Shown: in pieces, positions 1-64,000 of the stretch
Numbering within the stretch: position 1 is the first letter of the stretch
How the letters are laid out: each line of letters starts with the position of its first letter
Source: an uncultured virus (IMG/VR IMGVR_UViG_3300011475_000006)
Taxonomy: Duplodnaviria > Heunggongvirae > Uroviricota > Caudoviricetes
DNA length: 64,000 bases
Direction: 5' to 3' (one strand)
IMG/VR virus record: IMGVR_UViG_3300011475_000006
The notes under the pieces: model-generated
The model's input: only the letters and a program-made list of their open reading frames with translations
Databases searched by the model: none
What the model was told of the DNA's origin: nothing
Translations under genes and position numbers: made by a program

Positions 1-1011
1 TTACTGCCCCCCAACCACCGGTACTACTGAAATTTTGCGGTTATATCTTGCGGTCTGCGAAGCATTTTTGTGGCCTGAAATTTCCTGTTTTTCATGCAGC
101 GTTCCTTCCAGATCAGATATCCCTTTAGCTTTCAGATCATGGAACGTGAAGTTGAAGTCGAGTTCAGGAAATTTTTCTGCGGCTAACTTTTTCGCCTTCA
201 TCCACTGAGCATTAAAGGCATCACGCGTATAACGAGCACCAGACTGCTGGTGGATCACGTAAAGGCTCACCATGCCACTATTTAACGGAAGGGAATTCGC
301 CTGGGTGATCGCATTTGATAGGCGCACCGTCCACGCCTTAATCTGACTCACTGCAGTCTTGCTTTGCTGAATTAGAATCCCTTCGTCCAGTATCTGACTC
401 TTTTTAAGATCCAAAATGTCTCCCTGGCGCGCGCAGCATAAATAGGCCAACTCCATAGCAATTTTCACCTGTACCGACGAAACACTGAATAGTGCATCAT
501 ATTCTTTGTCCGTCACGTACCGTGTGCGCGCCTGCTCTTTAAACTGCTTCACACCCTGGCATGGATTCATCTTCACTTTGCCGCGCTCATATGCCCACCT
601 GAACACCCTCGACATAAAAGCTTTCTCTCGGTTCGCCTGAACCCTGCTCTTAACCCCCCTCTTATCCATATACTTTCTTATGTGCTCTGGCTTGATGTTC
701 TCTGGTTTCATTTTGCCGAAAACGACATTTACCTTTGATCCATATTTCCGGTAATCCTTTCTGGTTTCTGTTGCCAGTTCATGGAAGTCACCAGAATTAA
801 AAAACTCTTCGCATAGAGCATGGAAGTTGGAACCAACCTTGATATCGTTGATGAGGTTTTCATAGGCTGCCCAGACCTGAGACTTAGTAAGATCGTGGTT
901 GCACAATCTCACTGTTCTCCCGTCAGGAGTTCTGAACTCATAGGCTGATTTGCCCCGGCGAACGCGGGGCGGCATCCAGTTATCATCTGGGTTTTTGCGG
1001 ATTCTGGGCAT
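1..1011 (-). CDS. int: Tyrosine recombinase / phage integrase
   Basis: 336 aa; catalytic motifs ARQGD, HDLKAK, SGHK..QT.RY. Confidence 0.93.
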   Translation of the reverse strand: MPRIRKNPDDNWMPPRVRRGKSAYEFRTPDGRTVRLCNHDLTKSQVWAAYENLINDIKVGSNFHALCEEFFNSGDFHELATETRKDYRKYGSKVNVVFGKMKPENIKPEHIRKYMDKRGVKSRVQANREKAFMSRVFRWAYERGKVKMNPCQGVKQFKEQARTRYVTDKEYDALFSVSSVQVKIAMELAYLCCARQGDILDLKKSQILDEGILIQQSKTAVSQIKAWTVRLSNAITQANSLPLNSGMVSLYVIHQQSGARYTRDAFNAQWMKAKKLAAEKFPELDFNFTFHDLKAKGISDLEGTLHEKQEISGHKNASQTARYNRKISVVPVVGGQ

Positions 1012-1238
1012 TACATGTCCTTAAAGTTTGGTTCTTCTTCCTCTGGATTGTTCACTACCAACTTGAGGCCTGCAGGGTTAGTTACATGATCCCACGTAGT
1101 TCCCGGCCTACCGTCTTTTCGTGGCACGAAAAATACACCGCTTTCTTTCAGCGCTCGGCACTGAAGGGAAGGGCGACGATAACCAGTGAGCTGATAGAGG
1201 TCATCAGGGGTTAGAAAACGTTGGCTTTGTCCGCTCAT
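1011..1238 (-). CDS. Putative excisionase (DUF4224-like)
   Basis: Small ORF directly upstream of int; FLTPDDLYQLTGY..PS.Q..L winged-helix motif; ATG 1238 with GGAG SD. Confidence 0.75.
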   Translation of the reverse strand: MSGQSQRFLTPDDLYQLTGYRRPSLQCRALKESGVFFVPRKDGRPGTTWDHVTNPAGLKLVVNNPEEEEPNFKDM

Positions 1239-1793
1239 CGTATAGCTCTCCACTTAACCGGCTGCACCCGGCTATCTCTTATAGAAAACGCATGATGAAC
1301 AACCACCACGGAGGCCATCATTGCATGTACGACATCTTTTCGTTTCGGTGTAATAAAGCTGGTGGACCATCTCCTATGGCATTAGAACCAGCATTGGCAG
1401 GCGGATAACGAGACGGATACGTGCTTAATCGCGAGCTGCTTCCGACCTTAGGTGAGCAACCCCTGCTTTCAGACGTCGTATGCGTAGCTGTTTAAGTTCA
1501 CTGGCCAAAAACCATCGCCCCATTGTATTTCGTCTTCCTTTTAAATCATGAGATGCAATACACTAAATACTTGGCGTTAGGATTTTAAGGATAAATTGAC
1601 AAGGAGCCGCCGTGTTACTCCCTGAAAAATTGGCGTACGTTCACTCGACAATAAGTTTTATGTTTACCCTAGCCCTAATCCACCACTATCGAAATGGAGA
1701 TAGAGATCCCTCCACAAAATCTAGACTTCTCATATCATTGCTACTTCTGATGTCTTTACTCGCATTAGCTACAGGATTCTATTGGCCTGACTA

Positions 1794-2048
1794 TCATTCG
1801 TAACGATGCATTGCATTCAATTTGCTGAACTGCGAATTATGAAGCCATGACTTCAGTCCAGAATTGCCCACCGCCAGCGCTGCAACCTCATTACGAACGC
1901 TACGCAGTTCCTGAACAGCAACCTGAACTGCATAAGCGAACATAGCGGTAGGGCGGTTACAATCGGCTTCAGCATTGCGCTGCATGTTGACTGCCATAGT
2001 CATCAGTGCATCCAACTGTTCGCTGGTCATTGGTTTATTGGCTGTCAT
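1794..2048 (-). CDS. Early-region hypothetical protein (Ead/Ea22-like N-terminus, possibly truncated)
   Basis: ATG overlaps the end of the upstream ORF; 84 aa; followed by degenerate DNA 1260-1790. Confidence 0.45.
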   Translation of the reverse strand: MTANKPMTSEQLDALMTMAVNMQRNAEADCNRPTAMFAYAVQVAVQELRSVRNEVAALAVGNSGLKSWLHNSQFSKLNAMHRYE

Positions 2049-3057
2049 GATTATTTTCCTGCTGCAGTTTGTATTGCTTAACGAAGTGGGCCACTGCCTT
2101 TGACTGGCTGGTGACAATCCCATTGAGCGTGACGTTCTTGCCGCGATAAATTTGCGCAGTACCGATCTCAACCCCTTCCAGCCTGACGTAAAGTGTTTTG
2201 CCTATTACCTCTGTCTCAGGTACTGGCTGAGACAGGCGATATGTTTCACGCGCTTCTGCAATCGCTTTATGTTCGTCCATAATCGACAGCGCTTCGGCCA
2301 GTGCCGCACCTTCCAGAGTGAAGACACCTTCATCACTGATTTTGGCCTGCGCCATCAGCTCAACGAACCGGCGCGCATTCTTAATGCTGAGTTCCGGCGC
2401 AATAGAACTGCGGGTAACTTTCGTTTTACCCTGGGCAGCAGCTACTGCTTTATCGTGCTGTAGAACTTTCCCTGCCTGTTCGCCATATTCCATAACGCGA
2501 TCAACCGCGACATCGACAGACACCGCTCCCGATTTAACGTCCTGTTGGACGTCATGATTCGCAGTACTGAGGAGAAGAAGCTTCTCTACCGTGGAGACAG
2601 ACTTGTTGACCAGCTTTGCGATCTCGCTAGTGGTCTGGTTGAAAGCGCTGTGCAGTTCCTGAATAACTGCTGCCTGCTCCATATCGGAAAGCGGGAGCTG
2701 GTTGTTACTGGTCATGATGCGAGCCAGACGCTGCACATCGTTACCGTTGAACGGCATAATGTGGATTCGGTCTACTGGCTTACCAGCTTCAGCGCAGCGA
2801 GCGTAGCAACGGCGGCGGCGGTGACCTTCAACAACCCACACACCACCTTCATCACGGGCAGTTACTTCCAGGGGAGGCACTGAACCACCGTTCATCAGGT
2901 AGTTGAAAAGGTCATCATCAGCCAGGCGGGTGCGTTCGTCATCATCACGTTTGTTGAAACCTTCACGAACATGGATATCGGAAAGGGGGATAAACATCCC
3001 GGTATCGGTACGCTTAATCAGACCTGATTTGGTCATTTGCTTGAATGAGTTAGCCAT
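2035..3057 (-). CDS. ParB/Srx-like N-terminal domain protein with HTH
   Basis: 340 aa; GFNKR, PPLEV, VVEGHRRRR ParB-type motif; HTH-like TTSEIAKLVNKSVSTV. Confidence 0.75.
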   Translation of the reverse strand: MANSFKQMTKSGLIKRTDTGMFIPLSDIHVREGFNKRDDDERTRLADDDLFNYLMNGGSVPPLEVTARDEGGVWVVEGHRRRRCYARCAEAGKPVDRIHIMPFNGNDVQRLARIMTSNNQLPLSDMEQAAVIQELHSAFNQTTSEIAKLVNKSVSTVEKLLLLSTANHDVQQDVKSGAVSVDVAVDRVMEYGEQAGKVLQHDKAVAAAQGKTKVTRSSIAPELSIKNARRFVELMAQAKISDEGVFTLEGAALAEALSIMDEHKAIAEARETYRLSQPVPETEVIGKTLYVRLEGVEIGTAQIYRGKNVTLNGIVTSQSKAVAHFVKQYKLQQENNHDSQ

Positions 3058-3416
3058 TAGAGAGCAACCTCGTTATTCAGGGAAATGACGACAGGAGCCA
3101 GCTCACGAAGTTCGCGCTGAGCCTCCAGCAAGTGCATATTGAAGGGCGTTTTTGTGTGGCGTTCTTCGATACGATCACACTCTTTGGCCCAGCTGGCGAC
3201 ATCTTCACGCAGAGTAGCGTTCTGCTCAGCCAGTTCCTTACGCTGCGCCATTGCTTCGCAAAGCGCTACGCTGGTGATATCGAGACGGTTAGCAAGCTCA
3301 TTCATAAGCTGAGCTGATGCAACTGGCAGGAACTTAGCGGCGATACGTGCCGCCTCGATCAGCTGCTCTCTGGTCATGCGTGGTTGTAACTCGGTGACGT
3401 TCTGTGTGTTCGTCAT
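3057..3416 (-). CDS. Phage early hypothetical protein (coiled coil)
   Basis: ATG 3416 with GGAG SD; translationally coupled to the ParB-like gene. Confidence 0.7.
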   Translation of the reverse strand: MTNTQNVTELQPRMTREQLIEAARIAAKFLPVASAQLMNELANRLDITSVALCEAMAQRKELAEQNATLREDVASWAKECDRIEERHTKTPFNMHLLEAQRELRELAPVVISLNNEVAL

Positions 3417-3656
3417 GGATAGTTTCTCCGTGTTATAAGCGCTCTGCACAGCGCTGATTTTGGTTGCACGAATCCCTCGCCGGATGGCGACAAAAAATAA
3501 ATGGGTTTCGTTTTAGTAAGCACCCAACCAGGGCACTTAGTGAAACGGGCGGCTGCCACCGCCAGTCAGCTTCTCCACAATTGGGAGCGCGTTCTCCTGA
3601 GGTTGATTTAACGACTGAGGCCTCTCAAGGAACCGGCTGAACGCGCTTTCAGTTGT

Positions 3657-3722
3657 GAAAAGGGGCGGTCGACATTAAGGACATTCACAACTGCCGACCG
3701 CCAAGACTACACACAGCATCTG
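3657..3722 (-). ncRNA. DicF-like small RNA / terminator in the pL leader
   Basis: GGCGGTCGGCA...TGTCGACCGCC hairpin plus U tract, preceded by TGCTGTGTGTAGTCTT; position resembles dicF-family elements. Confidence 0.45.
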
Positions 3723-4007
3723 GTACAGCTACTTCGGGTTACCACATCAAAAAGAGCACTACCGCGTTCTGCCGTTCAATCCTGGCTTTTGGTACATCAA
3801 CGGCTGCGAGATGTTTTTGCATGCCAGCGCTCTTTTGGTTATGGCCTCGTCTCTTCCGAGGTGTCACACCTGATCGCCACGCTGGTGAAACGCTTCTGGC
3901 TGCCGTACACGCCTGGCTTGCACATTCCGGCTACCCGCTGGATCTGGATATGTCTTGCAAGGAATCCCCGGACCGCTGCGGCACATGTGCCATATGCCGA
4001 TGACTAG

Positions 4008-4059
4008 AAGATAATCATTAATTGCGAGTAACGCAAGCAATAAAATGCATATCACGCAA
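4008..4059 (-). promoter_or_regulatory. pL promoter with two OL operators
   Basis: TTGCGT-17-TATCTT (4036 to 4008); operators TTGCGAGTAACGCAA 4022-4036 and ATGCATATCACGCAA 4045-4059. Confidence 0.7.
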
Positions 4060-4069
4060 TTTTGTGCGC

Positions 4070-4101
4070 AAAAAAAAGACCTCGCATGAGGTCTGATTTT
4101 T
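4070..4101 (-). terminator. Intrinsic terminator downstream of cI
   Basis: AGACCTC-GCAT-GAGGTCT hairpin flanked by A and T tracts. Confidence 0.7.
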
Positions 4102-4112
4102 CATAAGGTTTG

Positions 4113-4808
4113 CTATCCATGCCGCTTAAAGGATTGCGACTGGCTTATTAAAACCTTTCCGTAAATGAAGAACCTATGCTCGTTATCTTTAGTGATATTC
4201 CATTCACGATACTTTGGATTGTCAGAGATAACCAAAAGTTGGTCAGGGATCATCTGCAATCGCTTAACGTAGACTTTTCCATCGAAACCAAAGACATAAA
4301 TTCCATCGCCATCGAATTCATTCACGTGAACATCTACAAAAATTAGGTCTCCTGGCTCGATGGTTGATGCCATGCTATCACCACGAACGTTTATAACTTT
4401 GACCCCAGAAGAAGATCTTCCCCCAAACATGGTTAATGCTTGGTCATTGTTATATTCAATAGCATGTATGACATCAATGACATCACTGCTCTGTATGTGT
4501 CCTGCTCCGGCGCTTGCGCTCACATCAAGTACCTCGACTCTATAAACATCACCAATACTTCGCGATGATGAATCACTTTCACTGTTTATACATACAGTAG
4601 ACTCATTTTCGACAGAGGTAAATAGGTCTGGGACTTTTACGCTTAAAGCGTGAGCAAGCCTGTTAAGTGTTTGTTCTGAAAACTGCTTTTGTTTTCCTGT
4701 TTCAAGACGGGAAATGTTAGCAGCATCAACCCCCACAGACTCTGCAAGCTCTGAGATTTTCATGTTCTTCGCCAAGCGAAGCTGTCTGATACGTGATCCT
4801 ATATTCAT
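4113..4808 (-). CDS. cI: CI-like repressor (HTH_XRE + S24 autopeptidase)
   Basis: N-terminal HTH; SAGAG cleavage motif, RGDSM Ser and VKRL Lys; likely start MNIGSR at 4808. Confidence 0.92.
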   Translation of the reverse strand: MNIGSRIRQLRLAKNMKISELAESVGVDAANISRLETGKQKQFSEQTLNRLAHALSVKVPDLFTSVENESTVCINSESDSSSRSIGDVYRVEVLDVSASAGAGHIQSSDVIDVIHAIEYNNDQALTMFGGRSSSGVKVINVRGDSMASTIEPGDLIFVDVHVNEFDGDGIYVFGFDGKVYVKRLQMIPDQLLVISDNPKYREWNITKDNEHRFFIYGKVLISQSQSFKRHG

Positions 4809-4895
4809 GCGTCTATTACATGTGTTTTTTGCGTGTCGTGCAAAGCAACTTGCGCAATTCGCCAGCATGAAATAACATGCGTAATACGCAAGTTA
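4809..4895. promoter_or_regulatory. OR region: pRM, pR and three operators
   Basis: Operators TTGCG-N5-CGCAA-like at 4829-4843, 4850-4864, 4877-4891; pR TTGCGC-17-TAACAT (4850-4878, +); pRM TTGCAC-17-TGTAAT (4843 to 4815, -). Confidence 0.7.
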
Positions 4896-4905
4896 AGGGG
4901 GTATT

Positions 4906-5163
4906 ATGCAATCACCATTGAGAAAGTTGCGTAAATCGCACGGTATGACCTTGTTGCATGTTGCAACTGGCGTACAGGTCGATCCGGCAACATTAAGTCG
5001 CATTGAAAGATGCGAACAGGTTCCGTCAGTAGAGCTTGCAGAACGTCTTGCCAAGTTCTTCAAAGGCGAGATCAGCGAATTACATATTTTGTACCCGAGC
5101 CGCTACCAAGTAGCTGAAGAAGTAATAGGCAAAGGCAATCGTAATGTGAAAGCAGTCATCTGA
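4906..5163 (+). CDS. cro: Cro-like HTH repressor
   Basis: 85 aa HTH divergent from cI. Confidence 0.85.
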   Translation: MQSPLRKLRKSHGMTLLHVATGVQVDPATLSRIERCEQVPSVELAERLAKFFKGEISELHILYPSRYQVAEEVIGKGNRNVKAVI

Positions 5164-5185
5164 TAACTACCAAAGGAAAAACAAC

Positions 5186-5656
5186 ATGGTAGAGCCAAGC
5201 CTGAAAGAAGTAGTTAAAGCGATGTGTAAAGCGTACCCAGGAGGCCGTGAGGCTATGGCCGGTGCTCTTGGCATGTCCGTAACGCAGTTCAATAACAACC
5301 TGTACGAGAAGAACGGCTGCCGTTTCTTCGAAGTGAACGAGCTGGAGGCGATGGAAGATATCTCAAATACATCTCTCTTGGCTGATTACTTTGCGCAGCG
5401 TCGTGGCGCATTGCTGGTGGACGTACCGCAGCTGGAAGACCTTGACCGTGTTGATTTGTTTACCCGCGCCATGAGAACAGCAGCAGCGCGCGGACGTGTA
5501 GACACAATCATCCAGAAAGCCCTGGAAGATGGAGTAATTGAGTCGCATGAAGCTGAAGAAATTAACGAGTATCACCGCCGCCATCTGGCTGCGCGAGAAG
5601 AAGAAATCCGCGCGATTGTCGCGCTGTTTGGCCGTAAGCAAAGCCAAAAGAAGTGA
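5186..5656 (+). CDS. YmfL/CII-like regulatory protein
   Basis: YPGGREAMAGALGMS..QFNNNLYEKNG motif; position after cro. Confidence 0.75.
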   Translation: MVEPSLKEVVKAMCKAYPGGREAMAGALGMSVTQFNNNLYEKNGCRFFEVNELEAMEDISNTSLLADYFAQRRGALLVDVPQLEDLDRVDLFTRAMRTAAARGRVDTIIQKALEDGVIESHEAEEINEYHRRHLAAREEEIRAIVALFGRKQSQKK

Positions 5657-5896
5657 CGCCCGCGAGTGTGCAGCTCCGGGCGTCGTGGCGTGTCGTATTC
5701 AGTGGAGAAACTAACGCATGAACAGTTTAAACCGATTGAGACCAGCGAAGCAATTCAGATGCCTTCCACTGGTGGGAAAAGATTCCCCGTTCGGCTATGT
5801 GGAAAGATTAAACGACCAGGCTGAGGTGAACAACTACCAGCCTGAGAACGCGATGGTAGAGGCGTTTGCTCGGATGAACGAGAAGGGGCGAGAAGA

Positions 5897-6076
5897 ATGG
5901 CTGAAGTTAACAGGCGATTCAAAGACCACAGAGGGGTCCCGGTCCACGTCATTCGATGGGAGCCCGAGAGCCGACGCGTTATATACCTTCGCGAAGGGTA
6001 CGATCATGAGTGCTTCAGCCCTCTTGAGCAATTCCAGCGTAAATTTACAGAGTTAAAGGACGACCATGAGCACTAA
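5897..6076 (+). CDS. DUF4222-like small protein (59 aa, below the ORF track cutoff)
   Basis: Manual translation MAEVNRRFKDHRGVPVHVIRWEPESRRVIYLREGYDHECFSPLEQFQRKFTEL...; overlaps the replication gene start. Confidence 0.65.
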   Translation: MAEVNRRFKDHRGVPVHVIRWEPESRRVIYLREGYDHECFSPLEQFQRKFTELKDDHEH

Positions 6077-6956
6077 ATTAACCGGTTACGTTTGGGACGC
6101 TTGCGCTTCTACAGGCATGAAGCTATCCAGCGTTGCCATCATGGCGCGTCTGGCAGACTTCAGCAGTGATGAGGGGGTTAGCTGGCCTTCAATCGCTACT
6201 ATCGCACGTCAGATTGGGGCAGGTGAGAGCACCGTTCGTACGGCAATAGGCCAGCTTGAGAAAGATGGTTGGCTGACCCGCCAGCAGCGCCGTAAGGGTA
6301 ACCGTAATGCCTCCAACGTATATCAACTTAACGTTACAAAGCTCCGTGATTCTGCCTTTTCTCACCTGTCAGAATCTGACGCGTCAAAATCTGATGCATC
6401 AAAATCCGACCCGTCAAAATTTGATGCGTCGAAAAACAGCAATAACCGCGGTTTTCACCCGTCAGAATCTGGTGGGGATCCGTCAGTAAAATCAACTACT
6501 GATCCATCAGATAAAAAACCTTCTTGTCAGGTTGCCCAGCAACCCGACGATTTGAGTTCTGGCAAGGAGAGTGATCCTGACGTTTTGCTGACTGACAATT
6601 CCAAATCGGTACTGAAACATCTCAACCAGGTGAGCGGTGCGCGCTTCCAGAACTGCCCTGCATCGCTGGATAACATCCGGGCAAGACTTCGTGAGGGTTT
6701 CACTCCTGAAGAACTCATGCTGGTGGTCGACTACAAGCACGAGCACTGGAAAGGCCTGAAGGATTACCAGTACATGCGCCCAAAAACTCTGTTTATCCCC
6801 GGAAACTTCCCAGGTTACCTGCAGGTTGCTACTCGCTGGGATGCGAAGGGCAGGCCAAAACGCGAGGACTGGGATGCAGCCCGAAAAAACAATTCGCTTA
6901 CCTTCGGTGGACCCGACAAAGCAATTCCAGCAGGTTTCAGAGGAGCTAAACCATGA
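6066..6956 (+). CDS. Phage replication initiator (N-terminal HTH, conserved phage C-terminal domain)
   Basis: WPSIATIARQIG HTH; YMRPKTLF motif; internal 15-bp repeats. Confidence 0.8.
   Translation: MSTKLTGYVWDACASTGMKLSSVAIMARLADFSSDEGVSWPSIATIARQIGAGESTVRTAIGQLEKDGWLTRQQRRKGNRNASNVYQLNVTKLRDSAFSHLSESDASKSDASKSDPSKFDASKNSNNRGFHPSESGGDPSVKSTTDPSDKKPSCQVAQQPDDLSSGKESDPDVLLTDNSKSVLKHLNQVSGARFQNCPASLDNIRARLREGFTPEELMLVVDYKHEHWKGLKDYQYMRPKTLFIPGNFPGYLQVATRWDAKGRPKREDWDAARKNNSLTFGGPDKAIPAGFRGAKP
6369..6476 (+). repeat. 15-bp direct repeats (putative origin iterons)
   Basis: TCAGAATCTGACGCG/TCAAAATCTGATGCA/TCAAAATCCGACCCG/TCAAAATTTGATGCG in tandem, plus a partial copy at 6462. Confidence 0.65.
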
Positions 6957-7447
6957 GTTTTCTGAAAACAATTCAGTTGTTTATATCCAAGAACCCTGGT
7001 CTGACGAACAAGGAAATCGCCGCAGCGCTGCCGGACTATGAGTTACACAGTGTGCAGCGTGCAGTATGCCGATTGGCAATGTTGGGGCGAGCTGAACGCC
7101 GTGGCGAACGTCCAACCTTCCGCTACTACGCCAAAGCTCCTATAGGTCCGATTGGGCCGATTGTCCCGCGCTACCCGGTCGAAAAAGCCGAAGTGATGCC
7201 CGAGCCAAAACAGGAAAGCGCACCAAACCCTGCTGTCGTTGCGATGATGAAGAAAGCCAAGGAATTATCTGATAAGGGTCTGTTCTTGCGGGCTGCTACG
7301 GTCCTGATGGATGCCTTCAACCGCTCAAAAAGCGAGGAGATGCGGGACAAGATTCTGGAGGAACGTCATCGCTGCCTGAGCATGGTTCAGCGAGCTAAGC
7401 CCTCTGGTGATGGATGGTGTCTGGCTGGTCGAGCGAGGAACGTCTGA
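6953..7447 (+). CDS. PerC-family transcriptional regulator with N-terminal wHTH
   Basis: AKELSDKGLFLRAATVL PerC-like motif. Confidence 0.65.
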   Translation: MSFLKTIQLFISKNPGLTNKEIAAALPDYELHSVQRAVCRLAMLGRAERRGERPTFRYYAKAPIGPIGPIVPRYPVEKAEVMPEPKQESAPNPAVVAMMKKAKELSDKGLFLRAATVLMDAFNRSKSEEMRDKILEERHRCLSMVQRAKPSGDGWCLAGRARNV

Positions 7448-8199
7448 TGATTCACTTCCACAGAGGACCAATCACGCCTGATACCTGCGCACTGAAAGCC
7501 TGGAAAGGTCGCCATGCCTTCATCAGCTTCGCTAACTCCGGGCAACTTAAGCTTGCCAGTGAAGTAACACAATCCTTCGCGCTGGATAACGGTGCATTCA
7601 GCTTCTGGACAAAAAAGCGCGTTGTTAACTGGAATGACTACTACGAATTTGTAGGCCGATGGATGAATCACCCGCGCTTTGCTTTTGCTGTTATTCCTGA
7701 CGTGATCGGAGGAACAAGCGAAGAGAACGACGCACTGATAGCGGAATGGCCACACGGTAAAATCATCGGGGCACCGGTTTATCACTTCAACGAACCAGAG
7801 TCTCGTTTCATCCGTCTTTGCCATGAGTTTCCGCGCGTGTGCATTGGCTCAATGGGGGAGTATGACGCAAAGAGGCCAAAGGATTGCGCTGCTAAGTTAC
7901 GAGACATGATTCGCCATGTTGTCGACGGTAATGGCTATCCAATAACCAAGCTGCATGGCCTTCGCATGCTGAATAAGGACCTCTTTATGGAAGTGCCGTT
8001 ATCGTCTGCTGACAGCACCAATGTTGCCAGGAATATCGGCATTAACAAGGCGTGGGACAAGTCTGCTTATGCGCCTGCAAGCAAAGAAACCAGAGCATCT
8101 GTCCTAGTAGAGCGCATAGAGGCTTTCAACTCTGCGTGCTCTCTCAACTATGACGAAGCCCGCGACATATTCATGCCACAACTGGCTTTCGAGGTGTAA
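7447..8199 (+). CDS. TGT/DpdA-like (tRNA/DNA-guanine transglycosylase fold) protein
   Basis: LDNGAFS, AVIPDVIG, PVYH, LHGLRML and SADST motifs in TGT-like order; ATG coupled to the upstream TGA. Confidence 0.55.
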   Translation: MIHFHRGPITPDTCALKAWKGRHAFISFANSGQLKLASEVTQSFALDNGAFSFWTKKRVVNWNDYYEFVGRWMNHPRFAFAVIPDVIGGTSEENDALIAEWPHGKIIGAPVYHFNEPESRFIRLCHEFPRVCIGSMGEYDAKRPKDCAAKLRDMIRHVVDGNGYPITKLHGLRMLNKDLFMEVPLSSADSTNVARNIGINKAWDKSAYAPASKETRASVLVERIEAFNSACSLNYDEARDIFMPQLAFEV

Positions 8200-8203
8200 T
8201 TCT

Positions 8204-8869
8204 ATGAAAGGAAAATACTCTCTAATTTATGCCGATCCAGCCTGGGAATACGGGAACACCATCAGCAACGGTGCTGCCACCAATCACTACGGCACGATGA
8301 AGCTGATCGACATGAAGCGTCTTCCTATATGGGACCTGGCTGCCGATGATGCTGTTCTGGCTATGTGGTTCACCGGCACGCACACCCGAGAAGCTATTGA
8401 ACTGGCTGAAGCATGGGGCTTTAAGGTCCGCACGATGAAGGGCTTCACCTGGGTTAAGTTCAACCCACTGGCAGAGCAGCACATCAACAAAGCGCTTCAG
8501 GCTGGTGGAGTGGAGGACTTTTACGACTTCCTCGACTTGTTGAACGTACAGACCCGCATGAACGGCGGGAACTACACCCGAGCCAATACTGAAGACCTGT
8601 TGATCGCCACCAGGGGAAATGGACTTGAACGCCAGTGCGCCAGTATCAAACAGGTTATCTACAGCCCACTTGGTGAGCACAGCCAAAAGCCAGCAGAGGC
8701 GCGTTACCGTCTGGAGAAGCTTTACGGTGACGTTCCTCGCATCGAACTCTTCAGCCGCTGCGGTGCGCCTGGCTGGGACCACTGGGGGAATCAGTCAGTA
8801 TCACCAGCTGTTGAGCTTATTCCGGCAGTGGCCGTGCCAATGAGAAAACTGCAGGAGCATGCAGCATGA
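8204..8869 (+). CDS. MT-A70 family N6-adenine methyltransferase
   Basis: IYADPAW (DPPW variant), AWGF, FTWVK, HSQKP, RIELFSR. Confidence 0.88.
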   Translation: MKGKYSLIYADPAWEYGNTISNGAATNHYGTMKLIDMKRLPIWDLAADDAVLAMWFTGTHTREAIELAEAWGFKVRTMKGFTWVKFNPLAEQHINKALQAGGVEDFYDFLDLLNVQTRMNGGNYTRANTEDLLIATRGNGLERQCASIKQVIYSPLGEHSQKPAEARYRLEKLYGDVPRIELFSRCGAPGWDHWGNQSVSPAVELIPAVAVPMRKLQEHAA

Positions 8870-9189
8870 AAGCAGAATTAACGTCGCGTCAGAGTGAAGT
8901 GCTGGACGCCATAGTGCTCTACAAGGACAGAACGGGATTCCCGCCGACGATGCTGGAGCTTGCCGCATTAATTGGCTGCGCATCACCGAACGCTGCTGCT
9001 GAGCATGTAAAGGCGCTCAAGAAAAAAGGGTACATCTCCGTTGCTCCTGGTGCTGCTAGGGGCATTACCATCGTCAAAACGGAATCTGATGAAGATCCGG
9101 TGTCGATCATTAAAGACCTCTTAACTGGTGGAGACCAGGCAAGAGATAACGCTGTTCAATGGTTGAAAAAACAGGGAGTGACTGTATGA
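8866..9189 (+). CDS. LexA DNA-binding-domain-like protein
   Basis: LTSRQSEVL..GFPPT..EL..SPNAAAEHVKALKKKGYI..ARGI; no peptidase domain. Confidence 0.85.
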   Translation: MKAELTSRQSEVLDAIVLYKDRTGFPPTMLELAALIGCASPNAAAEHVKALKKKGYISVAPGAARGITIVKTESDEDPVSIIKDLLTGGDQARDNAVQWLKKQGVTV

Positions 9190-9575
9190 AACTGGTGCTC
9201 CCATTCCCTCCTAGAGTAAACACTTACTGGCGCGCCCCTAACAAAGGGCCGTTAAAGGGACGACACCTTATCAGTGAGAAAGGCAGGGCATACCAGAGCG
9301 CGGCATGTGCAGCGATTATCGAACAGTTACGCTGCCTTCCGAAACCATCATCATCACCAGCTGCGGTGGAGATCCTTCTCTTTCCGCCGGATGCACGCCG
9401 CCGAGATATCGACAATTACAACAAGGCCCTGTTTGATGCTCTCACGCATGCTGGCATTTGGGAGGATGATAGTCAGGTTAAGAGAATGCTAGTGGAGTGG
9501 GGGCCGAAAGTGCATGGCGGAAGGGTAGAAATATCTATAACCAAGCATCAGCCAGCAATGGGGGTAATCGGGTGA
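9186..9575 (+). CDS. rusA: RusA Holliday junction resolvase
   Basis: LPFPP.VN.YWR, RRDIDNYNKALFDAL, WEDDSQV. Confidence 0.9.
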   Translation: MKLVLPFPPRVNTYWRAPNKGPLKGRHLISEKGRAYQSAACAAIIEQLRCLPKPSSSPAAVEILLFPPDARRRDIDNYNKALFDALTHAGIWEDDSQVKRMLVEWGPKVHGGRVEISITKHQPAMGVIG

Positions 9576-10561
9576 GAGCCATACTGACACCTGAAGTTGC
9601 ACCAATGTCCGGAGTTGTTTTGTTTCGACCAGGAAATGAGCTGCTGTGGCTGTTTCGTCATGGGCGGGTGGTGATTGAAACGCTATCCGAAGCAATCCAG
9701 CATCTTCCATCCGGGGTTATTCCAGAAGCGCACCAGCCGCTGACAGATGATGAAAATATGCAGGCTATTTTTGAGAACGAACGAGTTATCCAGCGTGCTG
9801 GTGGCCTGAGCGGTCTTGACGCCTGGTTGGAAACGAAGTTCGAATGTCAGTGGCCTCATACAGACTGGCACGCAAGAGACTTCACGGTGATGCGGCATGC
9901 ACCCGGAAGCATTCGCCTTTGCTGGGGTTGTGATAACAAGTTACGTGAACAAACCACTGAAAGACTGGCAGGAATTGCCATGCAGAACCTGGTAAAATGG
10001 TTGCTCGAAAGGGTGAATATTATGCTGGGATTCAGCGAAGACCACACCCTGACGCTTCCGGAGTTCTGCTGGTGGATGGTACGCAACGATCTGGTTGACC
10101 TTATTCCTGAATCAGTGGCGAGCAAAGCCCTCAGGATTAAGCCTGAATCGCATAGTTCCGTAATGAGGGATAGCGACATTGTTCCGTCGTTACCGGCGAC
10201 TGAAATCCTCCAGGAGAAGATGAAGAAGGTTGTCTCCGTTAAGGTAGACCCTGAGTCCCCGGAATCTTTCATGCTTAGGCCAAAGCGCCGCCGCTGGGAG
10301 AACGAGAAGTACACCCGCTGGGTGAAGTCGCAGCAGTGCAGTTGCTGCAATAACCCGGCAGACGACCCCCACCACCTGATAGGCCACGGGCAGGGTGGAA
10401 TGGGAACCAAAGCGCATGACCTGTTTGTGATACCGCTGTGCAGAGCACATCACGACGAGTTGCACGCTGATCCTGTGGCATTTGAAGCGAAATACGGCGA
10501 CCAGTTAACGCTGCTGTTTCGGTTTTTAGATCGTGCGCTGGCAATCGGCGTACTGGCGTAA
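9572..10561 (+). CDS. DUF968 family protein (C-terminal Zn/HNH-like)
   Basis: CSCC..ADDPHH..GMGTKAHDLFVIPLCRAHH. Confidence 0.8.
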   Translation: MRAILTPEVAPMSGVVLFRPGNELLWLFRHGRVVIETLSEAIQHLPSGVIPEAHQPLTDDENMQAIFENERVIQRAGGLSGLDAWLETKFECQWPHTDWHARDFTVMRHAPGSIRLCWGCDNKLREQTTERLAGIAMQNLVKWLLERVNIMLGFSEDHTLTLPEFCWWMVRNDLVDLIPESVASKALRIKPESHSSVMRDSDIVPSLPATEILQEKMKKVVSVKVDPESPESFMLRPKRRRWENEKYTRWVKSQQCSCCNNPADDPHHLIGHGQGGMGTKAHDLFVIPLCRAHHDELHADPVAFEAKYGDQLTLLFRFLDRALAIGVLA

Positions 10562-10574
10562 GTGGAGACGCAAC

Positions 10575-11153
10575 ATGATCAATCCTTCTGAAGTTGGCAA
10601 ATCCGGCGAGATGGTTCGCCTTCGCACTCTCGAAAGCATCTGGGTACAGGGTAAGCTCCGTATGTGGGGCCGCTGGTCTTATATCGGTGGTGGCTCTGGT
10701 GGAAACATGTTTAACCAGCTCCTGGCATCCGGGAAAATCACCAAGACTGCAATCAACGATGCGCTGCGCCGCATGAAGAAATCCGGCATTACTAAACCTG
10801 AGCTGGAAGCTTACCTGCGCGAAATCCTCGACAGCAAAAACAAAAGCGGCCTGGCGTTCTGCTCCGACGAAGAGGGCCTAAAGGTTGATGGTGTTATTGC
10901 TTCGGTCCTGATGAATTATGACTACCGGGGACTCTATAGCGTTATTGTCGACCGTCACCGGCTTCGTAAGAGCAAACTGCAGATGGCGAATGAGCTTAAT
11001 GCAAAACACCCTGACTGGACCCTTATCACATGCCGTCGCCGAATCGATACATGGGTAAGTTTGGCAGAATCGATCCTGTACGCTCCACTTTGTGATGCGT
11101 TAGGCACAAATGGCGACAGATTTAAGTTGCAGAGTGAGCAAGAAAGTGCTTAA
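10575..11153 (+). CDS. Late antitermination protein Q-like (DUF1133)
   Basis: IWVQGKLRMWGRWSYIGGG motif; last gene before the late promoter. Confidence 0.7.
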   Translation: MINPSEVGKSGEMVRLRTLESIWVQGKLRMWGRWSYIGGGSGGNMFNQLLASGKITKTAINDALRRMKKSGITKPELEAYLREILDSKNKSGLAFCSDEEGLKVDGVIASVLMNYDYRGLYSVIVDRHRLRKSKLQMANELNAKHPDWTLITCRRRIDTWVSLAESILYAPLCDALGTNGDRFKLQSEQESA

Positions 11154-11201
11154 ATTGTGTTAGGCTCGGGACAGTAAAGTGTACTGAGCAACAGAACAGA
11201 A

Positions 11202-11229
11202 CAAAAACCCGCCAATATGCGGGTTTTTT
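11202..11229 (+). terminator. tR'-like terminator after the putative pR'
   Basis: AAAAACCCGC-CAATAT-GCGGGTTTTTT; candidate pR' TTGCAG...TAAATT at 11127-11156. Confidence 0.7.
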
Positions 11230-11263
11230 GCTATGATGACCAATAAAAATTTAGGGACTGCCT

Positions 11264-11941
11264 ATGGACATCATTAATTTAATCGAATTGTTAAAACCAC
11301 AAGATCATCTTGTTACTGTAAGAGTCAGTACTGAAGCTAGTTTTTGGTCTGAGGTTGGAAAATTTATAGTTGCTTTGTTACCTGCTGCAATATCTTTATT
11401 TGCTCTTTTTTTTTCTTATTTGCAATTCAAAGAGAATATTAAAAATCAAACGTATCAGTTTATAGAAAACACCAATCATCAAATTAAGCTCGCTGAGCTA
11501 AATGCAAAGCTCAATACTGAAATAGATCTTATCAAAAATAGGTGTGATTCCGTCAGGAAGATTAGCGTCCAGTGCATAGAGCTTGCAACCGCTGTCTTTG
11601 AAGGCTTTGCCGTAGGAAGAGATTATGATGAAGTATATGATGACCAAATAAAAAAAACAGAACCTATTAGAAAGAAAATATTAGCAAACAGTGAAAAGAG
11701 AATTGCAAATTTTGATAAATTAATCTCAGAGCAAGCCATGCTCATGACATATCTAGATAATGATGATGATGACTCATTCATAAAGTCATTGGATAAGCTT
11801 TGTGATTTTAAAAGCTTATCACAAGTGGATGTGAAGATTATGGCGAGATTGCGAGGTGAATTTCTAAAGCAGTGTAGAGAATATTTAAAGAAGAAGGATA
11901 GAGAGATAATTGAAATGGCAAAGTTATCTACAAATAAATAG
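11264..11941 (+). CDS. AT-rich moron, membrane-anchored hypothetical protein
   Basis: 225 aa; hydrophobic FIVALLPAAISLFALFFSYL; extended -10 TGCTATGAT at 11229; terminator 11963-11985. Confidence 0.75.
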   Translation: MDIINLIELLKPQDHLVTVRVSTEASFWSEVGKFIVALLPAAISLFALFFSYLQFKENIKNQTYQFIENTNHQIKLAELNAKLNTEIDLIKNRCDSVRKISVQCIELATAVFEGFAVGRDYDEVYDDQIKKTEPIRKKILANSEKRIANFDKLISEQAMLMTYLDNDDDDSFIKSLDKLCDFKSLSQVDVKIMARLRGEFLKQCREYLKKKDREIIEMAKLSTNK

Positions 11942-12029
11942 CTGGTGTAACGAGAAAAATAGAACCGCCATATGGCGGTTTTTTTATTCCCTCTTTTTGA
12001 GAGGACTCACGGCAATAAGAGGGGGCTAA

Positions 12030-12425
12030 ATGTCCGATCCTGTTTCTGGCACTACGGTAGCGGCTGGTGGTCTGATGGGGGCCAGCATGTTCGGCCTGGC
12101 AACCGGCATAGATTACGGTGTGGTGTTTGGCGCATTCGCTGGTGCGGTGTTCTACGTAGCTACTGCGGTTAATATCAGCCGCCTCAAGCTGGTGGGATAC
12201 TTCATCACCTCATTTATCTTCGGCGTTATCGGGGCTCCACTGCTTGGCTCTTACTTCTCCAGGTGGACGGGGTATAGCGACAGGCCACTAGATGCGCTGG
12301 GCGCGGTAATCGTAGCCGCTATTGCTATTAAGCTGCTGACGTTCGTCAACAGTCAGGATTTGGGTAGCCTGTTTGGAATTCTCTCACGTTTACGTGGTGG
12401 AGGGGCCAGCAATGGTAACAAGTGA
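12030..12425 (+). CDS. Putative holin
   Basis: 131 aa multi-TM protein; first gene of the lysis cassette. Confidence 0.75.
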   Translation: MSDPVSGTTVAAGGLMGASMFGLATGIDYGVVFGAFAGAVFYVATAVNISRLKLVGYFITSFIFGVIGAPLLGSYFSRWTGYSDRPLDALGAVIVAAIAIKLLTFVNSQDLGSLFGILSRLRGGGASNGNK

Positions 12426-12693
12426 CCCGAGTGCGATGGCAAATGCAACTATCTCTGCTGTTATCGTTATTACACTGATGTTCTACCAGCGCGGCGGGGC
12501 GAGACATCGCCCTCTGATATCGCTGATGGCTTATTTCATGGTCCTGGTATATGCCAGCGTCCCTTTCCGTTACCTGTTCGGCCTGTACCATGAATCCCAC
12601 TGGTTTGTGGTGCTGGTGAACGTCCTGATATGTGCTGCCGTTCTCTGGGCTCGGGGAAACGTGGCGCGCCTGGTTGATGCACTGAGGCACTAA
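12412..12693 (+). CDS. Phage holin-family membrane protein
   Basis: 93 aa, three hydrophobic segments; ARGNVARL C-terminus. Confidence 0.7.
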
Positions 12694-13319
12694 TGAACCA
12701 ATTACAATTTCAAAGGGCGGCTGGGTTAAGCGCCGAGTTAGCTGCGCGCTGGTTTCAGCCAATCAGTGATGCGATGAAAGAGTTCGTAATCATCAAGCCG
12801 GTAGATCAGGCCATGTTCGTTGCGCAGGCTGCGCATGAGTCGACAGGGTTAACCCGGCTGCAGGAAAACTTCAACTACAGCGTAGTGGGGTTGGCAAACT
12901 TCATTCGAGCAGGACGCATCACACAAGACCAGGCTAATACGCTTGGCCGTCGACCTGAAGAACGAGCATTACCGATTGAGCGTCAGCGTGCCATTGCTAA
13001 CCTGGTCTACAGCAAACGCTACGGTAACAATGCGCCTGGTGATGGATGGAAATACCGAGGGCGTGGACTCATCGGCATCACGTTCCTGGATAACTATCGT
13101 GACTGCGGCAATGCCCTGAAGGTCGATCTGGTTCAGCAGCCTGAGCTATTAGCCGAGCCCATTTATGCTGCCAGAAGTGCGGCATGGTTCTTCGCTACTA
13201 AGGGATGTCTGAACTATTCAGATAACCTGCTGCAGGTAACGAAGATTATCAACGGCGGCACAAACGGACTTGAAGATCGTCGCGCTCGCTTCGGTAAGGC
13301 AAAAACGGTACTGATGTAA
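12693..13319 (+). CDS. Glycoside hydrolase family 19 endolysin
   Basis: [27 protein letters not shown]. Confidence 0.9.
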
Positions 13320-13326
13320 GGTTGAT

Positions 13327-13602
13327 ATGGGATTAGAAACAATCGTCGGTATTGCTGCCCTGATAATGGCGGCTATCGCTGGTGCTTTTGGCATTGGCCA
13401 TTCACGCGGCACTAGCAAAGCGGAAGCGAAAGCCGAACAGCAGCGCACAGAAGAAAAGGCTGTAGCCACTGAAGCAGTAGCCGAACGCCGGGTAGAAGCA
13501 ACGAAAGAGGCCAGCAATGTACAGCAGAATGTTAACCGCATGCCTGATAACGATGTTGATCGCGAGCTGCGTGACACGTGGAAGCGTCCCGGTGGTGGTT
13601 GA
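13327..13602 (+). CDS. i-spanin-like (Rz equivalent)
   Basis: N-terminal TM then coiled coil, after the endolysin. Confidence 0.7.
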   Translation: MGLETIVGIAALIMAAIAGAFGIGHSRGTSKAEAKAEQQRTEEKAVATEAVAERRVEATKEASNVQQNVNRMPDNDVDRELRDTWKRPGGG

Positions 13603-13729
13603 TACCGCCTGTGACTGGGTAAAACCAATCTACCTGACTGAGCATGACATTGACGTTCTGGACCGCCAGACGAAGAAAGACATCCTGGCGCATAACAAAG
13701 CATGGAAAGCAAATTGCGGGAAAAATTGA
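13517..13729 (+). CDS. o-spanin-like lipoprotein (Rz1 equivalent)
   Basis: Lipobox LIASC; overlaps the i-spanin gene. Confidence 0.7.
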   Translation: MYSRMLTACLITMLIASCVTRGSVPVVVDTACDWVKPIYLTEHDIDVLDRQTKKDILAHNKAWKANCGKN

Positions 13730-13770
13730 GCCTCATCCCTGAGGTTCGGACACAGTCTCTCCTCTGGACT
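13721..13770 (-). ncRNA. Candidate sRNA module A1 (GGA-loop hairpin)
   Basis: TGc-TACGGT -10; CCTC-AGGGAT-GAGG hairpin plus U tract; homolog at 63162-63208. Confidence 0.5.
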
Positions 13771-13974
13771 TTAACCGTAGCAAATATTGAGGATTCCGTT
13801 ATACAAAAGGACAATTCTTTGGGGGGAGATAATTAAATGGCAGGGAGAAGCTTGAACAAATCAGGTTGGCTCATCCTTGAGCACACGGGTAGTCCTGAAC
13901 GACAACTTCACCTGACATAGCAAAGTCTTTGTAAGAGTCTAGAAAATAATGAGTATTTATCAAGCCGGGAAAGG

Positions 13975-14046
13975 AAAAAAGTCCCTTCCGAAATGAAATC
14001 CTGCAATTCGGAAGGGAGACCAAAGGGGTCATCATTACAAGGAGAA
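13975..14046 (-). ncRNA. Candidate sRNA module C1
   Basis: -10 TACATT; 5' CTCCTTGTAATG; terminator CCCTTCCGAA..CAGGAT..TTCGGAAGGG plus T tract. Confidence 0.55.
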
Positions 14047-14237
14047 TGTAAATGTAATCAATTTCTCAAAAGTAGAAAGGTGTATTAAATAAATAACTTA
14101 AAGTGAAAAAAATCTGCACTCTCCTAATGCCACATGGGTGTACGAACCTACACTTAGTGAAGAATTCAAACAAAGCTCACAACTTAAATTTATCCATCAA
14201 CTACATTTTACTGACACGATTGATTCGATATCTCTGT

Positions 14238-14346
14238 CATTCAGATGAATCCCCCTGCGCGGAGGGGCAACCAGTCACTGCTGGACGTAGTGTTGCGGGT
14301 TTGCGAAGTGATGCAAGTCCACCGGGAGGCACCCGGCATCTGAATG
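14238..14346 (+). ncRNA. Candidate multi-stem structured RNA module D1
   Basis: Closing stem CATTCAGATG/CATCTGAATG; CCCCT..AGGGG and CCGGG-AGGCA-CCCGG hairpins; strand not certain. Confidence 0.55.
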
Positions 14347-14444
14347 CTTGACTAAAGGAATAGGGTACACGTCGAACTAAGTGTGAAGTACTACCTAATT
14401 ACTGCTAGACCCAGCCAGTTCTGTCCGAACTGGCTTTTTTTTTG

Positions 14445-14540
14445 AAAAAAAGCCCTCGTGAGGAGGGCTATAGGAGTCTCAGTTTCGTTGCTCTTTTTAT
14501 TGATGTTTCCCCGGAGTTGGCATTCTCCGCATCAGAGTCA
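14445..14540 (-). ncRNA. Candidate RcsB-box sRNA module F1
   Basis: Box TAAGGAAATTCTTA (14590-14603), CGCTTACGCTTGTT, TGcCAAGCT; hairpin with AATGCCAA loop; intrinsic terminator. Confidence 0.6.
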
Positions 14541-15026
14541 CTAATAGCTTGGCACCCGCGTGCTTAACAACAAGCGTAAGCGTGGGAATTAAGAATTTCC
14601 TTATATAGATACAATGAGTTGGTGACTAGAGACAATGAAGCAGTAAAACGGGTTGACCGCAGCCTAAAGGCAATGCAGCAGTCATGATGCTGCCCCGAGT
14701 CGCGTAATGGCGAGCCTGTGAAGTGATGGGTGAGGGTTTATAGATCAAAACAAGCTCCGGTAAAGCAGCGCGAATGCCAGACGCGTACCGGTTATAAGCG
14801 GCAATGAAGCGACAGCACCTCAAGGGCATGAGCGTGGCCACTCCGGGTAGTAGCAGCCATTACAAAGCTCACCTGCTGGTGGGCTTGATAATGGTTATCC
14901 CCTAGAGGGGATAACTTCGTGATTATCCTCGAAAGCGGATATTGATTTTTATAGTGATTCACTTTGCCACTAAGAATGTAGCTTTTAAATGGCAGAAATG
15001 CCGCATTTTGTAAAAAAGGAATATAT

Positions 15027-16352
15027 ATGCCCGATGTAAACAACGACGCGACTGTTAACTTAAATGACTATATTTATGCACCAGATGCAGGGATTAATCC
15101 GGACACTGGTGAGGATCTCACAGAGAAACTGATCGCGTTACTTGATGAGAGTAACTCCTCGCAGAAAGGGATCTACTTCCCGGAGGGCGTTTATCTGTTC
15201 TCCGGTGATGTGATCATGAAATCCTATAACTCGCTGAAAGGTTCCGTCAGCGGTACGATATTTCGCGGTATTTCAGATAGCGCCGTAATGTTTGGTGACA
15301 GCACCTACGGTAACACCGTCACTGCATTAAGCATCGAAAACATTATTTTTGATAATGTCCGGGTGCACTTCTATGGACGTAAAACGAATATCAGCATTAG
15401 CCATAACGTGTTTATCAATACCGTAACCGAGACGTCCACGGCACAGCTGACCTGTTCCACGAACGCATATACCATTAATGGTAACGTATTTATGCGTGGC
15501 CGTGGCTTCGCAGGCGTGGGTTTAAGTACCTATGGGAATGCCGCCGGCCTGGTTATTGAACAGAACTTCTTGGGCTCAGTCAGCGATATCACTGTGGCTA
15601 CGCCATGGCTTGATGAAGAGACTCAGACAATGCTGGCGATCTTATTGGAACTACGTGAAGCTGGCGAGATGACATTCGACGATGCGCAGGGTGATTTCGT
15701 GGCGGGTTGGTACTCCACCAGTAATCTAAAGAAAGGCGTTTTCCGTAAGAACTTCTTCAAGGGGAGTGAGGCGATTTATCTCTTTAACCCGGCCACGGGT
15801 GAAGAAGATATTGGTCGTGACCACAACGTTTATATCAAGCAGTACGATCAGGTTGAAGTTGTGCAAAACTATTTCGGCGGCTGGCCTGGTGATGATCGTG
15901 CGTCTGGTCAGTTGAAATTCCGTAATGCTAAGGGCCTGGTTTTCGCGGGTAACTACCTGCAGGGCATTTCCTTCAATGCTCGTCCATATGACAACGTCGA
16001 TGATGCCTGGTTGATTATGCAGGACACCTACATTTTCAATAATTTTCTCAACGACGGGATGATCAGCTACTGGCAGAACTTTACTGACAGTGAAGATAAA
16101 GCCATTAGTGTCCAAAATTTCCTAGTGTTCTCTAACGAGTTTATCAATCGTGATGCTTCTGAAGCACTGATCACTTCGCCGTCTAACACCTTATCTGCCG
16201 AACAGTTCCTTTGCGCTGATAACCGTTTCTTTGAAACAGGCGAACTGGTGCCGACAAGCGGCGTGTTTGCAGAAACCGATGTAGAGGCACTACGAGCCAT
16301 GTTGCCTGATTATGCGTCTCAGTATCTGAGCATCGAACCCATTACGCCTTAA
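15027..16352 (+). CDS. Right-handed beta-helix (pectin-lyase-like) protein, possible polysaccharide depolymerase
   Basis: 441 aa; D.T..L..L....GIYFPEGVYL entry motif; repeated I/V..N.F Asn-ladder rungs; acidic; no obvious signal peptide. Confidence 0.65.
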   Translation: MPDVNNDATVNLNDYIYAPDAGINPDTGEDLTEKLIALLDESNSSQKGIYFPEGVYLFSGDVIMKSYNSLKGSVSGTIFRGISDSAVMFGDSTYGNTVTALSIENIIFDNVRVHFYGRKTNISISHNVFINTVTETSTAQLTCSTNAYTINGNVFMRGRGFAGVGLSTYGNAAGLVIEQNFLGSVSDITVATPWLDEETQTMLAILLELREAGEMTFDDAQGDFVAGWYSTSNLKKGVFRKNFFKGSEAIYLFNPATGEEDIGRDHNVYIKQYDQVEVVQNYFGGWPGDDRASGQLKFRNAKGLVFAGNYLQGISFNARPYDNVDDAWLIMQDTYIFNNFLNDGMISYWQNFTDSEDKAISVQNFLVFSNEFINRDASEALITSPSNTLSAEQFLCADNRFFETGELVPTSGVFAETDVEALRAMLPDYASQYLSIEPITP

Positions 16353-16475
16353 AATCGGCGTTCACCTGCGTTAAACATTACAGAAGCTCTTCACTGAGGG
16401 GCTTCGATAATGGATATCCCCCACAGCGGATAATCAACCAGATATCCCCGCAAGCGGATATATAAGAGGTGGAAA

Positions 16476-16712
16476 ATGAAAAAGGTCAGTGTCACCATCC
16501 AGCACTGGTGGGCTGCTCGAATACGCGTACCGTTTACGTTCCAGCGCAATGCACACCGATACCGACGGAATTGACGCAGCCGATGTTAGTACCGCTACCG
16601 CCAGCTCAATAACGTATTGCCAGGTAGTCTTGTGGATTAAGCCGCTGCTGGCTGTAATTGAAAAAGGCAACAACAACCTCATGGGGATTCGACAAATTGA
16701 GCTGGAAAGAAA
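16476..16712 (+). pseudogene. Relic Rz1-like o-spanin (frameshifted) fused to a truncated gene start
   Basis: LVGCSNTRTVYVPAQCTPIPTELTQPMLVPLPPAQ* (16505-16612) continues in another frame as ITYCQVVLWIKPLLAVIEKGN..IRQIE. Confidence 0.6.
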
Positions 16713-16722
16713 AAATGAGGAT

Positions 16723-17460
16723 GGCTCGTCCTTGAGCGCACGGGTATTTCTGAACGACGACTTTACCTGACATAGCAAAGCCTAAAATTAATTTTAGAAA
16801 ACAGTGGGTAATTATCAAGCGAAGCGAGGAAAAAACATCCCTTCTGAGACAAGATCCGTAAGTTCAGAAGGGAGACCAATCTGGTCAGCATTACAAGGAG
16901 ACTCGAACTATAAAGGAAACTGTATGGGAAACCAGACATATTAGAATAACTTTCTGATTTAAGGAGTTTTAATTTAATATTAATTAACCTGATAAATATT
17001 TAAGCAAGGCTTAAATTTTTTAATTTAGATACGAAAAATGTTGATTTTATACTAAATTAAAAATGCACATGCGAATCGACATTTCTGGCACTCAGTGGAT
17101 CCCCCTATGCGGAGGGGCAAGCAGTCGATGCTGGACTAACGTTTGCGGACTTGAAGACTGTGGCAAGTTCACCGGGAGGCACCCGGCACATGAGTGAAAG
17201 ATAAGGGAATATATAATTTGTCGACCAAGGTGTGAGTCGCTACTTACTTACTTACTGCTAGACCCAGCCAGTTCTGTCCGAGCTGGCTTTTTTTTGAAAA
17301 AATGCCCCCACGAGGGAGGCTACAGGAGTCTCAGTTTCACATGCTCTTTTTATCGATGTTTCCCTGGAGTTGGCATTCTCCACATCAGAGTCACGTTTAG
17401 CCTGGCACTTAACTGGGACTTAACAAGCGTAAGCGGTTTGATTGAGGAATTAATTAGATT
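16723..17460. repeat. Direct-repeat cassette copy 2 (modules B-C-D-E-F)
   Basis: Colinear homolog of 13868-14603. Confidence 0.85.
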
Positions 17461-17490
17461 CCAGCTCAACTGGTTTTGGCCAATAATTCG

Positions 17491-17586
17491 AAAAAAAAGC
17501 CCTCCGGTGGAGGGCAGCTGAAAAACGGCTAGTTTCGTTTAAGGTGCTATTTTCTCTGGTATTGGTAGGAGCCAGTTCAGAGAATC
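17491..17586 (-). ncRNA. Candidate RcsB-box sRNA module F3 (divergent body)
   Basis: Same promoter (box TAAGGTAATTCCTA 17635-17648; CGCTTACGCTTGTT), AACGAAACT core and GCCCTCC-ACC-GGAGGGC terminator. Confidence 0.55.
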
Positions 17587-17728
17587 TTAAGGATGGACGC
17601 CATGGCTGATTTAACAAGCGTAAGCGGTAAGTTATAGGAATTACCTTATGTTATCCCCTGTGGCGGATAATAACTACAATATCCCCACCCGAGGATATGA
17701 CTGTCCCCCAAGGCGTCTGAGGGTCTAT

Positions 17729-17925
17729 GGGTCCTTTCCGGCTATCCTACATGTTACGGGGCGGCGACCTCGCAGGTTCTCGCTATATATGAAAATTTTC
17801 AGGATTTTGTCTTTTCCGTTCTTCTTCTTTCTAAGTGTCTGTCTTTGCAGGGGATAACCCACCACAAGAAAGGAAGTGTTAAAGCCTGGTAGTAGTCATT
17901 TTACCCGGCATGGTTTCCTTACCCT
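17729..17925 (+). other. cos: Lambda-type cos site (cosQ, cosN, cosB)
   Basis: cosQ GGGTCCT 17729-17735; cohesive end GGGCGGCGACCT 17759-17770 as in lambda, same 23-nt spacing; R-like sites TTTCCGTTCT, AGAAAGGAA, GTTTCCTT. Confidence 0.93.
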
Positions 17926-17946
17926 GTTTTTCGCCTGGAGTACGTC

Positions 17947-18492
17947 ATGGAGGTCAATAAAAAACGCCTTTCAGAGATTTTTGGTGTCAGCATCCGCACG
18001 ATCCAGAACTGGCAGGATCAGGGAATGCCGGTTGCGCGCGGTTGCGGAAAAGGGAATGAAGTGCTTTATGACTCTGCCGCCGTAATCGAATGGTATTCCG
18101 CCCGTGACGCAGCGATAGAAAACGAAAAGCTACGCAAAGAGGTTGAACAGCTGAGAGTTGATTCAGAATCAGACCTTCTGCCTGGCACGATTGATTATGA
18201 GCGCCATCGGCTTACCCGAGCCCAGGCTGATGCTCAGGAACTAAAAAATGCAAAAGAGTCCGCTGAGGTCGTGGAGACCGCATTCTGCACGTTCGTGCTG
18301 TCGCGGATTGCCGGAGAAATTGCCAGTATCCTTGATGGAATACCTCTGTCGGTTCAGCGGCGCTTTCCGGAACTGGAAAATCGACATATTGATTTCCTCA
18401 AGAAGGACATCATAAAAGCCATGAACAAAGCAGCTGCGCTGGATGAAATGATACCGGGGTTGCTGAGTGAATATATCGAACAGTCAGGTTAA
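17947..18492 (+). CDS. nu1: Terminase small subunit (gpNu1)
   Basis: 181 aa; MEVNKK..IFG.SIRTIQNWQ closely matches lambda Nu1. Confidence 0.95.
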   Translation: MEVNKKRLSEIFGVSIRTIQNWQDQGMPVARGCGKGNEVLYDSAAVIEWYSARDAAIENEKLRKEVEQLRVDSESDLLPGTIDYERHRLTRAQADAQELKNAKESAEVVETAFCTFVLSRIAGEIASILDGIPLSVQRRFPELENRHIDFLKKDIIKAMNKAAALDEMIPGLLSEYIEQSG

Positions 18493-20389
18493 GGGGCTAC
18501 AGCACTCCGCGCGCTCGGGGCTCCGTTCGCTGTACCGGCCAGAGCCGCAAACGGCGGTAGAGTGGGCAGACGAAAATTATTACCTCCCGAAAGAGTCTGC
18601 TTATCAGGAAGGGCGCTGGGAAACGCTGCCGTTTCAGCGTGCGATAATGAATGCGATGGGTAATGACTATATCCGCGAGGTCAATGTCGTTAAGTCTGCC
18701 CGTGTAGGCTATTCAAAAATGCTTCTCGGCGTGTATGCGTATTTCATCCAGCATAAACAGCGTAACTCGCTTATCTGGTTACCGACCGACGGTGACGCAG
18801 AAAACTTCATGAAGTCCCATGTCGAACCGACAATTCGTGACATCCCCTCACTGCTGGCGCTGGCGCCCTGGTACGGTAAAAAGCACCGGGACAACACGTT
18901 GAGTATGAAACGTTTCTCGAATGGCCGCGGTTTCTGGTGCCTCGGTGGTAAAGCTGCAAAAAACTATCGTGAAAAATCTGTTGATGTGGCGGGTTATGAC
19001 GAGCTGGCGGCATTTGACGAGGATATCGAGAAAGAGGGCTCTCCAACGTTCCTGGGGGATAAACGTATTGAAGGGTCGGTCTGGCCTAAATCAATACGAG
19101 GATCCACACCCAAAATTAAAGGAACATGCCAGATTGAACGTGCCGCCAGGGAGTCGGAGCACTTCTTGCGCTTCCACGTTCCCTGCCCACACTGTGGGGA
19201 GGAGCAGTACCTTAAATTTGGCGATAAAGAGACGCCATTCGGGTTCAAATGGACGCCGGGGGATCCTGCCAGCGTTATATACCTGTGCGAACACAATGCC
19301 TGCGTCATTAGACAGCAGGAGCTCGATTTTTCGCAGGCGCGATACATCTGTGATGAAACCGGGATCTGGACGCGCGACGGCCTTTGCTGGTTTTCATCAT
19401 CGGGTACCGAAATTGATCCGCCTGACAGCGTAACCTTTCACGTCTGGACGGCCTATAGCCCCTTCACAACCTGGGTGCAAATCGTCAAGGACTGGATCAA
19501 GACCAAAGGCGACACGGGAAAACGTAAGACGTTCGTCAACACAACGCTTGGTGAAACGTGGGAGCCTAAAATTGGTGAGCGTCCTGATGCTGAGGTTATG
19601 GCCGAACGTGTTGAGCACTTCGGTGCCAGGGTGCCGGAGCGCGTGGCCTATCTTACTGCCGGTATTGACTCCCAGCTTGACCGTTACGAAATGCGTGTCT
19701 GGGGCTGGGGGCCTGGCGAGGAAAGCTGGCTTATCGACAAAATTATCATTATGGGTCGCCATGATGATGAGTCCACGCTTCTGAGGCTCGACGATGCGAT
19801 CAATAAAACCTACCCGAGGCCTAACGGCGTTGAGATGCTTATTTCCCGCATCTGTTGGGACATCGGCGGCATAGACCCAACGATTGTTTATAACCGCTCG
19901 AAAAAGCATGGGCTGTTTCGTGTCATCCCTGTTAAAGGCGCTTCTGTCTACGGCAAGCCCGTGGCGAATATGCCTCGCAAGCGTAACAAGAACGGCGTTT
20001 ATCTCACTGAGGTAGGAACAGATACTGCGAAAGAGCAGATTTATAACCGTTTCACGCTGGTGGCAGACGGCGACGAACCGCTGGCGGGAGCAGTTCACTT
20101 CCCTAATAACCCTGAAATATATGATTTAGCTGAGGCTCAACAGCTTACGGCTGAAGAGCAGGTTGAGAAGTGGGTAGACGGGAAGAAAAAAATCGTCTGG
20201 GACAGTAAAAAACGACGAAATGAGGCGCTTGACTGTTTCGTCTATGCCCTTGCAGCACTGCGGATAAGTATCTCCCGCTGGCAGCTGGATCTGGATTCTC
20301 TTCTGGCCAGCTTACTGGAAGAAGACACTGGCCGTAAAAATAACAAATCTCTGGCGGATTATGCCAGGGCATTAGCGGGAGATGAATAA
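18467..20389 (+). CDS. A: Terminase large subunit (gpA)
   Basis: 640 aa; KSARVGYSK Walker [16 protein letters not shown]. Confidence 0.95.
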
Positions 20390-20595
20390 TGGCAACACAG
20401 GCTGAACTGGATGCCGCGCGCGCCGCGTTACATAACCTGATGATGGGAAAACGGGTTGCGACTGTACAGAAAGACGGTCGGAGGGTGGAGTTTACGGCGA
20501 CATCAGTCAGCGATCTGAAAAAGTACATCGCCGATCTTGAGTCACAGGTCGGTACCACTTCACGACGCCGCGGGCCGGCAAGGTTCTACGCATGA
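20389..20595 (+). CDS. W: Head-tail joining protein gpW
   Basis: 68 aa; [28 protein letters not shown]. Confidence 0.92.
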
Positions 20596-22181
20596 AAATT
20601 CCTTCTTTAGTTGGCCCCGACGGGAAAACCTCCCTGAGGGAATATGCAGGCTATCACGCCGGTGGCGGCGGATTCGGTGGGCAGCTAAATGCCTGGAATC
20701 CTCAGAGTGAAAGCGCCGACGCCGCACTTCTGCCGAACTTCGCCCGCGGGAATGCCCGTGCTGATGATCTGGTCCGAAACAATGGTTATGCGGCCAACGC
20801 CGTGCAGCTTCACCAGGATCACATCGTCGGGTCTTTTTTCAGACTGAGTTACTGCCCGAGCTGGCGATATCTCGGTATTAAAGAAGAGGAAAGCCGCGCT
20901 TTTGCCAGGGAGGTGGAGGCCGCCTGGTATGAATATGCGGAGGATGATTTCTGCGGAATTGATGCCGAGCGAAAACGAACCTTTACGATGATGATCCGTG
21001 AAGGTGTCGCGACCCACGCATTTAACGGTGAGCTGTGCGTCCAGCCCACCTGGGACAGTGATTCATCGCGACTTTTTCGCACACAATTTAAAATGGTTAG
21101 TCCAAAACGCGTAAGCAATCCCGGTAACACAGGTGATTCGCGTAACTGTCGCGCGGGTGTCAAAATCAGTGATAGCGGCGCAGCGCTGGGTTACTACGTC
21201 AGCGAAGACAGCTATCCTGGCTGGATGTCGCAAAAATGGACCTATATACCACGGGAACTGCCGGGCGGAAGGCCATCATTCATCCATATTTTTGAACCGC
21301 TTGAGGATGGACAGACCCGCGGCGCAAACGTGTTTTACAGCGTGATGGAGCAAATGAAAATGCTCGACACCCTGCAAAATACCCAGCTCCAGAGCGCGAT
21401 AGTGAAGGCCATGTATGCGGCCACCATCGAGAGTGAGCTTGATACCGACACGGCGATGGACTTTATCCTCGGCGCGGACAGCAAGCAACAAAATAAGCTG
21501 ACGGGCTGGCTTGGCGAAATGGCATCTTATTACGCTGCTGCGCCGGTTCGCCTCGGTGGCGCGAAAGTGCCTCATCTTTTGCCGGGCGATTCCCTGAACC
21601 TTCAGTCAGCGCAGGATACCGATAACGGTTATTCCACCTTTGAACAATCCCTTCTGCGCTATATCTCGGCCGGTCTTGGCGTGTCTTATGAGCAACTTTC
21701 CCGCAACTACTCTCAGATGAGCTATTCGACGGCGCGCGCCAGCGCCAATGAATCCTGGGCGTTCTTTATGGGCCGTCGCAAGTTTGTCGCGGCCCGGCAG
21801 GCCTGTCAGATGTTTGTCTGCTGGCTCGAAGAGGCGATTGCGCGCCGGGTTGTCACGCTCCCGTCCAATGCCAGGTTTAGCTTCCAGGAGGCGAGAACCG
21901 CATGGGGTAACGCCAACTGGATTGGCTCGGGACGGATGGCTATTGATGGGCTGAAGGAGGTGCAGGAGGCCGTAATGCTGATCGAGGCCGGTCTCAGCAC
22001 ATATGAGAAGGAGTGTGCCAAACGCGGAGATGACTATCAGGAAATATTTTCTCAGCAGGTACGTGAAACTATGGAGCGCCGAAGCGCGGGGCTTAAACCC
22101 CCGGCATGGGCGGCAGCTGCTTTTGAAACCGGGCTGAAAAAATCAAACGAGGAGGATAAAGATGACGCCAGAGTTGCGTAA
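20592..22181 (+). CDS. B: Portal protein gpB
   Basis: 529 aa lambda-type portal; [12 protein letters not shown]. Confidence 0.93.
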
Positions 22182-23505
22182 TCTCCCGCACATTGCCAGC
22201 ATGGCATTCAATGAGCCGCTGATGCTTGAACCCGCCTACGCGCGGGTTTTCTTTTGCGCACTGGCAGGCCAGCTGGGTATCACCCGTCTGACGGATTCCG
22301 CTTCTGGCGTTGCGCTCGGCGCTGAACAGATTGCAGAGCCGCTGGCGCTGTTCGGCGATGATGAGGAAATGGGCCCCCGACCATCGCGAAGCTACCAGGT
22401 AATAAACGGGATTGCGGTGCTGCCCGTTTCCGGCACGCTGGTCAGCAAAACCCGGTCGCTGCAGCCTTATTCCGGTATGACGGGCTATAACGGGGTGATT
22501 GCCCGCCTGCAGCAGGCAATAAGCGATCCCGGCGTAGACGGTATCCTGCTGGATATGGACACGCCGGGCGGGATGGTATCCGGGGCCTTTGACTGTGCCG
22601 ACATTATTGCCCGGATGCGGGATATCAAACCCGTCTGGGCGCTGGCGAACGATATGAACTGCAGTGCAGGGCAGCTTATTGCCAGCTCTGCATCGCGACG
22701 GCTTGTCACGCAAACGGCCAGAACCGGCTCCATCGGCGTCATGATGGCGCACAGTAATTATGGCGCTGCGCTGAAAACTAACGGCGTTGAGGTCACGCTG
22801 ATTTACAGCGGCAATCATAAAGTCGACGGCAATCCCTACGAAAAATTACCAAAGGACGTTCGCGCTGACTTTCAGACGCGTATCGATGCCACTCGTCAGA
22901 TGTTTGCCGAAAAGGTTTCCGCTTATACCGGCATGTCAGTTCAGGCCGTACTGGACACCGAAGCGGCAGTCTTCGCCGGCCAGGAGTCCGTGGATAACGG
23001 TCTGGCGGATGAACTTGTTAACAATACCGATGCGCTCGGCGTGATGCGTGAAGCACTCGACAGACGCAAAAAAACAACCACTGGAGGAACTATGCCATCA
23101 CCTTCTGCATCTGCAGCGACAAATCAGCCAGCTGACCAGGCAGCTACACAGACTACTGCACCGGCTGAGCAGGTCACCACCGTAGACACAACAACCGCTG
23201 CCTTAACGGCCCCGGCAGACCTCAGCGCTCAGGTTTCGGCAGCCGTAGCCGCCGAGAATGGTCGCATCATGGGCATTCTGAACTGCGAAGAGGCAAAAGG
23301 TCGCGAATCTCAGGCACGTGCGCTGGCCGAAACGCCGGGCATGACGGTCGAGAGTGCGCAGCGCATTCTGGCCGCTGCGCCGCAAAGCGCCCAGGCGCGT
23401 ACCGATACTGCGCTGGATCGTTTGATGGAAACCGCACCAGGCGCTCTTTCAGCAGGGAATACCTCTGCTGAAGCCGGCGACGATTTGTTAAACACCCCCG
23501 TTTAA
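22162..23505 (+). CDS. C: S49 head maturation protease gpC
   Basis: DMDTPGG, CSAGQLIAS, TGSIGV. Confidence 0.92.
   Translation: MTPELRNLPHIASMAFNEPLMLEPAYARVFFCALAGQLGITRLTDSASGVALGAEQIAEPLALFGDDEEMGPRPSRSYQVINGIAVLPVSGTLVSKTRSLQPYSGMTGYNGVIARLQQAISDPGVDGILLDMDTPGGMVSGAFDCADIIARMRDIKPVWALANDMNCSAGQLIASSASRRLVTQTARTGSIGVMMAHSNYGAALKTNGVEVTLIYSGNHKVDGNPYEKLPKDVRADFQTRIDATRQMFAEKVSAYTGMSVQAVLDTEAAVFAGQESVDNGLADELVNNTDALGVMREALDRRKKTTTGGTMPSPSASAATNQPADQAATQTTAPAEQVTTVDTTTAALTAPADLSAQVSAAVAAENGRIMGILNCEEAKGRESQARALAETPGMTVESAQRILAAAPQSAQARTDTALDRLMETAPGALSAGNTSAEAGDDLLNTPV
23092..23505 (+). CDS. nu3: Scaffolding protein gpNu3 (internal in-frame start in C)
   Basis: GGAGG SD then in-frame ATG 23092; AENGRIMGILNCEEAKGRE. 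Confidence 0.75.
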   Translation: MPSPSASAATNQPADQAATQTTAPAEQVTTVDTTTAALTAPADLSAQVSAAVAAENGRIMGILNCEEAKGRESQARALAETPGMTVESAQRILAAAPQSAQARTDTALDRLMETAPGALSAGNTSAEAGDDLLNTPV

Positions 23506-23514
23506 GAGGCTAAC

Positions 23515-23847
23515 ATGGCAATCACCGAAGTATTTACTCATCACCAGCCGCTCGGTAACAGCGATCAGGCACACACCGCGTATGCACCGGGCGAGCTGAC
23601 AGCATCCACCCCGGCAATGACCCCGCTCATGCTCGATGCTACGTCCGGTAAGCTAACCGTCTGGGACGGCGAGCATGCAGGTGCAGCAACCGGAATTCTG
23701 GCGGTTGCCGCTGACCAGAACAGTGCTGAACTGGCCTTCTATAAATCCGGTTCTTTCCGCATCGAAGATGTGCTCTGGCCATCTGCCGTTACCGACGAAA
23801 ATATCAAGCGTAACGCGTTCGCCGGTACGGCGATCAGCATCGTTTAA
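23515..23847 (+). CDS. D: Head decoration protein gpD
   Basis: 110 aa; [17 protein letters not shown]. Confidence 0.92.
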
Positions 23848-23902
23848 TCACCCTCAACTTTCATAAAAGCCGCATATGCGGCTTTTTTTACGGGAAAATT
23901 CT

Positions 23903-24928
23903 ATGTCAGTTTACACAACAGCCCAGCTTCTGGCGGTCAATGAGAAGAAATTCAAGTTCGATCCGCTCTTCCTGCGCATCTTCTTTCGCGAAACTTATCC
24001 CTTCAGTACAGAAAAAGTCTACCTGTCGCAAATTCCGGGCATGGTCAATATGGCGCTGTACGTTTCGCCGATTGTCTCCGGGAAAGTGATTCGTTCCCGT
24101 GGTGGCAGCACGTCGGAATTTACGCCGGGGTATGTGAAGCCAAAACACGAAGTGAATCCGCTGATGACCCTCCGCCGCCTGCCTGATGAAGATCCACAAA
24201 ATTTGGCCGACCCTGCCTATCGCCGCCGACGCATCATTCTTCAGAACATGAAAGATGAAGAGCTGGCAATTGCACAAGTTGAAGAAAAACAGGCCGTTGC
24301 TGCTGTCCTCAGTGGTAAATACACCATGAACGGAGAAGCGTTTGAGCCGGTTGAAGTTGATATGGGCCGCAGTGCCGGTAACAACATCACCCAGGCTGGT
24401 GCAGCTGCCTGGTCTTCTCGCGACAAAAAAACGTACGACCCGACCGATGATATTGAAGCGTACGCGCTTAACGCCAGCGGTGTGGTCAACATTATCGTCT
24501 TCGATCCGAAGGGCTGGGCCTTGTTCCGCTCCTTTGACGCGGTGAAGGAAAAGCTGGATACGCGTCGCGGTTCAAGCTCTGAGCTGGAAACCGCCGTGAA
24601 AGACCTGGGAATGGCCGTCTCTTATAAGGGGATGTATGGCGACGTGGCCATCGTTGTGTACTCCGGTCAGTACATCGAGGATGACGTCAAAAAAAACTAC
24701 CTGCCGGATCTGACAATGGTGCTGGGAAATACCCAGGCGCGCGGTCTGCGTACCTATGGCTGCATTCTGGATGCAGATGCCCAGCGCGAAGGTATTAATG
24801 CTTCAACGCGCTATCCGAAAAATTGGGTGCAAACGGGCGACCCGGCGCGCGAGTTCACCATGATTCAGTCAGCTCCGCTGATGCTGCTGCCAGATCCGGA
24901 CGCGTTCGTTTCAGTCAAGCTGGCATAA
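23903..24928 (+). CDS. E: Major capsid protein gpE
   Basis: 341 aa; MSVYTTAQLLA..KFKFDPLFLRIFFRE. Confidence 0.95.
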   Translation: MSVYTTAQLLAVNEKKFKFDPLFLRIFFRETYPFSTEKVYLSQIPGMVNMALYVSPIVSGKVIRSRGGSTSEFTPGYVKPKHEVNPLMTLRRLPDEDPQNLADPAYRRRRIILQNMKDEELAIAQVEEKQAVAAVLSGKYTMNGEAFEPVEVDMGRSAGNNITQAGAAAWSSRDKKTYDPTDDIEAYALNASGVVNIIVFDPKGWALFRSFDAVKEKLDTRRGSSSELETAVKDLGMAVSYKGMYGDVAIVVYSGQYIEDDVKKNYLPDLTMVLGNTQARGLRTYGCILDADAQREGINASTRYPKNWVQTGDPAREFTMIQSAPLMLLPDPDAFVSVKLA

Positions 24929-24973
24929 CTTTCCCCAGTGGCCCTGTTGGGCCACATTTCTGGAGTATTTCCC

Positions 24974-25387
24974 ATGACAGAAAAAGAAACCCTGATCGCC
25001 CGACTGAAAGAGCTGGGCGTAAAGCTTGATCGTGAGGTCAACGTCACAGGCACCATCCAGGAGCTTACGTTACGTATTTCTGAGCTCGAAGAGGAGCTCG
25101 ACGAAGACGGACAAGAGGGCGATCAGGTGTCCGTGGCCAGTACTACTGCCAGCAGTACCTCGGGCGAGCCCGGCCCAGAGAACACCTCAGGCTCGATTAC
25201 CGAAAATCCTTCATCAAAGGAGCCCGGCGAGCTGGTGGCGGTTGAGACACTGGTGACCTTGCACATTGATGCACTTCACGCCACACGCAACGAGTCCCTC
25301 TCTATTGTTGAGCCTGGTGTCGTTATTCGCGTGACCGACGCGGAGGCTGACGAACTGATTTCTCAGGGGCTGGCCCGGGAAGTCTGA
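24974..25387 (+). CDS. FI: DNA packaging protein gpFI
   Basis: LIARLKELG..LDREV..TGT; TLHIDALHA. Confidence 0.8.
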   Translation: MTEKETLIARLKELGVKLDREVNVTGTIQELTLRISELEEELDEDGQEGDQVSVASTTASSTSGEPGPENTSGSITENPSSKEPGELVAVETLVTLHIDALHATRNESLSIVEPGVVIRVTDAEADELISQGLAREV

Positions 25388-25398
25388 CAGGGGGCCTA

Positions 25399-25752
25399 AT
25401 GGCTGATTTCGATAATCTTTTTGATGAAGCGATGGCGCGCGCGGATACCACAATACGTGGAGTGATGGGCACAGAGGCAAGGATAACCTCTGGATCTTTA
25501 TCCGGCGTCACGCTCCGCGGGGTCTTTGACGATCCAGAGAACATCGGTTTCGCAGAAGCGGGGATCAGAATTGACGGAACCAGGCCGACGTTTTTTGTGA
25601 ACTCATCGGATGTGAGCGGGCTGGAACGGCTGGACACGCTGAAGGTAAACGGGCGTGAATTTTGGGTTGATCGCGTGGGCCCGGATGATTGCGGTTCCTG
25701 CCATGTATGGCTGGGTAGTGGATTACCTCCCGGCGGATCGCGGCGTCGTTAA
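25399..25752 (+). CDS. FII: Head-tail joining protein gpFII
   Basis: MADFDNLFD..ARAD; 117 aa. Confidence 0.88.
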   Translation: MADFDNLFDEAMARADTTIRGVMGTEARITSGSLSGVTLRGVFDDPENIGFAEAGIRIDGTRPTFFVNSSDVSGLERLDTLKVNGREFWVDRVGPDDCGSCHVWLGSGLPPGGSRRR

Positions 25753-25761
25753 GGAGCATTC

Positions 25762-26346
25762 ATGTCGATAAAAGGTCTTGAGCAGGCGATTGCTAACCTG
25801 GATAGCCTGGACAGAAATATGGTTCCCAATGCCAGCGCATGGGCTGTGAACCGGGTTGCTGCTAATGGCGTCTCGGTTGCCGTCCGAAGGGTGGCGAAAG
25901 AAACGGTAGCCGGTGATAACCGCGTTTCGGGGATACCCGTAAAGCTGGTCAGACAAAGGGTGCGAATCAATAAAGCCTCGGCGTCAGGGCACTCAGCGGC
26001 CCGAATTAAGGTTAATCGGGGCAACCTTCCCGCCATTAAACTCGGTGCCGCGCAGGTCAGGGCGACTAATCGAAAAGGCCCGCTGGTTCGAAAAAGTAGC
26101 GTGCTGAGAATTGGCCGATATGTTTTTCGCGACGCCTTTATCCAGCGTCTGGCGAACGGACGCTGGCACGTCATGAAGCGCATTGCAGGAAAAAGTCGTT
26201 ATCCCATCGACGTGGTCAAAATCCCATTGTCCGCGCCCCTCACCACTGCTTTCGAAGCAGAGAAGAAACGCATGCTTGAAGAGGAAATGCCAAAACAACT
26301 TGGCTATGCCCTAAGGCAACAACTGAGGTTGCATCTGACAAGATGA
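25762..26346 (+). CDS. Z: Tail protein gpZ
   Basis: IKGLEQAI; VNRGNLPAIKLG; RYPIDVVKIP. Confidence 0.88.
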   Translation: MSIKGLEQAIANLDSLDRNMVPNASAWAVNRVAANGVSVAVRRVAKETVAGDNRVSGIPVKLVRQRVRINKASASGHSAARIKVNRGNLPAIKLGAAQVRATNRKGPLVRKSSVLRIGRYVFRDAFIQRLANGRWHVMKRIAGKSRYPIDVVKIPLSAPLTTAFEAEKKRMLEEEMPKQLGYALRQQLRLHLTR

Positions 26347-26741
26347 AACACACTCTCATTCGCCAGAAAATTATTGATGTGCTTGAAGAGGCCATCGGGA
26401 ACGACGTCATGTTTTTTGACGGGCGCCCGGCAGTCATTGAGGAGGAGGATTTTCCTGCCGTCGCGGTCTATCTGACCGATGCAGAGTATACCGGCGAAGA
26501 ACTTGATGCCGATATGTGGGCGGCAACGTTACATATCGAGGTCTTCCTGTCCTCGCAGGTACCAGATTCCGAACTGGATGAATGGATGGAAAGCCATATC
26601 TATCCGGCCCTCGCTGATGTTCCTGGCCTCGATTCACTGTTAACGCTCATGGTTCCTCAAGGCTTCGATTACCAGCGCGATGATGCGATGGGGCTGTGGA
26701 CTTCTGCCGATATGAAATATTCAATCACTTACGAAATGTGA
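26343..26741 (+). CDS. U: Tail terminator gpU
   Basis: [22 protein letters not shown]. Confidence 0.9.
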
Positions 26742-26748
26742 GGAAAAC

Positions 26749-27492
26749 ATGCCAACACCAAATCCACTTGCTCCTGTTAAAGGCGCCGGTACTACGCTCT
26801 GGCTTTACACCGGAACGGGCAACGCTTTCGCTAACCCACTCTCTGATATCGACTGGAACCGCCTGGCGAAAATTAAAGAGCTTACGCCGGGCGAAATGAC
26901 CGCCGAATCGTATGACGACACTTACCTCGACGACGAGGATGCCGACTGGAACGCCAGCGCCCAGGGGGCAAAATCTGCTGGCGATACCTCGTTCACCCTC
27001 GCCTGGAAGCCGGGCGAAGAAGGGCAAAAAGACCTGGTCACATGGTTTATTGATGGCTCAGTACGCTATTACAAAATCAAATACCCGAACGGTACCGTCG
27101 ACGTTTTCCGCGGCTGGTGCAGCAGCCTGGGTAAAGCCATTCCGGCAAAAGAGGTCATTACCCGTACAGCGAAAATCACCAATACCGGCAAGCCGGAACT
27201 GGCTGAAGAAAGCGGTGCGCCGAATATTTCCGTCACTGGCGTGACCCTTGATAAAGCCACGGCCAGCGTGGCCGCCGGAATGACCACAACGCTCAATGTG
27301 ACGGTTAATCCTGTCAGCGCCTCTGATGCCTCGTTCCGCGCGGCAACCTCTGACGGGGCTAAAGCGACCGTTACCGTTAGCGGAACTACGATCACCGTGA
27401 CGGGGGTGGCGGCCGGTACTGCTGACATCATTGTTATGACCAGCGACGGTAATTTCGTCGCGGTCTGCAAAGTCACCGTAACTGCTGCGTAA
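26749..27492 (+). CDS. V: Major tail tube gpV with C-terminal Ig (Big-2) domain
   Basis: [18 protein letters not shown]...VTVTAA. Confidence 0.92.
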
Positions 27493-27502
27493 GGAAGGAC
27501 GC

Positions 27503-27934
27503 ATGTTTCTGAAAAAAGAGAAGTTCACCTGGCAAACTGAGTCCCTGAGCATTTTCGAGCTGTCGGCGCTTCAGCGTATTGAGTACATCACGTTTATGGC
27601 CGCAGAGGAAAAAGCCGTCAGCGCTGACAGCGATGGGATCAGCGATCAGGAAATGACGGCCAGGCTGATTGGCTCAAATATTCGCTGCGGTGCGCGTTTG
27701 ATCGCGATGTCTTCGTGGCATAACGATCCGGCTGGCACGGATGTGGAAACGCTTTATCAGCAGGTGCTTAGCGGCTGGCCGCCGGAGGCGATCGGTAAAG
27801 CAGAAATGGAAATAAAGCTGCTCTCCGGCATGCTCGTTCCGGTTGAGGATGACAGCGTTGCCGATCCGGATGCCTCTGCGGAGGCCGAAAGCGCTGAACC
27901 CGTTACGGCGGAAAAGCCCTTGCCAGCGAGCTGA
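27503..27934 (+). CDS. G: Tail assembly chaperone gpG
   Basis: MFLK.E.F..ELSALQRIEY. Confidence 0.88.
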   Translation: MFLKKEKFTWQTESLSIFELSALQRIEYITFMAAEEKAVSADSDGISDQEMTARLIGSNIRCGARLIAMSSWHNDPAGTDVETLYQQVLSGWPPEAIGKAEMEIKLLSGMLVPVEDDSVADPDASAEAESAEPVTAEKPLPAS

Positions 27935-28257
27935 AGTTTGTCCTGAATCTGGCGCGCGAGTTCGGGCGACCCGACTGGCGCGCCATGCTGGCTGGAATGA
28001 CTTCCAGTGAGCTGGGCGACTGGCACCAGTTCTACCGGGAGCATTATTTTCAGGACGCGCAGCTCGATGCGCATTTCTCAGAGCTGCTTTATTCCATCTC
28101 AACTCTTTTCTTCCGCGATCCGGAACTTACCCCCGCACATTTCAGCCTGCTTTCTCCTTCGGGTGTCGTCGTCAGCGATGATGAGCCGAACGACGAGACG
28201 CTGATGACCGCCGCCGAGGGGATCACAGGAGGTATCCGTTATGGCCCAGCAGATTAG
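27910..28257 (+). CDS. T: gpT part of the G-T -1 frameshift fusion
   Basis: Slippery GGAAAAG 27910-27916; -1 frame reads KALASELKFVLNLAREFGRPDWRAMLAGM. Confidence 0.8.
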   Translation, partial: GKALASELKFVLNLAREFGRPDWRAMLAGMTSSELGDWHQFYREHYFQDAQLDAHFSELLYSISTLFFRDPELTPAHFSLLSPSGVVVSDDEPNDETLMTAAEGITGGIRYGPAD

Positions 28258-31200
28258 CGATCTGGTTATCAAGCTGGATGTTGACCGCGCCACCTTCAGC
28301 GAGCAGGTCGCCCGAATCAAAGGGCAACTGACAGGAATGGCGGATGAGTCTGATAAAGTTCAGGCGCGAATGCAGCGCGCAGCGGACCGTCAGAGCGCGG
28401 CACTAAAGAGCGTGGGCGACGCTGGTGCAGCTGCAGCTGCAGCTACAGAAATGAAAGCCCGACAGTCTGCCGCCACGGAAGGGCTGACCAAAGACTGGCA
28501 GAAAGTTTCAAAGTCCGTTGATGAAACCCACCGCCGCGTGACCGAGCTTAATCAGCGCATGCGTGAGAATGACGGGCAGGCCGCTGCGCTTGCCCGCCGA
28601 CAGGATGAACTGGCGGCATCATTTTTCCGCCAGATCGACGGCGTTCGCCAGCTCAATGGTGAAACACAGTCGCTTGCGAACGTGCAGGCGCGCTTTCGCG
28701 CAGCGAGGGCACAGGGCAACATAACCCAGCAGGATTATCTCGCCCTTATTTCCCGCACCACGGCCCGTCAAAAAGAACTGCAGATCGTGGAGGAAAAATC
28801 GGCCGCAGCGCGCACGCGATTCCTCAGTCAGCTGAAGCAACAGGTTGCAGAGCAAAAGCTCTCCGGTACCGAGCTGCTGCGCATGAAGGCGGCGCAGGTC
28901 GGTGCCAGCGATGCGGCTGAAGTCTATATCCGCAAGCTCGAAGCTGCCAAAGTTGCCACGCACGGTCTGGGGCTGCAAAGTGCTGCCGCACGGCAGGAGC
29001 TGGGGATACTGATCGGCGAGGTCATGCGCGGTAACTTTGGCGCGCTGCGCGGATCCGGGATCACGCTGGCTAACCGGGCAGGGTGGATAGACCAGCTTCT
29101 GTCGCTGCGCGGTCTTGGGATCGCCGGTATGGTCGGAGGGATTGCCGCGGCGGTATTCGGGCTGGGTAAGGCCTGGTATGACGGCAGCAAAGAGTCTGAG
29201 GAATTTAACAGGCAGCTGATCCTGACCGGGAACTACGCGGGGAAAACGTCAGGGCAGCTTCAGGCGCTGGCGCGTTCGCTGGCCGGTAATGGCATCACGC
29301 AGCATGCCGCTGCAGGCGTGCTGGCGCAGGTCGTTGGCAGCGGCGCGTTCAGCGGTAATGACGTCAGCATGGTCAGCAATGTTGCCGCCAGGCTGCAGCA
29401 GGCTACCGGGCAAGCCGTTGACGAAACCATAAATCAGTTTAAACGCCTGAAGGATGATCCGGTTAACGCGGTCGCGACGCTCAACGATTCCCTTCATTTT
29501 CTGACGGCCACCCAGTATAAGCAGATTGCCTCTGCTCAGTCACTGGGGGATTCTCAGAAGGCTGCCGAGCTGGCCATGCGGGCATATTCCGACGCGGTCA
29601 TTCAGCGCGCCGGTGCGGTCGAGGATAATCTCGGATCCCTCGAAAAAGCCTGGAACTGGGTGAAGAATGCCGCCTCCGGTGCGTGGGATGCGATGCTGGG
29701 CGTCGGGCGTAATCCTGACACCGCGATGAAGCGCCAGGACTCTTTTGCTGAATGGCAGGCTGCAGAGAAAGAGTACCGCGCGCTGTCCAGCAATCTTAAG
29801 GTCGACCCGGATTATGCCGGTAACAACGTTCTGCAGAAAGCTGATGCGGAAAGGCTGAGAAACGCGCGCCAGCAGGTGGAGCTGAAAAAGCAGGCTTACG
29901 ATCTTGCCGATCAGCAATACGCCCAGGAAGGGCTGGCAGCCGCACGGGAAAAAATGCGAACGGACCAGCAGGCTCAGGCAATCCGCAGCCAGCAGCAGTT
30001 TAACCAGCTGGTGGAGTCCGGCGCGACGGCGGCAGAAAAGCGGGCTTCAGCAGAGAAAAAGCTCAGTCAGCTTATTGAGAAAAACCGCCAGGATGCGAAA
30101 GACGGTGTCGCCACGCTGTGGACCGAAAAGGACATTGCCGCGGCCCGTGCCGGGATTGAAAAGCAGTGGAAGGATCCCAAAACGCCGAAAGGCAAAAGCT
30201 ATTCAACGCCAGCCGGAGACAAGGCCGAGGAAAAGGCGCAGGCTGAACTTCTCACCCTTCAGGCCCAGCTTAAAACGCTCGAGCAGCATACCAGCGTAAA
30301 CGACGTTATCAGCAAACAGCGCCAGGATCTCTGGCAGACTGAAAATCAATTCACCGTTCTGCAGGAGGCCGCGGGGCGTCGTCAGCTTACGGCGCAGGAA
30401 AAATCCCTGCTGGCGCACAAGGAAGAAACGCTTGAGTACAAGCGGCAGCTGGCCGACCTGGGCGATAAGGTTGCCAGCCAGCAGAAGCTCAACCAGCTGG
30501 CCGATCAGGCCGTGAAGTTTGAGCAGCAGCAAAAAGCCGCCAGGGCGGGCCTACAGGCTCAGTCTGATGGGGTATCCACCCGGGAAGCCGGACGACAAAC
30601 TACGCTGCAACGTCTCAGCGAAAGCTATTCGTATAACCCTCAGGCGCAGCAAAAGGTACTGGAAGAGCAAAGGGCGACGTTCGAGGCTGAAGATGCCCTG
30701 CGCGCAAACTGGTTGGCCGGTGCGAAACAGGGCTGGGCCGAATATCAGGATTCAGCGACAAACGTTTTCAGCTCCGTTCAGCAGATTTCGCAGGCGACGT
30801 TTAGCGGGCTGGCGGGCCAGCTTACCAGCCTGACGACAACCGGGAAGGCGAGCTTCAGGGAATTCACCAGCTCGATCCTTAAAATGATTGTGTCCGTTAT
30901 CAACCAGCTGCTGGTGGCCTACACCATCCAGAGCGCATTGGGCTGGGTGAGCGGCGGGGCGAAAACCTCCTCTGCAGGTCAGTCATTCGCGGTCCCGTCA
31001 TACCGACCACGGGGTTTTGACACAGGCGGCTTTACCGGGCACGGCGGCAAATATGAGCCCGCAGGCGTGGTTCATCGCGGGGAATTCGTCTTCACCAAAG
31101 AATCGACCAGCCGCATCGGTGTGGCCAATCTCTATCGCCTGATGCGCGGGTATGCCTCGGGTGGTCTGGTCGGCGGCGGGAGCGTAGCCGGTGCTGGCAT

Positions 31201-31381
31201 GGGCGGGATTAGTATTTATGCCCCAGTCAGCATCAGCCAGCAGGGGAGTGACGGAAGCATAAATCAGGCGAACGCCACGGGAACGGCGAAGCAGCTGCAG
31301 GCGATTGTTCAGCAGACAATCACCGAGCGACTGAAAAAAGAAATGTCCGCAGGCGGCGTGCTTTATTCGAGGAGGACATAG
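28241..31381 (+). CDS. H: Tape measure protein gpH
   Basis: 1046 aa Ala/Gln-rich helical protein; GGFTG.GGKYEPAGVVHRGEFV. Confidence 0.93.
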   Translation: MAQQISDLVIKLDVDRATFSEQVARIKGQLTGMADESDKVQARMQRAADRQSAALKSVGDAGAAAAAATEMKARQSAATEGLTKDWQKVSKSVDETHRRVTELNQRMRENDGQAAALARRQDELAASFFRQIDGVRQLNGETQSLANVQARFRAARAQGNITQQDYLALISRTTARQKELQIVEEKSAAARTRFLSQLKQQVAEQKLSGTELLRMKAAQVGASDAAEVYIRKLEAAKVATHGLGLQSAAARQELGILIGEVMRGNFGALRGSGITLANRAGWIDQLLSLRGLGIAGMVGGIAAAVFGLGKAWYDGSKESEEFNRQLILTGNYAGKTSGQLQALARSLAGNGITQHAAAGVLAQVVGSGAFSGNDVSMVSNVAARLQQATGQAVDETINQFKRLKDDPVNAVATLNDSLHFLTATQYKQIASAQSLGDSQKAAELAMRAYSDAVIQRAGAVEDNLGSLEKAWNWVKNAASGAWDAMLGVGRNPDTAMKRQDSFAEWQAAEKEYRALSSNLKVDPDYAGNNVLQKADAERLRNARQQVELKKQAYDLADQQYAQEGLAAAREKMRTDQQAQAIRSQQQFNQLVESGATAAEKRASAEKKLSQLIEKNRQDAKDGVATLWTEKDIAAARAGIEKQWKDPKTPKGKSYSTPAGDKAEEKAQAELLTLQAQLKTLEQHTSVNDVISKQRQDLWQTENQFTVLQEAAGRRQLTAQEKSLLAHKEETLEYKRQLADLGDKVASQQKLNQLADQAVKFEQQQKAARAGLQAQSDGVSTREAGRQTTLQRLSESYSYNPQAQQKVLEEQRATFEAEDALRANWLAGAKQGWAEYQDSATNVFSSVQQISQATFSGLAGQLTSLTTTGKASFREFTSSILKMIVSVINQLLVAYTIQSALGWVSGGAKTSSAGQSFAVPSYRPRGFDTGGFTGHGGKYEPAGVVHRGEFVFTKESTSRIGVANLYRLMRGYASGGLVGGGSVAGAGMGGISIYAPVSISQQGSDGSINQANATGTAKQLQAIVQQTITERLKKEMSAGGVLYSRRT

Positions 31382-31719
31382 TGACGGACACATTTACCTG
31401 GCGCACGCGCAAAACCGCGCAGGGCACTGAAACAGCCCGAACGCTGCAGGCCCAGTTCGGGGATGGCTACAAACAGATAGCAGGGATGGGGATCAATGAC
31501 AAACAGGAAACGTGGAATCTGGACTGGACTGGCACCAGACAGGAGGCGGCTGCGCTGCGCGCTTTTCTGATGTCTCACGTTACTAAATCGTTCTGGTGGA
31601 CCACGCCATGGGGTGAAAAAAAGCTGTTCAGAATGAAAGCCGATTCGTTCAGTGTTTCATTCCCTACCGGGAAAAAAGCCACTGTGGCCTTCACTTTTGA
31701 ACAGGCGTTCGCGTCCTGA
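31381..31719 (+). CDS. M: Distal tail protein gpM
   Basis: QFGDGYKQ; SFWWTTP. Confidence 0.88.
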   Translation: MTDTFTWRTRKTAQGTETARTLQAQFGDGYKQIAGMGINDKQETWNLDWTGTRQEAAALRAFLMSHVTKSFWWTTPWGEKKLFRMKADSFSVSFPTGKKATVAFTFEQAFAS

Positions 31720-31774
31720 TTTTCTCGACAAACACTGAAAGCTGCCTCCGGGCGGCTTTTTTTATGGGGGGTGT

Positions 31775-32512
31775 ATGAGTTTTACGGCAGATATACAACA
31801 GCTTGAGCCCGGCAGCGTTATTCAGCTGATTGAGATCGACGGCACTGAATTCGGTATGGATCAGGTGCTGCGTTTTCATGCGCACAATATACAGGAAGAA
31901 GGGTGGGCAGCCTTCGCCGCGGAAAATCTGCCCGCCATTATCTGGCAGGGAAACCAGTACGATCCCCATCCCTACGAACTGAAGGGGATGGAATTATCGA
32001 GTACAGGGTCCCAGCCAACGCCCACGCTGTCCGTCGGGAACGTCGGAAACTATGTCACGGCGCTGTGTCTTGAATATGACGATATGGTTAGGGCGAAGGT
32101 CAAAATCCATACCACGCTTTCGAAGTATCTCGATGCCGCCAACTGGAAAAACGGTAATCCGGGTGCCAGCCCGGCCGATGAGCGCGTACAGCTCTTTTAT
32201 GTCAATGCCAAAACCGCAGAGACGCGGGTACAGGTTGATTTTGAGCTGTGTTCTCCTTTCGATATTCAGAGCCTGCAGCTGCCGACACGGCAGATTACGC
32301 CTGTCTGCACCTGGTGCATGCGGGGCTGGTACCGAAGCGGGACCGGATGCGATTACAACGGCACTAAATACTTTACCAAAGACGGTACGCCGACCGATGA
32401 CCCGTCGAAAGACGTTTGTGGCGGCCGCCGGCCGGATTGTCAGGATCGTCACGGTCCGGACGCGCCACTGCCGTTCGGCGGTTTTCCGGCTGCAAACCTG
32501 CAGAGGAAATAA
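31775..32512 (+). CDS. L: Minor tail protein gpL
   Basis: CTWC..YRSG.GC.Y..C..C..LPFGGFP. Confidence 0.9.
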   Translation: MSFTADIQQLEPGSVIQLIEIDGTEFGMDQVLRFHAHNIQEEGWAAFAAENLPAIIWQGNQYDPHPYELKGMELSSTGSQPTPTLSVGNVGNYVTALCLEYDDMVRAKVKIHTTLSKYLDAANWKNGNPGASPADERVQLFYVNAKTAETRVQVDFELCSPFDIQSLQLPTRQITPVCTWCMRGWYRSGTGCDYNGTKYFTKDGTPTDDPSKDVCGGRRPDCQDRHGPDAPLPFGGFPAANLQRK

Positions 32513-32514
32513 AA

Positions 32515-33234
32515 ATGCGTGAAAAATTGCTGGATGCTATCCGTCAGCACGTCGCTGCTGAATACCCCAAAGAAGCCTGCGGCCTGATTGTTCAGTCAGG
32601 CCAGCAACAAATCTTTATTCCCTGCCGCAACATTGCCGATAAGCCCGAGGATACATTCACGCTCTCCCCGGAAGACCAACTCGCTGCCCGCGCGCGCGGT
32701 GAGATCATCATGCTTATTCATTCCCATCCGGATGTGGTTCGGCTGGTGCCCTCAGAGCTGGACCGGATTCAGTGCGACTGGTCGGGGATTGAGTGGGGGA
32801 TCATGTCCTGGCCGGACGGGGATTTTTGTACGATTTCCCCGCGTGAAGACCGGGATTATGCCGGGCGGCAGTGGGTTCTGGGTTATGCGGACTGCTGGGC
32901 GCTTATCCGTGAATTTTATCTGCGCGAATACGGTATTGTTCTCGGGAACTATTCGGTACCTTACGAATGGTGGGAGAGCGGCAAGGAGCGTCTCTACGAC
33001 GACAACTGGGAGCGTGAGGGATTCGTTGAGATTGCCGCCGGTGCAATGCAGCCCGGAGATATCATCATGATGAGTGTACAGGCATCGGTGACTAATCACG
33101 CCGCGGTATATGTGGGTGATAACAACATTCTCCATCATCTGTTCGGGCACCTTTCTTCGCGAACGCCTTATGGAAAATATTATCGCGACAGAACGGTCCG
33201 GGTGGTCAGGCATAAGGACAGAATGCATGGTTAA
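32515..33234 (+). CDS. K: Tail protein gpK (JAB/MPN + NlpC/P60)
   Basis: YPKEACG, HSHPD, DCW, NHAAVY. Confidence 0.9.
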   Translation: MREKLLDAIRQHVAAEYPKEACGLIVQSGQQQIFIPCRNIADKPEDTFTLSPEDQLAARARGEIIMLIHSHPDVVRLVPSELDRIQCDWSGIEWGIMSWPDGDFCTISPREDRDYAGRQWVLGYADCWALIREFYLREYGIVLGNYSVPYEWWESGKERLYDDNWEREGFVEIAAGAMQPGDIIMMSVQASVTNHAAVYVGDNNILHHLFGHLSSRTPYGKYYRDRTVRVVRHKDRMHG

Positions 33235-33847
33235 GACGCTTATTCTCGACGGGAAAATGGCTAAAAAATTCGGTAAGCGCGTTCAGTTTGATGTTGTCGA
33301 TCTGCGCGAAATGCTCAGGGCCATGTGTTCACAGGTTCCCGGGTTCAAAAAATACATGTCGGAAGCTCATATGAAGGGTATCCGTTTCGCCTTTTTTAAC
33401 GGGGATAACAATATCGGGCTGGAAGAGTTCGATATGACGCGTGGTGGAAGCGTGTACCGGATCGTGCCCGTTTATGAGGGGGCCAAAAGTTCGGGCGTCC
33501 TGCAGATAGTTGTCGGCGCCGTTGCGCTGGTCGCCGCATTCTTTACCGCCGGTGCGAGCATGGCCGCCTGGGGCGCGGCGATGAGTGCAACAGCTATCAG
33601 CGCCACGTCAATTTTGACCGGGGTCGGGGTGTCGATGATGCTGGGCGGGGTTGTCCAGATGCTCACACCCCAGCCATCCTTCGGCGCGGGCAAATCCTCC
33701 AGCACGGATAACACGCCTAACTATGCCTTTGGGGCGCCGGTCAACACGGTTGCCATGGGGCATCCCGTTCCCCTGGCTTACGGCGGCTGGATTGAAGTGG
33801 GAGGGGCGATAGTCAGCGCGGGTATGTACTCGAGCGATCAGCAATAA
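33227..33847 (+). CDS. I: Tail assembly protein gpI
   Basis: GVLQIVVGAV; PVPLAYG..VGGAIVSAG. Confidence 0.88.
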   Translation: MVKTLILDGKMAKKFGKRVQFDVVDLREMLRAMCSQVPGFKKYMSEAHMKGIRFAFFNGDNNIGLEEFDMTRGGSVYRIVPVYEGAKSSGVLQIVVGAVALVAAFFTAGASMAAWGAAMSATAISATSILTGVGVSMMLGGVVQMLTPQPSFGAGKSSSTDNTPNYAFGAPVNTVAMGHPVPLAYGGWIEVGGAIVSAGMYSSDQQ

Positions 33848-33932
33848 AGAATTCAACTGAAATAAGATGAACGTTACATTGCGATTACCCTTAGTTATCA
33901 TGTCCATAAAGATGCTAATCAAGGAGATGAGA

Positions 33933-34412
33933 GTGAGAAAATACGGTTTAGTCTTATTAGGTGTGCTGTTTGTTTCAGGCTGCGCCACCCAAAATCAGAA
34001 CAACAACTTACAAAAGCAGTACGCTGAGTTATCAAATTGTCAAGAGGATAACATTACTATGCCAAAACAAATGCCGCATAGTAAAAAGGAGTTTGCTGAA
34101 TTTTTATCTAAGGAAGCTCTTAATGCCTCAGCAGATCAGTTTGTTACCCAGAAGCGTATAGAGATTCTGCAATTAGTTGGTTGGGATAATTCGGTAGCTG
34201 ATGCAATAACGACATGCGGCGCTACCAGAAAGAGTAAGCTGAAAGAAATTGGGTCTAATGTGTTTGAAACAATGAAAACCAGCACTAAAGATACAGAAGA
34301 GCGTCGTGCTCTTGTTGAGGCTTATAGTTCGTGGGAGGCTTATATAACCAGCCAAACGCCACTCGCAAAACAGGATTTTGACTCTAAAGTTAGTTATTAC
34401 AAAAACATGTAA
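33933..34412 (+). CDS. AT-rich lipoprotein moron between I and J
   Basis: AAGGAG SD then GTG; signal RKYGLVLLGVLFVSGC lipobox; terminator 34441-34464. Confidence 0.75.
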   Translation: MRKYGLVLLGVLFVSGCATQNQNNNLQKQYAELSNCQEDNITMPKQMPHSKKEFAEFLSKEALNASADQFVTQKRIEILQLVGWDNSVADAITTCGATRKSKLKEIGSNVFETMKTSTKDTEERRALVEAYSSWEAYITSQTPLAKQDFDSKVSYYKNM

Positions 34413-34476
34413 TAAGGCGCCATTATTAATGCTAACAAATAACCCAGCTTAGGCTGGGTTTTTTAATGGGGTAAAA

Positions 34477-37400
34477 ATGCAACTTCTCCATGGTGAAACC
34501 ATCATACAGGGTGCAAAAGGGGGCGGTGGCAGCGCGCACACTCCGGTAGAGCAACCTGACGATCTGCTGTCGGTCGCAAAATTAAAAATGCTTATTGCCG
34601 TTTCTGAGGGGGAAATACAGGGCGACCTGACCGCTCAGAATATTTTTCTCAACGATACGCCGCTGGCAAACGACAGCGGGGAATATAACTTCAGCGGCGT
34701 GAAATGGGAGTTCCGTAAGGGTACACAGGACCAGACCTATATTGCCGGGATGCCTCAGGTCGATAACGAGCTGGCGGTGGGCACAACTGTCACCACCACC
34801 GCGCCCTGGACACGCCAGTTTACCAATCTTTCCCTGGATGCCATCCGCATCAAGCTCAGCCTTCCGGTCCAGTATCTCTATAAAGATAACGGCGATATGG
34901 TGGGCACGGTCACCGAGTATGCGATCGATTTATCAACGGACGGCGGCGCCTGGAAAACGGTTGTAAACGGCAAGTTTGACGGAAAGACCACGACGGAATA
35001 TCAGCGTGACCACCGTATCGATCTGCCAAAATCCACGTCTGGCTGGTCTGTCAGGGTCAGGCGTATTACGGCTGATGCCAGCGGATCAAATTCGAAACTG
35101 GTTAACGCCTTCAAGGTGTTTTCGTATGCAGAAGTCATCGACAGCAAGCTTCGTTATCCTTTAACCGCGCTCCTGTATGTCGAAGTGGACAGCAGCCAGT
35201 TCAACGGCAGCGCGCCGAAAGTGACCTGTAAGATAAAAGGCAAGCTGATTAAGGTTCCGGATAATTACGATCCGATAACCCGAACCTATTCTGGCTCATG
35301 GTCCGGCGGGTTCAAAATGGCCTGGTCCAATAACCCCGCCTGGATATTTTACGATCTGGTTTTGGATGAAATTTACGGCATGGGCACGCGCGTGGATGCG
35401 TCCATGGTGGATAAGTGGGCGCTGTATTCAATCGCCCAGTACTGTGACGAAATGGTTTCCGACGGGGCCGGTGGCACCGAACCGCGTTTCACCTGCAACG
35501 TTTTCATTCAGAGCCAGGAGGACGCCTGGCAGGTACTTAACGATCTTGCCGCGGTATTTCGTGGAATAACGTTCTGGGGCAACGATCAGATTTATGTCCA
35601 GGCAGACGTCCCGCAGGACGATGTTGACTGGGTTTATAACGTCTCAAACGTTATCGATGGGCTGTTTACTTATGCGGGCGGCTCATACAAAAATCGCTAC
35701 AGCTCCTGCCTGGTGTCCTGGTCCGATCCGCAGAACCATTACAGCGATACCGTTGAGGGGGTCTATGATTCGGCGCTTGTAGAACGTTACGACGTCCGGC
35801 AGACGTCCCTGACCGCAATCGGCTGCACCTCGCAAAGTGAAGCGCACCGACGCGGTCGCTGGGTATTGCTTTCCAATGCCAAAGACGGGACCGTATCGTT
35901 TGGCGTGGGGCTGGACGGTTATATCCCTTTGCCCGCTGAAATTATTGGTGTCGCCGATCCCTTCCGTTCAGGTAAGGAGAACGGGGGCCGCATAAGCGCG
36001 GTCAACGGCCGCCAGATTACCCTTGATCGAGAAATAGACTACGCGGCGAAAGACAGGCTGGTGGTTAACCTTCCCGACGGAAAAGCCCAGACGCGGACAA
36101 TCAGCGCGGTGAGCGCCGATAAAAAAACGGTGACGGTGGCTACGGCATTCAGTCAGGTTCCTGTGGCGGGCGCTGTCTGGGCGATAGACAGTGATAACCT
36201 CGCAATACAGTACTTCAGGGTCACCTCAATCGCGGCTAACGACGACAGCTCAGGCGGTTTCACTATTACGGCCGTTCAGCACGATCCAAACAAATACCGT
36301 TACATCGATGACGGCGTTCGGGTCGAGTCGCCCCCGATCACCGTCACGCCGATAAGCGTCCTGTCTGCTCCGAAGAATATCGTGGTGAGTGAGAGCGATC
36401 ATGTGTCTCAGGGGCTGACTGTCGCAAGCCTGGACGTGTCATGGGATAAGGTAGAGGGCGCAATCCGGTACGTTGCCCAGTGGCGTAAGGACAACGGGGA
36501 CTGGATAAACGTTCCGGTTACCAGCGCGCAGGGTTTCTCGGTTCAGGGCATTTATTCGGGCAGCTATGACGTGCGCGTCCGGGCGCTGAATGCGCAGGAT
36601 ACGTCGTCACCATGGGGATACGGTGAAACAACTTACCTCTCCGGTAAAACGGGAAAACCGGGTACTCCGCTCAACTTCCTGGCGACCGAAGATGTGGTCT
36701 GGCATATCGACCTGACCTGGAAATATCCGGATGGCTCAGGCGACACGGCCTATACAGAGATTCAGCGCGCCACAACTGCCGACTACGCCAATCCTGAACT
36801 GCTGGTACTGGTGCCGTACCCGGCTGCAGATTATCAGCATGGCCCTATGCCTGCCGGAGTTCGCCAGTGGTACCGCGCGCGCCTGATTGACCGTATCGGT
36901 AACACCGGGGACTGGACCGACTGGGTCATGGGCACGTCCTCGATAGATGTCAGCGAAATAACCAATGACATTCTGGAGGATATGAAAAAGTCGGAAACGT
37001 TCAAGGACCTGATCGAGAACGCGGTGGACAGCAACGAAAAAATTGCTGGCATGGCTGACGAAATCAAAAACCATGCCGACGAACTCGAGCAGCAGGCGAA
37101 AGACATCCAGGAGAACGCTGACGGGCTGGCGCAGGCCGAAGTGAAGATCGACGAGATTTCTGTGTCTATGGACGGCATGACGGGCGGGGTGAAGAACTCA
37201 GCCATTGCCATTATCCAGAACGGGCTGGCGCAGGTGGCCACGCGTAAAAGGCTATCCGCAACAGTCGCCGGTAACAGTGCGCAGCTGGATCGTATTGATG
37301 AGGTAATCGTTAACGAGAAGGAGGCAACGGCGCGCTCGCTGCTGAGCCTGCAGACCGACGTTAACGGCAACAAAGCATCCATCAATAGCCTGAATCAGAC

Positions 37401-38355
37401 GTTCTCGGATTACCAGCAGGCTATGGCCACGCAGGTAAACAGCATTACGGCGACCGTGAATGGCCACACTTCGGCGATCACCACCAACGCGGAGGCCATT
37501 GCGAACGTCAACGGCGACCTGAAGGCGATGTACAGCATCAAGGTCGGGTTATCCAGTAACGGCCAGTATTACGCGGCAGGAATGGGGATTGGCGTTGAGA
37601 ATACGCCATCAGGCATGCAGTCGCAGGTTATCTTCCTGGCAGACCGCTTCGCGGTAACGCACCAGGCCGGAGCGACCGTTACGCTTCCGTTCGTTATTCA
37701 GAACGGGCAGACCTTTATCCGAAATACTGTGATTGGTGAAGGGACTATCGATAACACCAAAATCGGCAGCTACATCCAGTCGACAACCTGGGACGGTACA
37801 GGGAACGTTGGCTGGCATATCAACAAATCCGGTTATGCAACATTCAATAATGTGACCATCCGTGGAACTGTGTATGCAACCAATGGGAGTTTCACCGGAG
37901 AGATAAATGCAACGAGTGGAAAATTCAAAGGTACGGTTGAGGCAACAAGTTTCATTGGCGACGTAGCTAACGGTTATGTATTTGCAGATACGGAAATGAC
38001 TGCGGGCAACACCGATACAAAAAGGTCGTTCAGATATACTGACAGCACTACAGGCTCCCTGGACAAACAAGTACTTGTTATGTGTATGATTGATTCATAT
38101 CGTCCAGCAACAGCAGGCACTGCGAGAGTAACGGTCACTATCGCAGGTGCATCTAAACAGTTTGTCGTTCAGTTAAGTAATCTAGGGGTTTCTGCATACA
38201 GCACAACAGATTGCTCAGCCATTATATTTTCTGTAAGAACATCAGCCAGAGTAGTTGATTGCTCTATTGTTGCGAGGGCTGAAGGTGGTGGCGTATCAAT
38301 CAAATCGCCTGCGATGTTAATTATGCGAGGCACCGGTTCGTTTACACAGTTGTAA
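34477..38355 (+). CDS. J: Central tail fibre / host specificity protein gpJ
   Basis: 1292 aa; NNPAWIFYDL, EPRFTCN, FN3-like repeats, FLADRFAV. Confidence 0.93.
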   Translation: MQLLHGETIIQGAKGGGGSAHTPVEQPDDLLSVAKLKMLIAVSEGEIQGDLTAQNIFLNDTPLANDSGEYNFSGVKWEFRKGTQDQTYIAGMPQVDNELAVGTTVTTTAPWTRQFTNLSLDAIRIKLSLPVQYLYKDNGDMVGTVTEYAIDLSTDGGAWKTVVNGKFDGKTTTEYQRDHRIDLPKSTSGWSVRVRRITADASGSNSKLVNAFKVFSYAEVIDSKLRYPLTALLYVEVDSSQFNGSAPKVTCKIKGKLIKVPDNYDPITRTYSGSWSGGFKMAWSNNPAWIFYDLVLDEIYGMGTRVDASMVDKWALYSIAQYCDEMVSDGAGGTEPRFTCNVFIQSQEDAWQVLNDLAAVFRGITFWGNDQIYVQADVPQDDVDWVYNVSNVIDGLFTYAGGSYKNRYSSCLVSWSDPQNHYSDTVEGVYDSALVERYDVRQTSLTAIGCTSQSEAHRRGRWVLLSNAKDGTVSFGVGLDGYIPLPAEIIGVADPFRSGKENGGRISAVNGRQITLDREIDYAAKDRLVVNLPDGKAQTRTISAVSADKKTVTVATAFSQVPVAGAVWAIDSDNLAIQYFRVTSIAANDDSSGGFTITAVQHDPNKYRYIDDGVRVESPPITVTPISVLSAPKNIVVSESDHVSQGLTVASLDVSWDKVEGAIRYVAQWRKDNGDWINVPVTSAQGFSVQGIYSGSYDVRVRALNAQDTSSPWGYGETTYLSGKTGKPGTPLNFLATEDVVWHIDLTWKYPDGSGDTAYTEIQRATTADYANPELLVLVPYPAADYQHGPMPAGVRQWYRARLIDRIGNTGDWTDWVMGTSSIDVSEITNDILEDMKKSETFKDLIENAVDSNEKIAGMADEIKNHADELEQQAKDIQENADGLAQAEVKIDEISVSMDGMTGGVKNSAIAIIQNGLAQVATRKRLSATVAGNSAQLDRIDEVIVNEKEATARSLLSLQTDVNGNKASINSLNQTFSDYQQAMATQVNSITATVNGHTSAITTNAEAIANVNGDLKAMYSIKVGLSSNGQYYAAGMGIGVENTPSGMQSQVIFLADRFAVTHQAGATVTLPFVIQNGQTFIRNTVIGEGTIDNTKIGSYIQSTTWDGTGNVGWHINKSGYATFNNVTIRGTVYATNGSFTGEINATSGKFKGTVEATSFIGDVANGYVFADTEMTAGNTDTKRSFRYTDSTTGSLDKQVLVMCMIDSYRPATAGTARVTVTIAGASKQFVVQLSNLGVSAYSTTDCSAIIFSVRTSARVVDCSIVARAEGGGVSIKSPAMLIMRGTGSFTQL

Positions 38356-38910
38356 TTACGATAATGTATTCATTGTTCTCAAACCCGCTATTTGGCGGGT
38401 TTTTTATTGTCTGGAGAAAATATGCTTTATAACACTGGAACCATAGCCATTAACGGAAATACTGCAACTGGCACCGGCACAAACTGGACGGCACCTGCCA
38501 GCCAGGTTCGCGCTGGCCAGACGATTATCGTGATGTCTAACCCGGTGCAGCTGTTCCAGATTTCATCCGTGAACAGCGCCACGGCAATGACAGTTACGCC
38601 TGCCGCTTCCCCGGCGCTGAGCGGCCAGAAGTATGGAATTCTTGTGTCGGACATTATCTCAGTCGACGGCCTGGCGCAGGCCATGTCTCAGCTCATCAAA
38701 GATTACGACGAGAATATTGGCGCGTGGGAAACATTCGCCACCACCTCGGCGAACCAGAGCATCACCGTTACTATCAACGGCAGCCCTGTGACGATCCCCG
38801 GCATCGGTAAACTGGCACAGAAAGGAAGTAACGGTGCGCTGGCTGTTGCTGACGGCGGAACGGGAGCAACTAAGGCAGAAGACGCTCGCACAAACCTCGG
38901 TTTGGGAGAT
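36997..38910 (+). repeat. Left arm of a 1914-bp inverted repeat (J C-terminus + fibre N-terminus)
   Basis: Near-identical reverse complement at 40725-42638. Confidence 0.9.
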
Positions 38911-39726
38911 ACCAACACGGCCAACTTCGCAAGCCTAGAAATTGGTGCCAAAAAACCCTCTACTTCGAGCTTCGTTGATTTCCATTTTCTTGGCACTAAC
39001 GACTATGACGCGCGCATTCTCTGCGGTGGTAATTCTAATGGTGCCATGGGGAAAGGAGACTTCACATTTTACGCCGGGAAATACGTTTTCATTGGCGACA
39101 GCTTTGAATTTCGTAACCCTATTACCTGTCAGAACAGCATTAGCGCCTCTGCAAAAATTTCGACCACTTCTGATATGGAGTGCAAAACTAAAATTGCTGT
39201 TTTAGCTTCAGCTGACAATCAAAATGCCCACCTGTGGTTCTATGGTACCGGAGGGGCATCCAGGGGGGTTATTTACTCCAGTCAAACAGGAATTATCCAG
39301 ATCCGTCCTGACAACAATGATAATGGCGGCTCTAACGGTTACTCGTTTGCATTTGGGGCTGATGGTAAGTTCACCTGCGTCACGATGAATCAGACCTCAG
39401 ATGAGCGAGTGAAATTCGACAAAGAACCCGTCAGTAACGCTCTGGAGAAGATTTGCTCCCTGACGGGTTATACGTTCAGCATCCAACTGACTGAATCGGA
39501 ATCGCTGCAGAGCGCAGGCATCATAGCTCAGGATTTGGAAAAGGTGTTGCCCGTCGCTGTAAGTTCTGGCGGGACCGGCACTACACCGACCGGAGAAGAG
39601 ATTAACGATCTCAAAACCGTGGACTACAGCGCAATGAGCGCACTGTATGTGGAAGCGATTAAGGAGCTGGTCGAACGGGTGAGTAGGCTTGAAGAAGACC
39701 TTAACGTATTTCGTGGGAAGGAATAG
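38422..39726 (+). CDS. Side tail fibre A with C-terminal S74 intramolecular chaperone
   Basis: Shared N-terminus to ARTNLGLG; TSDERVK...GIIAQD..VDYS..EAIKEL. Confidence 0.88.
   Translation: MLYNTGTIAINGNTATGTGTNWTAPASQVRAGQTIIVMSNPVQLFQISSVNSATAMTVTPAASPALSGQKYGILVSDIISVDGLAQAMSQLIKDYDENIGAWETFATTSANQSITVTINGSPVTIPGIGKLAQKGSNGALAVADGGTGATKAEDARTNLGLGDTNTANFASLEIGAKKPSTSSFVDFHFLGTNDYDARILCGGNSNGAMGKGDFTFYAGKYVFIGDSFEFRNPITCQNSISASAKISTTSDMECKTKIAVLASADNQNAHLWFYGTGGASRGVIYSSQTGIIQIRPDNNDNGGSNGYSFAFGADGKFTCVTMNQTSDERVKFDKEPVSNALEKICSLTGYTFSIQLTESESLQSAGIIAQDLEKVLPVAVSSGGTGTTPTGEEINDLKTVDYSAMSALYVEAIKELVERVSRLEEDLNVFRGKE
38885..38910 (+). other. gix/pix-like invertase crossover site (left)
   Basis: CTCGCAC-AAACCTCGGTTT-GGGAGAT; core as in Mu gix. 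Confidence 0.75.
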
Positions 39727-39728
39727 GC

Positions 39729-41213
39729 TTAATCCCCATCAGTTGGAAGGGGCAACGATTCCTGTTGCTGCTGTTTAAGGTTGTAAGGAGAGTTAACAGG
39801 CATCTCAACGCGCACAGACACAAACTGATCGTGGGGAATATCGACCGGATCGCCATTACTCAAGCCGTCCCGTTCGTTCCTGGCGAACGCCGGCGCTTCC
39901 GGGTATGTGCGGTGATAGGTTTTCACTAACACCGAACCGTCAGCATGAACCTCATAATCCAGCCAGATGAGCGGCTGTTTATTTCGGTCGGTTGGTATCT
40001 CGAATCCCCCATCAATACCGCCCCAGATAGCGTCAGAATTTAGACCACAGCACCCCTCAATCAGGTATTGCCCTGGTGCAATACGTAGAACAGTACATCC
40101 TTCTGATTCGTCGTTAACCTCACTACAGCCGTCAGAAAATACTTTCACAATGGGAGATGCTCGCTTAATGAAACCGTTGGCATCGACCGTAGTGTTTTTT
40201 GTTCCCCAAAGATTGTTGTATTGAGCTGTGCCTGCAGAAATGCTGGAATCATTACCTGCGGAGATCATCGCATTACCGGTTCTGTAATCTACCCACAACG
40301 TTGAAGCTGTNNNNNNNNNNCCCGCGCGGAAGTAAAGAGAGGCACCATACTGGAAGGTCTGCCCGCCAATAACGAGGTCTGAATTTAAAGTGCGAAACGC
40401 AGCTGTACCGCCATTTAATCTTCGCTCGTTCATACATTGTGCAACGTTCCCGATCTGAGAATCAAAACCAGTCCCAAGTGCTGCGCCTGAGGCGATGATA
40501 GCCCCGTCATTAGCGCGAAGAGAGAGGTAGCGATTTAAAGTGTTATTGGCTCCGTTGATGTGTAGCGTCAGGTAGTCGATACCGTCTGCGCGCCTTTCAG
40601 CATAGAAGCGGGCATAGTTTTTGATTGACCCGCTGTTGTCCTTCGATGTTGTCGTTAAAATTCCTGAAGCTGAAGAATCGTTATCTCGCGTAAGATTCAA
40701 ATTACTGAAGGCAACATTATCGCTGTTTCCCAAACCGAGGTTTGTGCGAGCGTCTTCTGCCTTAGCTGCTCCGGTTCCTCCGTCAGCAACAGCCAGCGCA
40801 CCGTTACTCCCTTTCTGTGCCAGTTTACCGATGCCGGGGATCGTTACAGAGGTTCCATTGATGGTAACTGTGATGCTCTGGTTTGCAGAGGTGGTGGCGA
40901 ACGTCTCCCACGCGCCAATGTTCTCGTCATACTCTTTGATGAGCTGCGACATGGCCTGCGCCAGGCCGTCGACTGAGATAATGTCCGATACAAGAATTCC
41001 ATACTTCTGGCCGCTGAGCGCAGGGGAAGCTGCAGGCGTAACCGTCATTGACGTGGCGCTGTTCACAGATGAAATCTGGAACAGCTGCACCGGGTTAGAC
41101 ATCACGATAATCGTCTGGCCAGCGCGAACCTGGCTGGCGGGTGCTGTCCAGTTTGTGCCGGTGCCGGTGGCGGTGTTTCCGTTAATGGCTATGGTTCCAG
41201 TGTTATAAAGCAT
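39729..41213 (-). CDS. Side tail fibre B (contains the 10-N gap)
   Basis: Same N-terminus as fibre A up to NLGLG, different C-terminus (NTTVDANGFIKRASPIVKVF..GIDGGFEIP). Confidence 0.82.
   Translation of the reverse strand: MLYNTGTIAINGNTATGTGTNWTAPASQVRAGQTIIVMSNPVQLFQISSVNSATSMTVTPAASPALSGQKYGILVSDIISVDGLAQAMSQLIKEYDENIGAWETFATTSANQSITVTINGTSVTIPGIGKLAQKGSNGALAVADGGTGAAKAEDARTNLGLGNSDNVAFSNLNLTRDNDSSASGILTTTSKDNSGSIKNYARFYAERRADGIDYLTLHINGANNTLNRYLSLRANDGAIIASGAALGTGFDSQIGNVAQCMNERRLNGGTAAFRTLNSDLVIGGQTFQYGASLYFRAXXXXTASTLWVDYRTGNAMISAGNDSSISAGTAQYNNLWGTKNTTVDANGFIKRASPIVKVFSDGCSEVNDESEGCTVLRIAPGQYLIEGCCGLNSDAIWGGIDGGFEIPTDRNKQPLIWLDYEVHADGSVLVKTYHRTYPEAPAFARNERDGLSNGDPVDIPHDQFVSVRVEMPVNSPYNLKQQQQESLPLPTDGD
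40725..40750 (-). other. gix/pix-like invertase crossover site (right, inverted)
   Basis: - strand CTCGCAC-AAACCTCGGTTT-GGGAAAC. Confidence 0.75.
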
Positions 41214-42638
41214 ATTTTCTCCAGACAATAAAAAACCCGCCAAATAGCGGGTTTGAGAACAATAAATTGATTATTGTAATTACAACTGTGTAAACGAACC
41301 GGTGCCTCGCATAATCAACATCGCAGGCGATTTAATTGATACACCACCACCTTCAGCCCTCGCAACAATAGAGCAATCAACTACTCTGGCTGATGTTCTT
41401 ACAGAAAATATAATGGCTGAGCAATCTGTAGTGCTGTATGCAGAAACCCCTTGATTACTTAACTGAACGACAAACTGTTTAGATGCACCTGCGATAGTGA
41501 CCGTTACTCTCGCAGTGCCTGCTGTTGCTGGGCGGTATGAATCAATCATACACATAACGAGTACTTGTTTGTCCAGGGAGCCTGTAGTGCTGTCAGTATA
41601 TCTGAACGACCTTTTTGTATCGGTGTTTCCCGCAGTCATTTCTGTATCTGCAAATACATAACCGTTAGCTACGTCGCCAATGAAACTTGTTGCCTCAACC
41701 GTGCCTTTGAATTTTCCACTCGTTGCATTTATCTCTCCGGTAAAACTCCCATTGGTTGCATACACAGTTCCACGGATGGTCACATTATTGAATGTTGCAT
41801 AACCGGATTTGTTGATATGCCAGCCAACGTTCCCTGTCCCGTCCCAGGTTGTCGACTGGATGTAGCTGCCTATTTTTAGGTTGCTGATTGTCCCATCACC
41901 AATGACCGTGTCCCGGATTATCGTTTGCCCGTTCTGAATAACGAACGGAAGCGTAACGGTCGCTCCGGCCTGGTGAGTCACCGCGAAACGGTCAGCCAGG
42001 AAGATAACCTGCGACTGCATCCCGGATGGCGTATTCTCAACGCCGATCCCCATCCCCGCGGCGTAATACTGCCCGTTGCTGGAGACGCCAACCTTGATGT
42101 TGTACATCGCGCTCAGGTCGCCATTTACGTTCGCTATCGCCTGAGCGTTAGTTGTAATGGCTGAGGTATGCCCGTTCACCGTCGCCGTTATGCCGTTTAT
42201 CTGCGTGGCCGTAGCCTGCTGATAGTCGGAGAACGTCTGATTCAGGCTGTTGATGGATGCCTTGTTGCCGTTGACGTCCGTCTGCAGGCTCAGCAGCGAG
42301 CGCGCCGTTGCCTCCTTCTCGTTAACGATTACCTCATCAATACGATCCAGCTGCGCACTGTTACCGGCGACCGTTGCGGATAGCCTTTTACGCGTAGCCA
42401 CCTGCGCCAGCCCGTTCTGGATAATGGCAATGGCTGAGTTTTTCACCCCGCCCGTCATGCCGTCCATAGAGACAGAAATTTCATCAATCTTAACTTCGGC
42501 CTGGGCCAGCCCGTCAGCATTTTCTTTGATGGCCAGCGCCTGCAGCTCAAGTTCATCGTTGGCCTGTTTGATGTCGTCAGCCATGCCAGCAATTTTTTCA
42601 TTGCTGTCTACCGCGTTCTCGATCAGGTCTTTGAACGT
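40725..42638 (-). repeat. Right arm of the 1914-bp inverted repeat
   Basis: Reverse complement of 36997-38910 with scattered substitutions. Confidence 0.9.
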
Positions 42639-45134
42639 ATCGGAGTCTTTAATTTCCTCCAGGATCACATCTGTGATGTCGGAAACATCGATGCTGGCCT
42701 GTCCTCGCACCCATTCTGCGTACCCTGATTCGTTGCCGCTGCGGTCCACCAGCTGCGCGCGGTACCAGAAAATCTGCCCAGCCTTAAGGCCCATCTGCTG
42801 ATATTTGCGCTGCGGATAAGGCACATCGGCCAGCAGCATCGCATCGTCCTCGGTACCGGTCAGGCTGTACTGAATTTCCGTCTTAAGCGTGTCGTCGGTA
42901 TTAGCCGGGAATCCCCAGTTCAGCTCGATACCGAATACCACGTTTTCAGAAGCGATGAAGCCAACCGGCTTCGGTGGGTTGCCCACTTTCCCCGTCAGTG
43001 TTTTCTCTTCTGAATAGCCCCAGCCGGACGAGATTTCTGCGGCATTGATTGCGCGCACGCGCACCAGGTAGCGCCCTGCATAAATCCCGGGGACGTCGAA
43101 TGACGTGGTAGAGCTGCGTGGCACGTTTACCCAGTTCCCGTCGTTACGCCGCCATTGAGCCTCATAGGCTATAGCGTTCTGCGCCTGGTCCCAGCTCACG
43201 CGCATCGTTTCGACGCTGATATTTTGCTGCACCACTGAAAACGAGCTGATCACGATGTTCGCAGGTGGCGACTGGTTGCCCGGCGGGATCACGCTCACCG
43301 GCCGCTGGTCAATGATGGCTCCGGTATCAATGCGATCGAATTTATCCGGTTCGTGATTTGCACCGACGATTGTGAACGTGCCGTCATTATTATCAGTTAC
43401 CGTAATAACGCGATACTGCTGTGCGTAGAGTTCATCAGACTCAATGACCCATACGGCCTCAGCCACAGGCGTTTCGCTGTAAGCGGTCGTAACGGTCACT
43501 TTATTGCCCGTTATCGACTGAATGGTGCGAGACTGTGAAACACCCGATGGAAGATTGACAATCATCCTGTCGGCTGCCGAAGCATCCGGAGCCCTGTCCA
43601 GGGTCAGCACGCGACCATTCACCGCAGAGATACGGCCGCCCAAGTCGCGCCCGGAGAGATTTCGGTCCGCTACAGCGATTACATAGCCGGGCTGTGGAAT
43701 GTTGCCATCTTCCCCTACATTGAAAGTAACAATGCGATCTTTATTGTTGGTGAGGATCCCCCATCGCCCTTTCCGATTCGCTTCCGACTGACGGGTACAA
43801 CCGATCGCAGTTATCTCAAGTTGATTAAACCCATAACGCGCAACAAGTGCCTGCTCAAAAACAGGCTCCATCGCATCAGAATAGGCGTTATCAGGATCCG
43901 ACCAGGACACCAGCGCATTGGTGTAACGGTTCTTTGTAGTACTGCTGGAATAGGTAAATCGGCCATCAATAACGTTCGCATGAGTGTATGTAAAATCAAC
44001 ATCTCTCGGCATGTCCGCCAGCGCTACAATCTGGTCGTCGCCCCAGTAGGTCATCCCGCGGAAGATAGCAGCAAAATCACGCAGGACCGTATAAGCGTCG
44101 TTGCGTTCCTGAATGTATACGTTGCAGGTATAACGTGGTTCGGTACCACTTCCGCCTTTGCCATCCGGTACCAGTTGATCGCAATACTGTGCAACCTGGT
44201 AGAGCGTCCATTTATCTATGTTGGCCGTTGTAAGACGATCCCCAAGTCCGAAACGGTCGCTGACCACCAGGTCGTAGAAAATCCATGCAGGGTTATCGGT
44301 CCAGGCCCATTTAAATGTCCCAGCCCACGTACCGCTATAAGTGCGGGTTTCGGGGTCGTAAGTATCCGGTACGCGGATAACTCGGCCGCGGGGCTCGCAG
44401 GAGATCTGCGGGATAGAGCCGTTAAACTGGCTGGAATCGAATTCGATATAAAGCAGCGCTGTGTTTGGATAGCGTAATTTGGCGTCAATTACCTCGGTGA
44501 AGCTCTGCAGCATCATCGTGTCGCCGATCTTCGCGCTGTTGGCATCAGACGTAATCTTACGTAGTCGGATTGTCCAGGTGCTGCCAGCCTGAGGTAAATC
44601 AATACGGTGGCTGCGCTCGTAACCAGAAGTCGTTTTGCCGGTCACGCTGGTATTGAGTACCGTCTGCCATGTACCGCCGTCCATCTGCAGGTCAATCGCA
44701 TAATTAACCGAGTAACCTACCAGATCGCCGTCGTCCTCCTGCTTGAAAAGCGAAGGCCATTTCATACGCAGGCGAACCGCTGAAAGCTGCGTATTGGTAA
44801 ACGTGCGCGTCCACGCTGTAGCGCTCGATACCTCAGTTCCCACGCTGATTTCGTTTTCGGTACCCGGGATCCCTTGAATGTATTTTTGTGCCTGAGTTCC
44901 TGGCCGAAACTCCCACGTCACACCGCTGAAGTTTTGGGAGCCGTCAGCATTCTCCAGAGCCGTTCCGTCCAGGTAGATATCTTTGCCGGTTAGCTGCCCT
45001 GCAAACTCCCCTTCCCCAAGCGCAACCAGTATTTTAGCCTTCGCTACAGATTGCAGATCGTCAGGCTGTTCGGTAGGGGTTCGGGAACTGGAGCTGCCGC
45101 CCTTGCGGCCTTTTATAGCGATTGCAGTTGCCAT
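41280..45134 (-). CDS. J: gpJ-like central tail fibre
   Basis: 1284 aa; DNPAWIFYDL, EPRYTCN; C-terminus nearly identical to the prophage 1 J. Confidence 0.92.
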   Translation of the reverse strand: MATAIAIKGRKGGSSSSRTPTEQPDDLQSVAKAKILVALGEGEFAGQLTGKDIYLDGTALENADGSQNFSGVTWEFRPGTQAQKYIQGIPGTENEISVGTEVSSATAWTRTFTNTQLSAVRLRMKWPSLFKQEDDGDLVGYSVNYAIDLQMDGGTWQTVLNTSVTGKTTSGYERSHRIDLPQAGSTWTIRLRKITSDANSAKIGDTMMLQSFTEVIDAKLRYPNTALLYIEFDSSQFNGSIPQISCEPRGRVIRVPDTYDPETRTYSGTWAGTFKWAWTDNPAWIFYDLVVSDRFGLGDRLTTANIDKWTLYQVAQYCDQLVPDGKGGSGTEPRYTCNVYIQERNDAYTVLRDFAAIFRGMTYWGDDQIVALADMPRDVDFTYTHANVIDGRFTYSSSTTKNRYTNALVSWSDPDNAYSDAMEPVFEQALVARYGFNQLEITAIGCTRQSEANRKGRWGILTNNKDRIVTFNVGEDGNIPQPGYVIAVADRNLSGRDLGGRISAVNGRVLTLDRAPDASAADRMIVNLPSGVSQSRTIQSITGNKVTVTTAYSETPVAEAVWVIESDELYAQQYRVITVTDNNDGTFTIVGANHEPDKFDRIDTGAIIDQRPVSVIPPGNQSPPANIVISSFSVVQQNISVETMRVSWDQAQNAIAYEAQWRRNDGNWVNVPRSSTTSFDVPGIYAGRYLVRVRAINAAEISSGWGYSEEKTLTGKVGNPPKPVGFIASENVVFGIELNWGFPANTDDTLKTEIQYSLTGTEDDAMLLADVPYPQRKYQQMGLKAGQIFWYRAQLVDRSGNESGYAEWVRGQASIDVSDITDVILEEIKDSDTFKDLIENAVDSNEKIAGMADDIKQANDELELQALAIKENADGLAQAEVKIDEISVSMDGMTGGVKNSAIAIIQNGLAQVATRKRLSATVAGNSAQLDRIDEVIVNEKEATARSLLSLQTDVNGNKASINSLNQTFSDYQQATATQINGITATVNGHTSAITTNAQAIANVNGDLSAMYNIKVGVSSNGQYYAAGMGIGVENTPSGMQSQVIFLADRFAVTHQAGATVTLPFVIQNGQTIIRDTVIGDGTISNLKIGSYIQSTTWDGTGNVGWHINKSGYATFNNVTIRGTVYATNGSFTGEINATSGKFKGTVEATSFIGDVANGYVFADTEMTAGNTDTKRSFRYTDSTTGSLDKQVLVMCMIDSYRPATAGTARVTVTIAGASKQFVVQLSNQGVSAYSTTDCSAIIFSVRTSARVVDCSIVARAEGGGVSIKSPAMLIMRGTGSFTQL

Positions 45135-45186
45135 ATTGCACCCATAAAAAAAGCCACCCGAAGGTGGCCTGAAAGAAGGTATTTAT

Positions 45187-45783
45187 TTATTGCTGATCTT
45201 CAACATAAATCCCGGCAGAAATAATCGCGCCACCGATTCGCCGGCGACCATACAGGAGCGGTACCGAATTCCCCTGGGCTGTCGTATTTGTGACTCCACC
45301 AAAGGCATAACTGGCCTTGTTGTCCGCCGATTGCTTGCTGGCGAGTCCGGTTGTCTGCGGCGAGAGCATCTGCACAATGCCGCCCAAGGCCATTGCCCCT
45401 CCGATCTGGAACATAATGTTACTCGCGGTGATACCTACTCCAGGCATCCAGATTGCAGCAGCAACAAGTGCAACACCGAGGATGGTTTGGAAGATACCTC
45501 CTCGCTTACTCCCAACGATAACTGGCGCTATGCGAATATCAGCCGAGCTCTGATCCATGACGAGTTCATCATTGTTCAGGTTACGCTTACCGCTGAAAAC
45601 CGCGTAAGTCAGGCCCCGTTGCTTACTGGTATTCAGGAAACGTTCAAAGCCGGGAAGGATGACACATAGGGCTCGAACTGCTTCTTTTGGAGAAGAAACA
45701 TATAGTTTGAATTCACGACCAAAGGTAGCCCCGAGGACTCCGTAAAGGCGAATCGTTCTGATTGAGTCACGTGCTTTAATCAC
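45187..45783 (-). CDS. I: gpI-like tail assembly protein
   Basis: IRLYGVLG; VPLLYG.RRIGGAIISAG; start uncertain. Confidence 0.85.
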   Translation of the reverse strand: MIKARDSIRTIRLYGVLGATFGREFKLYVSSPKEAVRALCVILPGFERFLNTSKQRGLTYAVFSGKRNLNNDELVMDQSSADIRIAPVIVGSKRGGIFQTILGVALVAAAIWMPGVGITASNIMFQIGGAMALGGIVQMLSPQTTGLASKQSADNKASYAFGGVTNTTAQGNSVPLLYGRRRIGGAIISAGIYVEDQQ

Positions 45784-45880
45784 AAGCAATCCACTCCCAA
45801 AAAAGCCCATTGATTAAGATGGGCGCTGCGTAATTACATGGCATATGGCAATTAGATTAGAAAGTTGATTGAATATAGAT

Positions 45881-46528
45881 TTAAACCCAACTTTGAATCC
45901 ATTTCCAAAATGAAGAACACTGTTTCAGTGATTCAATCGACTTCATTTCAGGGTGGTTTAGATTGAATGTTACGAAGCTATTAGGGCATTTTGCGGATAG
46001 TGAAAAATAGCTCACTAAACAAGCATCAATCTTCGCATCATCGGTGGAGTGGTACATGCCATCAATAAGTGAGGCAGTTGGAGGAAGATACTTCGCCTTC
46101 ATCAACTGATAATTCAAATCTGTTACTTCCATAACTGGTGCCATAGCACAAATTTGCGCTGCATTGAGATAGGATTTCCCATCCCCCTGGCAATTAGCCG
46201 AAGCATCTACGAATGCGTCTTGCAAATCAGATCGCAGCCTTACATAGTCTTGATCCAAAGCCTTAGAGCTTGAGAACACACCGAAAATGCCAAATGCGAC
46301 TCCTAAAGCGAACATCCCTCCGCCAACTTTGAAATCACAGTCACCCCATGTAATCCATCTAAATAAAAACAATGTCAGCCCAAGCCCTGTGAATAGTTGC
46401 CCACCGCCAGTCCATAGATTGAAATCGCAACTGAAAATATTATTAACTAAAAGTTAACCACCAATTATGGTAGGGCTTAATATTAAAATCCATTTTAAAA
46501 AACCCTTTATTTCATTGTTTAGTTGCAT
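45881..46528 (-). pseudogene. AT-rich membrane-protein moron with an in-frame stop at codon 25
   Basis: ATG 46528 MQLNNEIKGFLKWILILSPTIIGG* (TAA 46454-46456) continues in frame into ORF 45881-46372. Confidence 0.6.
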
Positions 46529-46567
46529 GCATTAGACCAGCCTAATTAATGTTTAAGACAATTATTA

Positions 46568-47281
46568 TTAAATAAAAAGCGATTTGTGACGAACTGTTTT
46601 CATTGTTCGATCGCGCCAATAACCGCCATAAGGAACCCGTTGGCTCAAGTGCCCATAAAGGTGATGCAGTAGCATGTTGCCTTCCAGCAGAATCCCCGCA
46701 TGATTCCACTTATCAGCCTGAACCTGCATGATCACCATATCGCCTGGTTTTGGCGGCCCGTCGAATTCAAGGAATCCGCACTCATACCAGCAATCCTGAT
46801 AGAAATTGTCCGGATAGTCGTTTTCCCACCAGGGATAATCGACCCGGTAATCGTGAAGCTCGATACCATGCGTTTGCCGGAAATAGCTCATTACCAGCCC
46901 CCAGCAGTCAAAGTGACCAAGTACAAACGGACGCTCGAGCAGCGGCAGTTCTCCACGCGGCTGAATGGTCCGTAAATCCCCCTCCGGCCAGCTCACGATA
47001 TGCCAGGGTAAAAGGGTTGCATCGCATTGCGCTTTATCCAGTTCGCTCGGTTGCGTCGTGGCATCAGGGTGACTGTGAGCGATGGCAATGACCTTCCCCC
47101 AGTCTTCAGCAGCTGCATAGTCTTCGGGGCAAAGTACAAAATTGTCCTCCGGCACCACGGCAAGATTCCGGCACGGGAAATAACGTTCAACACGGCTTTT
47201 CTGCGCCACCACGCCGCAACACTCGCGAGGATACTCAGCTGCAGCATGGGCCATAATCGCATCGATGGTTTTCTGACGCAT
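46568..47281 (-). CDS. K: gpK-like tail protein
   Basis: YPRECCG, HSHPD, DCW, NHAGI. Confidence 0.9.
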   Translation of the reverse strand: MRQKTIDAIMAHAAAEYPRECCGVVAQKSRVERYFPCRNLAVVPEDNFVLCPEDYAAAEDWGKVIAIAHSHPDATTQPSELDKAQCDATLLPWHIVSWPEGDLRTIQPRGELPLLERPFVLGHFDCWGLVMSYFRQTHGIELHDYRVDYPWWENDYPDNFYQDCWYECGFLEFDGPPKPGDMVIMQVQADKWNHAGILLEGNMLLHHLYGHLSQRVPYGGYWRDRTMKTVRHKSLFI

Positions 47282-47282
47282 A

Positions 47283-48038
47283 TCAGCTCCTGATCAAAGA
47301 CGTGCCTGGGAACCCACCGAACGGCAGTTCGTTGCCGTCTCCATGCCGGAGCTTACAGGCCGTAAGCGTGCCGTTGCATTCGTCCAGAGAAGGGTCGCTC
47401 ACCTGGTTGTTGTTTTTATCGAAATAGCGGGTTCCGGCATAGTCACAGCCGTCGCCGGTGCGATATTTATTCCGGATACACCAGGTACACAGAGAATGAA
47501 GCTGACGTGTCGGGATCATCAATCCCTGCAGGTCCATCGGACTGGTAAGAACAAACTCAATACTTTCGCCGGGCAACTCACTATTTTTACCGTCGATGTA
47601 GAAAACTCGTTTCCTCACCTGCAGGGGATCTGCTGTGGGATTTCCATCCGGGAAATTGCGCGCATCGAGATAATGCGTAAATGTGTCATGAATAGTGACC
47701 TTGGCCTGCAGCATATCGTCATAAGCAAGACAGAGCGCCGTGATTGAGCTGTCAATATTTGCCACGGTAAGCGTAGGCTGCGCACTGCTGCCATAGGTAG
47801 AGGCTTCCAGCCCCTCCAGCTTATATGGCCAGGCACCATACTCTTCGCCCTGCCACCAGATGCTCTTCGCCTTAAGCTTTGATTCGTCGCCACCAGCAGC
47901 CGCAATTTCATCTTCGGTATGCGGCAAGTTATATGCATGAAAGCGCAGAACGTTGTCCAGACCAAACGCAGAACCGTCCACCTCGAGAAGACGCATTTTT
48001 TCACCAGGTTCGAGGCGTTGATAATCTTCGGTAATCAT
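47283..48038 (-). CDS. L: gpL-like minor tail protein
   Basis: CTWC..YR.GDGCDY; LPFGGFPG. Confidence 0.9.
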   Translation of the reverse strand: MITEDYQRLEPGEKMRLLEVDGSAFGLDNVLRFHAYNLPHTEDEIAAAGGDESKLKAKSIWWQGEEYGAWPYKLEGLEASTYGSSAQPTLTVANIDSSITALCLAYDDMLQAKVTIHDTFTHYLDARNFPDGNPTADPLQVRKRVFYIDGKNSELPGESIEFVLTSPMDLQGLMIPTRQLHSLCTWCIRNKYRTGDGCDYAGTRYFDKNNNQVSDPSLDECNGTLTACKLRHGDGNELPFGGFPGTSLIRS

Positions 48039-48382
48039 GGTGCGTATGCCTGCTTGAAGGTTGCTTTTATGATCATCACTTTGCTGGAGAGCGGCTGGGC
48101 TTTAATGGAATCAGCTTCTATCCGGTATAAACCGGTTTCGCCAACAGGGGATGTCCAGATAAAGGATTTTGTAATGTGTTCGCGGCAAAAACTCAGAGCT
48201 GCAAGTATCTCTGCCTTCTTCCCAGTAAGAGTCATTGGCCAGGACTGTTTTTCAGGATTAATTCCATCCCCAACGATCTGCTCATAACCGTCACCAAAGG
48301 ATGCAGAACGAGTTGAGTAGCTGAACTCCCCCTCCATTCCTGCATGTATCTGGGTTCGCCAAGTGAATGTTTGGATCGCCAC
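48035..48382 (-). CDS. M: gpM-like distal tail protein
   Basis: SFGDGYEQ; SFIWTSP. Confidence 0.88.
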   Translation of the reverse strand: MAIQTFTWRTQIHAGMEGEFSYSTRSASFGDGYEQIVGDGINPEKQSWPMTLTGKKAEILAALSFCREHITKSFIWTSPVGETGLYRIEADSIKAQPLSSKVMIIKATFKQAYAP

Positions 48383-48444
48383 TTATCCTCCGGGTATAAA
48401 AAAACCCGCAGAAGCGGGTTATTCACAAGAGTGCATACGAGGTA

Positions 48445-48765
48445 TTAAAACGTTTCTATGGTCGAAATTCGGTAGACATAAGGGCCACGCTGCATTCCGT
48501 CCTCGTCAGTTTCGTTATATGTAATGACACCGTCTACATTTAGGGGGATATCAAGAATATCAATTGTTGCGGTGTTTTTTTGGATTGTTGAACCCCAATC
48601 CAGAAGAGCTAACCCATCCCCAAATTCTTCCATTACGAATGGGTAACGCTCAACTCCCCATGTCTCAAAGTTTTCTACAAAACCAAAACCGAAGGCAGCA
48701 GAGTCATAATTTAGCTTTTTGTCATTCAGGCACTGGAGAAACGAATGAAATGCTTGATTTTCCAT
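48445..48765 (-). CDS. AT-rich hypothetical moron between TMP and M
   Basis: 106-aa ORF followed by a terminator (48397-48420); start uncertain. Confidence 0.5.
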   Translation of the reverse strand: MENQAFHSFLQCLNDKKLNYDSAAFGFGFVENFETWGVERYPFVMEEFGDGLALLDWGSTIQKNTATIDILDIPLNVDGVITYNETDEDGMQRGPYVYRISTIETF

Positions 48766-48922
48766 CCCCTACCCACAGGGCTGTCACTTTAATTGAAGCC
48801 ATTCAAAAAACCTTAACTTATTAATTTCAAGGAGATAATCATAACACCTCAGTATGAGGATGGTCTGTATTCTTGATACGATTACCAAAAATAGGGGTAC
48901 TACAAATGAGAGTTCCTGTTAA

Positions 48923-51835
48923 TTATCTAGATTTCGTTGCATTCCAGATTAGCCCCCCAGGTTGCAACTGTTTGGCAATCCCAGCACGAACAGATTGATC
49001 GATGGTCTGTTTGTAAGCCCGTGAAATAGCGTCGTTGCTGCCTGTAGTCTGCTGCTGAGAGTTCTGGTTTTGAACGACTACAGACGTTTGAACATTTACG
49101 CCACCAGCAGCAGGAGATTGCAGGCCATACGTTGGCGCCCGGCCAACGTAACCACCATCGGCATACCCTTGTCCTCCACGCATCAACGCATAGAGATTGC
49201 CGACACCCAATGCTCTGGTCGCTTCCTTCGTAAAAACAAACTCACCGCCGTGTACAACGCCTTTCGGTTGGTATTTACCGCCATCACCGGTGTAGCCGCC
49301 ACTATCAAAACCGGGAACCAAGCCACCGCCGGCAAAACCAAAGAACGCCCCGATACCCGTTCCACCAAAGGCTGACTTCATTCCATTAACCAGAGCCAGT
49401 TGAGTCAGCATCTGGGCGATGCCCTTTAGGAAGGTAGTCAGGAAGTCTGAGAAGTTGGATTTACCAGTAGTAAAAAAGTCGGTGAGCGTGCTGGCCATCC
49501 CGGTGAACGCATTGCTGGTAATCGTCTGCACCTGCGAGTAAACATTGGTCGCGCTGTCCTCAAATTCAGCCCAGCCCTTTTTCGCGCCAGTCAGCCAGTC
49601 GCCACGTAACCGATCCTCAGCATCATAGTAATCATTCGCCGCTTTAAGCTGCTTCTGATAACCCTCGTCGTCAAGCGTGCCGCCTGAGTTGATCCATCCA
49701 GAAGAAAGCTGGCTCTTTGCCAGCTCACGTTGTGCCTGACGGTCACTCATCCCGGCACCGTTCACTAATGCAGCCTGCTTCTCTGCCATCTGCGTGATGT
49801 ATTTCTGCGAGGTATCCATGCGCTTGTTCAGCTGTTCCTGTGCGGTAATCTGATCACCTAACAGGGCTTTCTGCCGTGCCAACTGAAGCACCTGGTCTTT
49901 ACTGGCCAGCAGGGATTGTTCCTGCTTTGTCAGTGAACGTGAACGCGAGGCCTCCTCCAGCACCTGAAATTTCGCTTCAGTCGTCCACAGATCTTTGCGC
50001 TGCTGGCTGATAGTGTCGTTCAGCCCTTTATGCTGCTGCAGCGCGCGTAACTGTGCCTGAAGCGCCAGTAATTCGGTCTGGGCAGCATCCGTGCTGCGAT
50101 CGCCAGCCGATAAAGTGCCCTGCTTTCCGGTTTTGGTTTTTTTACCAAAAGAAGCGACTCCTTCACGATCCTTCTGGGTGGTTGCGGTACTTATCTTTCT
50201 GGTCGTATCGAGGTATTTACCTGCACTGATATCAGCCGCATCCCAGTCTTTTTTCAGCTGAGAAACGCTGTCGCCATAAGCGCCGGCCATTTGTTCGTTG
50301 TAGTCCTGCCATCCCTGCAAAGTATCTGTTTTCGCCCAGTCGGGAACGAGGTTAATCGCGGCAGCGATAGAGGAAGAAATGATCTGGTTCAGCTTCTGGA
50401 AAACGATCGCAACGCTGTAATAAATTGCGTTGAATTCCTTCAGGGTGTTTGATGCCAGCTCAGCTACCCACTGACCGATACTCTGCATGGCCTCAGACGC
50501 CCAGCCCTTGATGTCCAGCCACAGGCGACCAAACGGCGTCAGCGAGTCGTAAGCCTGCTCCCCACGTTTTGCCATCGTATCGCCAAACAGGTCCATAGCC
50601 TGCGTAACGGCCGCGGTCTGGTCCTTTTGCTTTATCAGATCGTCAACATGCTTAAGTTGTGAAACGGTCAGGAAATTATATTGTTCGTTGAGACTCTGCA
50701 GCGCTTTAACAGGGTCTTTTTCGATGTCCTTATAGGCTTTGGTGATGTCCTGCGCCGAGACTATACCGGTCTGAATCGCCAGCGCCGTGGAGCCCGCTGC
50801 TTTTTCAAGTTGCTGCTGTGTCAGCGTTCCCATGCCAACCAGCTCAGTCATCAAACTCTGAACGGTTCCTACAGTAGCGCCAGTAGAGGCAGCAATAGAC
50901 TGGGAGGAAGCCATGATCTGAAGCGCTGACGTGCCGGCAATGTTGCCAGTCCTGATAATGGCCTTGTTGATTTCGTCGTAGGCGGTGAAGTAGTCCGATC
51001 CCGCTTTGGCCGCAATCAGTACAACGCCAGCCAGGCCACCAATGGCTACTCGGGCAGGGGTCACCATCGACAACATCGCTTTCAGAGCATTGCCTACACC
51101 GCCAAACGAGTCACGGAGCTGACCGCCCTGCTGAATAGCGACCATATAAATCGGCATGCCGGAAGCCAGTGAAGTCACAATGTCGGTCATTTGCATCGGG
51201 AGATAACGCATTGCATTGCGATATTGGCCAGCGCTGACAGCCCCAGACTTCCATGCTTCTTCCTGCTCTTTCAGCTTTGCGATCATTGGGGCAGCACGAT
51301 CGGATACGCCCAGTTGGGCAGCTTTTAGCTCTAACAGTTCTGCGCGCGTTTTACCGATTGCTGTGACCTGCTCCTCCAGCGAATCGATAAAGGTTTTGCC
51401 CGCTGCAGCTGCCCGCTGCGCTGCCTGAGCCTGTTCAATGCGAGCCCGCCCCTCTGCGGTCTCAGACTCCATGACCTGCGCCAGTTTAGCCCGCGTCGTC
51501 TCAAGCACGCTGTTGTAACGAGTAAAGTCCTCGTCTCCCACCAGCCCTTTACCGCGAAATTTCGCCAGGCTCTCCTGGATAGTGTCCAGCTCATCCAGCG
51601 CCTTGTTTACCGGACTAATTTTATTCAGCAGGTTCTGTAGTTCCTGACGCTGCTGCTTCAGGCTTTCGCTGTTTTTCTTCTGGTTATCGATACCGGTGCG
51701 GAACGTGCTGTTCAGGTCATCCGCTTTACCTGCCGCGGCGGACGCGGTCTCCTGAAAGCGCTCCAGTGCCTGGTTACCGCGCTCCAGCTCACTGGTATTT
51801 ACGCGCAGGGAAATCGTGGCGATGTCGTTACTCAT
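48923..51835 (-). CDS. H: Tape measure protein
   Basis: 970 aa; GGYTGDGGKYQPKGVVHGGEFV. Confidence 0.92.
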   Translation of the reverse strand: MSNDIATISLRVNTSELERGNQALERFQETASAAAGKADDLNSTFRTGIDNQKKNSESLKQQRQELQNLLNKISPVNKALDELDTIQESLAKFRGKGLVGDEDFTRYNSVLETTRAKLAQVMESETAEGRARIEQAQAAQRAAAAGKTFIDSLEEQVTAIGKTRAELLELKAAQLGVSDRAAPMIAKLKEQEEAWKSGAVSAGQYRNAMRYLPMQMTDIVTSLASGMPIYMVAIQQGGQLRDSFGGVGNALKAMLSMVTPARVAIGGLAGVVLIAAKAGSDYFTAYDEINKAIIRTGNIAGTSALQIMASSQSIAASTGATVGTVQSLMTELVGMGTLTQQQLEKAAGSTALAIQTGIVSAQDITKAYKDIEKDPVKALQSLNEQYNFLTVSQLKHVDDLIKQKDQTAAVTQAMDLFGDTMAKRGEQAYDSLTPFGRLWLDIKGWASEAMQSIGQWVAELASNTLKEFNAIYYSVAIVFQKLNQIISSSIAAAINLVPDWAKTDTLQGWQDYNEQMAGAYGDSVSQLKKDWDAADISAGKYLDTTRKISTATTQKDREGVASFGKKTKTGKQGTLSAGDRSTDAAQTELLALQAQLRALQQHKGLNDTISQQRKDLWTTEAKFQVLEEASRSRSLTKQEQSLLASKDQVLQLARQKALLGDQITAQEQLNKRMDTSQKYITQMAEKQAALVNGAGMSDRQAQRELAKSQLSSGWINSGGTLDDEGYQKQLKAANDYYDAEDRLRGDWLTGAKKGWAEFEDSATNVYSQVQTITSNAFTGMASTLTDFFTTGKSNFSDFLTTFLKGIAQMLTQLALVNGMKSAFGGTGIGAFFGFAGGGLVPGFDSGGYTGDGGKYQPKGVVHGGEFVFTKEATRALGVGNLYALMRGGQGYADGGYVGRAPTYGLQSPAAGGVNVQTSVVVQNQNSQQQTTGSNDAISRAYKQTIDQSVRAGIAKQLQPGGLIWNATKSR

Positions 51836-52152
51836 TCCGCCCTCTCTTTATGCATAACTTTTAGTGCGGCGCTCTCCATGATTCGGATGTCCGAAAGCGC
51901 GGTTGCCTCGTCGTCAACGTGGTGCAGGCGCATCACCCAGGGCAGCACGTTGTAATCAAGCCCTGATGCGCCTCCCATGCCCGTGCGCCACTGCGTGCTG
52001 ACAGCCTGAAACACCAGGAATGAAGGCCATACATCTGGCCAGACGTCGATGTATTGATCGTCGTAGTCATCCGGCGTAAGCCCATAGGGTGCCAGGTCTG
52101 CCGCTGTGGGTTCAGGCGTATAGAATGCAGAGGCAACCGCTATCAGTTTTTT
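51832..52152 (-). CDS. T-like (DUF1799-like) part of the tail chaperone -1 frameshift fusion
   Basis: Slippery AAAAAAC (52152 to 52146) before TGA; -1 frame LIAVASAFYTPEP..VWP..QWRTGMGGASGLDY. Confidence 0.75.
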   Translation of the reverse strand, partial: KKLIAVASAFYTPEPTAADLAPYGLTPDDYDDQYIDVWPDVWPSFLVFQAVSTQWRTGMGGASGLDYNVLPWVMRLHHVDDEATALSDIRIMESAALKVMHKERAE

Positions 52153-52454
52153 TCGCGCTGCCCCATCAGTTCGCGATAGTAGGTTTCAGGGATAGCCTTC
52201 ATTGCAGCCGGATAGTTTTCCAGCAGCACCGACAGATTTTCCGCGTTGAATGCATCGGGGAGCGCCCAGCCAGAAATAATTTCCATCAGAAAATCAGTGG
52301 CAGTTTTGCCTTCCAGTTTTTCCAGATCAGCAAGCTCTTTAAGTGGCTTATGATTGAACGTGAAGGTCAGTACACCATCCTCATCGCCAGCGCGCGGGAT
52401 CGAGACGTTGGCCTTGAAAGTTGGTTTGGGCTGAAGGGTGAATTTAGTCGCCAT
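52143..52454 (-). CDS. Tail assembly chaperone
   Basis: 103 aa between tube and TMP; ends REKN at the slippery site. Confidence 0.8.
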   Translation of the reverse strand: MATKFTLQPKPTFKANVSIPRAGDEDGVLTFTFNHKPLKELADLEKLEGKTATDFLMEIISGWALPDAFNAENLSVLLENYPAAMKAIPETYYRELMGQREKN

Positions 52455-52514
52455 CGTTGCCTCTTAGTAAAAAAAACCTCCATGGAGGAGGCTCAGATTT
52501 TCGTTATGCCCGGC

Positions 52515-53186
52515 TTATGCCGCGGCGCCTGTAATTTTATAGAAGGTCATCGCAGGCGATTGCAGGTTCAGCACGACGCTTACCGTTTCGACTTCGTTCA
52601 CCGCCGTGGCCGGGGTGTCGTCAAAAGATGCCGTGGCCGCCCAGTAACGGTTCTCCTTCGCCTTCGGCACGTACATGTACGCCGCCACAGTCTCTTCGTC
52701 TTCGTCCAGCTGGCGCAGCAGCGGATAAACTGGGAGCGTGGAGTCATGCGCGATCGAGTAAGTCTGAGAGGCAGCGGATTTAAAGGTATTCAGGTTGCGC
52801 TGGCGATCATCGCTGAGGAACTGAATCTGCGTGGTGTTCTGATCACCACCAGATTTCGATACCTCAGTGATTTGTGGCAGTTCGGTCCATTCTTCAATTT
52901 TGCGAATAGAGCCGGAACCGCCACCCGCCGCGTATTTGTTTTTGTTGGTGGTATTGATGTTGCGAAGAGTGACAGCATTCTCCGCAATCGCGTCGATTTT
53001 CGCGATAACGTTATCAATACCCGACCAGTTGCAGTTCACGTGAACGATATCGCCGACCGCAATTTCGTCCGCGGCGCTGACGGTGATCACCGCGTGCTCA
53101 GCATTCGTCGCGCCGGTGAAAGTAATGGCCGGGCCATAGCCCGACGCCAGATAAACATGAGCGCCGTTAGGCAGTGCAAAGCCCAT
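52515..53186 (-). CDS. Tail tube protein
   Basis: MGFALPNGA; WTELPQI..SGGDQ. Confidence 0.8.
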   Translation of the reverse strand: MGFALPNGAHVYLASGYGPAITFTGATNAEHAVITVSAADEIAVGDIVHVNCNWSGIDNVIAKIDAIAENAVTLRNINTTNKNKYAAGGGSGSIRKIEEWTELPQITEVSKSGGDQNTTQIQFLSDDRQRNLNTFKSAASQTYSIAHDSTLPVYPLLRQLDEDEETVAAYMYVPKAKENRYWAATASFDDTPATAVNEVETVSVVLNLQSPAMTFYKITGAAA

Positions 53187-53254
53187 AATGGTTTCTCCTT
53201 CAGAAACGGGAAAACCGGCTCAAGGCCGGTCAGTTGTGGGGCATCAGAGGGGAA

Positions 53255-53665
53255 TCAGCTGTTAATGTCTGTCCGATAATTCAGGCTGACAGGAACGGTG
53301 TAGGACACAGGTGTAGGGACGCCGCGGAATATGCCAGGCGCGCTGCTAATCCAGCAGGTAAAGTCTTTGCCTGCAATTTCCAGCCCCTCGGGGAACAACT
53401 CCGCTACTCTGCCCGCCAGGGCAACGACGGAGGTACGGCCGGAGCCGGCTGGCGCCACGACATTAATCTGGTACACGCCAGAATAAGTACGGCAGCGCAG
53501 ACCGAGATCGATTGTTCGCGGCGTAACGGGCATATCGTGAACGGCCAGGTACATCTCGTTAGCAGGAGGTGTGAACGGCACGTTCTCCCATGCAACCGAA
53601 ATGCCCTCAGCATCGGCCCAGGTACCCAGTCTGGCGGCCAGTGCAGATGCAATATCAGGAATCAC
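53255..53665 (-). CDS. Tail terminator-like protein
   Basis: VAWENVPF.PP; GVYQINVVAPAGSG. Confidence 0.7.
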   Translation of the reverse strand: MIPDIASALAARLGTWADAEGISVAWENVPFTPPANEMYLAVHDMPVTPRTIDLGLRCRTYSGVYQINVVAPAGSGRTSVVALAGRVAELFPEGLEIAGKDFTCWISSAPGIFRGVPTPVSYTVPVSLNYRTDINS

Positions 53666-54246
53666 TTAGTCACCTCCCTGACAGCTTCTTCAAAGAAGCG
53701 TTGAAACTCTGCTGCAGTTATGCGGACCATGCCGCCCGGAGCCTGTGTGGAATGCCCCATTTCAAGCGGGTAGGCATAGGGCACGTTGTTGCAGAAATAA
53801 ATGGCCTTCATCCCGATTTTGAAGAGCGACAGCGTGTAGTTCCCGGCAGCTTTTGTCAGGTCACCGGTCTTATCAACCCGGCCTGTCTCGTCAGTCGTTG
53901 GCGCATCAAAGGACACCTGCCAGTTACCGCGAAAGCGTCCGCCCGTATACCCCGGCGGTGCTTTGATATCCATCCCATCCACCACCCGGGCTTTTTTCTT
54001 CAGTCGCCCGGTTTTGGTCAGGTTATCGGGATTGGCCCGCTGCGCCTCGTTGTGGTCGTAAACAGCGCGATTATAGGAAACGGCTGTCTGGTTAACTCCC
54101 CACAACTCCGGGTTGCCTACTGGGGACATCACCACCAGCTGGTTATGAATTTTGATTCCGACGGCGCGCACCACTGCTTCCTGATTCGTTTTCGCCTTGT
54201 TAACGAAAGCCGTGATTTCAGCCAGGAAAGCCGCGTTCTCGCCCAT
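53662..54246 (-). CDS. HK97 gp10-like neck protein
   Basis: SPVG, TGGRFRGNWQVS, NNVPYA..LE.GHS.QAP.GMV. Confidence 0.8.
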   Translation of the reverse strand: MGENAAFLAEITAFVNKAKTNQEAVVRAVGIKIHNQLVVMSPVGNPELWGVNQTAVSYNRAVYDHNEAQRANPDNLTKTGRLKKKARVVDGMDIKAPPGYTGGRFRGNWQVSFDAPTTDETGRVDKTGDLTKAAGNYTLSLFKIGMKAIYFCNNVPYAYPLEMGHSTQAPGGMVRITAAEFQRFFEEAVREVTK

Positions 54247-54247
54247 G

Positions 54248-54598
54248 CTAAGCCCTCAGTTGCGCTTTGTAGCAGAGGACCAGCACGGCAGGTTTTACCG
54301 GATTCGGTTTGACAACACGGCAGGCTGTGCCGTCAATATCGACCACATCGCCGATTTTAATTTCCTGCTCTGCCGTAAAAACGATCTGCACGTCGCCGTT
54401 AAAGATGACCGTTCCATCAATTTCGCCTGGCGCGTACTCGGTCTTCACGCCCACAGCAGTAAAACGGACCGCTTCAGTTTTATGCTCAATGCCGCCGATA
54501 ACCGTTACCGAGCCTTTACGGGTGACGTTGTACGTCGCGCCGTTCTGCCTGAGCATGCGGGTCGTTCTGGCCTGCATACGTTGGTAATCTATCGCCAT
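54248..54598 (-). CDS. Head closure / head-tail protein
   Basis: 116 aa in the head-tail region; start MAIDY. Confidence 0.65.
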   Translation of the reverse strand: MAIDYQRMQARTTRMLRQNGATYNVTRKGSVTVIGGIEHKTEAVRFTAVGVKTEYAPGEIDGTVIFNGDVQIVFTAEQEIKIGDVVDIDGTACRVVKPNPVKPAVLVLCYKAQLRA

Positions 54599-54599
54599 A

Positions 54600-55082
54600 T
54601 CAGGCCCTCTCAGCAAATGCATTGATGGCGTAACCACGACCATCAGCGAGGTCGCCCAGCAGCGCCATAACGGCAGGATAGGACGGCGTGAAGACTTCAC
54701 CATCTGAGACCGCATAGGTCATGGTGACAGCACCTTCCACACGTTCAGTTTTCACAGCGGCTTCGCGCACGCTGGAGAGTAAATCGCCGTCGATTGCCTC
54801 TACCGCCAGCATGCACTGTGCGGTTATAACTTGCCGTGGCACTTCATCCGGCGGGAAATCATGTTCATCCAGAACGACATTCACGCGTGGCCATGCCAGA
54901 GCCTGTCTCGGGTCAGCTTTTGAGCCAACCCAATCCAGCCCTTCCAGGTAATCCATTGCCTTAATCAGCAAAGGCGTGAGCTTATCAGGCAGTTCAATGC
55001 CGCGTATTTCCGCAAATGAGGCAAGACCCTCTTCACTGGCGTAGCTGTTGGCATCAGGAGAGGTGATATCGGTATTGATCAT
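54600..55082 (-). CDS. Head-tail adaptor (DnaT-like annotation family)
   Basis: ANSYAS, QALAWPR, KTERVEGAVT.TY. Confidence 0.7.
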   Translation of the reverse strand: MINTDITSPDANSYASEEGLASFAEIRGIELPDKLTPLLIKAMDYLEGLDWVGSKADPRQALAWPRVNVVLDEHDFPPDEVPRQVITAQCMLAVEAIDGDLLSSVREAAVKTERVEGAVTMTYAVSDGEVFTPSYPAVMALLGDLADGRGYAINAFAERA

Positions 55083-55118
55083 CGATTCATCCTGTTTATG
55101 GGGCTTTCGCCCCATTCG

Positions 55119-55406
55119 TTATTCTCCGGCAGGCGCAGTGAAGGTGATCTCCTCTGTGGATTTCGCCACGCCGTCAACCGTGCCGGTTACCTTGAAGGTG
55201 CCAGCAACGTCTGATGTGAGTTTCACCGTTGCACCACCAGCAGAGCCGGTTTGAGAACTGGCCGTGCTGAGCGTGCCGCCTGTGGACGTCCACGCGACGG
55301 TTTTGCCGGAGACACCGGCGCCATTAAGGGAGTATTTCAGGGAAACAGTGACCGCATCAGTGCTGTCAGCAGTTGCGGAGGTTTTATCCGCTGACAGCGT
55401 TACTCC
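55119..55406 (-). CDS. Big-1 Ig-like domain appended to the capsid by a predicted -1 frameshift
   Basis: Start-less ORF GVTLSADKTSATADSTDAVTVSLKY..GKTVAWTSTGG.LS..T...G.ATVKLTS..G...VT.TV in the -1 frame over the capsid stop. Confidence 0.75.
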   Translation of the reverse strand, partial: GVTLSADKTSATADSTDAVTVSLKYSLNGAGVSGKTVAWTSTGGTLSTASSQTGSAGGATVKLTSDVAGTFKVTGTVDGVAKSTEEITFTAPAGE

Positions 55407-56350
55407 CCCACCGCGGATTCCAGTTTGATCAGCACGCCTGCCGTAGATTTGTTACTGGTGAAGTGCTTCTTCCAGTTGCCGGCAGTGCCGATTTTGGTCA
55501 GGTCAGGGTTATCGCCTTTGGCAGTGTCCCAGCTGTAGCCAAGCAGATCGACGTTAACCACACCTTCAGCGCGGTAGCCGATGGCAAGGTTTTCCTGGTC
55601 GTTAATGTCATAGGAACGGAAGCCCGGAGCCTGAGACTCGGTGACGGTCACTGCGCCAGTGACCAGCCCAAGGATCGCATCAACATCCATGGTGTCGGTC
55701 ACCAGTACCGGTTTACCCAGCGTACCCGGCTGCCCGCCGTAGACCACCACGCCCGCCTCTTCGTAGATTTTGTTGGCTATCGCCTCATCCACGATGTCGA
55801 AGTAGGTGGCGGAGTGCATAACGAAGAGCACCACGCGGTTGAACTTATCGCCGTACTTACGCAGGCCGCGCGTCAGGGTCTTCTTACCGTCGGTCTCGAT
55901 GTCGGCGGTTACCACCATGTCAGCGTTGGCGCCAATTGCTGCCGTCAGCGCCTTCAGACCGTACTTCACGTAGCCCTCAAGTGTCGCATCAGCCACATCA
56001 GTGCCGATCACTTCGGAGAACTCGTCTACAGAGCGGCCGCGGCGTTTGAATGCCTCTTCGGTGGTTTCGTACGGGCCATATTTCCACGGTGCTTTGACAG
56101 ACACGGCTTCACCAGCGCCGATCTTCTTGCCCGTCACTTTATCGGTGGAGTTCACATCGCGAGATTCAATGGAGCCGCCCACCTTGTAGAAGGCTCGCTT
56201 GCGGAAATCGCCTTCAATCAGCTCGTTATCCAGCAGGATAGCCCCGTTGGAAGAGGCGTTGAAGATTGCCAGGTTGTCCTGTCGGCGCTCGAGGAAAGCG
56301 GTCTGTGCCAGGTCGTCATAAATAATCAGGTCGGTATTAACAGTCGTCAT
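55400..56350 (-). CDS. Major capsid protein
   Basis: 316 aa after the scaffold; VMHSATYF, TLGKPVLVTD. Confidence 0.85.
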   Translation of the reverse strand: MTTVNTDLIIYDDLAQTAFLERRQDNLAIFNASSNGAILLDNELIEGDFRKRAFYKVGGSIESRDVNSTDKVTGKKIGAGEAVSVKAPWKYGPYETTEEAFKRRGRSVDEFSEVIGTDVADATLEGYVKYGLKALTAAIGANADMVVTADIETDGKKTLTRGLRKYGDKFNRVVLFVMHSATYFDIVDEAIANKIYEEAGVVVYGGQPGTLGKPVLVTDTMDVDAILGLVTGAVTVTESQAPGFRSYDINDQENLAIGYRAEGVVNVDLLGYSWDTAKGDNPDLTKIGTAGNWKKHFTSNKSTAGVLIKLESAVGE

Positions 56351-56362
56351 ACGGGAAACGCC

Positions 56363-57133
56363 TTATTTCGGAAGTTTGAGGAAGGCCTGCTGGCCATGCT
56401 TGCGGATGTAGTCCGCCTTGTCGCTGGCGCTCATTTCGGAACGTTTCAGGCTGCCACCACCGTTTGGCTTGTGTCCTCCCGCGCCAGTACCTTCTGCACG
56501 AGGGAACAGATGCGGAGCCGTCTCCTTGAGAGATTCCGCCCACTCAAGCGGGCTTAGTGGGGTTTTGCCGTCTTTGCCGAACAGAACATCGCCATTTGCA
56601 TCAACTGCTACGGCCTCGCCTTCGTCGTTGAGCTGGAATGTGCCTTTAGCACGCAGGATCAGGTCATCGGATGCTTCAGCCAGCGCCCCAGCTTTCGAAG
56701 CTGCTGCGCGGATTGCATCACCCAGAACTCGATCCCGGAATTTGTTGGAGAACGCTTCGGCTTTATCCGCGCGCTCATTTGCCATCTTGATCTGCTTATC
56801 AACGTCTGCGCGCAGGCGTTCGGTACGCTTATCCAGAACTTCATCGATTTTGCCAGCGGCGATCAGCTTTGCCTCTTCGTCGTCGGAGAAGCGCTGCAAG
56901 ATGCCGCGCACCGCGTCAGGATCGATACCGTCATAACGGGACAGGTTTTCTTTTTGCTGTTTAATGGTGCCCAGCAATTCGGAGTTCTTTGATTTCAGGC
57001 CAGTGACTTCGCTGGTCACGCGCTCATCAATCAGCTTCTGGATTTCAGGAGTGATTTCGATACCACCGCCACCGCCGCCCTCACCGCCGCTTTCAGGTGC
57101 GTAAAATTTCAGAAGCATGTTTCGAATTAACAT
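56363..57133 (-). CDS. Scaffolding protein
   Basis: Coiled coil; APHLF..GTGA; MS..DK..YI..HG..AFLKLP. Confidence 0.75.
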   Translation of the reverse strand: MLIRNMLLKFYAPESGGEGGGGGGIEITPEIQKLIDERVTSEVTGLKSKNSELLGTIKQQKENLSRYDGIDPDAVRGILQRFSDDEEAKLIAAGKIDEVLDKRTERLRADVDKQIKMANERADKAEAFSNKFRDRVLGDAIRAAASKAGALAEASDDLILRAKGTFQLNDEGEAVAVDANGDVLFGKDGKTPLSPLEWAESLKETAPHLFPRAEGTGAGGHKPNGGGSLKRSEMSASDKADYIRKHGQQAFLKLPK

Positions 57134-57213
57134 AATTTCCCCTCGGGATTTTGTCGGGCCTCGCCCATAAAAAAGCCCCGGCGGATGCCAGGGCGTGGAG
57201 TAAGATATGGTTG

Positions 57214-58311
57214 TTAGTTGTCTGTGCCTGAGAGCTGCTTCAGACGTTCCAGGCTGATCCATTCGCCTTTGTCAGTGAACATATCAGCCAGGTTGATTTC
57301 ACCGGCTCGAAACAGACGGCCACGCTCGGCACCCAGAACCTGATCCTGGCGTTGTGCCGGCTGGCGCGCGAGCCATTCCAGATATGATGTTTTCCCCGGT
57401 ACCTGTCCATCCATGCTGGCACGAGTCCCCTCGTCCATCTCGTCGATATCGATGCCGAGTTCGCGCCACGACTTGAGAATCAGGGTTTCGGTAGAACGAC
57501 AGCAGAAATGAATCTTCCCGGGTCCCTGCAGGTAAGGCACCTTATGCCCGACCGGTTTGTTATCCAGGGTGTAACGCAACAGGTCACGAATAATGCAGTC
57601 GTGGCTGGTTTTATTGTCCAGCGTAGATAGCCACTGTTTGCCTTTTACGATATCGCTGTTGGCGCTGGTGAAGCTATTGCGTGCTGTGACAGCCAGATGA
57701 TTCACGGCTGTTTTAGCGATGCTGGCAGCGTTTGCCCTGCTCATCTGCAGCGCGCCGTCGCGATAGTCTTTGTTGGCGTGGCCGCGAACACTGCGCGCGA
57801 TTGTTTCTACCGTGTCGCCGGTAAGATACCCCCTGCGGACAGCGTTCACGATCCGCGCCAGCCTGTCCGATTCCAGATTCTCAGCCCATTCTCTGAGCAG
57901 TCGTCCCTGAAAGGGTTGCGCCATCGCCGCGGCATACACCATATCGGCGGTGATGCCCTGCAGAGGATAGTGAGACAGGACCTGTGATGGCAGAAGGGAA
58001 TCGAACAGGCTCAGCTGATAACTGGCTTCGTTCTTTGCCAGTGCCACCAGCTCACTCTCGAGCCCTGCCTGCATGGTGGCTACGGCCTGATGGTTAAGAT
58101 CGCGCACGCTGCCCAGTAAACTCTCCAGACGGCTAACGGTAAAGCTCTCTGGAGGCAATCTATCCAGCGCATCCAGTAGCCGCGCTGAAAGGTCTGCGTC
58201 CGTCTCGTTAAGCAACTTCACCATCCGGTTTGCCACGCCCGTCGCATAACGGCTAATCCAGACGGAATGAGCAATAGCCTCATCCCGCAGGCTTTCGTTC
58301 ACGGTTGCCAT
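57214..58311 (-). CDS. Head morphogenesis protein (SPP1 gp7/Mu F-like)
   Basis: WLSTLDNKTS..C; HFCCRS. Confidence 0.85.
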   Translation of the reverse strand: MATVNESLRDEAIAHSVWISRYATGVANRMVKLLNETDADLSARLLDALDRLPPESFTVSRLESLLGSVRDLNHQAVATMQAGLESELVALAKNEASYQLSLFDSLLPSQVLSHYPLQGITADMVYAAAMAQPFQGRLLREWAENLESDRLARIVNAVRRGYLTGDTVETIARSVRGHANKDYRDGALQMSRANAASIAKTAVNHLAVTARNSFTSANSDIVKGKQWLSTLDNKTSHDCIIRDLLRYTLDNKPVGHKVPYLQGPGKIHFCCRSTETLILKSWRELGIDIDEMDEGTRASMDGQVPGKTSYLEWLARQPAQRQDQVLGAERGRLFRAGEINLADMFTDKGEWISLERLKQLSGTDN

Positions 58312-58312
58312 A

Positions 58313-59701
58313 TTAGCCCCCGGTCAGCGTTGGTGCCTGATTGCGAAGCGTATCAATAACCTCGTCCGGGCTGTCGGCCGGGTCAATGAGGTCAAGCTTC
58401 TGAAGTGCGCGAATCATATCGCTATCGCGCAGCGCGCCGGACTGCCAGGCGTTGACGATTGCCGTCACCATGCCAGACTCGGCAACCTTCGCGATGAATT
58501 CCTGGTTGATGGTGTAGGCTGGCTCATCACCTTTTATTCCCAGATATTTTGCGCACCAGCCCAGCGCCAGCGTATAGGCCTCTGATACGTTTGAAACGCA
58601 GATGCCCAACACAGAGGTTGATGCGCTCTGTTCACCGCTTGCCTGCGTTGCCGTCTTCGCCGTGGCGTTCTGTTCAATCAGTCGGGCGCCCAACTGCACC
58701 ATGTAGTCACGCTTGCTGTCCATGGCCTCTTTCGCCAGCATGTTCGGCTGCGCCTGGGCATAGCCAAACGATCCTTCTTTGGGAAGAAGTAACGGTGAGC
58801 GGGAACCTATTTTGATGCCGTTTTTCTCAAGGTAGTCGCGCCAGTTGGTATCAAGCCCGGTTATATACGGCTGAACCTGTCCGCAGAACCACACGCTGTC
58901 CTCATAGTCGGCACTGTTGCGGTAATGGCCGTGGTTAATTTCCACCAGCGCGGCCAACGGAGAGTCATCGATAGTAGGGTCGTTGTTCTGGGCGCCGACA
59001 AACGTGAACGGGATTTCGTCCCAGTAGTCCTTTCCTTTCGGCTTCGGTTGATATTCGCTGCTGACGGTATAGGCTCCGCTTGCGGTACCACCAGCCCGGC
59101 GCCATACCCTACAGATAAACCTCCCCTCTTCCAGCGCCAGTTCGCGGTACTGAATTTCGTCCTTATAAGCGTAACCGTCCGGCTCTTCTACACATTCACG
59201 CAGGACCACCAGCACCAGCTGATCGCGTCCGTTAATACGCTTTGTTCGCCAGTTGATAATGTTCTCTGCCGGATAGCGGAGGATGATCGCCTCGTCGGAG
59301 GCTTCTGCGTAATCGACATAAAGCCCCTCACGCGCAACTTCCAGCACGTTCTCGGCCACCAACTGTGACTGCTGATAGATGCTGATTCCGGCCCCGTCAG
59401 CGTTGTCCAGCAGGTACTTCAGCTTGTCCGGACCGTTAAACGTGGGGTCCTTGCGATACGCCATCCCAAGCATGCCGATCTTCGTATTACCTGCAATGGC
59501 GTAGAACACCGCACGGCTAATATAGTCCTCATTGCGCTTGCGATTGCGCGTGGATTTATCAGTTGGGTCGAGATAAGGCAGGTACTTATTACCCGCAGCC
59601 TTTACGGCCTCAGCGCCTTTGCAAAAGTCCCTGTATTTCCGCCAGGCAGCAGAAGCCGCCCGATGTTCTGGTCGAACCCAGGTGATGTCGTCGTTTGCCA
59701 T
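58313..59701 (-). CDS. Portal protein (DUF4055-like)
   Basis: 462 aa after TerL; YLP..Y..RAVFY; N.GHYRNSAD. Confidence 0.8.
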   Translation of the reverse strand: MANDDITWVRPEHRAASAAWRKYRDFCKGAEAVKAAGNKYLPYLDPTDKSTRNRKRNEDYISRAVFYAIAGNTKIGMLGMAYRKDPTFNGPDKLKYLLDNADGAGISIYQQSQLVAENVLEVAREGLYVDYAEASDEAIILRYPAENIINWRTKRINGRDQLVLVVLRECVEEPDGYAYKDEIQYRELALEEGRFICRVWRRAGGTASGAYTVSSEYQPKPKGKDYWDEIPFTFVGAQNNDPTIDDSPLAALVEINHGHYRNSADYEDSVWFCGQVQPYITGLDTNWRDYLEKNGIKIGSRSPLLLPKEGSFGYAQAQPNMLAKEAMDSKRDYMVQLGARLIEQNATAKTATQASGEQSASTSVLGICVSNVSEAYTLALGWCAKYLGIKGDEPAYTINQEFIAKVAESGMVTAIVNAWQSGALRDSDMIRALQKLDLIDPADSPDEVIDTLRNQAPTLTGG

Positions 59702-59702
59702 A

Positions 59703-61010
59703 TCAGAAAGTGGTGTCCATGGTGATTGAGTATGCCGGTTTCACGATCGGGTAATCCTTCACGATGAAGTACCCACCAGCATCATTGGGGTGATCGTTAT
59801 CAGCTGATTTGTCCGGTTCGCCATTTGCCGCCCAGATTTGCTGCTCGAGGCTTTCGGTATAAACCGGGCAGTTCTGGACGTTCACCAGATAGCGGCGCTC
59901 GCCGTTGGCGTTACAGAACATAGCATTCATTGAGTTGATGCGGTCTTTAACCGGCGGGTTGGCATCATCAACAATGACGCTGAATCCGGCATCGTTGAGC
60001 TGAGCAATATCGGTCTTGCTGGCATTCTGCGATTTGCGGGAGTCGCCAGAGGCATCCGGATAAATGTAAATCTCCCGGCTCTTAACATAACGACCATCCT
60101 CATATCGCCAGAACTCTTCCTGGATGCGCTTAATCATCGCCGGAGTATCGTAAACCTTCACCAGTTCACGAACCGCGCGCGGAAGGCCGTTACGCTTTAC
60201 GTGAACAATCGCGGCCATTTTCCCCACGTTAAAGTCCATACCGATAAACAGCGGATCCCCGTCTTGAATCTCGTCAGAACAGTTATTCAGCTTGCGGTTA
60301 AAGGTATGGTAAATAGTCCCGCTGTTAAGGTTGGTGAACTTCCCGCGCAGATAGGCCTGAATCAGTTCGTCAGGGTAAGAACTCAGCAGCGATGGAATGT
60401 AATCAGGCGGTAGATTCTTCGCATTGTCGAATGTGCTGGCCTGAATCAGCCCATACAGGGCCGCCAGTTGGGGCTTTTCACGCACAGCCTTCACGAACTG
60501 CTGGTAGACGAACTTGAAGCCTTCCGGCGTTGTCGTTACATCGATGCCGTTACGCAGCCCATCAACTTTGTAGCGCATACGGGCTATGATTTTTCGCCAC
60601 GCCTGCTGCGCTTTGGCAGCCGCCATGACGTCCAGCTCATCCACCATCGCGTTACCGATTTTAAAGCCGACGATCGAGCCGGGCTTCTCCATCGAGCGGC
60701 AGATTGTGGTCCCGCGGTATCGTCGCCCCTCGTAGAAGTGAACCTCTTTGTTCCCCTCATTGATTTTGACGCTCAGCCCCCAGTCAAAGGCCACCTCTTC
60801 GATCGTCGGATAGAAGATGTCACGAATCTGCGGGTAAGTTGGCGCGAAGTAGCCCTGGTTGATTTTAGGGTGCTCCCACATGCCCTTACAGATGCCGCCA
60901 CAACCCACCCACGTCTTACCGGAACCGAACCCGGCAACGTAGGCTTTAAACTTGTGATCCATCGCGAGGAAACGCGCCTGTGGGATGTTAAGTGTCGGGC
61001 TGATCCCCAT
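59703..61010 (-). CDS. Terminase large subunit
   Basis: AGFGSGKT Walker A, VDELD, TTTPEG, GMDFN, DHPNDAGGY. Confidence 0.92.
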   Translation of the reverse strand: MGISPTLNIPQARFLAMDHKFKAYVAGFGSGKTWVGCGGICKGMWEHPKINQGYFAPTYPQIRDIFYPTIEEVAFDWGLSVKINEGNKEVHFYEGRRYRGTTICRSMEKPGSIVGFKIGNAMVDELDVMAAAKAQQAWRKIIARMRYKVDGLRNGIDVTTTPEGFKFVYQQFVKAVREKPQLAALYGLIQASTFDNAKNLPPDYIPSLLSSYPDELIQAYLRGKFTNLNSGTIYHTFNRKLNNCSDEIQDGDPLFIGMDFNVGKMAAIVHVKRNGLPRAVRELVKVYDTPAMIKRIQEEFWRYEDGRYVKSREIYIYPDASGDSRKSQNASKTDIAQLNDAGFSVIVDDANPPVKDRINSMNAMFCNANGERRYLVNVQNCPVYTESLEQQIWAANGEPDKSADNDHPNDAGGYFIVKDYPIVKPAYSITMDTTF

Positions 61011-61974
61011 CTTCCGCCCTCGCGTCCACTACGTTGATATTGATCTGAACTGGCGTTGGTTCGTCATCATCACCATCACCGGCCAGCTCTTTGCGGAGTT
61101 TTTCAACCTCCAGCTGCCGGCGGTCGATTTCGATTTGCTGGAGACGCTGCGCGAATTCGCTATCCGCCAGGCCAAGCCGCTTCATTACCGCTTCGAACAT
61201 TCGCTCACGGCTGATAGTGGTTATCTCGACGCCATTCTTGCCGATCTTTACGCCGGAGTAAGCGAGCCGTGAGACTTGAGGGAGTTTCCGGGTGTCCGGG
61301 AAGTAAGGCTGGCCAATACCATCGCCGTTGCAGCGCGGGCATTCAGGGTTGGGCTCTCTGTTGTGGTCATAGCCGTAACCACCGGAATCTTCAGGTTCAC
61401 GTCTGTCACGTTCAACAGCCTCGAGCCTCTTCTCTTCGAACTCAACTGCATCGCGCCACTGGTAGTGATGACCGAAGCCCCAGCAGTAACGACAAGCTCC
61501 GCGGCGATACTGCGAAAGCTGGTTTGCATCGAAGGTAGCGAGTTGCCACATCTGCGCAAGAACCTCATCGGCACTGCCAAGCGTGCGCGCAATGGAGGCT
61601 TTTTGCTGCTGCGCAATAGACTGCGCAACGTTAGGATTCGCTATGAGCTGACGTCCGTAGTTTGGGTCACTATACCCAGCACGCGCAGCGGCGGCCGTGG
61701 CGTTATTGTCCTTCAGGTATTCAGCAATAAAGCGCTTTACCTTCGCGCTTAGCCTTATGTCCACCAGCTCTTCTGCGCATTTATCTTTCTGCGCAGTGCG
61801 CGCTATCTTTCGCGCGTAAATTTTTGTATTTTGCGCAGTAGCTTTCTTGATATAGCGGCGAGCAGTTACATAATTAAGGTTATGTGCCTCGCACCATTCC
61901 TTAGGGGATATGCCAGTAGCAGCGTGATCAGACAGGAACCGCTTCTGCAGCTCGCCCCAGTCCGGCTTAGCCAT
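60988..61974 (-). CDS. Terminase small subunit with N-terminal HTH and Zn-finger insert
   Basis: FIAEYLKDNNATAAAARAGYS; CRYC and CPRC. Confidence 0.85.
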   Translation of the reverse strand: MAKPDWGELQKRFLSDHAATGISPKEWCEAHNLNYVTARRYIKKATAQNTKIYARKIARTAQKDKCAEELVDIRLSAKVKRFIAEYLKDNNATAAAARAGYSDPNYGRQLIANPNVAQSIAQQQKASIARTLGSADEVLAQMWQLATFDANQLSQYRRGACRYCWGFGHHYQWRDAVEFEEKRLEAVERDRREPEDSGGYGYDHNREPNPECPRCNGDGIGQPYFPDTRKLPQVSRLAYSGVKIGKNGVEITTISRERMFEAVMKRLGLADSEFAQRLQQIEIDRRQLEVEKLRKELAGDGDDDEPTPVQININVVDARAEDGDQPDT

Positions 61975-62085
61975 TATTACCTCTAAATTGAATGAATATT
62001 AGATGTCACTCACAGCTTCATTATTTGAAGCAACGACGTATTTTTCTCAAATAAATCTTGAAATGAGGATTTAAGCTCATGAAAT

Positions 62086-62346
62086 ATGTATAACTACGAT
62101 GACGTACAGAAAATCAAGGCCAATCTCGAGTGGATAGTGCATCAAGCCTCTGCACGGACTCATCTACACACTGAGCATGACCAAATAGTCATTTCTGATC
62201 TAATGGAACTCATCCAGACATATGAAACGCTTCTGGACCTTGTAAGCCAATTTGGTGCTTCCGTCTTAAATTCGGAAATCATAGCGGGCCTATCAATCAC
62301 AGAGGAATTCATTGCTAAAGTTAAGAGGAATGAGGGTGCGATGTGA
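62086..62346 (+). CDS. Hypothetical moron antisense to the late operon
   Basis: 86-aa ORF followed by a 13-bp perfect inverted repeat 62385-62418. Confidence 0.55.
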   Translation: MYNYDDVQKIKANLEWIVHQASARTHLHTEHDQIVISDLMELIQTYETLLDLVSQFGASVLNSEIIAGLSITEEFIAKVKRNEGAM

Positions 62347-62425
62347 GCGACAAACACACTGTGAGACGATTGATTCGTGTATTGAAGCTTCAAACTGGTG
62401 GATTACAGTTTGAAGCTTGGGTTAT

Positions 62426-62839
62426 TTAATTGCCGTACAGCCGATTGAAAAGCGCATTTTTCATCGCATCAGAATCAATCGGATCCAGGTTTAACCAAGT
62501 CAATGTCTCACGATTCTTTTCTACATTGAAATCAGAAAACACACCATGGATATCACCGCTATCAGGTGAGTAAAGAACAGCAATATTCTGTTCTGGACAA
62601 CTATGAGGTTTACACCCTGACAGGGCAATATACTTTTTCCCTGCAACCGTAACTTCGGTTGATGGCGTGCTTGTGCCACCACTTTTCACCCATGCAGGAA
62701 GTTTGCTTTTACTAATAAGCTGGGAGTAGCTTTTAGAGGTACTTTTTGCACTGGCGAAGTCATAAAGATACTGCCCCTCGTCAGCAACAGCACTGAACGA
62801 AACCAAAGCCATAGCAGCGAGAATCACTTTACCTTTCAT
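62426..62839 (-). CDS. ivy: Ivy-family periplasmic lysozyme inhibitor
   Basis: Signal peptide; LPAWV..GGT.TP; CKPHSC loop (CKPHDC in canonical Ivy); IAVLYS. Confidence 0.85.
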   Translation of the reverse strand: MKGKVILAAMALVSFSAVADEGQYLYDFASAKSTSKSYSQLISKSKLPAWVKSGGTSTPSTEVTVAGKKYIALSGCKPHSCPEQNIAVLYSPDSGDIHGVFSDFNVEKNRETLTWLNLDPIDSDAMKNALFNRLYGN

Positions 62840-63014
62840 ATTATTCCTCAATCCATAAAGACACCTCAACTCTATACCTTTGCAGTCGCTATGTCAGCCC
62901 TATGGATAATCAGAGCATTTGAAGTTACTGCCCGGCCCAAATGATTAGGTAAGGATTATCTTAATCACTAGCGCTTATGCTTGTTGATTACTGCCTGACT
63001 GCCAGACTGTTCAG

Positions 63015-63111
63015 GACTCTGATGCGGAGAATGCCAACTCCAGGGAATCATCGATAAAAAGAGCAAGTGAAACTGAGACTCCTTTAGCTCTCCTTGCGAG
63101 GGCTTTTTTTT
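63015..63111 (+). ncRNA. Candidate RcsB-box sRNA module F4
   Basis: Box TAAGGATTATCTTA 62950-62963; TTGTTG-16-CAGACT; body highly similar to F1/F2; terminator with T tract. Confidence 0.6.
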
Positions 63112-63161
63112 GGAATCACCCAACCTATCAGGTTGCGCTTAAAATTTTTGATAATGCTAGT

Positions 63162-63208
63162 GTCCAAGAGCGAGATAGTGACAGAACCTTACGGATGAGG
63201 CTCTATTT
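63162..63208 (+). ncRNA. Candidate sRNA module A2
   Basis: CCTT-ACGGAT-GAGG hairpin; homolog of 13721-13770 at the same post-spanin position. Confidence 0.5.
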
Positions 63209-63664
63209 CAGACATTGCTCTTTGATATAGTCCTGCAAATATCCGACCTGCTTTGTCACTGTGACGATTCTTTCTCTGAGGGTGAAATAATCCCGTTCAG
63301 CGGAGTCAGTAAGTCTGGGGCAGGAAGCATCGCCCACGCCGCTGGCGCCGGCCGTTCCGTTCGCGGGACATCTGGCGTTGACGTGCAGCCCACACTTACC
63401 AGAGTTAACGCAACGCTGCAGATCTTCAAGCTGAGATTTCGCATCAGCTAATTCCTTCGTGTATTTGGCATCCAGTGCAGCGACATCTCGCTGACGGGTC
63501 TGCATGTCTTTGATGGTGGCGTTCGCCAGGCTGAGTTTCTCAGTGGCTTTATCGCGCTGGTCTTTATAAGCGATGGCGTTGTCGCGGTAGTGGTTAACCG
63601 CCCAGGCCATGAAACCCAGCAGACAGATAAAGACAGCGCAGATGATGGCTGTTAAACGGCTCAT
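63203..63664 (-). CDS. Rz: i-spanin Rz
   Basis: TM then [36 protein letters not shown]. Confidence 0.9.
63256..63444 (-). CDS. Rz1: o-spanin Rz1 lipoprotein
   Basis: Embedded in Rz; lipobox [25 protein letters not shown]. Confidence 0.85.
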
Positions 63665-64000
63665 TTCTGGCCCCACTCGCAAACTTCCCGCTCAATCTCA
63701 CGACGGGTGATCAGCCCCTTCCACTGTTTTCCACCGGCATACGTCCAACGCTGCAGTTCGTTGCATGCACCCGGAATATCACCGGCATTCAGTTTCTTCA
63801 GCAGCGTCGATCTGCTAAACGCTCCAGTTCCCACGTTGTAAGTGAAGGAGTAAAGCGCAGCCTGGGTAGGCTTAGGAATATTAACCTTAATTAGCGGGTC
63901 GATAGCATTTGCCACCTTACGCAGATCTGATTCCAGCAAGGCGTCACATTCCTTATCGGTGTATCGGTGACCGCGGCGAACGTCTGCACCTGTGTGACCG
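63661..64000 (-). CDS. GH24 lysozyme endolysin (5' part outside window)
   Basis: [33 protein letters not shown]. Confidence 0.9.

Follow-up and report, generated by a model that had tools for sequence, protein, structure and literature searches.

Do the four short hairpins with an A-N-GGA-N hexaloop in this phage DNA represent one class of CsrA-binding RNA, or has a shared motif brought together different elements? The window, which here means the whole 64,000-nt stretch analysed (IMG/VR IMGVR_UViG_3300011475_000006), holds two prophages, and the hairpins had been assigned to a module A (A1, CCUC-AGGGAU-GAGG, 13731-13744, minus strand; A2 in prophage 2, CCUU-ACGGAU-GAGG, 63187-63200, plus strand) and a module B (B1, GCUC-AAGGAU-GAGC, 13869-13882, and B2, GCUC-AAGGAC-GAGC, 16724-16737, both minus strand). 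On re-reading of the window these sequences and positions are correct. All four hairpins are antisense to the late genes, as the initial annotation stated, because prophage 2 is inverted, and the second GGA reported upstream in A1 and B1 is present.

The number of such hairpins in the window is at chance level. There are 13 ANGGAN hexaloops on 4-bp stems, against 8.9±2.9 expected from 100 first-order Markov surrogates (8 of which reach 13), and five with Watson-Crick pairs only, against 2.1±1.4 in the surrogates. B1 and B2 are two copies within one 2.85-kb tandem duplication. The features that do exceed chance, and for module B only, are its conservation among relatives and the RNA data. The earlier treatment of A and B as one class of module is not supported, and they are two unrelated elements. 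We propose that the four hairpins belong to two conserved non-coding elements of temperate phages of Enterobacter and its relatives, both located in the interval that separates lysis from terminase genes. This explanation, taken together with our preferred mechanism, in which host CsrA binds the 3' hairpin of the module B RNA, is held tentatively and falls somewhat short of an even chance.

We have high confidence that module B is a small-RNA gene on the minus strand. Copy 1 (13863..13928, approximately 66 nt) is delimited by an adapter junction at its 5' end, by contig ends and by a covariance model (R1), and copy 2 (16718..16783, within the tandem duplication) by the model; the scores are 90.8 bits on 13861-13928 and 94.9 bits on 16716-16783. 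The promoter of copy 1 (13936..13963, minus strand) comprises a -35 element TTGATA (13963-13958), a 16-nt spacer and a -10 element TAGACT (13941-13936), and sits 7 nt upstream of the mapped 5' end at 13928. That of copy 2 (16791..16818, minus strand; TTGATA 16818-16813, 16 nt, TAAAAT 16796-16791) was read from the sequence and is one row in the alignment of small-RNA variants. The form TTGNNA-16-TANNNT, of sigma70 type, is kept in all 64 unique variants (from 120 instances), with a spacer that varies in sequence. The -10 element occurs in seven spellings, all of which keep the T, the A and the last T. Directly upstream of it (-13) is a C in 64/64 variants. A C at this position has been linked to RpoS, and a contribution of RpoS to this promoter is therefore conceivable. 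The TGn extended -10-like elements proposed upstream of each hairpin find no support: a two-hexamer scan returned the copy 1 site, without TG, as the single promoter-like site of 13600-14650, and none in 62900-63300. The mapped 5' end lies upstream of TGCTATGTC, probably the TGn element that was meant.

The RNA evidence consists of assembled contigs from a relative, obtained in two studies, in which contig depth is a rough measure; parts of the window without cover in the RNA runs were left out of the evidence. In a small-RNA library (X14), k-mer depths were 8800 on 13863-13922, 4480 on 13893-13928 and 4300 on 13863-13892, and these short contigs reach approximately 50-90 times the depth of the flanking 350-nt contig on 13550-13891 (depth 96). 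No contig of this library lies right of 13950. The contig ending at 13928 continues directly into GATCGTCGGACTGTAGAACTCTGA, which, according to PMC8090853, is the read-2 adapter in libraries with small-RNA-type adapters (the library kit is thus deduced from the adapter itself). As GATCGTCGGACTGTAGAACTCTGA follows the reverse complement of the insert 5' end, the junction places a minus-strand 5' end at 13928. A Nanopore run (X7) has a contig on 13867-13928 (depth 688) that likewise stops at 13928, with flanking contigs at 18-22, and also one across this position (13905-13951, depth 853). Three further contigs of this run end at 13980 in an A run followed by GA. GA after an A run is the start of the complement of the Nanopore RT primer, of which a longer form, GAAGATAGAG, is seen at 14096. 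Such ends would point either to plus-sense RNAs ending here or to primer annealing within the A6 run. At the other end, the X14 contigs begin at 13862/13863. No T run was found within 2 nt behind the 3' hairpin of copy 1 and there is no canonical terminator, so that the 3' end near 13863 is placed tentatively, by contig ends only. The prediction of small RNAs of roughly 50 nt stands for module B with respect to strand and to the presence of its own promoter; the length is approximately 66 nt.

The small RNA has a 5' hairpin of 9 bp, a single-stranded linker of 17-18 nt and then the 3' hairpin, which in B1 extends to seven pairs with one bulge and presents a CsrA-type motif in its loop. In the alignment, 96.3% of cells are paired across 15 pairs, one of which varies at both of its positions (GC in 41 variants, AU in 15, GU in 8, unpaired in none). 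Of the G·U pairs, two are invariant and a further two are seen in part of the variants; every one of these G·U pairs would be a mismatch on the plus strand. The folds are not more stable than those of shuffled sequences (z of -0.28 for copy 1 and -1.15 for copy 2). Conservation of the GGA in larger homolog sets, a check set beforehand, was run and holds for module B. The loop is AAGGAN in 64/64 unique variants, and the GGA is kept in 90 of 93 Klebsiella-type copies (both sets gathered without reference to the loop) and in 74 of the 77 family members among 119 metagenome matches, which were found with a pattern that left the loop free. Position 2 of the 3' hexaloop can be A, G or U and position 6 any of the four bases. 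The promoter layout is also kept in a distant copy from another genus (G095), in which the loop reads AGGGAU. Three diverged subfamilies from at least three genera retain A-N-GGA-N with changes at N. The second GGA, in the linker, is present in 35/64 variants and is deleted in G095 and in the Klebsiella-type copies. The linker (GUCGUUCAG…UACCCGUG) and its flank UACCCGUG are as conserved as the loop. The RNA core has 92% mean column identity, far above that of the promoter spacer and flanks.

Most relatives of the small RNA are close (85-92% column identity). It occurs in 12 of the 81 species-representative genomes of the genus of the nearest genome, and also in Klebsiella phages and a few E. 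coli. When 13840-14060 served as the query, two of 5426 E. coli genomes and three phage records matched it, over no more than query bases 132-219 (approximately 13971-14058), which hold a terminator-like hairpin upstream of the gene, and the DNA of 13700-14020 was matched in 3 of 401 family genomes. Model R1 matched 0 of 151 order-level genomes. A scan of 13400-18000 against Rfam 15 with E up to 5 gave, apart from one spurious microRNA match, only two matches to STnc100 (RF02076; 14241-14343 and 17095-17189, plus strand), which lie apart from modules A and B. The small-RNA sequence is absent from the literature searched, and the RNA is apparently undescribed so far. In every context examined the gene is convergent with late genes. 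In relatives it adjoins the stop codon of a foreign Rz-like spanin gene, of which the window keeps a 3' fragment (16489..16770, plus strand) that has lost its own stop codon (a full-length relative of 178 aa matches phrog_214, E 2e-55). A Klebsiella phage carries it between lysozyme and terminase genes. We rejected a coding reading of module B: neither a minus-strand ORF (MSGK…) nor a plus-strand ORF of 27 aa is conserved, and the most frequent variant has a stop inside the former, which in copy 1 runs for just 15 codons.

Module A, by contrast with its assignment to the same class, probably acts on the sense strand. We suggest that its sequence is complementary to the 5' hairpin of a late-sense element, in which this hairpin is followed by a CU-rich stretch and then by an intrinsic terminator. 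A plus-strand terminator ends this element in 53 of 87 unique relatives (52 of the 53 with at least one G·U pair), and 15 of the 87 have the junction by which it is replaced in the window. Lacking from both window copies is a GC-rich stem with a T run on the late strand. The copy with A1 (13724..13786, plus strand) is truncated, retaining the hairpin at 13731-13744 and the CU-rich UCUCUCCUCU, with the terminator of its relatives replaced; the diverged copy in prophage 2 (63146..63207, minus strand) contains A2 and is without terminator. Several last lysis genes that are not homologous to one another have the element behind their stop codon. In prophage 1 the last lysis gene is that for the o-spanin (13517..13729, plus strand; PHROG Rz-like spanin phrog_1275, E 7.6e-34), and in prophage 2 an ORF holding Rz, the i-spanin (63203..63682, minus strand; Pfam Phage_lysis, E 2.1e-42), for which a start at the ATG near 63660 is more likely, as judged by eye, and in which Rz1 is embedded (63256-63444). 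Module A had been described as overlapping the last spanin stop. It abuts the stop instead: with the TGA of the o-spanin at 13727-29 and the TAG of Rz at 63203-05, one to two bases separate stop and hairpin in both prophages. Variation in the loop is almost confined to N (82/85 unique hairpins retain TCC), which fits recognition on either strand. A coding reading was rejected here too. A shared '…EPHP*' frame looked like synonymous variation in both prophages, and we discarded it because the spanin frames proper end one to two bases before the hairpin and the element follows unrelated genes.

For module B, we consider binding of its RNA to CsrA in cells to be possible, a little less probable than its absence, on the basis of the hairpin sequence. 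The B1, B2 and A1 hairpins match the CsrA/RsmE consensus (A/U)CANGGANG(U/A) at 10/10 positions, and in the selection experiments the rule is a GGA in a hairpin loop (consensus and SELEX rule as given in PMC6849547 and PMC4347634). The RNA is transcribed, probably during lysogeny, from a conserved sigma70-type promoter on the strand antisense to the late genes, and its 3' hairpin would present the A-N-GGA-N loop to host CsrA. An abundant phage RNA might then draw CsrA off host messages, or gain stability from CsrA. Sponging as the main role of the RNA is doubtful. Against it stands the single conserved GGA per small RNA; known CsrA sponges carry many GGA sites. Matches to a palindromic box of the UvrY/GacA type with no more than two mismatches number six in the window, where 5.8 are expected; the closest one (14053-14070) has two mismatches and no counterpart beside copy 2.

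The strongest alternative is that the module B RNA acts by base pairing, with its linker or loops pairing host or phage messages and the GGA loop serving as a seed or as a mimic of a ribosome-binding site rather than as a CsrA site. We regard this as unlikely, although it accounts for a feature that CsrA capture leaves aside. The linker and UACCCGUG are invariant or nearly so across the 64 variants, which a pure decoy would not need and which therefore points to base pairing; UACCCGUG is also kept in G095 and in the Klebsiella-type copies, although the metagenome and Klebsiella-type search patterns themselves required it. There are well-known prophage small RNAs with a pairing mode of action, and STnc100 and the Pas RNAs lie in a like region (10.64898/2026.05.13.724894). 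The Enterobacter copies, however, are without the U-tailed terminator typical of Hfq-dependent RNAs, and the pattern of loop variation, with N free and the A and GGA fixed, is a better match to recognition by a protein than to a contiguous seed. Nor did targets within the window give a signal: in a duplex scan of nt 10-46 against its 246 translation-start regions the best energy was -32.1, and the mean best of 30 shuffled cores was -32.2. Action in cis is less probable still. Here the convergent promoter and its transcript, running from 13928 into the 3' end of the lysis genes, would guard against leaky lysis-gene expression or read-through as an antisense RNA, or direct processing of the late transcript by pairing. 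The convergent arrangement in every context agrees with this, and so does the location of the gene, which in two Enterobacter contexts abuts the last lysis gene's stop or is close to it. The 350-nt contig of X14, which runs from 13891 to 13550 through both spanin genes, would at depth 96 fit approximately 1% read-through. However, a cis antisense role puts no constraint on the RNA's own sequence, yet its core is far better conserved than spacer and flanks; moreover, the abundant form ends before the spanin gene, and the Klebsiella copies do not adjoin a lysis gene.

Such read-through RNA could also give module A a part to play on the antisense strand, either as a further CsrA site on it or as its terminator, which we consider improbable. 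A and B would then, to that extent, form a single system, as first proposed. In favor are the full consensus match of A1, the restriction of loop variation largely to N, and the 12 bases CUCAGGGAUGAG that are identical in A1 and in the small-RNA hairpin of the Klebsiella type. Furthermore, A1 followed by CUCAAUUUUU was flagged as terminator-like on the minus strand, and the prophage-2 variant pairs only on the antisense strand (U·G, against C·A on the sense strand). In most relatives, however, a sense-strand terminator with G·U pairs lies directly downstream, and the U run behind A1 arises only from the last codons of this o-spanin. Many phages carry module A without module B, and 0/93 Klebsiella-type loci have module A within 3.5 kb. 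In X14 and X7 the sole contigs over module A are long ones of low depth, with no separate high-depth contigs, and no promoter for an antisense RNA over it was found in 13600-14650 or 62900-63300. The suggestion that module A is an independent antisense RNA gives way, in most relatives, to a part of a late-sense terminator element. There is, lastly, the reading in which nothing is functional, the hairpins having arisen by chance and the conservation reflecting recent common descent of mobile DNA. The motif count, the ordinary stability of the folds and the closeness of most relatives speak for it. It was already disfavored and is very improbable, given promoter hexamers kept while the spacer varies, a defined 5' end with very high contig depth in two RNA studies, and the persistence of A-N-GGA-N across diverged subfamilies.

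Other candidates were tried and set aside. A kissing loop between the small-RNA hairpin and the sense hairpin of module A was suggested by near complementarity, but the N positions mismatch (A opposite C), as judged in phages holding both elements, and the Klebsiella-type loci without a nearby module A also oppose it. A type I toxin-antitoxin system came into view when the G095 copy was seen to overlap the end of a 36-aa hydrophobic ORF, and was rejected since the convergent neighbor encodes a spanin in Enterobacter and, in a Klebsiella phage, a soluble protein of 66 aa. The RNA svsR (PMC12803456) is placed at the 3' end of cI and is unrelated to the module B RNA. In phage ENT1, module A gave a weak hit to STnc100 that scored 24 bits, less than the gathering score, and involved the A-rich leader and the terminator only.

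Enterobacter and Klebsiella are major hospital pathogens, and prophage DNA makes up much of the difference among their strains. A strongly expressed prophage small RNA may represent a new route by which prophages reprogram their hosts. We think it unlikely that temperate phages of these genera carry a minimal CsrA decoy, an abundant RNA of approximately 66 nt with one optimal hairpin. If they do, lysogens would produce the decoy, perhaps at higher levels in stationary phase and in this prophage from two copies, and it would shift carbon storage, motility, biofilm formation and virulence under CsrA control. This would be lysogenic conversion by capture of a global RNA-binding protein, rather than by a protein or a base-pairing RNA. 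We know of no earlier phage-borne CsrA antagonist, and among the matches listed in a literature search on phage-encoded CsrA sponges none was relevant by title and start of the abstract; if bound by CsrA, the small RNA would be the first one known. The look-alike hairpins of modules A and B, belonging to different elements, illustrate how a shared motif alone can mislead.

Among known systems, CsrB, CsrC and RsmX/Y/Z resemble the module B RNA in being non-coding and abundant, with GGA in a short hairpin loop that matches the consensus. CsrB and CsrC have many CsrA sites each. Unlike these RNAs, that of module B has one conserved site (with the second in 35/64 variants), is only about 66 nt long, is carried by phages, and has neither an Rfam match (E up to 5) nor a convincing UvrY/GacA-type box. 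As in SELEX ligands and the hairpin at the hcnA ribosome-binding site, C-G and U-A pairs close its A-N-GGA-N loop, and the hairpin fits the core CARGGAUG of RUACARGGAUGU (PMC6849547 and PMC4347634). Single CsrA/RsmE hairpins of that kind occur in CsrA-repressed messages or selected ligands, whereas the one in module B forms the 3' part of an independent RNA that has no ORF behind it. Module B shares its niche in lambdoid prophages with STnc100/PasD, AgvB and AsxR, and STnc100 lies approximately 310 nt away in the same duplicated module; module B is, however, on the strand opposite to STnc100, shorter, without sequence or model similarity, and its Enterobacter copies are without a canonical terminator. 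Lambda OOP and anti-Q RNA are phage antisense RNAs convergent with the 3' end of a gene. The module B RNA is likewise short, with a constitutive promoter pointing into the end of a phage operon, but its abundant form ends before the coding region and its conservation goes beyond antisense needs. The likeness of module A is instead to intrinsic terminators and RNAs derived from 3' UTRs, with which it shares a hairpin after the stop codon, a single-stranded CU-rich stretch and, in 53 of the 87 relatives though in neither window copy, a GC-rich stem and T run.

The small-RNA genes of module B, present as two minus-strand copies in the window (copy 1, 13863-13928; copy 2, 16718-16783), constitute a genuine and new family of prophage small RNAs whose hairpin is of the CsrA type. 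Neither module B nor the second hairpin-bearing element, module A, matches an Rfam family, and fragments of both module B subfamilies were found in no paper's main text. Literature searches on Enterobacter prophage sRNAs and CsrA and on phage-encoded CsrA sponges turned up nothing relevant-looking except svsR, an unrelated RNA at the cI 3' end.

The window contains two lambdoid prophages arranged tail to tail, a plus-strand one (prophage 1, to about 39726) and a minus-strand one (prophage 2, from 39729), and its closest sequences are Enterobacter phages and genomes. Prophage 1 encodes, on the plus strand, two holins (12030-12693), a GH19-type endolysin (12693-13319), an i-spanin (13327-13602), an overlapping o-spanin (13517-13729; TGA stop 13727-29) and Nu1 (from 17947). 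Prophage 2 encodes Rz with an embedded Rz1 on the minus strand (TAG stop 63203-05). Within the 4.2 kb that separate the spanins from Nu1 in prophage 1, some 730 bp are tandemly duplicated (13854-14582 matches 16709-17435; identity 75-91%, spacing 2.85 kb). The two units bracket a gene resembling pectate lyase (15027-16352, Pfam PF12708) together with a 3' fragment of a foreign spanin gene (16489-16770), and each unit has one plus-strand Rfam match to STnc100, a known prophage small RNA (14241-14343, 61 bits; 17095-17189, 54 bits), followed by a plus-strand terminator (14413-14435 for the first). This arrangement resembles the scar left when a moron inserts via recombination between small-RNA modules. 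In prophage 2, an Ivy-family gene (inhibitor of vertebrate lysozyme; 62426-62869, minus strand; Pfam PF08816, E 2.8e-19) is a moron between the lysis and packaging genes. A third conserved block occurs in both prophages, always antisense to the late genes (14445-14582 and 17297-17435, minus strand; 62972-63110, plus strand). It ends in an intrinsic terminator (14469-14451, minus strand; 63086-63104, plus strand), has no Rfam match, and looks like another small-RNA gene.

The initial annotation described four hairpins with CsrA-consensus ANGGA hexaloops, A1 (13731-13744) and A2 (63187-63200) of module A and B1 (13869-13882) and B2 (16724-16737) of module B, and read all as tiny antisense RNAs. 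All four are there with the sequences as written, each antisense to late genes, and B1 and B2 are copies from a single duplication. As a motif count they are unremarkable: the window has 13 ANGGAN hexaloops on 4-bp stems (8.9±2.9 in 100 Markov surrogates), 5 such hairpins with Watson-Crick pairs only (2.1±1.4, 100 Markov surrogates) and 12 matches to (A/U)CANGGANG(U/A) (6.5±2.3, 60 surrogates).

A consensus scan of 13600-14650 identified only one promoter-like site, on the minus strand (TTGATA at 13963, a 16-nt spacer and TAGACT at 13936). Module B relatives were collected by flanking patterns without the hairpin (120 instances, 64 unique sequences), and TTGNNA, the 16-nt spacer and TANNNT are present in all 64. 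The -35 box has four spellings and the -10 box seven, with the critical bases kept throughout; the C immediately 5' of the -10 is invariant, and the spacer and the bases between -10 and start are variable. Upstream, 13975-14057 includes an 11-bp stem with a 14-nt loop and then a six-U run on the minus strand, which resembles a terminator for a minus-strand transcript coming from upstream, placed immediately ahead of the small-RNA promoter. Past this stem-loop, the plus strand has AAGGAG and then two tandem ATG-TAA mini-ORFs (about 14039-14057); the stem-loop is kept in Enterobacter phage ENT1, immediately after Rz.

Public RNA runs, four of which were aligned, cover the window only in short parts, as assembled contigs with a single depth figure each. 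In X14, a small-RNA library of a relative ('organism B'; 3 letters differ in 60), short contigs cover 13863-13922 (depth 8800), 13893-13928 (4480) and 13863-13892 (4300); a 350-nt contig at 13550-13891 has depth 96, and no contig lies to the right beyond 13950. One of these short contigs, which ends at 13928, runs on into GATCGTCGGACTGTAGAACTCTGA, described in PMC8090853 as the read-2 adapter in libraries built with small-RNA-type adapters (the X14 kit is inferred). Since this adapter follows the reverse complement of the insert 5' end, the RNA must come from the minus strand and start at 13928, 7 nt downstream of the -10. A Nanopore run on 'organism B' from a separate study, X7, also has a contig that stops at 13928 (13867-13928, depth 688; flanks 18-22), and contigs cross this position at 13905-13951 (depth 853). 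Three X7 contigs end at 13980 in an A run and then GA, with which the Nanopore RT primer complement begins (sequence in 10.1101/2021.09.22.461331), and a longer primer complement, GAAGATAGAG, occurs at 14096. These junctions indicate plus-sense 3' ends or internal priming on a genomic A6 run, and there may be a plus-strand RNA complementary to the module B RNA.

The fold of the module B RNA (about 66 nt) comprises a 5' hairpin of 9 bp, a 17-18-nt linker and a 3' hairpin with 6-7 pairs and one bulge. Across the 64 sequences, 96.3% of cells are paired, and one pair varies on both sides (GC 41, AU 15, GU 8, unpaired 0). Two G·U pairs are invariant and two more occur in some variants; on the plus strand, each of these would become C·A. 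Folding energies are ordinary (z -0.28 and -1.15), thus the structure is supported by conservation rather than thermodynamics. The minus-strand ORF over module B is broken in the commonest variant.

Three module B loop sets were collected without reference to the loop. The loop is AAGGAN in 64/64 unique variants (AAGGAC 34, AAGGAU 27, AAGGAG 2, AAGGAA 1). A metagenome scan with a free loop gave 119 matches, comprising 77 family members (70 by regular expression, 7 by eye) and 42 unrelated GC-rich sequences, and identified a third, Klebsiella-type subfamily. The initial annotation had named loss of GGA in a larger homolog alignment as a result that would refute its reading. This did not occur: GGA is kept in all 64 variants, in 74/77 metagenome members (exceptions AUGAAU x2, AUGGCU x1) and in 90/93 Klebsiella-type copies (AGGGAU 56, AUGGAU 33, one 5-nt loop AGGAU; exceptions AUGAAU x2, AGGGGU x1). 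Together, the sets define position 2 as A, G or U and position 6 as any base, with A1, G3, G4 and A5 fixed. All 10 of 10 hairpin positions agree with the structure-based CsrA/RsmE consensus (A/U)CANGGANG(U/A), and GGA lies within a hairpin loop, in line with the SELEX rule (both as given in PMC6849547 and PMC4347634). That the module B RNA binds CsrA is a good hypothesis, as yet unproven. Counting against a simple sponge are the single conserved GGA (a second occurs in 35/64 variants), the lack of an Rfam match and of a convincing UvrY-type box, and a linker and flank, UACCCGUG, conserved to the same degree as the loop, which suggests base pairing or recognition over a larger surface. A scan for module B targets within the window found none.

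Module A is of a different kind and is most likely a sense-strand element. Its hairpins abut the spanin stop codons without the overlap originally described. Relatives collected by a downstream flank pattern (120 instances, 87 unique sequences) show an element starting at the stop codons of various last lysis genes that are unrelated to one another (in phage ENT1, about 180 nt 3' of the Rz stop). The hairpin comes first, then a CU-rich stretch (UCUCUCCUCU), then a part that varies between relatives. This part is a plus-strand stem and then a T run in 53/87, with G·U pairs possible only on the late strand in 52 of these 53 terminator stems; 15/87 have the terminator-less junction of the window and 19 other forms. 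One hairpin pair is altered on both sides (CCTC/GAGG to GCTC/GAGC) in 3 unique sequences, and TCC is retained in 82/85 unique hairpins (two sequences lack the hairpin). Three features speak for a role on the antisense strand: a loop that varies almost solely at N, the prophage-2 variant, which pairs on that strand only, and the resemblance of A1 and the following CUCAAUUUUU to a minus-strand terminator. Such a role is nonetheless improbable. Neither prophage has a promoter-like site for an antisense RNA, and in X14 and X7, module A is covered by long low-depth contigs only. Twelve antisense bases of A1 (13733-13744, minus strand), CUCAGGGAUGAG, recur unchanged in the 3' hairpin of Klebsiella-type small RNAs (L516, L609 and other loci); the flanks are weakly similar, and the two never occur together in 93 loci examined. 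At the ENT1 locus (L006, 2418-2592), the module A sense element and terminator occupy the position that STnc100 has in the window, preceded by the same A-rich leader and a TATACA -10-like box. Given this placement, module A is perhaps its own plus-strand small-RNA cassette in some phages.

R1, a covariance model of the module B RNA, had just two hits in the window, copy 2 (94.9 bits) and copy 1 (90.8 bits), with none in prophage 2. It matched 14 places in 12/81 genomes of the genus of the nearest genome, had two weak matches across the family (151 genera), and none across the order (151 sampled genomes). Scanning named genomes returned 11 loci, 10 of them in Enterobacter species and one in a Buttiauxella MAG. 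The Klebsiella-type subfamily occurs in Klebsiella phages and 5/5426 E. coli genomes; in Klebsiella phage ST13-OXA48phi12.2 the gene is again found, antisense to late genes, in the interval from the lysis genes to terminase. In one Enterobacter context it directly adjoins the stop of the gene for a 178-aa Rz-like spanin, of which the window ORF at 16489-16770 is a 3' fragment, imported with copy 2. A distant copy in another genus (G095) keeps the promoter layout, with the loop AGGGAU and a linker 8 nt shorter. At this locus (L489; 1395-1505, plus strand, and 1562-1501, minus strand) the homologue overlaps the 3' end of a strongly hydrophobic 36-aa ORF without a match in Pfam or PHROG, a layout like that of a type I toxin-antitoxin pair.

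Follow-up and report, generated by a model that had tools for sequence, protein, structure and literature searches.

The locus described in this study is part of a window of 64 kb, the whole stretch of DNA that was analysed, in which two convergent fibre genes are located between two prophages. The prophage on the left (prophage 1) is lambda-like and of the cos type, with a Nu1/gpA terminase, a lambda-type portal and capsid protein E, and the one on the right (prophage 2) contains Terminase_6N, a DUF4055 portal and a Gp13-like capsid protein. These Pfam assignments of terminase, portal and capsid confirm a previous sequence-only reading, which had placed the cassette between two different prophages in the window. 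Prophage 2 is also carried by the relative G001, with 98.3% identity over 25.1 kb. The features of the locus, where C1 and C2 refer to the constant parts of fibre genes 1 and 2, are:

34477..38355, plus strand: tail-tip protein J of prophage 1 (1292 aa; Pfam FNIII-A_GpJ, Phage-tail_3, Phage_Tail_Tip)
36943..38907: left arm of the inverted repeat, J C-terminus and C1
38422..39726, plus strand: fibre gene 1, C1 (to 38907) fused to tip A (38908-39723), defined by translation, Pfam and tblastn
38885-38910, plus strand: left crossover site, C half and tip A half, GCTCGCACAAACC-TC-GGTTTGGGAGA
39729..40310, minus strand: last 194 codons of tip B (Phage_tail_C_2), continuous with tip A
40311..40320, no strand: run of 10 N inside fibre gene 2, the only N-run in 64 kb
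40321..41213, minus strand: N-proximal part of tip B and C2 (fibre gene 2), with the same sequence as the G001 prophage
40725-40750, minus strand: right crossover site, C half and tip B half as read on the minus strand, GCTCGCACAAACC-TC-GGTTTGGGAAA
40728..42692: right arm of the inverted repeat, C2 and J C-terminus
41280..45134, minus strand: tail-tip protein J of prophage 2 (1284 aa; Pfam), with 0 mismatches to G001

The first fibre gene resides in an open reading frame at 38392-39726 (plus strand) with a probable start at ATG 38422, and its tip A contains a Peptidase_S74 intramolecular chaperone (PF13884, residues 336-390, E 1.4e-10, 41.7 bits at a cut-off of 22). The second occupies an open reading frame at 39729-41243 on the minus strand. 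Both had been described as complete convergent genes, and while their convergence is evident in stops that are 2 bp apart (TAG 39724-39726, plus strand; TAA 39729-39731, minus strand), the second gene is not continuous, since the 10 N at 40311-40320 appear as XXXX in its translation. The same spacing of stops is found in G001 (L007, ORF ends at 4187 and 4190) and in E. coli MSB1_9D (CDS ends at 9841 and 9844) and it is thus a property of the cassette rather than a mark of the two prophages having met. The N-termini of both proteins are nearly identical (96.9% over 162 residues) and separate after ARTNLGLG, as had been noticed before, with the codons of this motif spanning the core of the crossover site.

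The two 26-bp sites, which had likewise been recognized as an inverted pair, are identical at 25 of 26 positions. Their core AAACCTCGGTTT (AAACC-TC-GGTTT) occurs exactly twice in the window, in inverted orientation; with up to one mismatch permitted, 0.22 matches would be expected, and 2 of 100 shuffles reached two. Conserved half-sites surround an asymmetric central dinucleotide, and the sites sit where the constant N-terminal part of a fibre joins alternative convergent C-terminal tips. The core also terminates the longer inverted repeat, which extends over 1,965 nt with 91.8% identity between its arms and longest exact blocks of 95, 92, 88 and 86 nt, and whose left arm includes the last ~470 codons of J of prophage 1. 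Homology to G001 starts precisely at 38892, in the left crossover core.

In G001, J and C fused to tip B are followed by the convergent tip A, a site with the core AAACGTCGGTTT and the gene of an invertase of 188 residues, the invertase-type half-site being gcaatctataAAACG-TC. The invertase of the relatives is a serine recombinase with Resolvase and HTH_7 domains (Pfam). Residues 4-186 of the G001 protein match two structures that were both deposited as 'DNA-invertase', 3uj3 (the best match, E 3.7e-88), which we take to be Mu Gin, and 4m6f (E 9.5e-87). In 17 of 24 comparator loci the invertase lies beyond the variable region, and in none of the 24 is that place taken by a second copy of the constant fibre part C or of J. 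The earlier expectation of an invertase next to the cassette thus applies to relatives, and the window was also correctly described as lacking one: no small serine recombinase adjoins the segment, no invertase gene was detected in the window by Pfam (41 window ORFs), tblastn (E<=10) or blastn, and DNA resembling the invertase gene region of G001 is absent from the 64 kb in blastn searches. Since the 5' part of the invertase gene in known systems also harbours the cis-acting recombinational enhancer to which Fis binds, this element would be missing from the window as well.

Both cassette orientations occur in nature among these relatives. C adjoins tip B and the invertase adjoins tip A in G001 and L036, and the opposite combination, C with tip A and invertase with tip B, is found in the metagenome contig L055, whose tips and invertase are the same. 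Loose ends in sequencing runs show the invertase flank next to tip A (run X5) and next to tip B (run X4). The four half-sites, of C, invertase, tip A and tip B, are combined differently from genome to genome, with the core as the precise point of recombination, a pattern that, together with the serine invertase that adjoins the relatives' cassette, supports the proposed assignment of the crossover to the Gin/Pin/Cin type, at the constant/variable junction of the fibre gene.

A 36-mer of tip A matched two viral contigs, each with an invertase and neither of the window's lineage. An exact 46-mer of the left-block variant (39700-39745) had no match in either metagenome_contigs or viral_contigs, and the natural right-hand neighbour of the cassette lineage of prophage 1 was thus not found there. 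Parts of 33000-40300 are held by 23 sequencing runs, but with 46% of the sampled words in the best of them, none is the strain of the window; in the contigs of four of these runs (X1, X2, X4 and X5, all other strains), none of the pieces listed extends across the whole stretch or connects C1 to C2.

The cassette resembles several described systems. In the G segment of Mu with its invertase Gin and the C segment of P1 with Cin, 26-bp sites are likewise located at the constant/variable boundary of a fibre, and the core AAACCTCGGTTT is presumably the reverse complement of the gix core. In contrast to the myoviruses Mu and P1, the phages described here are lambdoid siphoviruses, in which the fibre is a side fibre encoded after J with tips that are unrelated to S/U. 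A segment of similar size (~1.8 kb), with short inverted repeats inside convergent fibre genes, is the P segment of e14 in E. coli K-12, which is inverted by PinE and also by PinQ and PinR. As in e14, a serine invertase adjoins the segment in the window's relatives, the window itself being without an invertase gene, whereas each tip of our cassette is a single self-contained gene part (S74 or Phage_tail_C_2) that lacks a separate tfa assembly gene. The published e14 repeat TTGGTTTGGGAGAAGG contains the half-site GGTTTGGGAGA on the tip A side of the window (PMC12529663). Invertible fibre segments of 2-3 kb with 26-bp crossover sites are also described for E. coli EC958, where inversion in trans was proposed for a case in which the invertase is truncated (PMC4134206). 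The site types in its Table 3 include the form ...ACCTC GGTTTACGAGAA (PMC4134206), and half-sites of the type GGTTT(G/A)GGAGAA are common to this table and the e14 repeat (PMC4134206, PMC12529663). However, in contrast to EC958, which was resolved by long reads, the layout described here relies on a scaffold gap and involves two different prophages.

This gap is the 10-N run inside the second fibre gene, which the sequence-only reading had overlooked. Between the same flanks, the relatives that cover this place contain four nucleotides, ATCG, in six of six cases (G001, L036, L054, L055 and contigs of X4 and X5), and 10 N is a conventional gap length of assemblers, with the run probably reflecting a scaffold gap. 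A base-for-base mask is a less likely origin, since it would require a 6-nt insertion in a stretch that is otherwise identical to G001 where all six relatives have 4 nt. The run is accompanied by a change of parentage. On its left, 44 mismatches to G001 (4.2%) are found in 38892-39948 and one more at 40188, the block of tip B at 39729-40188 contributing 7 mismatches to the G001 cassette, and on its right there are 0 mismatches in 40321-45999 and 8 in 46000-53999. The wrong length of the run in combination with the switch from ~4% to 0% divergence suggests that the window joins two copies of the cassette at a scaffold gap. Divergence from G001 is also mosaic elsewhere in prophage 2, at 56.5-61.5 kb, and the change of parentage could thus be natural. 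The left block ends 122 nt past its last difference from the G001 type, or 126 nt with the four missing bases added. This distance is close to k-1 of a de Bruijn assembly with k=127, but the fit is inexact and was given no weight as evidence.

The most plausible account of the locus, to which we assign a probability of about 0.7, is that the scaffold joined in silico two cassettes of the ordinary kind, each of which probably has an invertase of its own. Either cassette would be an ordinary switch of the DNA-invertase type in lambdoid Enterobacter prophages, where the constant part C, 162 aa long and with ARTNLGLG at its end, continues into either of two convergent tips. A Gin-like serine invertase, whose gene would lie just beyond the cassette, is expected to cut at the central TC of the two inverted 26-bp sites and to flip the 1.85-kb segment, by which the other tip would become fused to C. 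The strain probably contains two such prophages with their own cassette and invertase, and the scaffold would have connected the left of the prophage 1 cassette to the right of the prophage 2 cassette across the 10-N gap. This join would fall where both copies are almost identical, thereby generating a false single cassette between two full fibre genes, and the invertase of prophage 1 would be encoded elsewhere in the genome. Such an artificial join is at odds with the claim of the sequence-only reading that one cassette is common to two prophages and that a single inversion swaps their tips. The adjacency underlying this claim rests on a gap of 10 N in place of 4 nt, in proximity to the divergence switch, and it is further weakened by a layout that is found in none of the 24 comparator loci and by the missing invertase.

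It is unlikely that the window instead displays a real recombinant junction. Even the better of its two conceivable routes, homologous recombination by RecA inside tip B between the cassettes of the two prophages, appears improbable. If the prophages were oriented tail to tail, such an event would have deleted the intervening DNA, and if they had the same direction, it would have inverted the intervening chromosome segment and left a reciprocal junction with the order invertase-cassette-invertase elsewhere. A single segment would in that case serve both fibre genes, whose tips would be exchanged whenever it flipped via the ix sites or via the 1.9-kb arms. The parentage changes within tip B (39948-40321), where the lineages are nearly identical and where a homologous crossover would look alike; moreover, C1 with tip A and C2 with tip B are both natural states, the longest exact blocks shared by the arms exceed the minimal length for RecA recombination, and the break in the assembly at the gap would be explained by a second copy of the cassette. 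However, the layout is absent from all comparator loci, no single place covers at least 80% of 38300-41300 in any of 65 matching complete E. coli genomes or 56 matching phage records, no genome of the genus Enterobacter contains two neighbouring matches to C, and the adjacency has its sole support in a gap of the wrong length. Highly improbable is a junction generated by an invertase between an ix site of prophage 1 and one of prophage 2, through deletion or a large inversion, in which case the whole cassette would come from one prophage: an ix join alone is insufficient for a cassette of mixed parentage, the N-run would still lack an explanation, and Gin-type invertases are biased towards inversion, which they strongly favour between sites on one supercoiled domain with an enhancer in cis. 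These points outweigh the exact end of G001 homology at the core (38892), the core and half-sites that different prophages have in common and the known action in trans on segments of other prophages, as described for PinQ, PinR and PinE on e14 (PMC12529663) and Phi4 of EC958 (PMC4134206). A simple hairpin chimera of one flipping prophage is ruled out, since the arms share only 92% identity and continue into two different phages.

If the favoured artificial join is correct, the locus provides an ordinary example of the switching of fibre tips in Enterobacter prophages, with half-sites that define the point of exchange, and a warning that invertible cassettes common to several prophages may give rise to chimeric scaffolds that resemble new biology. 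It is in turn doubtful that two unrelated prophages, one of the cos and one of the Terminase_6 type, have been fused tail to tail via one invertible cassette without invertase or enhancer in cis. In such a fusion, whether the flip is brought about by an invertase in trans or by RecA at the 1.9-kb arms, the receptor-binding tips would be swapped reciprocally each time, and a mirror junction with a cassette between two invertases may exist elsewhere in the chromosome. A real join would link the host ranges of two phages through one switch and lock both prophages in the chromosome, because each would be left without a right end of its own, which would be relevant to prophage domestication and host-range switching.

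Some points also run counter to an assembly artefact. The join may be correct, as scaffolding relies on read pairs, which may have been able to span the near-identical stretch around the gap if it is short enough, and the arms of the repeat differ (92% identity), unlike in the simple hairpin chimera of L054. The artefact is supported, on the other hand, by other assemblies that go wrong at this cassette. L054, a metagenome contig of 2,216 nt, shows a mirror arrangement in which the same invertase gene flanks the cassette on both sides. Alternative orientations of fibre segments in EC958 were assembled as spurious contigs, and the report warns against building these into assemblies (PMC4134206). 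Comparable difficulties are encountered in a public E. mori scaffold (L024), which contains 15 N between a truncated invertase gene and the start of a fibre, and in six draft contigs that break off within 410 nt past the C part.

The cassette at the junction of the two prophages is a new example of a well-known kind of fibre switch, and the unusual two-prophage arrangement in which it is found is probably not real. We estimate a probability of about 0.7 that the junction is an in silico join of two canonical, invertase-flanked cassettes. Re-examination of the open reading frames, stop positions and the 26-bp site showed that the sequence-only reading had placed the fibre genes, their stops and the crossover sites correctly:

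38392-39726, + strand: fibre gene 1 (probable ATG 38422), stop TAG 39724-39726
41243-39729, - strand: fibre gene 2, stop TAA 39729-39731
36943-38907 and 40728-42692: arms of a 1,965-nt inverted repeat, 92% complementary
38885-38910 and 40725-40750: 26-bp crossover sites bounding the cassette

The two stops lie 2 bp apart. Residues 1-162 of the fibre proteins are 96.9% identical and the sequences diverge immediately past ARTNLGLG into tip A, with a Peptidase_S74 chaperone domain, or tip B, with a Phage_tail_C_2 domain (Pfam). The common N-terminal part (C1 and C2 in prophages 1 and 2) forms the inner end of the inverted repeat, which also holds the last ~470 codons of both genes for the tail-tip protein J and stops at the 26-bp site, where the two sides agree at 25 of 26 positions. 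In the 64 kb, the core AAACCTCGGTTT has just two occurrences, at 38892 (+) and 40743 (-); allowing at most one mismatch, chance would give 0.22 matches, and a count of two was attained in 2 of 100 shuffled sequences.

The crossover had been ascribed to the Gin/Pin/Cin type, which is right because the layout in relatives, the half-sites and the published sites agree. The nearest genome, G001, carries prophage 2 (98.3% identity over 25.1 kb), and in it J and C fused to tip B are followed by a convergent tip A 2 bp away, a site with the core AAACGTCGGTTT and a gene for a 188-aa protein with Resolvase and HTH_7 domains, whose best solved match (E 3.7e-88) is 3uj3, deposited as 'DNA-invertase', which we take to be Mu Gin. 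The same cassette order is found beside an annotated 'recombinase family protein' in complete E. coli genomes, and strain H6 shares the gene order; since the convergent genes are 2 bp apart in E. coli MSB1_9D as well as in G001, this spacing is a feature of the cassette itself. Four half-sites can be distinguished:

C half-site: acgctcgcacAAACC followed by TC
invertase half-site: gcaatctataAAACG followed by TC
tip A half-site: GGTTTgggagatacc
tip B half-site: GGTTTgggaaacagc

In G001, and likewise in the viral contig L036, C is combined with tip B and the invertase with tip A, in contrast to the metagenome contig L055, where C adjoins tip A and the invertase tip B. As the tip B and invertase start of L055 are 100% identical to those of G001, the opposite combinations illustrate that the segment flips in nature, with exchange at the core. 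This agrees with loose ends in two sequencing runs of relatives, where the invertase flank adjoins tip A (X5) or tip B (X4). The published crossover sites likewise fit those of the window: the 26-bp sites of the EC958 prophages include ...ACCTC GGTTTACGAGAA (PMC4134206, Table 3) and the e14 repeat is TTGGTTTGGGAGAAGG (PMC12529663).

Variants of the cassette were also encountered. A second prophage of G001 (L008, G001:C1:1166000-1185999) contains at 11360-12700 a C part fused to tip A (89.7% aa identity) with neither convergent tip nor invertase, followed by TetR-type and arginase-family genes, and thus represents this fibre in fixed form. L045 (G024:C1) has two AAACCTCGGTTT copies on one strand, at 6211 and 7829, with equal central dinucleotide; the second borders a tip gene of the opposite strand, with the invertase start ~395 nt beyond, and may represent an inactive or additional site of a cassette that has more than two. 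In the IMG/VR contig L037 (5284-6644), tip A and a tip-B-like segment are co-directional and the invertase lies ~2.8 kb off, which suggests more than two tips.

The layout of the window has no counterpart among 24 other loci readable past the variable region, in none of which another C part or J gene follows that region. These were drawn from four comparisons (12 + 8 + 2 + 2, two of ten in the second set being repeats); L024, which contains an N-run, and six draft contigs ending within 410 nt past the C part stand outside the count. A full invertase gene lies beyond the variable region in 17 loci, a 40-aa remnant in one, none in the flank of five and one on both sides in L054, while the 64-kb window holds neither an invertase gene nor DNA resembling it. 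Among 81 genomes of the genus to which G001 belongs, 45 showed some match to the fibre-gene region, and among the matches listed none wholly covered both fibre genes, the best in G001 spanning 501-2852 of 2852. No single place held at least 80% of 38300-41300 in any of the 65 complete E. coli genomes or 56 phage records with a match.

The proposal of two complete fibre genes holds for the reading frames and converging stops but not for the continuity of fibre gene 2, whose tip B contains the sole N-run of the window (10 N, 40311-40320). Matching flanks enclose the 4 nt ATCG in G001, L036, L054 and L055, and the X4 and X5 contigs crossing this place are likewise six letters shorter. The length is thus contradicted by all six relatives, which argues that the run is probably a gap and not masked sequence. 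Scaffold gaps are often marked by convention with ten N, and the frame stays open across it only because 10 minus 4 equals 6. The run adjoins a change of parentage relative to G001: 38892-39948 carries 44 mismatches (4.2%) and position 40188 a single one, 40321-45999 matches throughout, and 46000-53999 has eight mismatches. This profile marks two different cassette copies: a left block of C1, tip A and the C-terminal 194 codons of tip B, and a right block, belonging to the G001-type prophage, with the remainder of tip B as well as C2 and J2. An exact 46-mer of the left-block lineage had no match in metagenome and viral collections, and no sequencing run shared more than 46% of the words sampled from 33000-40300; the four runs whose contigs were compared come from relatives.

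A scaffold would have produced this pattern by joining two canonical prophage ends, C1-tip A...tip B-invertase and C2-tip B...tip A-invertase, within the stretch of near identity between their tip B sequences. The leading alternative is a genuine homologous crossover there, either as a deletion between tail-to-tail prophages or as a chromosomal inversion between two prophages; it predicts the same local sequence, and we regard it as unlikely. Had the invertase itself made the join at the crossover site, the abrupt loss of homology at 38892 would be accounted for, but not the mixed parentage of the cassette; this route is highly improbable.

An in silico join would resemble errors seen at other such cassettes. 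In L054, a metagenome contig of 2,216 nt, the same Gin-like invertase gene flanks the cassette on both sides in opposite directions, next to tip A and tip B, mirroring the window; the simplest explanation is a chimera of the two cassette orientations, although two recombining prophages could also have left it as their reciprocal product. The public Enterobacter mori scaffold L024 (7574-8001) is another doubtful join, with 15 N at 7980-7994 connecting an invertase gene with the initial 50 codons missing directly to the fibre start codon region, and another scaffold of that strain (L027) ends within 2 nt past the matched C part, at the crossover site. Flipped fibre segments gave spurious contigs for three prophages of one strain, and PMC4134206, which describes them, warns that building these into the chromosome creates artefacts.

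Were the junction real, the reciprocal tip swap by one inversion that had been proposed would be geometrically correct. A cassette common to both prophages is not supported, and we consider it unlikely, as the junction is probably not real. The exact blocks in the repeat arms (95, 92, 88 and 86 nt) are long enough for RecA. Known systems need a Fis-dependent enhancer in cis, which is located within the invertase gene, in its 5' portion. Inversion in trans occurs in e14, yet there pinE adjoins the P segment, unlike in the window with its absent invertase gene. The same difference applies to EC958 Phi4, for which inversion in trans was proposed and where a truncated invertase gene adjoins the segment (PMC4134206).

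That two different phages lie to the left and right of the cassette is confirmed by their Pfam domains:

Prophage 1 (left): integrase at 1-1011, cI-like repressor, Nu1 and gpA terminase, lambda-type portal, capsid protein E, tail genes V to J
Prophage 2 (right): Terminase_2 and Terminase_6N, DUF4055 portal, Mu F-like protein, Gp13-like capsid protein, tape measure protein, J

The early region of prophage 1 encodes an MT-A70 family methyltransferase (8150-8869, +), and a 441-aa open reading frame with a pectate-lyase-like fold (15027-16352, +; PF12708, E 1.1e-7) sits between Nu1 and the lysis genes, where a gene of this kind is unusual. In prophage 2, a homologue of Ivy, the inhibitor of vertebrate lysozyme (62426-62869, -; PF08816, E 2.8e-19), located between lysis genes and terminase, looks like a moron.
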